This document shows, piece after piece, positions 1 through 32,000 of a stretch of 32,000 nt of DNA. The notes below the pieces were generated by a model, which was not told the DNA's origin, made no database searches, and worked only from the letters and a program-made list of their open reading frames with translations. The first letter of the stretch is position 1. Each line of letters opens with the position of its first letter. The translations under genes and the position numbers were made by a program. This stretch comes from Nitrosospira multiformis ATCC 25196 (GTDB lineage Bacteria > Pseudomonadota > Gammaproteobacteria > Burkholderiales > Nitrosomonadaceae). The stretch is from positions 2,760,001-2,792,000 of the forward strand of contig NC_007614.1 of the NCBI RefSeq assembly GCF_000196355.1, read 5' to 3'.

Positions 1-653
1 TTACTCAATGTATGCGGACTGACCGGCACCAGCGCAACCAGATCGAGGCTCGGATGGAGTATGGGACCGCCTGCCGACAACGCATACGCCGTCGAGCCCG
101 TTGGCGTGGCAACAATCAGGCCGTCGGAACGCAGCAAACAAACATATTCATCATTGATGCGCACTTCAAATTCGATCATGTTGCCGCCGATTCCCCGGTT
201 GACAGCCACGTCGTTCAGCGCCAGACCACCGAAGGTGGTGACATTGCTGCGCGCCACCTCCGCGTAGAGCAGCATGCGCTGTTCCGTAATATATCGACCT
301 TCGAGTATGGCACCAAGCGTTTGCTGCATGGTAACAATGGACAGGTCTGTAAGAAAGCCGAGGCGTCCCTGATTGATGCCGACCAGCGGCACATTGAAGG
401 GCGCAAGCTTCCGCGCGATATTGAGCATGGTACCGTCCCCGCCCAGGACGATTGCGAGGTCGGCGCGGCTGCCAATCTCCTCCATGGCTACAGCTGGATA
501 GCTGTCCTCATCCATGCTTGCAGCGGTGAGGTTGTCGAGCAGCACGGTCAGGTTCCGGCTTTGCAGATAGCGCGCCAAACTCGACAACGGTGTTACGATG
601 CCGGGGTTCTTGTGCTTGCCTATCAGTGCTATTGTCTGGAAGGAAGAACTCAT
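1..653 (-). CDS. nadK: NAD(+) kinase, N-terminal ~217 codons; the 3' end runs off the left edge of the window
   Basis: Absent from the ORF track because it has no in-window stop. The reverse complement from ATG 653..651 reads MSSSFQTIALIGKHKNPG...LAIVLGGDGTMLNIARKLAPFNVPLVGINQGRLGFLTD...GLIVATPTGSTAYALSAGGPILHP. It contains the NAD-kinase GGDGT, NxGxLGFL and TPTGSTAY motifs. The 12..722 + track ORF is its antisense shadow. Confidence 0.9.
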   Translation of the reverse strand, partial: MSSSFQTIALIGKHKNPGIVTPLSSLARYLQSRNLTVLLDNLTAASMDEDSYPAVAMEEIGSRADLAIVLGGDGTMLNIARKLAPFNVPLVGINQGRLGFLTDLSIVTMQQTLGAILEGRYITEQRMLLYAEVARSNVTTFGGLALNDVAVNRGIGGNMIEFEVRINDEYVCLLRSDGLIVATPTGSTAYALSAGGPILHPSLDLVALVPVSPHTLS

Positions 654-907
654 TCTATTGAATACCTTAGCTGCTTCTGCTATCTCCGAGCCGCGAAATG
701 GCTCTTCTCCTGCCGAGATTAAACCATATCGGCAGGAAGGTGACAAAGGGTTCCCATGGAAGGATCGGCCTTCCCGCCGACTCTATCCTGCTCATGCCGC
801 AAATCCTTATGGAATCTTTTCACTCGATTGAAGCTCAAAAGATGAGGTGCTGTTCCTTTTCGCGGGAACAGAAGGCTTAAAATGAAATCCTGGTGTAGAA
901 TATCCGA

Positions 908-1927
908 ATGCTGAACAAACGCGCACAGATTTTGCTTAAGACCCTGGTGGAACGCTATATAAGCGAAGGCCAGCCGGTGGGGTCGCGCTCGCTCTCAAAA
1001 TTTTCCGGGCTGGACCTCAGCGCGGCCACGATTCGAAATGTAATGGCGGATCTCGAGGACATGGGCCTGGTTGCCAGCCCCCATGCCTCTGCCGGCCGCA
1101 TACCTACTCATCAGGGCTATCGCTTTTTTGTGGATACGCTGCTGGTGGTCAAACCTCTGGATGTCATCGAGATTCATCAATTGCAGGATCAACTCCATCC
1201 GGATAATCCTTCACGGTTGATCAACTCCGCCTCGCAATTGCTCGCCGAACTCACCCGCTTTGCCGGAGTAGTAGTCAGCCCCAAGCGCAATAGCGCCATA
1301 TTCCGTTATATAGAATTCATGTCGCTGTCGGAAAAACGCGTTCTGCTCATCATTGTCACCCCGGAAGGAGACGTTCAAAATCGCGTGCTTTTCACCGACA
1401 GGAATTACAGTCAGTCTGAACTGACGGAAGCGGCGAATTTCATCAACCACAATTATGCCGGTTGCGCCATTGATGAGATCCGCACCCGCCTGCAAAGTGA
1501 ACTCAAGCAGTTGCGCCAGGACATGACCTCGTTGATGACCGCCGCCATCGATGCGGGCGATGCGGCAATCAGAGAAAACAGCGAGGCTGTAATAGTGGCT
1601 GGTGAGCGCAAGCTTCTGGATGTGCAGGATTTATCCAGCAATATGGCAAGCCTGAAAAAGCTGTTCGACTTGTTCGAACGCAAGACCGCGTTGCTGCAGT
1701 TGCTGGAATTCAGCCGCAAGGCGGAAGGTGTGCAAATCTTTATCGGGGAAGAATGCGGAGTCGTCACCATGGATGAATTCAGCGTTGTTACGGCACCTTA
1801 CAGGGTGGATGGGAAAATGGTCGGTACGGTTGCCGTCATCGGCCCTACCCGGATGGCTTACGAGCGTGTCATTCCTGTCGTGGATATGACGGCAAGGCTG
1901 CTGTCGAGCGCATTGTCCCTGCATTAA
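908..1927 (+). CDS. hrcA: Heat-inducible transcription repressor HrcA
   Basis: 339 aa. The N-terminus [30 protein letters not shown]...[15 protein letters not shown]...[10 protein letters not shown] is the typical HrcA winged-helix region. The length is right and the gene is divergent from nadK, as in many Betaproteobacteria. Confidence 0.93.
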
Positions 1928-1953
1928 TTAAGAATCTTCGGAATCCTCCCGCC

Positions 1954-3066
1954 GTGATTTCCCCTGGGTCTGCTCTCCATCAGGACATATCCAGCCGGAC
2001 TGGAGTCCTGCTGATCAATCTCGGCACGCCGGATGCGCCCACTCCAGAGGCGCTACGGCCTTATCTCAAGCAGTTCCTCAGTAATCCCCGCGTTATAGAA
2101 TTGCCACAGTGGCTGTGGTGGCCGATACTCAACGGCATCATACTCAACACCCGACCGAAAAAATCGGCGGAAAAGTATGCGCAGGTGTGGATGCCGGAAG
2201 GCTCACCGCTCAAGGTGCACACTGCCCGCCAGACCCGGCTACTCCAGGATTTCCTGGGAAAACGCCTTCATTCCGCGCCGGTGGTGCAATATGCAATGAA
2301 CATAGGCAATCCTTCGGTAGCTGAAATGCTGGAGCGCTTCCGGGAACAGGGTTGCGACCGACTGCTCGTACTGCCGCTCTATCCCCAATACGCTGCCAGC
2401 AGTACTGCTTCAGCCTTCGATGAGATATTCGCGCAACTGGCGAAGCTGCGAAATATTCCCGCTGTGCGCACAGTGAAACACTATCACGATCATCCAGGAT
2501 ACATCGCCGCGCTCGCGAATAACGTGCGCGACCACTGGGCGAGAGCGGGCAGGCCGGATAAACTCGTGATGAGCTTTCATGGCATACCCCGAGCGTCGGT
2601 GGACAAAGGAGACCCGTACCAGGATGAATGCCGGAAAACGGGCCTCTTACTGGCGGAGGCGCTGGAACTGGACGCAAATCAGTATCAACTCTGCTTTCAG
2701 TCCCGCTTTGGCAGAGCGGAATGGCTGAGGCCTTACACAGCGGACACCTTGGAGCAGCTAGGCAGGCAAGGAACACGGCGCATCGATGTCGTCTGCCCCG
2801 GTTTTGTCTCCGACTGCCTTGAAACACTTGAAGAAATCGCCATGGAGGGCAAAAACATTTTTATCCAGGCCGGGGGACACGAGTTCCATTACATTCCCTG
2901 CCTGAATGAACGCGATGACTGGATACACGCCCTAGGTGACATTACCCTTGCCAATCTGCAGGGATGGATGGGCCCGGGTTTTGAGGAGAAAGGGTCCGAC
3001 AAGGATGGGGAGGTTATCGGCTTATCGCAAGGGGAGGCATCCCCGACCGATAAAAATACCGATTGA
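1954..3066 (+). CDS. hemH: Ferrochelatase
   Basis: 370 aa. It shows [44 protein letters not shown] and FSFHGIP-like (MSFHGIPR) motifs typical of HemH. GTG start at 1954; the start codon choice is uncertain. Confidence 0.9.
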
Positions 3067-3144
3067 TGTGACAACCCTTTCCATTCCTTCTGCCTTTCTG
3101 AAGCATCCGCAAATCGGGTTCCGATTTGTCCGCTTGCGGTCTCT

Positions 3145-3804
3145 CTAGCGCGAACGGGCTGCAGCGCGGTTTTCGAGCCACCCCCGCATGAACTGGATCA
3201 CCCCGGGAAGGACGGAAATGATAATGATGCCGAAAATGAAGAAAGTCAGATTATTTTTTACTATCGGCACATTGCCAAAGAAGAACCCCCCGAACACGAA
3301 GAAACTGATCCAGAAAATGCTGCCGAAGGCGCTGTAAGCCATGAAACGGGGATAAATCATTTGTCCGATGCCTGCGACAAAGGGCGCAAAGGTACGGATG
3401 ATAGGCAGAAAACGCGCAAAGATGATTGTCTTTCCACCATGCCTGGCGTAAAAGGCCTCGGTTTTTTCCAGATGAGCGCGATTCAATAGGCGCGAATCAG
3501 TCCGCGTGAATATTCTCGGGCCGAAATAGCGCCCGATCCAATAATTCGTATTATCTCCGCAGAATGCGGCCAACATGAGGAGCGCTGCCAGTCCGGTTAC
3601 CTCCATCGCCCCTGTAGCTGCGATGGCGCCCGCGACAAACAGCAGCGAATCCCCTGGCAGGAATGGAGTCACCACCAAGCCTGTTTCACAAAAAATTATC
3701 AGGAACAGTATGAGATAAACCCAGCTGCCATAATTCTCCACCAGCCAGATCAGGTGTTTATCCAGGTGGAGGATGATGTCGATAAAGGTGGCAATAATTT
3801 CCAA
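3145..3804 (-). CDS. DedA-family inner-membrane protein
   Basis: The track ORF 3145..4077 overlaps secF in another frame. The DedA-like sequence (...LILFLIIFCETGLVVTPFLPGDSLLFVAGA...NYWIGRYFG...HGGKTIIFARFLPIIRTFAPFVAG) begins near the TTG at 3804, which is codon 92 of the track ORF and lies just downstream of the secF stop. The start is uncertain by a few codons. Confidence 0.8.
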   Translation of the reverse strand: MEIIATFIDIILHLDKHLIWLVENYGSWVYLILFLIIFCETGLVVTPFLPGDSLLFVAGAIAATGAMEVTGLAALLMLAAFCGDNTNYWIGRYFGPRIFTRTDSRLLNRAHLEKTEAFYARHGGKTIIFARFLPIIRTFAPFVAGIGQMIYPRFMAYSAFGSIFWISFFVFGGFFFGNVPIVKNNLTFFIFGIIIISVLPGVIQFMRGWLENRAAARSR

Positions 3805-3871
3805 AATGGACTGAATGGATATGAAAGGCCCCCCAGAGGGAAAAGCCTGAGTTTGATTTATGGATTCCGGT

Positions 3872-4804
3872 TCAAGGTACCGCTTCCGGTTCAGGCTTCT
3901 TTTCGGGTTTGACAATATCCTTGCGCGAAACACCCAATAGCATGAGAAGGGGGCTTGCGACCAGCACAGAGGAATAAATGCCGAACAGAATGCCGATGGT
4001 GAGGGCCAGAGCGAAGTAATGCAGGGATTCGCCGCCGAAAAGCAGCATCGATACAACGACCATCTGGGTGCTGCCATGCGTGATGATGGTACGCGACATG
4101 GTTCGGGTTATGGCATTGTCGATGACTTGCGCCACCGATGCCCGGCGCATTTTACGGAAGTTCTCGCGTATCCGGTCGAATACCACCACCGATTCGTTTA
4201 CCGAATACCCCAGAATCGCCAGTATGGCGGCAAGAACCGTGAGTGAAAATTCCCACTGGAAGAATGCGAAAAATCCCAGGATAATCACGACGTCATGCAA
4301 ATTGGCGATGATGCCGGAAACACCGAATTTCCACTCGAACCGCATTGCCAAATAAGCGACGATCCCCAGCGACACAATCAGCAAGGCCAGTGCGCCGTTT
4401 TCCACCAATTCCTTGCCCACTTGAGGGCCTACAAACTCTACCCGGCGCAACTCCGCCGTCTCATCATCCGCATGCAACGCGGCGATCACTGTCTCGGAAA
4501 GCTTTGCGCTCGACATGTCGGCCTTGGCTGGCAAGCGTATCAGCACATCCCGCGAAGTGCCGAAATTCTGCACGCTGGCGTCAGCCATTCCGAGCTTGAT
4601 CAAGGTGCCCCGGATGCGGTTGAGATCCGCCGGCTGGGTGTAGCTGACTTCCATGACCGTTCCGCCGGTAAAATCAACCCCCAGATTCAACCCCTTGGTA
4701 ACAAGGAAAAATACCGCCGCAATAAAAGTAACCAGGGAAATGGCCGTCGTATATTTCCCCCAGCTCATGAAAGGGATATCGCGCTTGAACCTGAAAAATT
4801 CCAT
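3872..4804 (-). CDS. secF: Protein translocase subunit SecF
   Basis: 310 aa. MEFFRFKRDIPFMSWGKY...GLNLGVDFTGGTVMEV plus C-terminal multi-TM region. It lies immediately downstream of secD. Confidence 0.95.
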   Translation of the reverse strand: MEFFRFKRDIPFMSWGKYTTAISLVTFIAAVFFLVTKGLNLGVDFTGGTVMEVSYTQPADLNRIRGTLIKLGMADASVQNFGTSRDVLIRLPAKADMSSAKLSETVIAALHADDETAELRRVEFVGPQVGKELVENGALALLIVSLGIVAYLAMRFEWKFGVSGIIANLHDVVIILGFFAFFQWEFSLTVLAAILAILGYSVNESVVVFDRIRENFRKMRRASVAQVIDNAITRTMSRTIITHGSTQMVVVSMLLFGGESLHYFALALTIGILFGIYSSVLVASPLLMLLGVSRKDIVKPEKKPEPEAVP

Positions 4805-4847
4805 TGATGACCCTTATTTTCTCCAAAGGTACGCTTTTTTTTCGCTG

Positions 4848-6692
4848 TCAGCGCTTGTTGGTCACAGGCTTCCACACCTGCCCAATGGAAACCCGCTCCA
4901 GTTTGCGGCGGCTGCCGTATACCAGATTGACGAATCCGCGCGAGACCATCACCGCGCTGAACATAGAAGTCAGGATACCCAGGCACAGCACCACTGCAAA
5001 TCCCTTTATCGGGCCCGAGCCGAATGCAAACAAAGCGATACCCGCAATCAGGGTAGTGATGTTGGAATCGAGAATGGTCGCCCAGGCACGCTCGTAGCCA
5101 GCGTTTATCGCCGCCTGCGGCGCCATGCCCTCTCTCAGTTCATCGCGTATGCGTTCGTTGATGAGCACATTGGCGTCAATGGCCATCCCCAGGGTAAGCG
5201 CAATAGCAGCCATGCCGGGCAGCGTGAGCGTTGCCTGCAGAATCGAAAGCAGGCCGACCAGCAGCAGCAGGTTGACCCCGAGTGCCAATACCGAGATGAA
5301 GCCGAATACCAGATAATAGATGGTCATGAAGACGGCGATGGCGGCAAAGCCATAGAGCGTGGAGTTAAATCCGCTCTCGATGTTTTCCGCACCCAGGCTC
5401 GGGCCTACGGTTCGCTCCTCGACGATATCCATGGGAGCAGCCAGCGCGCCCGCGCGTAGCAGCAATGCCACATCCCGCGCTTCCTCGGAAGTCATGCGGC
5501 CGCTGATCTGCACCCTTCCACCGCCGATTTCTTCCCGGATCACCGGCGCGGTGATCACTTCGGCCTGGTTTTTCTCGATCAGCAGAATGGCCATGCGCTT
5601 GCCGACGTTATCGCGGGTAAGCTGCTGGAAAATGCGGGCTCCGCTGTTGTCCAGGTTGAGGTGCACCGCGGGCTGGTTATTATTGTCGAAGCCCGGCTGC
5701 GCATCGTTGATCCGGTCACCTGTCAGCACTACCTGTTTCTTTACCAGTAATGGCCCGCCTCCGCGTTCGCTGTACAGCTCGGAGCCAAAGGGAATCTGCC
5801 CTCTCAGTGCCGCGCTGAGGTCGTGTTCCTCGTCAACCATGCGGACTTCGAGTGTCGCGGTGCGCCCCAGAATATCCTTGGCTTTGGCGGTATCCTGCAC
5901 ACCGGGCAGTTGCACTACCACCCGGTCTGCTCCGGCCTGCTGAATGATAGGCTCAGCCACACCGAGCTCGTTGACACGATTGCGCAGGGTCGTGATGTTC
6001 TGCTGTACGGCGGCGTCCTGAATGCGCTTCTGTGCCTCCGGCCTCAACGTGGCCGCCAGATGGAACTCGGTGCTGACATTCTCTTCCCGTAAATCCAGGT
6101 CAGGATAGTTCTTTTTGATTTCCGCCTCTGCCTGCGCGCGCGATTCTGCATTGCGGAATTTGACGATGATCAGCGAGCCGCGCTTGTCGAGGCCTGCATA
6201 GGGAATTTTTTTCTCCCGCAAGCTGCCGCGGATATCGGAACTGAAGCGGTCAAGGGCTTTGGAGAGGGCGCCTTTCATATCCACTTCCAGCAGAAAATGG
6301 ACGCCACCGCGGAGATCGAGCCCGAGATACATCGGCAGTGCGCCTATACTGGTCAGCCACTGGGGAGAATTGGGCAGGAGATTCAGTGCCACCATGTAGC
6401 CATTGCCCAGCAGCGACTGCAGTGCGTCCCTTGCCCTGATCTGCGTATCGGTATCGGCAAAGCGTACCTTGATGCTGCCCCCCTCCAGAAACATGCCGGT
6501 AGTAGGGAGATCGGCTTTTTTAAGTGCCTCTTCGACGCGATTCAACAACCCGGTATCAGCCTTGGCCGCATTCCTCAGGGGCGAAATCTGCACCGCCGGC
6601 GACTCTCCATAGAAATTCGGGAGGGTATAGAGCAGACCAAGCAGTATCGAAACCGCGATAAAGAGGTATTTCCAGGCAGGATAGCGGTTCAT
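4848..6692 (-). CDS. secD: Protein translocase subunit SecD
   Basis: 614 aa. MNRYPAWKYLFIAVSILLGLLYTLPNFYGE...LGLDLRGGVHFLLEVD... with a C-terminal SecD/SecF TM bundle. Confidence 0.95.
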   Translation of the reverse strand: MNRYPAWKYLFIAVSILLGLLYTLPNFYGESPAVQISPLRNAAKADTGLLNRVEEALKKADLPTTGMFLEGGSIKVRFADTDTQIRARDALQSLLGNGYMVALNLLPNSPQWLTSIGALPMYLGLDLRGGVHFLLEVDMKGALSKALDRFSSDIRGSLREKKIPYAGLDKRGSLIIVKFRNAESRAQAEAEIKKNYPDLDLREENVSTEFHLAATLRPEAQKRIQDAAVQQNITTLRNRVNELGVAEPIIQQAGADRVVVQLPGVQDTAKAKDILGRTATLEVRMVDEEHDLSAALRGQIPFGSELYSERGGGPLLVKKQVVLTGDRINDAQPGFDNNNQPAVHLNLDNSGARIFQQLTRDNVGKRMAILLIEKNQAEVITAPVIREEIGGGRVQISGRMTSEEARDVALLLRAGALAAPMDIVEERTVGPSLGAENIESGFNSTLYGFAAIAVFMTIYYLVFGFISVLALGVNLLLLVGLLSILQATLTLPGMAAIALTLGMAIDANVLINERIRDELREGMAPQAAINAGYERAWATILDSNITTLIAGIALFAFGSGPIKGFAVVLCLGILTSMFSAVMVSRGFVNLVYGSRRKLERVSIGQVWKPVTNKR

Positions 6693-6761
6693 GTTTTCGG
6701 AGTAGCCAGAGGAGGAGGAGAGTGCAGCGACCGCGCCATACGGCGTTTACAATAGTTTCAA

Positions 6762-7100
6762 TTATTCTTTTTCGATGGTATTCAATGTTCCCTTGGGGAG
6801 CAGGGTTTGAACAGAGGATTTCTGTATGACAATCTGCACATTCTCGGCAACCTGCAAGACGATGTAATTTCCACTGATCCTGGCTACCCGACCCAGCACG
6901 CCCGCCGCAGTCGCCACTTCATCCCCTTTTTGCAACGCCTCGATCATCAGCTTCTGTTCCTTGACACGCTTCGTCTACGGACGAATCAGCAACAGGTAAA
7001 ACACGACGAATATGGCGATCAGCGGGAGCAGACTCATGAAATCGGCTCCGGGCGGTGCGGCAGGTGCGGTGGCCTGAGCGTAGGCTGCACTAATCAACAT
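6762..7100 (-). pseudogene. yajC: Preprotein translocase subunit YajC interrupted by an in-frame TAG at codon 42 (6975..6977)
   Basis: Reading from ATG 7100..7098 (GGAG 6 nt upstream) gives MLISAAYAQATAPAAPPGADFMSLLPLIAIFVVFYLLLIRP*TKRVKEQKLMIEALQKGDEV...PKGTLNTIEKE. This is 112 codons in one frame, with TAG where YajC proteins have Gln (E. coli ...ILRPQQKRTKEHKKLM...). The track lists only the 61-aa tail (6762..6947). Confidence 0.85.
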
Positions 7101-7139
7101 GACATTCTCCGGTAATGGGATAAAAAGAACGTGATTTTA

Positions 7140-8246
<1,107 letters not shown>

Positions 8247-8361
8247 TCAAGCTACTGAATATGGCAGTTTTATAGAAAGAAGACCAAGCAGTTTTTTAGA
8301 AGATAGCGCTATGACTGAAGGCAAACGATTCTGTCCGCGGAGTGTTATTCCAGGCTTTAAT

Positions 8362-9432
8362 CTATATCCCCTCTGCCCTTCCGATCAGCATCGCATCGCC
8401 AAAACTGAAAAAGCGATAGCGTTCTTTGATCGCATGCCGATACGCACACCGGATATTTTCGACGCCACCGAATGCGGACACGAGCATTAACAAGGTCGAG
8501 CGGGGCAAATGAAAGTTGGTCAGCAGGCAATCCACTACCCGGAACTGATAACCCGGCGTAATGAAAATATCGGTCTCGCCGGCTCCGCATTTTATCCGAA
8601 CGCCATCCCCATTATCCGCTTCCGCCCGCTCGCCCGCGAATGCTGCCGCGGCCTCCAGTGCCCTGAGCGAGGTGGTGCCCACTGCCAGTACCCGGCCGCC
8701 CTCGGCTTTCGCATGCCTAATGCATTCCACGGTTTCCGCAGAGACATAAAAAACTTCGCTGTGCATCCTGTGATCGGCAATATTTTCCACCCGCACCGGC
8801 TGGAAAGTGCCGGAGCCCACATGCAGCGTCACATGCGCCATCACCACACCCATTTTGCGCAACAACCCCAGCATGTGCTCATCGAAATGCAGTCCCGCCG
8901 TTGGAGCCGCCACTGCACCCGGTCGAGCCGCATAAACGGTCTGATACCGCAGCTCGTCGGATTTTTCCACGGGGCGCGATATATAGGGAGGCAAAGGCAG
9001 ATTGCCGTAACGTTCCAGCAACTCCATGACCCCACTCTCGTGCTCGAATTGCAGGATATAAAAACCGTGCTCACGGGACAGGACGGTGACCTCTATCGCA
9101 CCAGCAAGGAAAAGCTTCGATCCCGGTTTCGGTGAATGACTGGCGCGAATAGCAGCCAGCGCGCAATGGCTGTCCAGCACACGCTCCACCAGGACCTCGA
9201 CCCTGCCGCCGGTATCTCTCACGCCATACAGGCGCGCTTTGATGACGCGGGTATCGTTAAAGACAATCACGTCGCCGGGACGCAAATACGATGGAAGGTC
9301 GGCAAACATCCTGTCCTGCAGTGCGCCGCTTGTGGCGTCGAGATGCAGCATGCGGCTATTGCCCCGCTTCTCGGCCGGAAACTGCGCAATGAGTTCAGGA
9401 GGAAGGTCGAAGTCGAAATCCTGAATTTTCAT
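8362..9432 (-). CDS. queA: S-adenosylmethionine:tRNA ribosyltransferase-isomerase
   Basis: 356 aa. [32 protein letters not shown]...LPLPPYI...TAGLHF...[10 protein letters not shown] are typical QueA motifs. It is adjacent to tgt. Confidence 0.95.
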
Positions 9433-9528
9433 TGGACGTATTATACGGCAGCAGGAATCGCGCTACGGGTTGCCGCAAATGGGGTTTTCAGTGATAATGC
9501 CCCTCCTGTAAAGAACAGGAAAAGCTTT

Positions 9529-9615
9529 GCCGGGATGGCGGAATTGGTAGACGCACGGGACTCAAAATCCCGCGACCGCGAGGTCATGGGGGTTCGATTC
9601 CCCCTCCCGGCACCA
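9529..9615 (+). tRNA. tRNA-Leu, anticodon CAA, encoded CCA end
   Basis: Hand-folded cloverleaf. Acceptor GCCGGGA/TCCCGGC, anticodon stem CGGGA/TCCCG with loop CTCAAAA, long variable arm CGACCGCGAGGTCAT, T arm GGGGG-TTCGATT-CCCCC, then A-CCA. Coordinates cross-checked against the frame of the overlapping track ORF 9136..9651. Confidence 0.93.
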
Positions 9616-9770
9616 CTAGTTTACCTCTCAACCTATTACCTTCTCTCTTAAGCCCTTTATTTTGCTTTTTGGCTAGTCCTCTCACGAAATCATAGGTATC
9701 TCGACATACCGTTAATCTCATCGGTATTTTTGGCGGTACTTCAATATACCGCCAGCCTAGATACCCTAAT

Positions 9771-10050
9771 GGGCCATTTACTCGCACTGCTGTCGGAAAA
9801 CCTTCTGGGAAGCCCTACAAACCAACTCACGGGAAAGAGCCATATCTGCTCGTTATCCGAAAATGCCGCCACAGATAGTCCGCGGCTTCCCCTGGTCAGA
9901 TTTTTTGACGGATCAAGCTCTTGAGAAACTAACTGTGACTGCCCTCGCATTATTGCATGCGTACTCGCATGATGTTTCTGTGCAAGGTGCTGGAACAGTA
10001 GAATTACAGGAGTTGGGGTGGGATTTCATTCGTAGCCGGGCAGGAATTAA
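9771..10050 (+). pseudogene. Relic of a P4-type tyrosine integrase: N-terminal arm-domain fragment, with a possible C-terminal fragment after a large internal deletion
   Basis: The frame starting at 9771 reads GPFTRTAVGKPSGKPYKPTHGKEPYLLVIRKCRHR*. This matches the conserved integrase N-terminus LTDTxIRxxKPxxKPYKLxDGxGLYLLVxPxG. A second frame (about 9968..10050) reads HDVSVQGAGTVELQELGWDFIRSRAG. It is weakly reminiscent of the HDLRRTxxTxLxELG catalytic region but lacks the Arg residues. Location directly 3' of a tRNA gene fits this family. Confidence 0.5.
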
Positions 10051-10074
10051 AGATTGCAATAGCCGGGGGAGTGG

Positions 10075-10587
10075 TTAATCTCTGTCGCTTTCAATAAGGT
10101 TGCCGTCTTCATCAACCTTTATCTCAATCTTCGAACCATCGGTTTTTCTTACTTCGGCTGCATAAATCGATTTCAATCCGCCACCGACCGCTTCGGTTTT
10201 TTTCTTGATCTCTTCGATATTTCCGCTACCTCCATTTTCAGTTATCGTTTTTTGCACCTCTGCCGGAACATCGGACCACTCGATTTTTTCGTTCAAGAGC
10301 CCCGAGACGTCGTGGAATATAGTCCTTGGCGCGTTAGGGTAGGACACGATTCCTGTGGCATTGGGATTGGACGAGATCCCCTTCGCATTCGGGTCAGACG
10401 AGGTTCCTGTGGCGTTAGGGTCGGATGAAATCCCCTGGGCGCCGGGATTGGACGAGATCCCCTTGACGTTGGGGGAGGATACGATACCTGTAGCGTTAGG
10501 GTCGGACGAAATTCCCGTGGCGTTGGAGGGCGACACGATAAAAAATAGGGGTATAAGGGGGAATAATCTCACTATCAAGTGCTCCAA
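10075..10587 (-). CDS. Secreted protein with seven or eight nonapeptide repeats (N-A-T-G-I-S-S-D/N-P) and a PepSY-like C-terminal domain
   Basis: 170 aa with a TTG start and no visible SD. It has a hydrophobic N-terminus LIVRLFPLIPLFFIVSPS and repeats NATGISSDP/NATGIVSSP/NVKGISSNP/GAQGISSDP/NATGTSSDP/NAKGISSNP/NATGIVSYP. The C-terminus KIEWSDVPAEVQKTITENGG...YAAEVRKTDGSKIEIKVDEDGNLIESD resembles small PepSY-like beta-lactamase-inhibitor-like folds. That resemblance is inference. Confidence 0.55.
   Translation of the reverse strand: MEHLIVRLFPLIPLFFIVSPSNATGISSDPNATGIVSSPNVKGISSNPGAQGISSDPNATGTSSDPNAKGISSNPNATGIVSYPNAPRTIFHDVSGLLNEKIEWSDVPAEVQKTITENGGSGNIEEIKKKTEAVGGGLKSIYAAEVRKTDGSKIEIKVDEDGNLIESDRD
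10336..10524 (-). repeat. Coding tandem repeat, 27-bp unit x7 (imperfect)
   Basis: The DNA shows the recurring unit gg(a/g)ttggacgagatcccc(t/c)t... . It corresponds to residues 22-84 of the 170-aa ORF. Confidence 0.85.
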
Positions 10588-10757
10588 GCGAAGATAGCTG
10601 ATCGACCTGAAAAAATCTGTAGCAGTTCAGGCTTAATCTGCCAGGTATTGATGTCCTTATTGACGCTAACCGGAGGAAGTCCAATCCCCGGAATCGAGTT
10701 GAAGAAGCAATCGAGATGGCAGTGGCTGCATTTGAGTCATGACGCAAAGAAGAGAAG

Positions 10758-10966
10758 AGCAAATTTACCGAGCAGGAGATTCTTTTGCCCTAAAGGAGGG
10801 TGAGGTTGCCACGCCAGTTGAAGGAGTTCGAATTCCTATACTTCTGATCGGTGCTGATTTCGAGGCGAACGCCACACACCGAAATTCTACTAACGATTTT
10901 GCTAAATCCTGAGGGACGAGGTCAGTACGACCGCAAACTCTGCTTACGCAGCCGCACAGACAATAA
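10758..10966 (+). mobile_element. Degenerate IS3-family transposase OrfA (HTH) relic with frameshifts and stops
   Basis: Pieces in shifting frames: SKFTEQEILL / ALKEGEVATPVEG / IGADFEANA / NDFAKS*GTRSVRPQTLLTQ. They follow the order of IS3/IS407-type OrfA (RFTEEQIIGxLKEAEAGxPVxELCRKHGIS..FYxWRxKFGGM..AKRLKxLExENxRLKKLLAE). No intact ORF and no inverted repeats were recognised. Confidence 0.4.
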
Positions 10967-10979
10967 AACTTTTTGTCAA

Positions 10980-13799
10980 TCAAGAACACACGAGGGTCGC
11001 ATCCCCGGAATCGGCCACTGGAAAAACAAATTTCCAGCCTTGACCCTCGCGCTGCCCTTCCAGAGTGCCACCGGACCAATTGATATGGCACTCTCCTTCA
11101 GATGCGACCGTCATTTCTAATGGCGTATGCGCACGCATTCGAAAATTAACGCCCCCTGACATTTTCTGCCATTCGTCAATCTCCCCGTTGCTGTGGGATA
11201 AATAAGGAGATAAGGGAAGCTCGGGTGTCATATACAGCAGCACTTGACCATGATTAGGCAAAAGATGCACATATCGCCCTTGACTCGCATCACGGACCCC
11301 TACAATCCCCTCCGATCTTTCCAAATCGGGCCACCCTGTCGACACTGGCAGACGTAACGTGCGTAGTGTATTCAGCCCTCTAATATCCCAGGCACCATCG
11401 ACACGGCGAGACATTGTAAGATTGCGGAATTCATTTACCTTCTGACCGTACTCGCTGACCCAGACAGGTCGATGTTCCTGTTTAACAGTCCACTCATACA
11501 CGGATTTCAGCGCATTGATGGAATCCGTTTTACTTCCTGAATAAAAGTGATAATGAATATGCAATGGTTTCAAACGAAGGGGGCGGTCAGTGAGTTGCAT
11601 GGTTTCGACGACGCGACTAAATGCGTGAAAGGGACCTTGCCATCTGTTTGTATAAACATGCTCGCTCGCCATGGGGGCATATAACTGGAGCTGGTCATCC
11701 ATTACATAACCCAGGGGGGGCACACGTGTCACGGTTTTTTCATCATTGGAAATCGTCGCGCCGCCGCCATTCATGTTCTCCAACCCAAGTGAACGCGCTA
11801 AAGCTAGAGCCTCTCTGCTTGCCAGCCCGTCCCCGGTCCATAAGAAAACACGCGCCCGCTTGTTCTCAGGCGCCAAGGTGTTATTAATATATTCCACGGA
11901 TCCGGCGATTTCCCGATGCAAGTCAAATCCATATCCATCGACAGAAAGCTGATACTCATCTCCATCAGCATCAATAGTGTTCTTTGGAAACCATGCGGAA
12001 GGATGACTATAGGAATGACTTGCTATTTCAACATGGTTCAACTTGAAAATATCTTGTGCTATTTTCTCGGCCTCAGTTACCTTGTCTGAGGAGCCGCGGT
12101 TCGCCGTTTCTCCTTCAATTATGGAAACCGTAGAAGGCAGGTTATATTTTTGCAAGAATTGATCCTGGATGACTTTTATCGCCAACGGCGTTCCAGGTAT
12201 TTCTGCTTTATTCCCAGCCCCATCACCATCAATCTGTACCAGCAATAAACGCCGGCCATTCTCGGTCGTGACATCGGGTACGGGTATTCCTTTTACATCA
12301 AGAGCAGTGCTTAAAAACTCAAATGGATTGATGATCCATCGTTTCAGCCCCTGGTAACCAGCTTCTATCACATAAGGATGCAAGGCGGTCCCGCCCCAAT
12401 TCCCGGAAAATACTGCAACCACCGGCTCTTCCGATTGACCTGTAAAACTTAGATGCTTTTGAACACCATCTTCCAATACTTGCCAGGCAGTGAACCCCCG
12501 TGTCACTGGTTGAGGTTTCGCCTCATAACCAATAATTTTATCGCTCCCCCTGACCATAAGTGAGCCCTCCAGGGATTCCGACTGACTTAGTTCCACCCCT
12601 AGATGCTTTAAAAAAGCATTATCAGCTTTAAAACCTAAATTTCCGAGAATAACAACTTTTACCCCAGCCTCCATCTGCCGCAACAGCCAGTCTCTATAAA
12701 CCGCCGGGTGCAATAAAGCATCGTTGTTGAACCAGCTCACGATTCCGGCATATTGCCCTGTCAATAAATTGCCGGGTAATCCAGCATTCACGTCCAGATA
12801 ATCGAGTGTATAACCCAGATGTTCCAGTGGCATGGCTAGCAATTTATGGATATCCGTCTGCTGCAGCCCTTCCGGATATTCGTGCCCGTCATAGAGCGCC
12901 AAGATGCGTCTAGGGAATATCTCCACCTTGCCAATGCCGAAAATATCCAATGCGGGGTTTGCCACCCAGGGCGTAAAGCCCAGATCAGATATTTTTTTTG
13001 CGGTAGCTCGCGCTAAATCCTTCTGCTTTGGATCAACGTAATCAATAACGATTATTTGCAGTTCATACCGATCTCGTGCCTGCCATAACTTCTGTAAGAG
13101 CCAGTTACGATCCGGCTCAGCAACTTCCGTATATTCCAAATCGATCGGATCCCAGCGTTGGAATAGCGATTCGGCGGCTAATGCAACCGCATACTGGCCT
13201 ACATGCGGCAAGATATCGAAACCCCGGTTAAGTATAAGTTCAACTCCCGGGAAACGCTCATGTATACTTTTAATCAGATTGGATAATGCTTTTTCCTGGT
13301 TTAACCGGGCAGCAGGTTCAACCGCAACCCTCTGGTATGTCTCCAGTCCATCCAAAAAAAATCCACGATAACCTTGTTCCCATAACCGGGACAAATACTT
13401 GTCAAGAAGATAGTCATGCCATCCTTGCTGAGTCAGGTCGAGGATACTGCTTCCCCATTCTTTATTACTGCCAATAAACCAGCTTTGCGGGATCTCTGAA
13501 TACCAGCTTCGTGTCGCATGGACTTCTCCGACGCTGACGTAGGCAAATACCTTAGTTCCCTTGTCAAAAAGATAATCCACATTATCCATGTTCTCGGGTT
13601 CTACTATGACCTGCGTAAAATGTGAAAGTAGATCCACCGGGGCAGGTCGGCCGTAGAAAATCGCGGTACTCGCGTATGCGGGCAAGCAGATAGAGGATAA
13701 AAGCATGCTAGAGATGAGCCTTAAAAAAGCATAATGATTCCCGAAAGTCGACTGGTACTTCATCATTGGCGTTATCCCATTGATGACCGTCATGGGCAT
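10980..13799 (-). CDS. pelA: PelA-like bifunctional periplasmic glycoside hydrolase / polysaccharide deacetylase
   Basis: 939 aa with signal peptide ...LLSSICLPAYA/ST. The N-terminal TIM-barrel hydrolase-like region has GYRGFFLDGLETY and ELILNRGF. The C-terminal CE4-like region has VQIDGDGAG and EIASHSYSHP (the H-S/T-x-x-H metal motif). Length and domain order match P. aeruginosa PelA. The true start may be the ATG at 13793, which has better SD spacing. Confidence 0.88.
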   Translation of the reverse strand: MPMTVINGITPMMKYQSTFGNHYAFLRLISSMLLSSICLPAYASTAIFYGRPAPVDLLSHFTQVIVEPENMDNVDYLFDKGTKVFAYVSVGEVHATRSWYSEIPQSWFIGSNKEWGSSILDLTQQGWHDYLLDKYLSRLWEQGYRGFFLDGLETYQRVAVEPAARLNQEKALSNLIKSIHERFPGVELILNRGFDILPHVGQYAVALAAESLFQRWDPIDLEYTEVAEPDRNWLLQKLWQARDRYELQIIVIDYVDPKQKDLARATAKKISDLGFTPWVANPALDIFGIGKVEIFPRRILALYDGHEYPEGLQQTDIHKLLAMPLEHLGYTLDYLDVNAGLPGNLLTGQYAGIVSWFNNDALLHPAVYRDWLLRQMEAGVKVVILGNLGFKADNAFLKHLGVELSQSESLEGSLMVRGSDKIIGYEAKPQPVTRGFTAWQVLEDGVQKHLSFTGQSEEPVVAVFSGNWGGTALHPYVIEAGYQGLKRWIINPFEFLSTALDVKGIPVPDVTTENGRRLLLVQIDGDGAGNKAEIPGTPLAIKVIQDQFLQKYNLPSTVSIIEGETANRGSSDKVTEAEKIAQDIFKLNHVEIASHSYSHPSAWFPKNTIDADGDEYQLSVDGYGFDLHREIAGSVEYINNTLAPENKRARVFLWTGDGLASREALALARSLGLENMNGGGATISNDEKTVTRVPPLGYVMDDQLQLYAPMASEHVYTNRWQGPFHAFSRVVETMQLTDRPLRLKPLHIHYHFYSGSKTDSINALKSVYEWTVKQEHRPVWVSEYGQKVNEFRNLTMSRRVDGAWDIRGLNTLRTLRLPVSTGWPDLERSEGIVGVRDASQGRYVHLLPNHGQVLLYMTPELPLSPYLSHSNGEIDEWQKMSGGVNFRMRAHTPLEMTVASEGECHINWSGGTLEGQREGQGWKFVFPVADSGDATLVCS

Positions 13800-14109
13800 T
13801 TCCTGAAACCCATTTCCAGAATCCCCATCTCATATTCGGCTACGGCCAGTGACAGTTAATCAAACATACCTCTGCCGACTCGCCAAATTACCAGAGCATG
13901 AGCGAACTTGTCTTCAATTCATAATTATGGTTAACACCGTTTCTGCTTACCGCCATTACATCGCTATCCCAATAAATATAAATACGATCACCCTTTCGTC
14001 TCCGGATCTCAAATATCGGACTGCCTTTCATCAATCGATGGAACGTCGATGAAAATCACTCATTCCCGGGGTCTGTCAGTGATTATTTATATACGTAAGC
14101 ATAGTTGAT

Positions 14110-15477
14110 TTAACGCAGCATGAATGTTTCGTAAACCAGCCCATTAAGTCTTTTTGAAACGATGATCATCCCCACCAGGGTCGTTGTTACAACCGACAAG
14201 GCAAAACCGTAGCCATAAAATGCGGGCCCAAGGTATTGACTCAAAAGGGTGAATACAATGTTCGAGGTGACACATAGCAAACAGAGATACAAGGCATCTT
14301 TACGATAATCGAAATAAAATAATATGTTTAGAACAGCCAGCAATAATACTTGAACACCCACCGCAACAAGGTCAATATTTAACAGCATGCTATAGAAAGG
14401 CGATATTCCTACCCATTCAAGCAATTTTTCCCCTACTGCCAGCAATATAATGATGGTCATTCCTTGTACCTTAAAGATTTCAATAAATCCTCTCTGAATT
14501 GTCAGGACCATTTCTTCATAGATTTGTAAGATAGGCTTTAAGGGAGCGCCGCCATTAATAGCTGCATAAAACTTTGTGTACTGTTCTACAAAATCAGTCT
14601 CCATGCGCAGCAAAAATACCGCCATTCCCGGTATGATCGATAAATATGCAAGAAATATTGGAAGGTCATAAATTTGCGAGCCCCGGAGGGGCGAAATGAC
14701 CGCAACGCCGGTTTGAGGATTAAACCAGAAAATAAATTTGTCAACCCAAATAGCGAGGTTATAAAGAAAGCCGGTAATCGCTAGGCTCGGGAATATCTGA
14801 CTTCGCTGTAAAAAATCAAAGGCCATCAACTTATCCCTTGAATACGAGCGAAAAACCACAACCAGGAGCATAAACAATAAAATGGCATGCCCCAAAACAA
14901 AACCGGAAAGCAGTCCTTCCAGCCCAAATGCCTTCATTTCCATAGAAGCCAATACTGTTACGCCATAACCTACCAGAAAGGCTAACAAAACTGCACGGTA
15001 AGCCTTCAGCCCCGATAAAACGATCACTACAATCCAAATGGTAGAAAGGATAACCAGCCCGGCCAGCATCAATAAACGATATAGCACCGATCCGCTAAAC
15101 AGGTAAATCAGGGATAGAGCCGCAATCGTTCCGCTGACAATCACTACAATAAAAATGGCCCCTGTTAGGTTCGGTAAAACCTTTTCGTCCTGTTTTTCAT
15201 ACAACTTGTCAGCAATAAAGCGTGTGATCATCAGTTGCAAGGGACTGGTCAGAATCAAAGAAATCGCCATCAAATAAGTTATGGATATCTGAAACTGCTC
15301 AACATAATAAGGAGCGGTTGAGTTTTCCGTGTTGATGATGCCGATTAAGAGGATGCCAACAATCGACAATACCCATGGGCCAGAACCTATAATCCCCGCA
15401 AAACCATAAGCGAGCGTAAGCCCTGATAGAGTATCAGTGCCTGTCAGTTCACGTAGTCTAAACCCAATACCAGCCAT
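14110..15477 (-). CDS. pelG: PelG-like polytopic inner-membrane exopolysaccharide exporter
   Basis: 455 aa. MAGIGFRLRELTGTDTLSGLTLAYGFAGIIGSGPWVLSI is the characteristic PelG N-terminus. About 12 hydrophobic segments follow. Confidence 0.88.
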   Translation of the reverse strand: MAGIGFRLRELTGTDTLSGLTLAYGFAGIIGSGPWVLSIVGILLIGIINTENSTAPYYVEQFQISITYLMAISLILTSPLQLMITRFIADKLYEKQDEKVLPNLTGAIFIVVIVSGTIAALSLIYLFSGSVLYRLLMLAGLVILSTIWIVVIVLSGLKAYRAVLLAFLVGYGVTVLASMEMKAFGLEGLLSGFVLGHAILLFMLLVVVFRSYSRDKLMAFDFLQRSQIFPSLAITGFLYNLAIWVDKFIFWFNPQTGVAVISPLRGSQIYDLPIFLAYLSIIPGMAVFLLRMETDFVEQYTKFYAAINGGAPLKPILQIYEEMVLTIQRGFIEIFKVQGMTIIILLAVGEKLLEWVGISPFYSMLLNIDLVAVGVQVLLLAVLNILFYFDYRKDALYLCLLCVTSNIVFTLLSQYLGPAFYGYGFALSVVTTTLVGMIIVSKRLNGLVYETFMLR

Positions 15478-15714
15478 TATCGGAGCCCGCCCAGAACTCG
15501 GAGACTTTTGGTGTCAGGAATTGCAAAAACTCCAGAGGGCACATGCTGCATAGCCCACTTGCTATCATCTTCATGCCTGCCGAAGCGCCGAAAACTGGTT
15601 TGGGAAATTGGTAGGAGCGCAACATTTGTCGGAATTAACCGGACCTCAAGTTTAAAAAAGGGAGGGAAAAACAAACAAAGGGGCCCGGTCACGACCTTAC
15701 ACAGCTGGGATAAC

Positions 15715-17229
15715 TTATTGTGCTATCGCTTGGTCATAAATCTTCTTATAGCTGTCGAGCATTCTGGATTGCGTATAATATTTTTCAAATCGCTGAATAC
15801 CCGCTTTCTGTGCTGCATGCCAACGTTCCCCGTCTGTCAGCAATGTAATCACAGCAGCAGCGGTGGCTTCCGGATCCGCGATGGGCGTTACAATACCTGC
15901 GCATCCCAAAGCACGGTCCTCGTCGCTGGCCCCCTCGATGATTTCCCGACACGCACCCACATCGGTCGTCACGACCGGCAAACCGCTGCCAAAAGCTTCG
16001 AGCAGCACCAAAGGAAAGGCTTCGCTGATCGACGTCAGTACAAGCAACCCTAGACGAGGGAGCACGTTGCTGATTTGCTGGAACCCCAGAAAACGTACTT
16101 TTCCTTCCAGTCCCAGCTCCTGAATCAGACTTCTGCATTCCGCCACATATTCCTGATCTTCCTCTTCAGGTCCGATCAGCCAGCCTTGAGCTTCAGGAAG
16201 TTGAAGCACAACCGTACTCATGGCTCTAATAAAGGTTTTAATATCCTTTATCGGCACTATCCTTCCAAGCAATCCGACCACGAGTGGAATCTTTTCTGGC
16301 CGTTCCGCACGTATAGGAAGAAAACGCTGCATTTCCATTCCGTTAGGGATAACCTGAGTGCGGTCACCATCCGCACCATCGGCAATTTGGCGCCTCCTAT
16401 TATTTTCATAAAGGCTAATGATCGGATTTGAGGCTTGATAAATAAGGCGCCCAAGTGATTCAAAATATCTTATCCATAATAATTCCTGATATTGCATTCC
16501 CATATAAAGAGCATCGCTTAACGAATCACGATGTTCTTTAATGAAAAGGGACTGCAAGTCCACCTTTCTTTCCTTCGTATAGATGCCATGCTCCGTCAAA
16601 ATAAGCGGCCGCCCCGTTCTGTAATGCAGTAATATGCCAAGAAAACCTGCAAAGCCGGTCGAAACGGTATGAAATGCTTTCGTCTCAACAGAAAACTGAT
16701 TAGCCACCGAGGCAAGCATAAACAGTGGAGCGTGAGTCGCTTTGATTGCCCACAGGTAATGAATGAATGAATTCCCTGCGTTATATTTGTCGTAATACTC
16801 ACAAATGTGCTGCCAGGACGCATCACTATGGAAAAACTCCTCTGCAGTGAAGCCGGACGGCTGCCCCAAAGAAACCAAAAGGTTCTTTAGGACAACCTCA
16901 TCGAAACCCGAGCATGGATTCCGGAACCACTCATGGAGCTTTCCTGAACGCAGAATGTAGTCATTATTACCTTTGCAGCCCTTGGCTTTAGATAAAGAAA
17001 GACGCTCCCACAGATAGTGGCATTCCAGATGAACGACATTATCGGGCAGAACATATTTCAGTTCGCCATAATCACTCTTCCTGGATCCCAGAAAAACTAA
17101 AGAAAATGTGTACTGCGGCAACTCTGCGATAATCTGGTGCACCCAGCCCGAAACCCCACCCCTGATAAAAGGATAGGTGCCTTCCAGCAAGAGCGTGATA
17201 TCAGCATCTTTCTGTTGCTTCTGCATCAA
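15715..17229 (-). CDS. pelF: PelF-like cytoplasmic GT4 glycosyltransferase
   Basis: 504 aa. It has DITLLLEGTYPFIRGGVSGWVHQII (PelF N-terminal domain) and a C-terminal GT-B fold with the E-x7-E region (SISEAFPLVLLEAFGSGLPVVTTDVG). The stop/start overlaps pelE by 4 nt. Confidence 0.9.
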   Translation of the reverse strand: MMQKQQKDADITLLLEGTYPFIRGGVSGWVHQIIAELPQYTFSLVFLGSRKSDYGELKYVLPDNVVHLECHYLWERLSLSKAKGCKGNNDYILRSGKLHEWFRNPCSGFDEVVLKNLLVSLGQPSGFTAEEFFHSDASWQHICEYYDKYNAGNSFIHYLWAIKATHAPLFMLASVANQFSVETKAFHTVSTGFAGFLGILLHYRTGRPLILTEHGIYTKERKVDLQSLFIKEHRDSLSDALYMGMQYQELLWIRYFESLGRLIYQASNPIISLYENNRRRQIADGADGDRTQVIPNGMEMQRFLPIRAERPEKIPLVVGLLGRIVPIKDIKTFIRAMSTVVLQLPEAQGWLIGPEEEDQEYVAECRSLIQELGLEGKVRFLGFQQISNVLPRLGLLVLTSISEAFPLVLLEAFGSGLPVVTTDVGACREIIEGASDEDRALGCAGIVTPIADPEATAAAVITLLTDGERWHAAQKAGIQRFEKYYTQSRMLDSYKKIYDQAIAQ

Positions 17230-18245
17230 CCCTCTTTCTGCCAGAACCGTGCTGCGGTAGTCAAAAGGGGATAAGCTGCGGGAAGTTCTATCCCCGTCAT
17301 TAATTGTTTCACTTCATGATAATGGCGGGTATAAAAGGCTATCTCTGCGTAATAGGTCAGTAAGCCGACACACTCAATTCCGAAAATCTCGGCCTTTTTA
17401 AATTGTTCCAGGGCCTGCTGGTATTTTCCCAACTTCAGCAAAATTTGAGCATACTGGAAAATGAGCCCGGAATCCTGGGGAGAGTATCCGAGACCCATTT
17501 CAATGTATTTGTAGGCCATTCGGAGAACATGGTTTTTAGCTTCACCTTGGACCAGTCCGAGATGCGCCAATTCCCAATAGTCGTTTGCAATCTGCCGGCA
17601 CAATTGTTTTTTCTTTCTGGGGTTTTCTATATTTTCAAGATCCTGCTTGGATTTCTCGATGTGCTTGCTCAATCTGTACTCTTTACGATCTAATAAGGCA
17701 TAAGCAAGCAATCTGATATCGTCAATCGAGTCGGCCAGCGCTAAACGCAACAATGGTATTGCGTCCCTATCCTTAAGTTTCAATGTTGCGTACACAGCTT
17801 GCAGCCGTATTTCAGGATTTCTGGATCTGTATAGATCGTACAGGCTATGGGAGTTGACGGGCTGACCCCCTGTCACGCCAGCGTCAGAAGGAAGATCCCG
17901 AATCTTGTTTATGTTTATACACAAATTTGCGCTTTTTGGTTTTTTGGACGAAAAACCTACAAATGATAGAGCCAGAATCAGTCCTATCAATCCGAGGACA
18001 GGCAAATAAAAAACTATCACGAAGAAAAAAAGAGTTGCTCTGAGCGAAGTGTCTGCTTGGCCAGGAACAACAACCGTGGGAAAAATATAGGCGGCAACAG
18101 CGCTTGCAATAAAATGACAAAACAAGGCTGTGATCAGATTCTGCTCGGCTATGGAGGGACTGAAAAACAGTTGAAGACCATATATTTCAAGCCCTACGGC
18201 CATACCGAGTAGAATTAACTTAGACAGAATTATGAATATAGGCAT
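17226..18245 (-). CDS. pelE: PelE-like inner-membrane TPR protein
   Basis: 339 aa. N-terminal TM helices are followed by TPR-like helical repeats (LKLGKYQQALEQFKKAEIFG...). The position between pelD and pelF and the length fit PelE. Confidence 0.8.
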   Translation of the reverse strand: MPIFIILSKLILLGMAVGLEIYGLQLFFSPSIAEQNLITALFCHFIASAVAAYIFPTVVVPGQADTSLRATLFFFVIVFYLPVLGLIGLILALSFVGFSSKKPKSANLCININKIRDLPSDAGVTGGQPVNSHSLYDLYRSRNPEIRLQAVYATLKLKDRDAIPLLRLALADSIDDIRLLAYALLDRKEYRLSKHIEKSKQDLENIENPRKKKQLCRQIANDYWELAHLGLVQGEAKNHVLRMAYKYIEMGLGYSPQDSGLIFQYAQILLKLGKYQQALEQFKKAEIFGIECVGLLTYYAEIAFYTRHYHEVKQLMTGIELPAAYPLLTTAARFWQKEG

Positions 18246-19624
18246 TCTGACTCCCTGAATTCTTTGTAAATAAATTCGTTCTTACAAAACCGCTCTATCT
18301 CCAGTAAAACCTCTTCCGACGAGGTTTTGTTGTGTAAAATCCACATACAAACTCTGATATTGTCATCGCGAAAGCTGAAGGCTGTTCTATCGGGGCCCTC
18401 ACAAATCGCGTCCGCTGATGGCCTTGACAGCTCAATCCGATTTAAGAATTCATTAGCGCCAGTTACGTCCGTAGAAGGTAATAATATTAAAAACAGGGAG
18501 CGGTCATCTCTATCTTTGGCAATAAGAATTTCATCTACGCCCCGTAATTCGCTCTGAAACTTAACGAGAAATTCCCTCTGCAGTTCTTCAGTGTTGATAG
18601 TGACGGCAATTGCGACAGCAGTTGTCTTTAAGTATTTCAGTTCCCCGAGAATTCGGCGCAGCCGCGCTTCAAACGCTTTTCTACCATCATTGTCCTGAGA
18701 ATAAGATTCCGCTCGCCGTTTGATAAGATCCCCTATTTTTCCTCCCAAAACGGCGAGAAAATCCATAGTAGCTTCCTGAAATGCAAACAACGGCATTTCA
18801 CTCACAACGACCATCCCCCAGATTTTCTGATATACGTCCACTAACGGGATGGCCACAAGGGCTCCAGTGGCAGGCGCTGAATCGTTTCTTTCCACTTCAA
18901 TACTTGCAACATGGCCAGTACTGAGCGCTTCTCTTATTACAGAATCTGAGCTCGATAACGTGCGAGGCTGTCCTAAACGCGCAACAGGGTTAACATTGAT
19001 GTTTCGTTGTTCGTCTACTGCATAAATCCCCGCTGTCTGAACATTGGCATAGCTGGCAAGAATTTTAAGAATATCCTCCGAAATACCGGCTAGTGGCTCG
19101 CCCCTATTTTCTTCCAGAGACAAAATTTTCTTCTTCAGATCAAGTAAGGATAAACGCAAGCTTTTGGCCTGGCTTGCCAAATGCTGTTCCAATTGATAAT
19201 GAGAGCCTTTAATCAAATGGTATGAGCGGGCAAACTTGTCCATCCTTACCTTGAGATAATTGTATTGATGTTCTAAAAGCCGTATCTTACGGACCCATGA
19301 TTCACGAAACTCAGCCGTAATCACAGTGAGCAGCAACAACCCCGTAACCATTTCCTTAGGAAAAAAAGGAACTTGCGGCAATCTTAGAAAGAACCCAATG
19401 GAAATGACACTTATGAGCAATGCCGCGGAAGCAATTCCGCATGCGAACCCGTATTGAAGACCAATCAACAAAGGAGCAAGAATCAGCCAGGGAAACCGAT
19501 AGTCGACGAAAAAAGGATCAGACGGATCAACAGCATAACCAATTATTGGGAGCGACAATGAGACCGCGATTGATTCCAGCCATTTGTTTTGTAAAACGTT
19601 ACCCGGCATCATCGACTTTTCCAT
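18230..19624 (-). CDS. pelD: PelD-like c-di-GMP receptor (4 TM + GAF + degenerate GGDEF)
   Basis: 464 aa. Four N-terminal TM segments, then a central GAF-like region. The I-site RGVD (residues 361-364) lies exactly 5 residues before a degenerate GGDEF position reading KDRDD (370-374). This is the arrangement expected of PelD. Confidence 0.85.
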   Translation of the reverse strand: MEKSMMPGNVLQNKWLESIAVSLSLPIIGYAVDPSDPFFVDYRFPWLILAPLLIGLQYGFACGIASAALLISVISIGFFLRLPQVPFFPKEMVTGLLLLTVITAEFRESWVRKIRLLEHQYNYLKVRMDKFARSYHLIKGSHYQLEQHLASQAKSLRLSLLDLKKKILSLEENRGEPLAGISEDILKILASYANVQTAGIYAVDEQRNINVNPVARLGQPRTLSSSDSVIREALSTGHVASIEVERNDSAPATGALVAIPLVDVYQKIWGMVVVSEMPLFAFQEATMDFLAVLGGKIGDLIKRRAESYSQDNDGRKAFEARLRRILGELKYLKTTAVAIAVTINTEELQREFLVKFQSELRGVDEILIAKDRDDRSLFLILLPSTDVTGANEFLNRIELSRPSADAICEGPDRTAFSFRDDNIRVCMWILHNKTSSEEVLLEIERFCKNEFIYKEFRESECLYS

Positions 19625-19636
19625 TCGTCATGGAAA

Positions 19637-20206
19637 TCACGTTCCCGTGATTTCGATCCTTGAAGTCAACTCTCTAAGCAATTTTTGTGCGGTGCCACTG
19701 AGCGATCCTGTACTCCAACCTGATCGCGCTCCACTTGCAGACCAAACGACTTTGCCAGAAGGAATCTCTATAACCCGTATCGTCAGGCCCACAACCGGCT
19801 CGCTGCCAACCCCCAGTTTGTATTGCCATTCATCAACGCTTCCGGCAACCACATAAGAAACATCATCCTTAATAGCGGACACCAATGCTTTTTCCTGGCG
19901 TGTCCGGTCATCGAATTCAAGCCACCCCCTCTTGTCTGCATCCGACTGTTGGTACATTTCTATATTTGTAATCCCTCTGATTCTGAGGAATGTGGCCAGC
20001 ATTTCTTCCACTTGCTCGCCTACCCGCGGAGTCTGTGAATAATTTTGAAAAGGCAAAATCATCCAACGCTCGGAAGGAGAAAGTGAGGGACCTTTCTGTA
20101 TGTCAATTACTGAACAGGCAGTCAAAGAATTGAACAAAATAATAAAAACGAAAAATCTAAGTTTTGTATTAACAAAGCCCATGATTTTTTTGTTACTGAT
20201 AAACAT
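19637..20206 (-). CDS. pelC: PelC-like outer-membrane lipoprotein
   Basis: 189 aa. Lipobox FNSLTA-C at residues 26-31, AAGAGG SD 9 nt upstream, and a position immediately upstream of pelD. The start could instead be the internal Met9. Confidence 0.8.
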   Translation of the reverse strand: MFISNKKIMGFVNTKLRFFVFIILFNSLTACSVIDIQKGPSLSPSERWMILPFQNYSQTPRVGEQVEEMLATFLRIRGITNIEMYQQSDADKRGWLEFDDRTRQEKALVSAIKDDVSYVVAGSVDEWQYKLGVGSEPVVGLTIRVIEIPSGKVVWSASGARSGWSTGSLSGTAQKLLRELTSRIEITGT

Positions 20207-20315
20207 AAACGAGACCTCTTTTTCTAATTAATTAATGGTCACTTTCTTATAGATTTGGTCCTATACAAGCGATGCAAAGCGACGTATTGCGACCGCTAAC
20301 TTGTCTAGCCTATTA

Positions 20316-20452
20316 GAGAGAGCGCCTGCTCTCTCAACCGTTCCGGAACGGGTTACCGCCAGTTTTCCAGCCCTGACAATGGGTACCGCTTTGAGTAGAT
20401 CCATATTACAAAGACTTCTGGAGCTCGCTATGTGCGCTATTTCACATAGCGA
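20316..20452. other. Cluster of perfect hairpins/palindromes in the long pelC upstream region
   Basis: GAGAGAGC-gcct-GCTCTCTC (20316..20335). The near-palindrome AACCGTTCCGGAACGGGTT (20336..20354) with a perfect 12-nt core CGTTCCGGAACG. A 10-bp stem TCGCTATGTG-N8-CACATAGCGA (20425..20452). All lie inside the mutually overlapping track ORFs 20261..20485(-) and 20301..20570(+), which I do not believe are genes. Confidence 0.5.
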
Positions 20453-20627
20453 AATCTTATTTCCTACAGCAATGCACGCTCCCACCAGAAAGGTGTATAG
20501 CTATTCCCGCATGTTTACGAATAACGGGCGGGATTGGAGCGTGATTTTCTGTATCTTGAATATCCTTTAGTACCATCAATTGAATGATGGCCGTCCTCGC
20601 TTTCTGCTGTGGGAATTGAAGAAAGCA

Positions 20628-21008
20628 AAGGTGGAGCTGCCGTTAAGGTCCTGAACTACAAATCATACGAACGTTAAACCTTGCTTCCGCATTAGGAATT
20701 AGTGGACCGGCTCGATCGAACCTGAGGATGCACTGATGTAGGGGGATAGGTAGATTGAATCGGAACTGAGGGGAGCAGGAACAAGATGCGCCCCGCATTT
20801 CGCGATTGGCGGCCTGTTCGGGGAAGGGCGCGAGACGCGAGGCAGGGCTGGTTCGGCGCGAGTTCCGGGCGGGAATATCCGCATGCGAAGGGGTTGCCGC
20901 TCAAGCCAGGTAGGTGGGATGGAATGAAATCAAACGCCGCTGGCAACCACAGACGGCGTTCCGGAAACCCACCTGCTTCTAAACCGATGTGATGAAGGTG
21001 GGAGCTGC
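20628..21008. other. GC-rich, ORF-poor, helix-rich element flanked by imperfect direct repeats AAGGTG(G)GAGCTGC. It may be a structured ncRNA or a small non-autonomous insertion; its identity is unknown.
   Basis: Direct repeats at 20628..20640 and 20995..21008. Nested complementary pairs: CGGAACT 20761..20767 with AGTTCCG 20861..20867, AGGTGGG 20912..20918 with CCCACCT 20968..20974, and AACGCCG 20933..20939 with CGGCGTT 20954..20960. Only Arg/Pro/Gly-rich overlapping ORFs occur here. Confidence 0.45.
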
Positions 21009-21032
21009 TGTCCTTTTCGAGGGGCGGCAGCT
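21003..21032 (-). terminator. 11-bp stem-loop 13 nt downstream of the GH114 gene stop; there is no adjacent U-tract in the present sequence
   Basis: AGCTGCTGTCC-ttttcgag-GGGCGGCAGCT (two G-U pairs). On the minus strand a T-rich run (ccacctttgctttcttc) would follow the hairpin only if the 20641..21008 element were removed. Confidence 0.35.
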
Positions 21033-21044
21033 ACGTTGGTGTGA

Positions 21045-22493
21045 CTATCTGCAGGATTCCCTCCAGGCATCCAGAGACAGGTTTTTCTTTAGAAAATCGA
21101 AATTCAATGTATTTGCTTGCGGGCAAAAGCTTGAATTCGCGAGATTGTATTCGATACCGAATACAGCTTTTCCGGCATCAACAAATGGTTTGAGTGTATC
21201 GCATTCGCTGTACTGGAAGCATTCTTCATTCACGGCAAAGTCGAAATAATTCACAAGATCCTTGATTTGGTCGAGATTATTTTTCAAACCTATAGCAAGC
21301 CCAAGTTCATGTGCCGCTTCAGCAAGGGCTACGTTATAAGTCAACTGATCGTTGTAGCTGAGGACAAATCCCGTATTGTTGCTGTAGCCGTCAACGTTGT
21401 CTGGATCGACGCCATCGCAGCCTTTCTGCGCGGCCTGTTCCATCCGCGCCCGCATGATGGGAATGAGAATATCCAATTTTCTTATGTCCAGCCATTTCTC
21501 ACCTGCCCAGCCGTCAAGATTCCGGCCGAGAACCACGATTGGAAATGAGGCAGCATCAGGACGCCAGTTTTCATGGCTCCCCGCACTAAAATAACAAATA
21601 ACTCGCTTGCCTGTTGATCTCAGTGCCGAGATAACCGCTGCACTTGTATCAAACAAATCGAGATTATAAACGTCGACACCGAGCGATGTATTAATCGTAC
21701 CAGTGTACTGAATTTGCCACTTTGATCCAGGGGCAGGTTGCCAGCGGTTTCCATCGTTTACAACGGTGGGCGGCTGGCTGCTAGCTGCATCATTGCTTGA
21801 CCCTAGGGTATCTGTAGATGGATCGGATACCGCACTTTTTACTTCCAACCCAATGAAATCAAGTTGGCTATTGTTTCCTCCATTCCTTGTCACGTAGCGT
21901 AACGTTATCTGATTCCGGCTGTTAATAAATTGGGATGGTTCTATTATCGTTGTGAGGATATCACTCCAGAATCCATCTTTTACATTGCCATTGTCTGCAA
22001 TATGGGCCCACTTGCCAGTTTTAACATTAAGTAATTGAAATTCCCACTTTTGAAGAGACTTTTCTCGCCCACGGTAATTTGCATGGAATATTAATTGCTG
22101 AATCGTTTTATCAGGTTTAGCTGGCAGATTGAACCGAAAAATTCCCACATATCCCAGTTGATCGGTAGCAAATTCTATATAGCTGTCCGAATTATCGTCC
22201 GAGCTCTGCTGATCTTTTACAGCGAGAACTTCCAGGGGCTGGGGCGTCGATGAACCTCTTTTATTTAATAAGCTAGATGGAAAAATGAACTCGGCGAAGC
22301 TCACATTCGCACTTAGAAGAGTAATGCCAACAAGCAGCTTAATTACGCTTTTTACTTGTCTGAGGGACTTGATCAAAGAAATATTCGCACTTAGAAGAGT
22401 AATGCCAACAAGCAGCTTAATTACGCTTTTTACTTGTCTGAGGGACTTGATCAAAGAAATATTAGAAATTGTATTTGTTGCGGTTTCCGACAT
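21045..22493 (-). CDS. Secreted or anchored GH114-family endo-alpha-1,4-polygalactosaminidase-like protein (Ega3-like) with an N-terminal beta-sandwich-like domain
   Basis: 482 aa with GAGGAA SD 8 nt upstream. The C-terminal ~230 aa carry GH114 (Pfam Glyco_hydro_114) hallmark strings: RVICYFSAGSHENWRPD, WLDIR, QKGCDGVDPDNVDGY, GLAIGLKNN and AVNEECFQYSEC. A Ser/Thr/Pro linker precedes the domain. The N-terminal signal-anchor is tandemly duplicated. Confidence 0.8.
   Translation of the reverse strand: MSETATNTISNISLIKSLRQVKSVIKLLVGITLLSANISLIKSLRQVKSVIKLLVGITLLSANVSFAEFIFPSSLLNKRGSSTPQPLEVLAVKDQQSSDDNSDSYIEFATDQLGYVGIFRFNLPAKPDKTIQQLIFHANYRGREKSLQKWEFQLLNVKTGKWAHIADNGNVKDGFWSDILTTIIEPSQFINSRNQITLRYVTRNGGNNSQLDFIGLEVKSAVSDPSTDTLGSSNDAASSQPPTVVNDGNRWQPAPGSKWQIQYTGTINTSLGVDVYNLDLFDTSAAVISALRSTGKRVICYFSAGSHENWRPDAASFPIVVLGRNLDGWAGEKWLDIRKLDILIPIMRARMEQAAQKGCDGVDPDNVDGYSNNTGFVLSYNDQLTYNVALAEAAHELGLAIGLKNNLDQIKDLVNYFDFAVNEECFQYSECDTLKPFVDAGKAVFGIEYNLANSSFCPQANTLNFDFLKKNLSLDAWRESCR
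22305..22463 (-). repeat. Perfect 78-bp tandem duplication (2 copies + 3 nt) inside the 5' end of the GH114 gene
   Basis: 22305..22382 is identical to 22383..22460. At protein level NISLIKSLRQVKSVIKLLVGITLLSA occurs twice back to back (residues 11-36 and 37-62). No mismatch was seen. Confidence 0.95.
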
Positions 22494-22509
22494 TGTATTG
22501 TTTTCCTCA

Positions 22510-22544
22510 ATTGGAATTTATGAAGCTATTGGAATTTATAAAGC
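22510..22544 (-). promoter_or_regulatory. Two 17-nt direct repeats at 18-bp period in the GH114 5' region
   Basis: ATTGGAATTTATGAAGC (22510..22526) and ATTGGAATTTATAAAGC (22528..22544), 16/17 identical, lying 17-51 nt upstream of the ATG at 22493. Function unknown; they could be a direct-repeat regulator site or 5'-UTR element. Confidence 0.3.
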
Positions 22545-22924
22545 CAAATAGAGTTAATAATTTGGTCCGGGAGTAACGGTAAGGTGACTCGGAGTTCGAA
22601 GCCGGAGCCATAAACGCCGCCTCCAGATCCGAGGTCCATTCCTGATGGAAATATCTCGTTGACAGCGCCTTGCAAACGCATGCGGTTCTTATACCGAGAG
22701 AAATCGTGCCGCTGTCTTTCACTACTGTGACTAGCTCGCGGTTCGCTGTCGTTGCACTATCCCCCTCCTTGGCGATTCTACGGATTTTACGTTATCCCTT
22801 CCGCACCGATGAGATTCGTTTTCGGGTGAGAACTACTCCGGAAGCTGAAGGAGGAAGTAAGCAATTAGCAACGAGATTCAGGCGCTCGATGGAAAAAGTG
22901 GGTGAACGCGTGTCATATAGCCCT

Positions 22925-22962
22925 TTAAGCCAATTAAGCCATCTTTTTTGCCGTTTTAGCCA
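22925..22962 (+). promoter_or_regulatory. Three phased copies of T(T/A)AGCCA(A/T) followed by an A7/T7 tract upstream of the 711-aa gene
   Basis: TTAAGCCA at 22925..22932 and 22934..22941, and TTTAGCCA at 22955..22962. These are followed by ttaaaaaaattttttta, 120-155 nt upstream of ATG 23081. Candidate operator/UP region only. Confidence 0.25.
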
Positions 22963-23080
22963 TTTAAAAAAATTTTTTTACCTTATCCCAATATCCCAGC
23001 GATTTTGTATACCCCGGTCTATGCTGGACTAGGGAATCCCCCATTTTTTTGTCTTCGTTTACGAAAAGGAGATTTCATTC

Positions 23081-25216
23081 ATGAAAGAGAACTTGAGTCT
23101 GAAACGCTCGTTACTTGTCTCGGTGATAATGGGGCTGGCTTTAATTGGGGCATCGCCGGCATTTGCCGATAATGCTGTCAAATTGAGGATATTGCTCATT
23201 ACGACAGGCGATATAACGACAGACCCTGTATTTGCTTATATCAAGCCCGTCCTTGACGAAATGGGCGTGCAATACGATGTATTCAATGCCAACACGCAGG
23301 ATTTAACGGCAGCAATGCTCGCCTCTTCTTCAACCGGAGCCGTCTGCAAAGCTCAGGATGCCGGGTGCATAGGTAGTTACAATGGCATTATCTTGACCGA
23401 CTCTGACTTGGTCCCAGCCTTCACGCCTTCCGAATGGGATATCCTTCATGACTACCAGAAAAACTTCGGGGTCCGCGAGGCAGTGCTATCGGGGTGGCCG
23501 GCTACTTATTCGGACCCGGGACCTCCTTCTGGCATCTACCTGGATTACGGGCTTGTCTATTCATCCAGTGGAAACAACTACGAGGGTACGTGGAGCGTGC
23601 CCACCACAGCCAGCAAGGAAATTTTTGAGTATGTGAACCAGGCTAATCCACTTCCAATTACGGACTTTGCCTTCGCCGCCAATCCTCGAAATGATGGTAC
23701 CGCTATGCGGGATGGGACCGTAGCCACTGTTGAGCCCCTCCTCAAAACCCAGAATGGCGAAGCGCTGGTATCGGTCGTGCGGTACATGATGCCGAACCAG
23801 GCTACACCCGCACGCGAAGTCATGATCTCGACCATTACGAATGCTTCATTTCTCATCCACTCAAAAGTTCTGGCCTATGAGTTCGTCAACTGGGCGACGC
23901 AAGGGGTCTTCGTTGGGAAGCGCTATGTCCATATGGCAGCCCACGTGGACGATTTGTTTCTGAGCAACAGCCTGTGGGATTCCGAACTCAAGAATGATCA
24001 TCCTACCAATACCTATAGGTTAAACAGCGGCGATATTGCCAATGCAGTGAGCCAGCAGAACGCCTTTCGTGCCGCTCATCCGACAGCCGGGGCCTTCAAG
24101 CTGGATTTTGCCTTCAACGGTTCCGGGGCAGTGGTAGATCCGGAAGCAATGACATTGGCTCCAAATCTGACGGAAGACCTGGTAGCGGCAGTGGTGGCTA
24201 ATAAAGCACAATTCCGCTTCATCAACCACACCTTTACACATGCCGACATGGATAAGGCGCCGGTTCCGGCTAATGCTCCCTGTGATTATGAAACCTTTAC
24301 TACCATCGCGGCAATCAAGGCGGAAATTACCAAGAACCGGAAGGTCTGGGATCTTCTGACGCTTCCCGAGAGGAGCCAGAACAATCGGGTGCTCGTGAGC
24401 GGCAATCACTCCGGCTTGAAAGACCGCAAATGCACTGCGGATCCTGCCTTGCATCCGGAGATGTTCGACGTTCAATCGGATGACGTGGCATTTGACGAGG
24501 GTGGCGCCAATCCACTATTCCTCCAAGCCGTCGCTGACCTGGGCGTGGACTATCTTGCCTCGGACTCATCGCAAAAGGGCCAGAACCTCGAGCAATATAT
24601 CACTCAGTACGACGATGGCAGCAATACGGACCGGGTCATGCTGCCGCGCTGGCCCACCAGCGTTTTCTATAATGTAACGAACCCAGCTCTGCTGGTGGAT
24701 GAGTACAACTATATATTTCATGATAGGTTTGTAAAGGCCGGGCAGAATCCATGCGAAATACCGGGAGCCATCTGCACTCCCCGTAATTACGCGGAAATTC
24801 TACTGGCAGAGGCAGATACTGCATCACGCCACATGCTGATGTTCAACAAATGGCCTCATTTTTTCCATCAGACGAACGTGGCCAAATACGATGCAAGCGG
24901 CAGTACGCTCCAGTTTGACTGGTTGAGCGCCGTTTTCGCCCAGTACGAGCGGCTTTTCAAGCTACCGGTCAGAAATTATCCCTTTTATCTTATTGGGGAC
25001 AATACTGAAGAAGGTCTCAAAGCCAAAGCTGCGGCGATTCAAGCAGTGTGGAATCGCGCGACCAATCAGGTCACCCTGTCAGCAAACGTAGCCGTACCCC
25101 TTCTTTTTGTCACGGGTATCTCCGGCGGGGAACTATACGGCGGTCAGTTTATCCGTCGCATTAACATAACCACAACGCCCGCATCGTATGGGGTCAATCG
25201 GGGACTTACTCAATGA
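23081..25216 (+). CDS. Secreted metal-dependent polysaccharide deacetylase-like protein (CE4-superfamily motif order; possibly Agd3/CE18-like)
   Basis: 711 aa with AAGGAG SD 9 nt upstream and signal peptide ...LIGASPAFA/DN. Motifs occur in CE4 order: AAHVDD (residues 286-291, Asp-Asp), NHTFTH (382-387, H-T-x-x-H), LPRWP (521-525, RxP) and WPHFFHQ (591-597). The large N-terminal non-catalytic region matches the multidomain layout of fungal Agd3. The family assignment is inference. Confidence 0.6.
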   Translation: MKENLSLKRSLLVSVIMGLALIGASPAFADNAVKLRILLITTGDITTDPVFAYIKPVLDEMGVQYDVFNANTQDLTAAMLASSSTGAVCKAQDAGCIGSYNGIILTDSDLVPAFTPSEWDILHDYQKNFGVREAVLSGWPATYSDPGPPSGIYLDYGLVYSSSGNNYEGTWSVPTTASKEIFEYVNQANPLPITDFAFAANPRNDGTAMRDGTVATVEPLLKTQNGEALVSVVRYMMPNQATPAREVMISTITNASFLIHSKVLAYEFVNWATQGVFVGKRYVHMAAHVDDLFLSNSLWDSELKNDHPTNTYRLNSGDIANAVSQQNAFRAAHPTAGAFKLDFAFNGSGAVVDPEAMTLAPNLTEDLVAAVVANKAQFRFINHTFTHADMDKAPVPANAPCDYETFTTIAAIKAEITKNRKVWDLLTLPERSQNNRVLVSGNHSGLKDRKCTADPALHPEMFDVQSDDVAFDEGGANPLFLQAVADLGVDYLASDSSQKGQNLEQYITQYDDGSNTDRVMLPRWPTSVFYNVTNPALLVDEYNYIFHDRFVKAGQNPCEIPGAICTPRNYAEILLAEADTASRHMLMFNKWPHFFHQTNVAKYDASGSTLQFDWLSAVFAQYERLFKLPVRNYPFYLIGDNTEEGLKAKAAAIQAVWNRATNQVTLSANVAVPLLFVTGISGGELYGGQFIRRINITTTPASYGVNRGLTQ

Positions 25217-25273
25217 GTATCCACTACTCCGAGAAATTTTTTCGGTAAAGATTAAATTAAGAGGATTTTCAAA

Positions 25274-25693
25274 ATGGTGAACTATATACATTCGGTTAGA
25301 ACTGTCCTTACCTTGCTGATTTTTGCCATTATCGTTTCGATTGGCTTGGGAACTACAGGGTCAGCACATGCAGTTCCAGACGAGGCTATAGGGAAAATTG
25401 GAAAGGCACTTAACCAGATCAATAAAGCGACTAGAATTGAGATACTGAAGAGGAATGACTATAAGTTAAAGGCGCGAGAACCGCATTACTCCGAGCAGGC
25501 CGCATCCCTGGCACAGCAATACAGAGAGACCGCCGAGTTAGTTGCACGTCAAGGCGGCGACACCCAGGCGCTTCTTGCCGCAGCTGCTTATTTCGAGGGC
25601 GAATCACAACTTATTTCGAGGGTTGGGCCGCTGGATCGCTTTCTGCCAAATGATAGTGCTTCTGTGAAGCACAATCACAGCTCCGCTAAATGA
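25274..25693 (+). CDS. Small secreted helical protein of unknown function, co-oriented with and 58 nt downstream of the deacetylase-like gene
   Basis: 139 aa with AAGAGGA SD and signal peptide ...GLGTTGSAHA/VP. The mature part is predicted helical (AASLAQQYRETAELVARQGGDTQALLAAAAYFEGE). A strong terminator follows. Confidence 0.6.
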   Translation: MVNYIHSVRTVLTLLIFAIIVSIGLGTTGSAHAVPDEAIGKIGKALNQINKATRIEILKRNDYKLKAREPHYSEQAASLAQQYRETAELVARQGGDTQALLAAAAYFEGESQLISRVGPLDRFLPNDSASVKHNHSSAK

Positions 25694-25705
25694 GAACGTG
25701 GAGTG

Positions 25706-25730
25706 CCCCCGGTGAAGCGGGGGTTTTTAT
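25706..25730 (+). terminator. Rho-independent terminator
   Basis: CCCCCG-gtgaag-CGGGGG followed by TTTTTATT, 13 nt after the stop at 25693. Confidence 0.8.
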
Positions 25731-25747
25731 TAACCTATGGGAGATCA

Positions 25748-25856
25748 ATCTTCTGGCGCTTCCCGAGAGGAGCCAGAACAATCGGGTGCTCGTGAGCGGC
25801 AATCACTCCGGGCAGTACGCTCCAGTTTGACTGGTTGAGCGTCGTTTTCGCCCAGT
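25748..25856 (+). pseudogene. Two-piece relic copy of the 711-aa deacetylase-like gene
   Basis: 25748..25811 matches 24351..24414 (64 nt, 1 mismatch). It is joined directly to 25812..25856, which matches 24900..24944 (1 mismatch). The relic therefore lacks about 485 bp that separate the two segments in the intact gene. The junction lies in a 1-nt G microhomology. Confidence 0.85.
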
Positions 25857-25872
25857 TTCGGAGGTTCCGAAT

Positions 25873-25895
25873 TGTCCCCGCCAAAAGCGGGGGCA
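25873..25895. terminator. 9-bp stem-loop between the gene relic and the pelB stop; possible pelB terminator
   Basis: TGTCCCCGC-caaaa-GCGGGGGCA, 32 nt downstream of the pelB stop on the minus strand. There is no clean U-tract on either strand. Its GCGGGGG arm resembles the 25706 terminator. Confidence 0.4.
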
Positions 25896-25926
25896 ATTAT
25901 TCATCTATCCCAGCTTCCCCGGGGAT

Positions 25927-28900
25927 TCAGAAGCGAATGGAGTATTGGAGGCCGGCCCCCGCATAAGCCTGATTAGTCCTGCCGCCTTGGACATTGCTAT
26001 AAAAAACGCTGGCGCTAAGAATATCCGATCCCATTAACGATATCCCCATCAATACACGCGCGTTATACCCTAGATCATTAGCAGGCCACACCCATCCTGT
26101 CCACGCATCCCCAAGAACGAAGGGGCGTCGCAGCACTCCCTGATCAAACGGCCCATAGCGAAAACTCGTCCCCATGCCCATGAGAGCAAATCTCCGTGGG
26201 ATCAGCGTCTCCACACCCGGCAAGGAAGGGCTCAATACCCCAGTTAAGTCAGAAGGAGTCGTCTGTGTAAGGTCGTTTCTTTCCAATGATCCCTGAAGTC
26301 TGATTTGCCAATCCTGAATGCCTCTAAGCAAAGAGTGGCCCAGAATCGTTTGCACCTTATAGCCTTTACCCAGGTTATTTCCTTCCCTGGTGGAATAGCG
26401 ATGACCATCGATATCTACATGGAGGAATGTTTGCGGTGTTAATTGAGTAGTCACCCCCAGTAAAAGCATATCTTTTTTCCCTAGCGCTCGTAACGCCCCT
26501 GTTTCGTGGCTTAGTTCATTCACTCCTATACGCAAGCTGGTTTTTAATCTGCTTGTTACATCCTGGTTAACCCTGACTGCCCCGTAAGCAATGGAATCCA
26601 CTTCTCTCAAGTTGCCACCGACATTCACCTGGTATGCCCCTTGCCCCAGAGGATGCTTAAATTCCGCCATTATGTCTACTTCATTATGTGCAGGCAGAAC
26701 AATCTCCGGATTTGAAGAATCCAGATAGGTGTGCCTTACTTCCGCTGCCAGCACCCCACCTGAACCAGGCATATTAAAACGCGCTCGGCTTTCGATAAAA
26801 TTTATACGTCCAAGCGTCTTGAAGTCAACGCCTCCTGTTACTTGCTTGCTTGATTTTACTATCAGATCATCCCTGACACTGAAGAGGTAAGATTGCAGTG
26901 CAGGGTCTCCTTTATGTGAATCAAGAAGTTTATAGGTAAATGACAACGCCTCCTCGTTTCTCTCCAGACGCCTGAGCGTCTCCATTCTGTTGAAGTTCGA
27001 AAGCCTGTCATTTTCGCTTTCAAGAATATGCTCGGCAGCAGCGAGATCATTTTCCCCCAGAGCTAAAGCAAGGCGCTGCCACGCTGGTGTTTCCTGTCTT
27101 GCAACATGCTCTTGCAATAACCAGTAACGAGCAGCCGGATAATTCTCCTGAGATAGGTATGCAGCGACCAGCAATTCTTGAACTCCAGCATTGTCGTATC
27201 CTTTGGCCAGAAATTTTTTTAATATAGATACATCAGCATTCACGCCTTCCATGTCGCGCATCAAAGCCAGATATTCCGGACGTAACCACTCCTTAATCTT
27301 CCTGGCTGAAACCGCATTACCAATTTCCTTGAGACGTGATCTTAAGTTAAACAGGACGTATTTACGCAGACGCCACGCTCCATCCCTATACCCAGCCCTG
27401 TTCATGACATCAGCATAGCTGAGCAGCCAGAGATAATCATCAGGATTGATCCGCGCCTTGCGCTCAAACCAGGGCAGAGCTTCCTGGTTCTGGCCAACCT
27501 TGACCAATGCGGTTCCATAAACGCCCCATAAAGACCGGTTTTTTGAGGCATCGGCTTGCCAGGTTTTAATATAGGACCGGAGTAACCGCTTATCACCTCG
27601 GCCAATGAGATTCCATAAAATTCCTTCCTTTGCGGTAGTCGATGCCGGACTGACTTTTAAAGCTTGCTGATACTGCTTTAAAGCTATTTCAGGTTTGCTC
27701 TCCCGGGTATTCAACTCCGCGCGCAGGAGCCAGTACATCTCTGAGTCCAGAAACTGCGACTCCTTACTCATTGCCACTTTAAAAAGCCGCCTTAGTTCAT
27801 CTGACAAACCTGCCTGATTAGCAACATCCATAGCAAGCAGCAACCAACGAGGCTGTTTGAGACGATCATAAGCTTCTTCACCGATCGCGATGGATTCTTC
27901 TGCCCTGCCCATATCTCGCATCAACTGAATCAACCGTTCCGCAACAAGCGCATTGGCATTTTCTGATTTCCACAGAATGCCATAAGCCGTCACCCCATGC
28001 TCCAATCGTTTCAGGTCCCACGAAAGCTCCCCTAAAATCTCCCAGAAATACGTCTCATTTGAGGTCACATTATTTTTATTTGATAACAGTATAGAAAGAG
28101 CCTTCTCGGGTTTGCCGTTTTTCCGCGTTAATCTGGCTTGATGAGCCACCGCCTCTGGCATGCGATTGAAACGTGCCCCGATAAGTTGCCACGTCGTCAC
28201 GGCATCAGTTAATTGTTCTGCACTTTCCTGTGTTTTAGCCAACGCTTCCCATCCCTGTGAATCCTCAGGATACCGCTTTAAATAGGATTTCAGAAAATTG
28301 ACGTGATCAGCTAAGCTTCCCGCCTCCTTGTAGGCAGATAACAAGGTGTTCATTTCCTCGCTTGTTAATTTCCGTGTGTTTGATAACTGTGTCAGCAGTT
28401 CCAAAGCAGCATCGTAAGCTTTTAGCCCTACCGAAAGCCGAACCGCATTCATGATGGCCGCATCATCTTTCCTATTTCTTGCCAGCCATAACCATTCCTT
28501 CAATGCGATCTCTGGCATCAAAGCCCATTCTGCAATACGTCCCACCCTTTCATGAGCGCTTTCATCGGCTGGAACAATCTCAACCACCCGCTGAGCTAAA
28601 ACCAAAGCCGGCCGGATTTCCCCAACCGCAAGAGCACGATCGAGCTGCTTTTTAATTTGCACAGGATCGTTAGCCTCCAGCGCTAGCCGCAGTATGCCCA
28701 TTTCATATGCACGCCTCGGCTCGTTGTCAGCCAGATTAATACTGATAACCTCATCTACCAGTTCAGGATCTTGTGGAAATTTCTGCTGATAGTTACGGAA
28801 ATATTCGAGAGCGAGCTTACTATCGCCCGTCTCCCGCAATGCTTGAAGGGTTAGAATTGCAAACTGCCGGGCCTGGGATGCGTCCTTCGACATCTCATGG

Positions 28901-29499
28901 CATTTGTTATATATTTCCGCCGCCTTGCGGGGCATTTCTGATGCGATATACCACCTCGCCGATTCTTTTAATTTCTCCAGGCGTTCAGAAGAATCACGGA
29001 CCACGGCTGACCAGCGATAATACAGGCCTGCAACGACAGCAGGTTGCTCAAGTTCCAGGCTAAGTTTAATAACTTTAGGCAACAAAGTAACTGGAAGCCG
29101 CTCCTTACTGATCTCAACAATACTGTTCCGCAGGCTGGCTAATTTTGCTTTCCGACCTGGATCGTTTTCCGCTGTGGATAAATAATCCTTGAAGCCAATT
29201 TCCAATACCAATAGCCTGACACCTAACTCTGCCGGTTCTTTTAGCAACGGCTCCAACACAATACGAGCTTCATCCAGTTGGCCGAGGTTCATATAGTGCC
29301 GTGCGAGCTCGATGCGCAAGCTTCTATCATCAGGGTTTATATTTAACAGAAGCCTTAAATACTGTACTGAAAGATAGTCCGGCTTCTGTGTTAATAATTC
29401 TTTTAACTGATCCTCTTTATAAAACAAAAGAGCAAAAATAACGGTCAGCCCCAAAATGAACAGCGATATTGTTTTTTTCAAACTACCAAACAAATTCAT
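25927..29499 (-). CDS. pelB: PelB-like TPR scaffold plus C-terminal outer-membrane beta-barrel porin
   Basis: 1190 aa with AAGGAA SD 7 nt upstream. One N-terminal TM/signal segment, about 900 aa of TPR-like repeats, and a C-terminal region of alternating beta-strand pattern ending ...GAGLQYSIRF (terminal Phe, OMP signature). Length and architecture match PelB. Confidence 0.88.
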   Translation of the reverse strand: MNLFGSLKKTISLFILGLTVIFALLFYKEDQLKELLTQKPDYLSVQYLRLLLNINPDDRSLRIELARHYMNLGQLDEARIVLEPLLKEPAELGVRLLVLEIGFKDYLSTAENDPGRKAKLASLRNSIVEISKERLPVTLLPKVIKLSLELEQPAVVAGLYYRWSAVVRDSSERLEKLKESARWYIASEMPRKAAEIYNKCHEMSKDASQARQFAILTLQALRETGDSKLALEYFRNYQQKFPQDPELVDEVISINLADNEPRRAYEMGILRLALEANDPVQIKKQLDRALAVGEIRPALVLAQRVVEIVPADESAHERVGRIAEWALMPEIALKEWLWLARNRKDDAAIMNAVRLSVGLKAYDAALELLTQLSNTRKLTSEEMNTLLSAYKEAGSLADHVNFLKSYLKRYPEDSQGWEALAKTQESAEQLTDAVTTWQLIGARFNRMPEAVAHQARLTRKNGKPEKALSILLSNKNNVTSNETYFWEILGELSWDLKRLEHGVTAYGILWKSENANALVAERLIQLMRDMGRAEESIAIGEEAYDRLKQPRWLLLAMDVANQAGLSDELRRLFKVAMSKESQFLDSEMYWLLRAELNTRESKPEIALKQYQQALKVSPASTTAKEGILWNLIGRGDKRLLRSYIKTWQADASKNRSLWGVYGTALVKVGQNQEALPWFERKARINPDDYLWLLSYADVMNRAGYRDGAWRLRKYVLFNLRSRLKEIGNAVSARKIKEWLRPEYLALMRDMEGVNADVSILKKFLAKGYDNAGVQELLVAAYLSQENYPAARYWLLQEHVARQETPAWQRLALALGENDLAAAEHILESENDRLSNFNRMETLRRLERNEEALSFTYKLLDSHKGDPALQSYLFSVRDDLIVKSSKQVTGGVDFKTLGRINFIESRARFNMPGSGGVLAAEVRHTYLDSSNPEIVLPAHNEVDIMAEFKHPLGQGAYQVNVGGNLREVDSIAYGAVRVNQDVTSRLKTSLRIGVNELSHETGALRALGKKDMLLLGVTTQLTPQTFLHVDIDGHRYSTREGNNLGKGYKVQTILGHSLLRGIQDWQIRLQGSLERNDLTQTTPSDLTGVLSPSLPGVETLIPRRFALMGMGTSFRYGPFDQGVLRRPFVLGDAWTGWVWPANDLGYNARVLMGISLMGSDILSASVFYSNVQGGRTNQAYAGAGLQYSIRF

Positions 29500-29658
29500 G
29501 ATCGGGTTCCTTAGACAGAACGTCTCCTGCTACATGAAAAGTGTTTTAACTTGCCATATTATTGTTATTGGCTGCTCAAGAACCGCTGCCGTCACTTGGG
29601 CGAGCCGGAGTTGGAAATCCAGCGCTAAGTGGACAGTCACGGTTCTATTGTTGCTCAA

Positions 29659-29674
29659 TGCAATGACTTTGCCA
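29659..29674 (-). promoter_or_regulatory. Sigma-54 (-24/-12) type promoter candidate upstream of pelB
   Basis: The minus strand reads TGGCAA-AGTCA-TTGCA, against the consensus TGGCAC-N5-TTGCA. GG and GC have correct spacing. It lies about 160 nt upstream of the pelB ATG (29499). Confidence 0.5.
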
Positions 29675-29731
29675 GATTAACTTTCTCACTGCCCATCCCA
29701 TCCGATTCGTTCGATTGAAACAAGGTTGATA

Positions 29732-29756
29732 TGCGCACCCCATCGCGTCGGTGCGA
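29732..29756. promoter_or_regulatory. Inverted repeat TGCGCACC-N10-GGTGCGA, a candidate enhancer-binding-protein site
   Basis: Centred about 70 bp upstream of the -24 element. The GCACC/GGTGC half-sites are reminiscent of NtrC-family UAS elements. It also lies in the divergent region towards the 29958 gene. Confidence 0.3.
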
Positions 29757-29957
29757 TAGATCACACAATGGCATTTTTACAGTCGGAGTAAAAAAAAGAA
29801 AACTGCGGAATATTCATGGGTACGGCTCAAAAAAGATTACCCGCCCGAAGTGCTCATACTTCCAAGCACAAGCGCGCAGAGGACTTTTCGAGGTTGCTCA
29901 CAGGGATTGCCAATGATGGGAAGAGGCTACGTTCATGATCTGATAACTGGAGGTGCG

Positions 29958-30194
29958 ATGTCCCCCGATATGGATTCAGAGTTAATCACAATCACTTGTT
30001 CTTACTGCTCCGTCAAATACGAAGAGACAATCTTGCGGCTGAAGTACGAACCGAGACTTTCCTGTCCGGATTGCGGCAAATATATCGTCATCAATCTTCT
30101 TGACCTCTACACCATGCTTGAGTCGGTGCAAAAATCGTGTAAGGCGCTCCTCAAAAAATTGACCCCCACGTCAAACGGCAAAAGTCCGCATTAA
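29958..30194 (+). CDS. Small zinc-ribbon protein (CxxC...CxxC), function unknown
   Basis: The track ORF 29850..30194 is probably too long. The ATG at 29958 has GGAGGT 4 nt upstream and gives 78 aa: MSPDMDSELITITCSYCSVKYEETILRLKYEPRLSCPDCGKYIV... with two CxxC knuckles. It is divergent from pelB. Confidence 0.55.
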   Translation: MSPDMDSELITITCSYCSVKYEETILRLKYEPRLSCPDCGKYIVINLLDLYTMLESVQKSCKALLKKLTPTSNGKSPH

Positions 30195-30392
30195 TCTGCA
30201 AAGCGAGGCTTCTGCCCGATTTTTGAAGCAAGCTTGACTGTAAAGCAAATACTGCTATGAATAAATCTGGAAATCCGAATGCCCTCCTGTCACTGGAGTA
30301 ATGACGGCCCAGAAACGCTTCATGCCCGCTCATGACTTTCATATTCGAAGGCATGCGGGCTTTGTGCGAATTCCAAAAATAAGGAGGTGGTC

Positions 30393-31157
30393 ATGAAACA
30401 GTTGCGAATGATGGGGTTTCTGTCCGCATTGATGGGACTGTGCGGTCTGCTTGTTATTCCCGTTTCACAGGCAGAACCAATGAAGCCTTCCAAGACAATC
30501 AAGACGGAGTATCAGTATGCGGCGAAGGTGGCGTGTTCATTGCTGCTGCCACATCAGGACGGAACATTGGCGCGCGGCACTTATCGCACCACGGTCAACA
30601 TTCATAACCCGAGCGACAAGAAAATCAGCATTGCCGCCAAGGTGGCGCTTGCCGCACAGTTTGGCTCCGAGCCGGGACCGTTTGATGTAACACCTTTCAA
30701 GGAGGCGGTCATTCAGCCGGACGGGGCGGTAGGGGTGAATTGCTTTGATATCGCCAATTACTTTTGCCCGATCGATGGCGTCTGCGTGGATTTCGCCTTT
30801 CTTGAAGGATTCCTGGTCGTGAAAAGCCCGGTGCCTCTGGATGTTGTAGGCGTTTATACCGCTCGCCATACTGATGGAGAAGTCGAATCCATCGACGTGG
30901 ATGCGGTTGCACCCCACAAGGTTCGTGAGACAGTGAGCATAGGCGCAGCGGAATCCGGGAAGCGGGGAACAGGCAAGCGGGTCGATTATCCGCCGAAAGG
31001 AAGCTCGGCGTATGGGGAGAAGGAACCGAAGCAGATGTGCGGTGGCATAGCTGGCTTCCCCTGCCCCGAGGGCAAAAAGTGTGTGGATGATCCTTCAGAC
31101 AATTGCGATCCGGCACGTGGCGGAGCGGATTGCAGTGGCCTCTGTGTAAAACAATGA
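30393..31157 (+). CDS. Secreted protein with a C-terminal 6-Cys knot-like module, function unknown
   Basis: ATG at 30393 with AAGGAGG 5 nt upstream (the track starts at GTG 30387). Signal peptide MKQLRMMGFLSALMGLCGLLVIPVSQA/EP. The C-terminus is CGGIAGFPCPEGKKCVDDPSDNCDPARGGADCSGLCV. Confidence 0.65.
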   Translation: MKQLRMMGFLSALMGLCGLLVIPVSQAEPMKPSKTIKTEYQYAAKVACSLLLPHQDGTLARGTYRTTVNIHNPSDKKISIAAKVALAAQFGSEPGPFDVTPFKEAVIQPDGAVGVNCFDIANYFCPIDGVCVDFAFLEGFLVVKSPVPLDVVGVYTARHTDGEVESIDVDAVAPHKVRETVSIGAAESGKRGTGKRVDYPPKGSSAYGEKEPKQMCGGIAGFPCPEGKKCVDDPSDNCDPARGGADCSGLCVKQ

Positions 31158-31190
31158 TTTGAAGTGATCGCGGAAAAGGCGTTTTCCTGG

Positions 31191-31216
31191 CAGGGGCGAA
31201 TGCGAATTCGTCCCTG
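31191..31216. terminator. 11-bp stem-loop with GCGA tetraloop between convergent genes
   Basis: CAGGGGCGAAT-gcga-ATTCGTCCCTG. There is no strong U-tract. It sits between the 30393..31157(+) gene and chaB(-). Confidence 0.35.
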
Positions 31217-31343
31217 TTCAGAGACGGACTGAAATGGGCAAACTATGACTGAATAAACCGTGTTCCCGGAAAAACCGTATCAGTTTGAGTCGCTGTTGGT
31301 GAGTATGCCACCGCTTTATATTAGAGAATCACTGCCCCAGGAT

Positions 31344-31574
31344 TTAGGATTTCTTCTTGCGCCATTCGTCGCCCTCTTTCTCATATTCCTTTTTTACGGC
31401 CGCCCAGGCTACCCTGTGCGCCGTTTCTTCGCGTGAAGCATGGCCCCTGCGCTCATCCGGGTCCTTATACTCATCCCACGCGCTATTGAAAGCGGCTCTG
31501 TATATTTCCTGCGCATGCTTTGGCAGGACATTGGTAACGTTGTCCGGAAGATCTTTCAATGTATCGTATGGCAT
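31344..31574 (-). CDS. chaB: ChaB-family protein (putative cation transport regulator)
   Basis: The internal ATG at 31574 (AGGAG 7 nt upstream) gives 76 aa: MPYDTLKDLPDNVTNVLPKHAQEIYRAAFNSAWDEYKDPDERRGHASREETAHRVAWAAVKKEY... This is near-collinear with E. coli ChaB (MPYKTKSDLPESVKHVLPSHAQDIYKEAFNSAWDQYKD...). The 140-aa track ORF is an upstream over-extension. Confidence 0.88.
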   Translation of the reverse strand: MPYDTLKDLPDNVTNVLPKHAQEIYRAAFNSAWDEYKDPDERRGHASREETAHRVAWAAVKKEYEKEGDEWRKKKS

Positions 31575-31772
31575 GACGCTTCTCCTGAACCTGGGTTGAA
31601 ATAATGGCATCCGGTTTCGGGTGAAACCAGGATACAAATTCAATATAGCAGGCATGCCGGGGGACGCTGCGAGCACTGATTCGCAGATGTCCGCTCGGTT
31701 TGCGGAATGGAACAAGCAGGAGGGGAGATACAAACAAAAAATGGACTGGCGAGAATACCAACCCATTCAGGG

Positions 31773-31848
31773 TGGTAGCGAATCCCAGATTCGAACTGGG
31801 GACCAACGGATTATGATTCCGCTGCTCTAACCACTGAGCTAATTCGCC
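31773..31848 (-). tRNA. tRNA with anticodon CAT (Met by anticodon; sequence looks more like lysidine-modified tRNA-Ile2)
   Basis: The reverse complement is GGCGAAT-TA-GCTCAGTGGTTAGAGC-A-GCGGA-ATCATAA-TCCGT-TGGTC-CCCAG-TTCGAAT-CTGGG-ATTCGCT-A-CCA. The D arm and variable region (TTAGCTCAGTGGTTAGAGCAG...TCATAAT...TTGGTC) closely follow E. coli ileX rather than metT or initiator tRNA. Confidence 0.85.
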
Positions 31849-32000
31849 ACGTGTTATATGGAAGGTCTGGCATTATGCCTTCGCGCCACATTCCTGTCAA
31901 GATTCGAAATGGCGTCACCAATCCATCCAATTGATTGATTCAATTATAAAAACAGGGGAAGCGTAGCTGTTGTTCATAAATCCAACGAGGCGGAAAACGG

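Follow-up and report, generated by a model that had tools for sequence, protein, structure and literature searches.

A GC-rich stretch between the GH114 gene and pelC in Nitrosospira multiformis is probably a gene trailer followed by a plastic, fast-evolving spacer

Is the conspicuously GC-rich DNA between two genes of the Nitrosospira multiformis pel cluster a mobile insertion, a structured RNA, a leader controlling the genes downstream, or the trailer of the gene upstream and the spacer beyond it? The stretch, 20628-21032 of the 32,000-nucleotide segment that we analysed (hereafter the window), is part of the 838-nt gap between the stop of the GH114 gene (21045-22493, minus strand; Pfam Glyco_hydro_114 and GH114_assoc) and the start of pelC (19637-20206, minus strand), which is followed by pelD, pelE, pelF and pelG. 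The pel cluster is rearranged, with pelB at 25927-29499 on the minus strand, a gene for an Agd3-like deacetylase at 23081-25216 on the strand opposite to the pel genes, and a PelA-like gene at 10980-13799. Rearrangement and duplication of pel operons are documented for Nitrosospira (PMC7112194). A preliminary description of this DNA had labelled the GH114 and pelC genes correctly in substance; we place both on the minus strand. The pelC reading frame has no Pfam match, and we named it from its place ahead of pelD and the names given to its homologues. Contig FNVK01000014.1 of assembly GCA_900108135.1 has an identical sequence, and the named relatives nearest to the window belong to Nitrosospira, Nitrosovibrio and Nitrosomonas. 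We favour, with moderate confidence, the reading that the GC-rich stretch, here called the element for brevity, consists of the 3' trailer of GH114 and a plastic, fast-evolving intergenic spacer.

The sequence features reported earlier for the element were all found where they had been placed. The GC content reaches 0.62 over 20700-20999, whereas the flanks have 0.39-0.50, so that the stretch does stand out from AT-richer surroundings; the whole window averages 0.50 and its backbone before 10 kb 0.53-0.56. The bracketing direct repeats are present on the plus strand as AAGGTGGAGCTGC at 20628-20640 and AAGGTGGGAGCTGC at 20995-21008, and the helices 20761-67/20861-67, 20912-18/20968-74 and 20933-39/20954-60 are exact complements. 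Two partners exist for CGGCAGCT (21025-32), a complementary one at 20635-42 and an imperfect one at 21003-13, and the only coding content consists of overlapping Arg/Pro/Gly-rich reading frames. The motif AGGTGGGA occurs twice in the window, both times within the element. What did not hold is the idea of a single bounded element at 20628-21032, as the listed features do not form one unit. We also considered tmRNA- or tRNA-like ends, since the repeats, which run GCAGCTCC(C)ACC along the operon strand, resemble a tmRNA 3' end; ARAGORN predicts no tRNA or tmRNA in the element, and Rfam likewise finds nothing.

Searches with GH114 and PelC recovered orthologous GH114-pelC spacers from a set of related loci. 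They include a very close relative (L179/L180; L179 spacer 1352 nt, L180 ending within the spacer), a Nitrosospira metagenome-assembled genome (L093, equal to L099; spacer 1330 nt; L095/L096 are of the same lineage), L094 (706 nt), L097 (698 nt) and L098 (the first 96 nt up to a contig end) from the same clade as the window, and the more distant L088 (equal to L070; 686 nt), in which the element is mostly absent: its GC-rich core is missing and the flanking motifs are kept. A further contig, carrying P0121, has a GH114 of 92% identity and a spacer of 927 nt, and two contigs (L003 and L005) break at a palindrome near 20350. An HMM of the element gave one match in the window and, in related loci, matches only at the GH114-pelC position. 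Five related Nitrosospira lineages have the same sequence in the same place, and it was thus inherited rather than recently inserted. This distribution indicates that the GC-rich element is an inherited feature of a narrow Nitrosospira clade.

The divergence of the spacer tracks that of the flanking genes across L093/L099, L095/L096, L094, L097, L098, L179/L180 and, in part, L088. The element diverges faster than the third codon positions of GH114 and pelC: its identity between the window and L093 is 0.83, against 0.88-0.93 for the third codon positions, and the corresponding values are 0.62 against 0.79-0.80 for L094 and 0.66 against 0.74-0.84 for L097. Between the window and L179, the flanking genes are 98.7-98.9% identical and the element 94.6%. 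Sliding cross-clade identity is 0.78 beside the GH114 stop and 0.54-0.66 over about 20800-21020, falls to essentially none over 20570-20790, where the sequences are unalignable, and peaks at 0.87 at 20395-20444; within the GC-rich core it ranges from 0.28 to 0.66 over 20745-20920 and is about 0.1 over 20695-20770. The profile shows that the claim of one 400-nt unit joins a moderately conserved part to an unalignable one.

The moderately conserved part contains the hairpins that follow the GH114 stop codon, a TAG at 21045..21047 on the minus strand directly 3' of which the trailer starts. The first hairpin (21003..21032, minus strand; -10.9 kcal/mol) has mismatches in the window, and no U-run adjoins it in the window lineage. 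It aligns with perfect post-GH114 hairpins in the Nitrosomonas loci L102, L103 and L012, and from this match, made by eye and with MAFFT, we infer homology. The L102 hairpin is a perfect stem, AAGCTGCTGCCC-TTCC-GGGCAGCAGCTT, followed by TTTAGGG, and one Nitrosomonas hairpin has TTTTT behind it; pelC is not the neighbouring gene in those loci. The hairpin of the window thus appears to be a weakened descendant of an ancestral GH114 terminator hairpin. The earlier suggestion that an insertion had split the GH114 terminator from its T-tract survives in part: the hairpin does match the GH114 terminator hairpins of relatives, and the insertion as the cause of the split found no support. Next on the minus strand is a short helix (20968..21002), an inverted repeat in which CCCACCU (21002-20996) pairs with AGGUGGG (20974-20968) around a loop in which relatives have a T-run. 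The helix is kept only partly in L094 and L097, and AGGUGGG has an alternative partner in a second CCCACCU at 20918-20912.

The second hairpin (20933..20960, minus strand; AACGCCG...CGGCGUU) is preceded by GGAA and followed by the U-rich tail UGAUUUCAUUCC (20932-20921). Its orthologue in L093 has a perfect stem of 13 pairs, 9 of them GC, and the tail GATTTTATGC, and is flagged by a terminator scan. The predicted energy reaches -32 kcal/mol in both L093 and L097 but -22.7 in the window. The window's stem is mismatched at two inner pairs, and its tail, by eye UUUGAUUUCAUU, is interrupted. The consensus scan did not mark 20933-60 as a terminator in the window or in L097, which the inner mismatches or the short U-tail explain; L094 and L097 have weak U-tails. 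The stem has been kept by compensatory change at two pairs between clades, with AU in three sequences and GC in two at alignment columns 278/303, and CG in two and GC in one at columns 284/297, numbers that represent few independent events. The hairpin is terminator-like only in the direction of the operon, because on the plus strand its tail reads UUCCGGAAACCC. A dispersed hairpin was considered and set aside, as 20933-20960 is unique in the 32-kb window and the related loci. From these features, the second hairpin is the best candidate for a GH114 terminator.

The preliminary description had offered a structured RNA of about 400 nt as one explanation. That view does not fit an element that matches no Rfam family, evolves faster than third codon positions and has a left third that is unalignable between clades. 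The earlier description could match it to no RNA family, and Rfam covariance models gave nothing relevant in the window or five orthologues. In the window, no Rfam 15 family reached its gathering score, and at E<10 over 20450-21150 the only match was a chance one to a microRNA model (14 bits); among the orthologues, L093, L094, L097 and L088 had none at E<5, and L179 had nothing relevant. The helix-dense look of the core follows from its 62% GC by itself.

A smaller and more specific version of this explanation, a structured RNA of about 250 nt that would be lineage-specific and lie on the plus strand at around 20790-21044, antisense to the operon, is unlikely in our judgement, although several folding statistics point its way. 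The fold of 20600-21045 compared with shuffled sequences gave z -2.57 on the plus strand and -0.87 on the operon (minus) strand, and RNAalifold on the five-sequence alignment gave -70.6 kcal/mol on the plus strand versus -43.5 on the operon strand. Column shuffling of a four-lineage core alignment gave z -2.3 (6/300 shuffles as good) for the plus strand and -1.3 (34/300) for the operon strand. Over the first ~255 nt, single-sequence z values in four lineages were -2.0, -3.4, -0.4 and -1.9 on the plus strand, three of the four folding better than shuffles, and -0.9, -2.0, -1.2 and -1.3 on the operon strand. The plus strand is G-rich, as structured RNAs often are, and in the plus-strand fold 92% of the cells are paired and nine pairs have changed on both sides. 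The signal is gone, however, once the two terminator-type hairpins are excluded: without the first ~125 nt, the core of five lineages gave z values of -0.6, -1.0, 0.0, +1.3 and +1.3 on the plus strand and -1.8, +1.6, -2.0, +1.0 and +0.6 on the operon strand. All of the structure signal falls within the ~125 nt next to the GH114 stop. Further points against a plus-strand RNA are the z of only -0.36 in L094, the outcome of a consensus scan that found no promoter-like site and no terminator on that strand, a hairpin at the would-be 3' end that is followed by ACGUUGGUGUG, the rate of evolution above that of third codon positions and the lack of a matching Rfam family. The covariation counts, coming from only four to five lineages in two clades, reflect very few events. 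Base substitutions give an equivocal answer about the strand. Several one-sided changes in L094, L097 and L093 remain paired only as G-U on the plus strand, and in the first hairpin the substitutions of L094 and L097 favour the plus strand, whereas two changes in L179 keep the pairing only on the operon strand; a strand call from G-U versus A-C changes was abandoned.

Beyond the hairpins lies the GC-rich core (20703..20923), which is fast-evolving and contains 41% C and 21% G on the operon (minus) strand. In the four aligned lineages, that strand has a C/G ratio of 1.3-2.6 between about 105 and 310 nt past the stop, and L088, unalignable there, has a C-rich tract of its own nearer the stop, at about 79-235 nt. 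The excess of C over G is opposite to the G-over-C skew of the local coding strands; in absolute value it is not extreme for the window. The core may be a loading tract for Rho or neutral spacer, and a composition that is kept while the sequence is not fits a Rho loading tract and unconstrained, locally biased DNA equally well.

The best-conserved part of the spacer lies outside the element and closer to pelC. A block at 20395..20452 (minus strand), with a cross-clade identity of 0.87, is kept in all lineages and contains a perfect inverted repeat of 10 nt with an 8-nt spacer, TCGCTATGTG-N8-CACATAGCGA, and a -10-like TAATAT at 20403-20408. Both arms of the repeat have changed together in L088, from TATGTG/CACATA to TTTGTG/CACAAA, and the block is partly kept in Nitrosovibrio tenuis, which has another gene upstream of pelC. 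Read on the plus strand, the inverted repeat receives a terminator-like flag in the window, L093 and L179. A consensus scan found no sigma-70 consensus promoter in 20150-21150, so the assignment of the pelC promoter is one that we infer; the block is the probable promoter/operator of pelC-G.

The presence of this block bears on the proposal that the element is a leader or riboswitch of pelC. The block, a putative promoter/operator, stands between the element and pelC and is better conserved, the element itself is poorly conserved, and relatives tolerate about 490 nt between the two; the leader reading was dropped on these grounds. In a related explanation, GH114 and pelC-G would be co-transcribed and the hairpins would form an attenuator in which exclusive pairings tune read-through. 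GH114 and pelC do share a strand, AGGUGGG can pair with either of the two CCCACCU copies, AGCUGCCG can pair with 21003-13 or 20635-42, and the distant GH114 trailers of L008 and L010 also show three-segment G5/C5 arrangements. We nevertheless regard an attenuator as improbable. Neither L094 nor L097 has the 8-nt distal partner of CGGCAGCT; L179 and L093 have lost it along with the left repeat, and with it the alternative pairing that had been suggested. A segment of 472-493 nt is tolerated between the element and pelC with the gene order kept. The trailer accompanies GH114 also where pelC is not downstream. Where other genes precede it, pelC still has a long upstream region of its own: in Nitrosovibrio tenuis and Nitrosomonas Nm58, whose genes upstream of pelC differ from those of the window, this region measures 624 and 938 nt, respectively, and was rejected as a counterpart of the element since it is not homologous to it. 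There is, moreover, no leader peptide and no match to a known riboswitch.

A broader variant assigns a function to the trailer alone. Its first ~150 nt comprise a hairpin and then CCCACCU, AGGUGGG and CCCACCU, with the GC hairpin between the last two, and this unit might be a conserved Nitrosomonadaceae RNA switch governing read-through into pelC-G, the source of a small RNA derived from the 3' UTR, or an antisense RNA of the plus strand. The idea comes from the modest excess of the alignment fold on the plus strand, a few covarying pairs and the loosely similar three-segment arrangements of L008 and L010, and we consider it quite unlikely. A covariance model (R1) of the 150 nt that follow the GH114 stop found members of the same clade only; L008, L010 and L101 were not recovered.

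The same spacer is plastic, and this plasticity is part of the case for a miniature inverted-repeat transposable element (MITE) that would have inserted with a 13-nt target-site duplication and parted the GH114 terminator hairpin from its T-tract. L179/L180 and L093/L095 have an extra non-coding segment of 472-493 nt between GATTCGT and GATTTGT, at a site where the window has a single GATTTGT (20658..20664, minus strand). As L093 is an outgroup to the window and L179, the simplest reading is that the window lineage underwent a precise deletion or excision, by which it would have lost about 490 nt at 20658-20664. The segment has no Rfam match, no conserved reading frame and no other copy in related loci; a small protein encoded in it was considered and rejected, as L179 has stops and frameshifts that interrupt the 61-aa reading frame of L093/L095. 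Close relatives thus gain or lose a ~490-nt segment with a 7-nt boundary repeat in the very spacer in which the GC-rich part, of a GC content unlike its surroundings, is bracketed by a direct repeat of 13/14 nt, and joining the repeats would put the hairpin 5 nt from UUUGCUUUCUU.

A MITE is all the same very unlikely to be the origin of the element. The direct repeat is within chance expectation: dinucleotide shuffling of the 838-nt spacer yields one of equal or better quality, defined as two exact runs joined by one indel with 13 matches, in 9% of cases, and the repeat is probably a coincidence. Relatives that have the element do not preserve the repeat: on the operon strand its left copy reads GACAACTCCACCTT in L179 and GCAGCTCCGCCTCCGCCTT in L093, and it has no counterpart in L094 or L097. 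The suggested layout of a target duplication with inverted repeats also has the wrong geometry: the only inverted arms that span the element end to end are 20635-42 and 21025-32, and the latter lies outside the right repeat. The element occupies the same site in all five lineages, no member of the clade lacks it, its divergence matches that of the flanks, and the conservation gradient ignores the repeat boundaries. No empty site was found, all relatives with the GH114-pelC order carrying the element; nhmmer and pattern searches gave no extra copy in the 32-kb window or the related loci, and collections of plasmid and phage DNA held nothing similar. The claim of an insertion with target-site duplication found no support.

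A decayed GC-rich protein-coding gene, suggested by long stop-free frames on both strands and by the reading frames that gene callers annotated in relatives (131 aa in L097 and 118 aa in P0241), is extremely unlikely, since orthologous elements differ by many indels that are not multiples of three, tblastn of the element frames matches the orthologues in two frames simultaneously, and Pfam, at E<=10, matches none of the reading frames of the element. HMMER compared one frame, the longest without a stop (112 aa, operon strand), with 1.84 billion proteins and gave three matches, namely the spurious 118-aa P0241 of a near-identical relative and two repetitive low-complexity proteins; P0241 fuses three different frames of the window sequence, which means that the reading frame is not conserved. 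A remnant of a neighbouring gene was likewise rejected, tblastn against the element of the 4243 reading frames of 80 aa or more in the window and a set of related loci returning only the element's own frames and noise.

The favoured reading, trailer plus spacer, can be laid out as a sequence of events on the operon strand. Transcription would pass the GH114 stop and then the weakened ancestral terminator hairpin (21032-21003), followed by the short CCCACCU/AGGUGGG helix. GH114 transcription now most likely stops, wholly or in part, at the GC-rich hairpin at 20960-20933 with its U-rich tail. Any transcript reaching further would contain about 220 nt of C-rich, G-poor RNA, which might serve as a back-up terminator by loading Rho or may simply be unconstrained DNA. 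In the spacer beyond, segments come and go freely, the window lineage having probably lost about 490 nt at 20658-20664, and pelC-G would be driven from a promoter/operator of their own at about 20395-20452.

The significance of these results beyond annotation is small. Annotating the GC-rich patch as a mobile element or a new RNA family would be unwarranted, and so would annotating it as a gene, given the spurious 118-131-aa reading frames that public gene callers place in relatives. For the regulation of pel in these ammonia oxidisers, the place to look is 20395-20452, with its conserved inverted repeat and -10-like block. Should the terminator reading hold, GH114 and pelC-G are separate transcription units within the rearranged pel cluster.

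Compared with known systems, the element resembles MITEs as a short non-coding segment of deviant composition with a short direct repeat at both ends; unlike them, it has no correctly placed terminal inverted repeats, no extra copies in the window and related loci and no empty site in close relatives, and its repeat is within chance. With the intercistronic hairpins of REP and BIME type, which stabilise the mRNA upstream of them, it shares GC-rich stem-loops between same-strand genes of a polysaccharide cluster, whereas REP elements are dispersed in many copies and the hairpin at 20933-20960 is found once in the 32-kb window and the related loci. The likeness to Rho-dependent terminators consists of some 220 nt with more C than G (C/G up to 2.6 in 78-nt windows) on the transcribed strand after a translated region, a composition kept in four aligned lineages despite the unconserved sequence; the core differs from classic rut sites in its higher G content of 21%, and low structure is inconsistent among lineages (z -2.0 to +1.6). 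Compared with the intrinsic terminators of gene 3' trailers, tandem and decayed ones included, the first hairpin of the window is mismatched and has no adjacent U-run, and the second, whose terminator role is predicted, has two inner mismatches and an interrupted U-tail. The resemblance is nevertheless broad: the trailer has GC-rich hairpins directly 3' of the stop on the coding strand, one of them with a U-rich tail and an A-rich segment upstream; its stem is kept by compensatory changes while loop and flanks drift; and probably homologous hairpins with T-runs stand behind GH114 in related genomes.

The highest conservation of any noncoding block in the interval between the GH114 gene and pelC was found at 20395-20452, which is probably the pelC-G promoter/operator. 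This block contains a perfect inverted repeat, TCGCTATGTG-N8-CACATAGCGA (20425-20452), adjoined on the minus strand by a -10-like TAATAT (20403-20408). It was retained in the more distant locus L088, where the two arms of the inverted repeat have changed in a compensatory manner, and partially retained in Nitrosovibrio tenuis. When read on the plus strand, the same block gave a terminator-like score in the window and in the related Nitrosospira loci L093 and L179. The presumed pelC 5' leader holds a perfect palindrome, CCGTTCCGGAACGG (20338-20351), followed by the hairpin GAGAGAGC-AGGC-GCTCTCTC (20310-20331); both were kept in L093, not across clades, and the palindrome is the end point of two Logan contigs (L003 and L005).

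Elsewhere in the spacer, close relatives carry an additional noncoding segment of 472-493 nt between GATTCGT and GATTTGT (826-1325 in L179 and about 1748-2219 in L093). Because the window holds a single GATTTGT at the corresponding place (20658-20664), we read its lineage as having undergone a precise deletion or excision there. The segment had no Rfam match and no conserved ORF, and no further copy was found among the fetched loci. Within the GC-rich core, one clade shows a 13-nt tandem duplication, two copies of TCGCAAGCGGATA (3472-3497 in L097 and the homologous place in L094, equivalent to about 20880 in the window), which exemplifies the slippage-type indels shaping the GH114-pelC spacer. 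Public gene calls on the noncoding spacer of relatives comprise ORFs of 131 aa (L097, 3432-3827, minus strand), 118 aa (P0241; L179, 418-774), and 61 aa (L095, 2193-2378, minus strand). Because none of these reading frames is kept from one lineage to another, the ORFs appear to be spurious predictions in GC-rich sequence.

Distant GH114 genes without pelC downstream have trailers (L008/L007, about 1526-1730; L010/L009; L101/L011) that share the loosely similar motifs GTAAYYGCC, CGAAAAGG, CAGYAGCT, and TTTTCAWYAGCAGG, followed by a three-segment arrangement CCCCCGC...GCGGGGG...CCCCC. The covariance model, built on the first 150 nt after the GH114 stop, recovered none of these distant trailers.

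The pel region (about 10-30 kb) is AT-richer than the backbone before 10 kb (GC 0.44-0.51 vs. 0.53-0.56) and lies between tRNA-Leu(CAA) (9529-9615) and tRNA-Met(CAT) (31773-31848), which suggests a horizontally acquired island with tRNA genes at its bounds. Three distinct PelA-type functions are encoded in the cluster: the stand-alone GH114 with a GH114_assoc domain (21045-22493), a gene for an Agd3-like (CE18-type) deacetylase in the opposite orientation (23081-25216), and, after pelG, the gene for a 939-aa PelA-like protein (10980-13799). This pel layout is unusual; locus gain and rearrangement of pelA are on record for Nitrosospira (PMC7112194).

Follow-up and report, generated by a model that had tools for sequence, protein, structure and literature searches.

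The region between pelB and the pelC-like gene of Nitrosospira multiformis ATCC 25196 is probably a polymer-tailoring module of the pel cluster, consisting of a secreted Agd3-like de-N-acetylase, a small secreted protein (s139), and a secreted Ega3-like GH114 hydrolase. The module most likely tailors the cell's own Pel-like polymer. This reading builds on gene identities, catalytic residues, fold, synteny, and fusions, all of which were demonstrated in our data. The chemical logic behind it, already laid out in a preliminary description of this DNA, is sound: Pel consists of alpha-1,4-linked GalNAc that is de-N-acetylated in part, fungal galactosaminogalactan (GAG) has Ega3 and Agd3 as its corresponding enzymes, and PelA is also present at the locus. 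The locus itself is already known. Supplementary Data 2 of Bamford et al. 2020 (PMC7229062) lists it as 'B - Agd3(reversed) - GH114, C, D, E, F, G, A', with the reversed gene written as '3gdA' and the pelC-like gene as 'C', and Bundalovic-Torma et al. 2020 (PMC7112194, Fig 5ii) figured the gain of the N. multiformis pel locus and the rearrangement of pelA. The earlier suggestion that the combination lies outside the described pel literature was therefore mistaken, and the locus, being published, is not in itself a new finding.

We analyzed a window of 32,000 nucleotides, in which the pel genes are ordered as pelB / s139, Agd3-like (opposite strand) / GH114 / pelC D E F G A (Table 1). Homologues of PelA, B, D, E, F, and G are all present, as identified by Pfam or, for PelA, by a match to PDB 9CGY. 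The canonical single-operon order pelABCDEFG was not found. Between the end of pelB at 25927 and the start of the pelC-like gene at 20206 lie 5,720 bp, which hold the GH114 gene, a 587-bp divergent spacer, the 711-aa gene, and the 139-aa gene. The locus content given in the preliminary description is thus confirmed, including its coordinates and reading frames of 482, 711, and 139 aa, the 587-bp region between the divergent gene pair, and the separation of pelB from pelC. Its picture of an insert at the pelB/pelC junction is right as to location and too simple otherwise: relatives keep a pelB/small gene/Agd3-like/GH114 unit, with pelCDEFGA on either side of it. Compared with pelABCDEFG of Pseudomonas aeruginosa, where PelA is bifunctional (GH166 + CE21), all seven products have counterparts here, PelA over its full length and the pelC-like product as a candidate. 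However, pelA lies after pelG in N. multiformis, and a 5.7-kb module on mixed strands splits pelB from pelC; a cluster arranged in this way cannot form a single operon. Two more tailoring enzymes and s139 are also present, and PelA carries a Gln at the H526 position. The pelC-like protein matched no PelC-specific model, its only Pfam match being a weak one to FlgO at 0.005; its tblastn matches fall in the pelC position of related loci.

Table 1. Coordinates of the module, the surrounding pel genes, and noncoding features within the window.
Feature	Coordinates	Strand	Basis or remark
pelA, 939 aa, hydrolase + CE21 deacetylase	10980..13799	-	moved to cluster end, after pelG, not before pelB
pelG	14110..15477	-	Pfam PelG 1.9e-153
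pelF, GT4 glycosyltransferase	15715..17229	-	Pfam DUF3492 2.4e-94 + Glycos_transf_1
pelE, TPR-like	17226..18245	-	Pfam ANAPC3/TPR matches + synteny
pelD	18230..19624	-	Pfam GAF_3 + PelD_GGDEF; GAF domain + degenerate GGDEF c-di-GMP receptor
pelC-like lipoprotein gene, 189 aa, LTAC lipobox	19637..20206	-	position, size, lipobox, tblastn, published listing
838-bp spacer GH114-pelC, no ORF of at least 100 aa	20207..21044		ORF lists
GH114 endo-alpha-1,4-galactosaminidase homologue, 482 aa	21045..22493	-	signal peptide, GH114_assoc domain, GH114 TIM barrel
Exact tandem duplication, 2 x 78 nt, in GH114 signal-peptide segment	22305..22460	-	repeat search, 100% identity
587-bp intergenic region, GH114 vs Agd3-like divergent	22494..23080		coordinates
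Agd3-like (CE18-type) polysaccharide de-N-acetylase (predicted), 711 aa	23081..25216	+	Pfam, PDB match, model, residues
s139, 139-aa secreted protein (predicted)	25274..25693	+	signal peptide …GSAHA/VPDE, charged linker, conserved ~55-aa helical core
Terminator-like GC hairpin + T-run	25705..25724	+	consensus scan; 12 nt past s139 stop; pattern match only
Agd3-like ghost, 109 nt	25748..25856	+	two joined copies of 24351-24414 and 24899-24944, 98% identical (repeat search)
pelB, 1190 aa	25927..29499	-	Pfam TPR_15 1.8e-93 + B-barrel_PelB_C 3.9e-87; convergent with s139 gene

The 711-aa protein is, as judged from its sequence and its predicted structure, an Agd3-like metal-dependent deacetylase of the CE18 family. 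It starts with a Sec signal peptide (…SPAFA/DNAV) and matched the Pfam family PF25115 (Agd3_CE) with 60.9 bits against a cut-off of 27.6, while the match to CBM87 was weak (18.9 bits, below its cut-off of 27.6). The sole match in a PDB sequence search was Agd3 of Aspergillus fumigatus (CE18 + CBM87, PDB 6NWZ). The motifs DD (290-291), HTFTH (383-387), and PRWP (522-525) were located, and D290, D291, H383, H387, R523, and H596 correspond to Agd3 D377, D378, H510, H514, R613, and H668. Across 36 homologues these six catalytic residues, which belong to motifs CM1-CM4 shared with Agd3, vary little or not at all; the exception is H387, which is His in 28 of the 36. The AlphaFold (AF2) model reached a pLDDT of 90.8, and its top Foldseek match was again 6NWZ (E 2.4e-34, TM 0.69/0.73, full length, 781 alignment columns), followed by the NDST1 deacetylase. 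Comparison of the model with 6NWZ gave the same three-domain architecture, namely an N-terminal CBM87-type domain, a CE barrel, and a C-terminal beta domain. The identity first proposed, a metal-dependent polysaccharide deacetylase, stands, with the motifs in place, a matching fold, and an intact Asp-His-His site. Of the two classes considered at first, CE4 and CE18, a CE4 (NodB) identity was rejected, with no match to PF01522 (Polysacc_deac_1) and a DD-to-HxxxH spacing of 92 residues, which is Agd3-like and unlike CE4. NCBI has already named close relatives of the 711-aa protein 'Agd3-related carbohydrate deacetylase' (Pfam PF25115). Nevertheless, identity to the fungal enzyme is only 16% in the structural alignment, and the N. 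multiformis protein is bacterial, Sec-secreted, and placed inside a synthase-dependent pel cluster.

The 482-aa protein is by its sequence an Ega3-type GH114 enzyme, in agreement with the preliminary description. It matched Glyco_hydro_114 (PF03537, 1.4e-86, 289.9 bits against a cut-off of 27) and aligned with A. fumigatus Ega3 across the whole catalytic barrel (PDB 6OJ1, E 2.6e-60, 46% identity over 245 residues; a second Ega3 entry is 6OJB). Both catalytic residues are kept: Ega3 D189 and E247 aligned to VDPDNVD and VNE(E/Q)C, the latter reading VNEEC in N. multiformis. Unlike Ega3, the N. multiformis enzyme has an extra N-terminal GH114_assoc domain (PF14741, 1e-40) and a duplicated signal peptide. 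The duplication of 78 nt doubles 26 aa of the signal peptide, which is present as a single copy in orthologues. We rejected an assembly artefact as its cause, as two ATCC 25196 assemblies encode the same 482-aa product. The duplicated signal peptide may impair export of GH114 in this strain, which counts against our preferred reading. In A. fumigatus agd3 and ega3 are neighbours, as the Agd3-like and GH114 genes are here, and no bacterial GH114 has yet been obtained soluble for study (PMC12054363).

The least familiar member of the module is s139. A secreted 139-aa protein had been claimed to follow the deacetylase gene, and the protein is indeed there and bears a signal peptide. It matched neither Pfam nor NCBIfam, and NCBIfam gave no match for the GH114 and 711-aa proteins either. 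A profile search for relatives of s139 returned 20 proteins only, all unannotated. The conserved core was modelled as three helices with a block-mean pLDDT of 87-93, the model of the fusion P0023 being based on a thinner alignment. In 26 of the 54 loci that span at least 12 kb, the gene immediately downstream of the Agd3-like gene encodes an s139 homologue, and the same adjacency was recovered independently when we searched from the s139 side. Moreover, two independent natural fusions of s139 and an Agd3-like protein, P0023 and P0101, have different linkers. Thus s139 accompanies the Agd3-like deacetylase as a conserved partner and has been fused to it at least twice; this partnership is apparently unreported in the literature. 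The most likely role of s139 is that of an accessory or adaptor subunit bound to the deacetylase. A further step, which we put forward tentatively and regard as doubtful, would assign s139 to bacterial Agd3-type deacetylases as their dedicated accessory subunit (e.g., an adaptor through which the enzyme docks to the machinery of Pel export, or a factor tuning processivity), with the Agd3-like/s139 pair and GH114 forming a second tailoring tier biochemically distinct from PelA. If this were true, the second tier would both create highly deacetylated GalN blocks and cleave them, yielding a Nitrosomonadaceae variant of Pel with a different charge pattern. In the literature we found no description of an s139-type partner protein, the fungal system included, and none of a division of labour in two tiers.

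To place the module in context, we surveyed 68 related loci, found by a search based on an alignment of 12 closer sequences, and counted over the 54 loci of at least 12 kb. Homologues recur in pel loci: at least two Pel-specific genes occur within 10 kb in 20 of the 54 Agd3-like loci, and GH114 is present in 16 of the 54. The unit adjoins pelB in L001-L004, L012, L022, L030, L032, and L046, and the complete module pelB/s139/Agd3-like/GH114 is kept in L001, L002, L003, and L012. L003 has the same architecture as the N. multiformis locus; L004 has pelB plus a pair of Agd3-like copies accompanied by s139, and no GH114 within its short contig. In the Methylococcales (L022, L030, L032, and L046), the Agd3-like gene and s139 lie directly before pelBCDEFG, which is the canonical pelA position. 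On the other hand, 33 of the 54 loci have no Pel-specific gene within 10 kb, and the N. multiformis genome holds a 66%-identical Agd3-like paralogue outside any pel context. This indicates that the Agd3-like family is not restricted to Pel, and we counted it against our reading. The Agd3-like/s139 pair could then modify a polymer other than Pel, its position in the pel locus reflecting shared regulation or hitch-hiking. Besides the 33 loci, the paralogue (P0095-type; L014, L017, L020, and L034) and many Nitrosospira and Methylococcales loci consist of Agd3-like and s139 only, and L070 lies among one-carbon metabolism genes. However, stand-alone copies could act in trans on Pel, the repeated co-occurrence with GH114 and the placement in the pelA slot argue for a GalNAc/GalN polymer, and the only characterised substrates of the fold are alpha-1,4-GalNAc polymers and heparosan-type GlcNAc. 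We hence regard another polymer as improbable.

As had been noted, a PelA hydrolase-deacetylase is also encoded at the locus; it matched P. thermotolerans PelA (PDB 9CGY) over its full length (E 3.3e-177, residues 43-938) and keeps the motifs IDGDG, HSYSH, SEHVYTN, and HYHFYSG. The metal triad, base, and acid are intact, and all residues proven essential by mutagenesis are kept. An extra deacetylase is therefore not obviously needed, which also counts against our reading. On the other hand, Gln522 replaces the His of PaPelA H526, a residue proposed to activate the catalytic base; this role is proposed only, and no H526/H515 mutant was found in the source paper. All Nitrosomonadaceae PelA sequences examined have this Gln (VQ[IV]DGDG), whereas the gammaproteobacterial PelAs keep the His (SHIDGDG). 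This raises the possibility of a replacement in progress, in which the PelA deacetylase of Nitrosomonadaceae is weakened, effective deacetylation of Pel falls mainly or solely to the Agd3-like enzyme, and PelA is mostly a hydrolase and a PelB-binding scaffold. Such a replacement is a variant of the tailoring-module reading and does not exclude it. It would fit the Nitrosomonas loci L015 and L023 and the Hahellaceae locus L063, where the Agd3-like gene occurs with a hydrolase-only PelA, L022, L030, and L032, where PelA is of the hydrolase type only or none is visible, and the published Burkholderia and Polaromonas listings, which show no 'A'. But a missing pelA in some loci may only reflect the fetched flank of 10 kb, the catalytic apparatus of PelA is intact as described above, and the gammaproteobacterial loci L055, L057, L060, and L062 pair the Agd3-like gene with a His-bearing full PelA. 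Overall, we consider replacement a possible but rather unlikely outcome.

Rfam gave only two tRNAs for the whole window at gathering thresholds, no match for 20100-23200 at E up to 1, and none for the 587-bp divergent region; these scans revealed no structured RNA that would explain the ORF-poor 838-bp spacer. Alignment of this spacer with the equal-sized spacer of the syntenic L003 gave scattered identical columns only and no convincing similarity, suggesting that it is not a conserved element. Consensus scans for promoters and terminators found 14 matches in total against 12.2 and 11.7 expected, which is chance level, and the promoter-like matches in the 587-bp region were likewise at chance level, counting against our reading. 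The sole convincing match of the scans is the hairpin after s139, with 7 pairs, of which 6 are G-C, and the tail TTTTATT. Upstream of its ATG, the Agd3-like gene has a conserved ribosome-binding site, AAGGAG. In relatives, only the ribosome-binding-site/ATG part of the upstream regions is conserved; therefore no candidate operator emerged.

Between the hairpin and pelB lies the ghost of an Agd3-like gene, whose 98% identity points to a recent event; in relatives, e.g., L004, a second tandem Agd3-like copy often occupies this position. Together with the duplicated GH114 signal peptide, the frameshifted Agd3-like copies in L002, L012, and L046, the near-complete deletion in L071/L072, and the lack of conservation of the 838-bp spacer, the ghost could indicate that the module is decaying and no longer functional in this strain. 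Yet the three ORFs are intact, the catalytic residues of the enzymes are conserved, the ribosome-binding site is strong and conserved, and orthologues are 72-79% identical at full length. Decay is thus very unlikely.

We also considered whether the enzymes target the matrix of another organism, either fungal GAG or foreign Pel, for competition or amino-sugar foraging, and are merely sited in the pel locus. Nitrosospira shares soil habitats with GAG-producing fungi. The general literature describes Ega3-type enzymes as breaking up foreign Pel and GAG biofilms, a signal peptide is present on each of the three proteins, and the 46% identity of GH114 to fungal Ega3 is unusually close. Nevertheless, a deacetylase matures a polymer and is not a degradative weapon, the linkage to pelB is tight and conserved, the Agd3-like gene occupies the pelA slot across several orders, and the module contains no genes for GalN uptake or catabolism. 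Furthermore, N. multiformis is a chemolithoautotroph. The earlier idea of a tool against neighbours' matrices received no support from synteny, and we consider it quite unlikely, slightly more so than action on another polymer.

For the tailoring module, we infer what it acts on, where in the cell it does so, and how it shares the work with PelA as follows. PelF, PelD, PelE, and PelG would synthesise a polymer of alpha-1,4-linked GalNAc and translocate it. The Agd3-like enzyme, acting in the periplasm or once the polymer has been exported, would strip N-acetyl groups and leave cationic GalN stretches, with D290 as the putative base, D291/H383/H387 binding the metal, R523 orienting the base, and H596 as the putative acid. 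GH114 might then cut inside the GalN-rich stretches, which Ega3 is known to prefer, so that the polymer would be trimmed or released, while PelA would supply the canonical GalNAc-directed hydrolase and the CE21 deacetylase. Ega3 acts on deacetylated GAG regions (PMC7229062), and the PelA hydrolase is an endo-alpha-1,4-N-acetylgalactosaminidase (PMC12022489). If GH114 thus acts on GalN stretches and PelA on GalNAc, the two hydrolases are probably complementary in specificity, not redundant. We found neither an enzyme assay for any enzyme of this bacterial clade nor expression data for the N. multiformis locus in the literature. A precedent for a separate deacetylase servicing Pel is PelA_DA of Bacillus cereus, a functional stand-alone enzyme with an Agd3-like three-domain layout (CBM-like, CE, and beta domains; PMC13254593). 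By contrast with the Agd3-like protein, PelA_DA lies outside CE4, CE18, and CE21, comes from a Gram-positive organism, and is the sole deacetylase of its operon, whereas PelA is also present here.

The studied locus is one of the agd3 pel-like clusters of Bamford 2020 (PMC7229062), which occur in Burkholderia, Polaromonas, Stigmatella, Nitrosomonas communis, and N. multiformis. According to that study, the co-occurrence of GH114 with agd3 is 'highly consistent', and Gram-negative agd3 operons hold homologues of the Pel machinery. The small partner gene is absent from its listing, as are the fusions, the ghost copy, and the H-to-Q change of PelA. The remaining value of the locus is therefore experimental, with s139 and the PelA His-to-Gln change as concrete leads. 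As cationic biofilm glues, Pel and fungal GAG are related in their chemistry, and use of the enzymes that tailor them against biofilms is under exploration. The locus is a natural coexistence of bacterial (PelA) and 'fungal-type' (Agd3, Ega3) tailoring systems, and it could show whether the two systems duplicate each other's work, complement each other, or are in the course of one replacing the other. It also has a bearing on the proposal that the fungal GAG cluster is of bacterial origin, and is relevant to the biofilms of ammonia oxidisers in soil and wastewater.

A pel gene set, complete if the pelC-like lipoprotein gene is counted as pelC, lies in the window, all of it on the minus strand according to ORF calls and Pfam. 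Its full-length PelA matched Pseudomonas thermotolerans PelA (PDB 9CGY) with an E value of 3.3e-177. The gap between pelB and pelC spans 5,720 bp and contains a 482-aa ORF, a divergent spacer, a 711-aa ORF and a 139-aa ORF. Every coordinate and motif that the preliminary description had read from the sequence was found in the window. The GC profile across 10000-31700 gave a G+C of 0.41-0.53 for the whole pel cluster versus 0.51-0.60 for the housekeeping flank (queA, tgt, secD), and the cluster is flanked by tRNA-Leu(CAA) and tRNA-Met genes (9529-9615 and 31773-31848). The low G+C and the position between tRNA genes are suggestive of an acquired island.

Features of the pel cluster and of the genes between pelB and pelC (window positions)
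Feature	Position	Strand	Remark
pelA	10980-13799	-	last in cluster
pelD, pelE, pelF, pelG		-	Pfam
pelC-like lipoprotein gene	19637-20206	-	
GH114 gene	21045-22493	-	482 aa
Divergent spacer GH114/Agd3-like			587 bp
Agd3-like gene	23081-25216	+	711 aa
s139 gene	25274-25693	+	139 aa
Terminator-like hairpin	25705-25724		after s139
pelB	25927-29499	-	TPR + PelB beta-barrel

The 482-aa protein had been proposed to be a GH114 hydrolase, and the expected Pfam match was obtained (Glyco_hydro_114, 1.4e-86; GH114_assoc, 1e-40). Its catalytic domain shares 46% identity over 245 aligned residues (E 2.6e-60) with Ega3, the Aspergillus fumigatus hydrolase of galactosaminogalactan (GAG; PDB 6OJ1). The catalytic pair of Ega3, D189 and E247, has been verified experimentally (PMC12054363), and the alignment places both residues in VDPDNVD and VNEEC sequences identical in the window protein. 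Bacterial GH114 enzymes were said to 'remain elusive' in the 2025 GH114/GH191 paper (PMC12054363).

The 711-aa protein had been put forward as a metal-dependent deacetylase of the CE4 or Agd3 kind. The deacetylase fold and the Asp-His-His site are present, and the CE4 assignment was rejected: Pfam gave no CE4 match, while Agd3_CE scored 60.9 bits against a threshold of 27.6, with a sub-threshold CBM87 match. The sole PDB sequence match was Agd3, the A. fumigatus GAG deacetylase (6NWZ). Mutagenesis has shown D377 (base), D378/H510/H514 (metal), R613 and H668 (acid) of Agd3 to be essential (Bamford et al. 2020, PMC7229062); these correspond to D290, D291, H383, H387, R523 and H596 in the window protein. 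Among 36 aligned sequences reaching down to 27% identity, D290, D291, H383 and H596 are invariant, R523 is nearly so, and position 387 is His in 28. An AlphaFold2 model built from this alignment (mean pLDDT 90.8, pTM 0.90) matched Agd3 over its full length as the top Foldseek hit in the PDB (E 2.4e-34, TM 0.69/0.73), followed by the human NDST1 deacetylase domain. The conserved residues and the structural match therefore place the protein in the CE18/Agd3 type, with its active site intact. The family is large, with 1,066 clusters at 50% identity (E <= 0.001). The adjoining genes differ in their identity to the fungal counterparts, 46% for GH114 (Ega3) versus about 16% for the deacetylase (Agd3), and these unequal distances bear on the proposed transfer of the GAG cluster from bacteria to fungi.

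Neither Pfam nor NCBIfam gave a match for the 139-aa protein, s139. Its signal peptide is followed by a variable charged linker and then by a conserved core, about 55 residues long (…RKKIRKxNDxKLKxxxPxYxxQAKSLAxQYxETAxIVARQGGDPQPLLDAAAYFE…). In many beta- and gammaproteobacterial loci, whether pel genes are close by or not, homologues lie directly downstream of the Agd3-like gene, and a search started from the s139 side again led to an adjoining Agd3_CE gene (L070). In two Methylococcales-type loci syntenic with L070, where the pair is intact, all that remains of the Agd3-like gene beside the s139 homologue is its last 40 codons (L071/L072), an example of recent deacetylase loss. In two natural fusions, P0023 (N. 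briensis, 822 aa) and P0101 (799 aa), the core follows the deacetylase C-terminus without a signal peptide, through unrelated linkers; in the AlphaFold2 model the fused core forms three helices (730-746, 751-771, 777-790; block-mean pLDDT 87-93). The family of s139 is unannotated and has been fused to the deacetylase at least twice. Because of the adjacency and the independent fusions, a physical or functional partnership is likely; we found no description of it in the literature.

We then surveyed 68 genomic loci encoding deacetylase relatives, mapping the window pel proteins by tblastn and counting on the 54 that span 12 kb or more. At least two Pel-specific genes were found in the flanks of 20 of the 54; GH114 was present in 16 and an s139 homologue in 26. 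The three genes had been described as an insert at the pelB/pelC junction. They do sit between pelB and pelC, as they do in exactly the same architecture in a Nitrosospira MAG (L003). Simple insertion is too narrow a description, since Nitrosovibrio tenuis (L001) and several MAGs (L002, L012) have s139, Agd3-like and GH114 after …pelF-pelG-pelA-pelB: the conserved unit is pelB / s139 / Agd3-like / GH114, and the pelCDEFGA block lies to one side of it or to the other. Methylococcales (L022, L030, L032, L046) have Agd3-like and s139 genes immediately ahead of pelBCDEFG, the place that pelA canonically takes; in Nitrosomonas (L015/L023) and Hahellaceae (L063) the two genes occur alongside a PelA with the hydrolase only; and the Agd3-like and GH114 genes of Moritella adjoin pelGFEDC. 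From these patterns we argue that the Agd3-like enzyme works on a Pel-type polymer and is able to replace the deacetylase of PelA. That it modifies some other polymer is improbable, although 33 of the 54 loci have no Pel-specific gene within 10 kb; among these 33 are loci of the paralogue type present in N. multiformis strains (L014, L017, L020, L034), which is 66% identical. In the Nitrosomonas communis group (L008, L010, L024, L042), a short gene for the PelA hydrolase only lies just upstream of full-length pelA; these pel loci also carry GH114 and two Agd3-like/s139 units, giving three galactosaminidase-type hydrolases and three deacetylases per neighbourhood.

The module probably adds a second layer of tailoring to the alpha-1,4-GalNAc polymer that the cell itself makes; the gene identities are established, and from them we infer substrate, location and division of labour. 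The Agd3-like enzyme, probably with s139, would de-N-acetylate the polymer. GH114 would cleave GalN-rich stretches, the preference of Ega3 (PMC7229062), and the PelA hydrolase would act on GalNAc linkages, so the two hydrolases would be complementary rather than redundant. An attack on foreign matrices is slightly less probable even than a different polymer. The PelA of N. multiformis retains the essential PtPelA/PaPelA residues (P. thermotolerans/P. aeruginosa; D528, D530, H600, H604, plus E723, H761). PaPelA H526, for which activation of the catalytic base of the CE21 deacetylase has been proposed but not proven (PMC12022489), corresponds to Gln522. Gln occupies the site in each of the Nitrosomonadaceae PelAs examined (L001, L002, L004, L008, L010, L012, L024, L042 and the window), His in gammaproteobacterial PelAs adjoining Agd3-like genes. 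The PelA deacetylase could thus be attenuated and the Agd3-like enzyme compensate for it, but the Gln correlation is lineage-wide; such replacement is possible, less probable than the second tailoring layer, and compatible with it.

Two recent small rearrangements mark ATCC 25196. In GH114, the signal-peptide segment, single-copy in orthologues, is doubled by a perfect tandem duplication (2 x 78 nt, 22305-22460), which may affect export or topology; the 482-aa product is identical in both ATCC 25196 assemblies. A 109-nt ghost (25748-25856), between the hairpin and the pelB stop, joins two non-adjacent deacetylase gene pieces (24351-24414, 24899-24944) at 98% identity, too similar to stem from an old tandem paralogue (such paralogues are about 70% identical in relatives). 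Agd3-like/s139 units often occur in tandem (L002, L004, L008, L010, L012), with some copies frameshifted; given the intact active site in the window, a decaying module is very unlikely. The 838-bp GH114-pelC spacer (20207-21044) gave no ORF of at least 100 aa, no Rfam match, no convincing similarity to the same-sized L003 spacer and nothing else recognisable; it presumably holds the pelC promoter. Its GC skew is opposite to that of its neighbours.

The gene identities first proposed are correct, with CE18 in place of CE4. The suggestion that the combination lies outside the described pel system fails. In Nat Commun, Bamford et al. 2020 (PMC7229062) looked for Agd3 homologues in bacteria, called GH114 co-occurrence 'highly consistent' and noted that Gram-negative agd3 operons include homologues of Pel outer-membrane components. 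Their Supplementary Data 2 contains this exact locus, with N. multiformis paralogue WP_011381729.1 given as 'B - 3gdA - GH114, C, D, E, F, G, A' (reversed text denoting the opposite strand), and similar arrangements in Nitrosomonas communis, Polaromonas, Burkholderia and Stigmatella. A figure in Bundalovic-Torma et al. 2020 (PMC7112194, Fig 5ii) depicts, for N. multiformis, the gain of the pel locus and the rearrangement of pelA. NCBI already names close relatives 'Agd3-related carbohydrate deacetylase'. Our literature search brought up no experiments on any bacterial Agd3-like member or on the N. multiformis pel locus. The interest of the locus now lies in the biochemistry of the bacterial enzymes and in the s139 partner protein.
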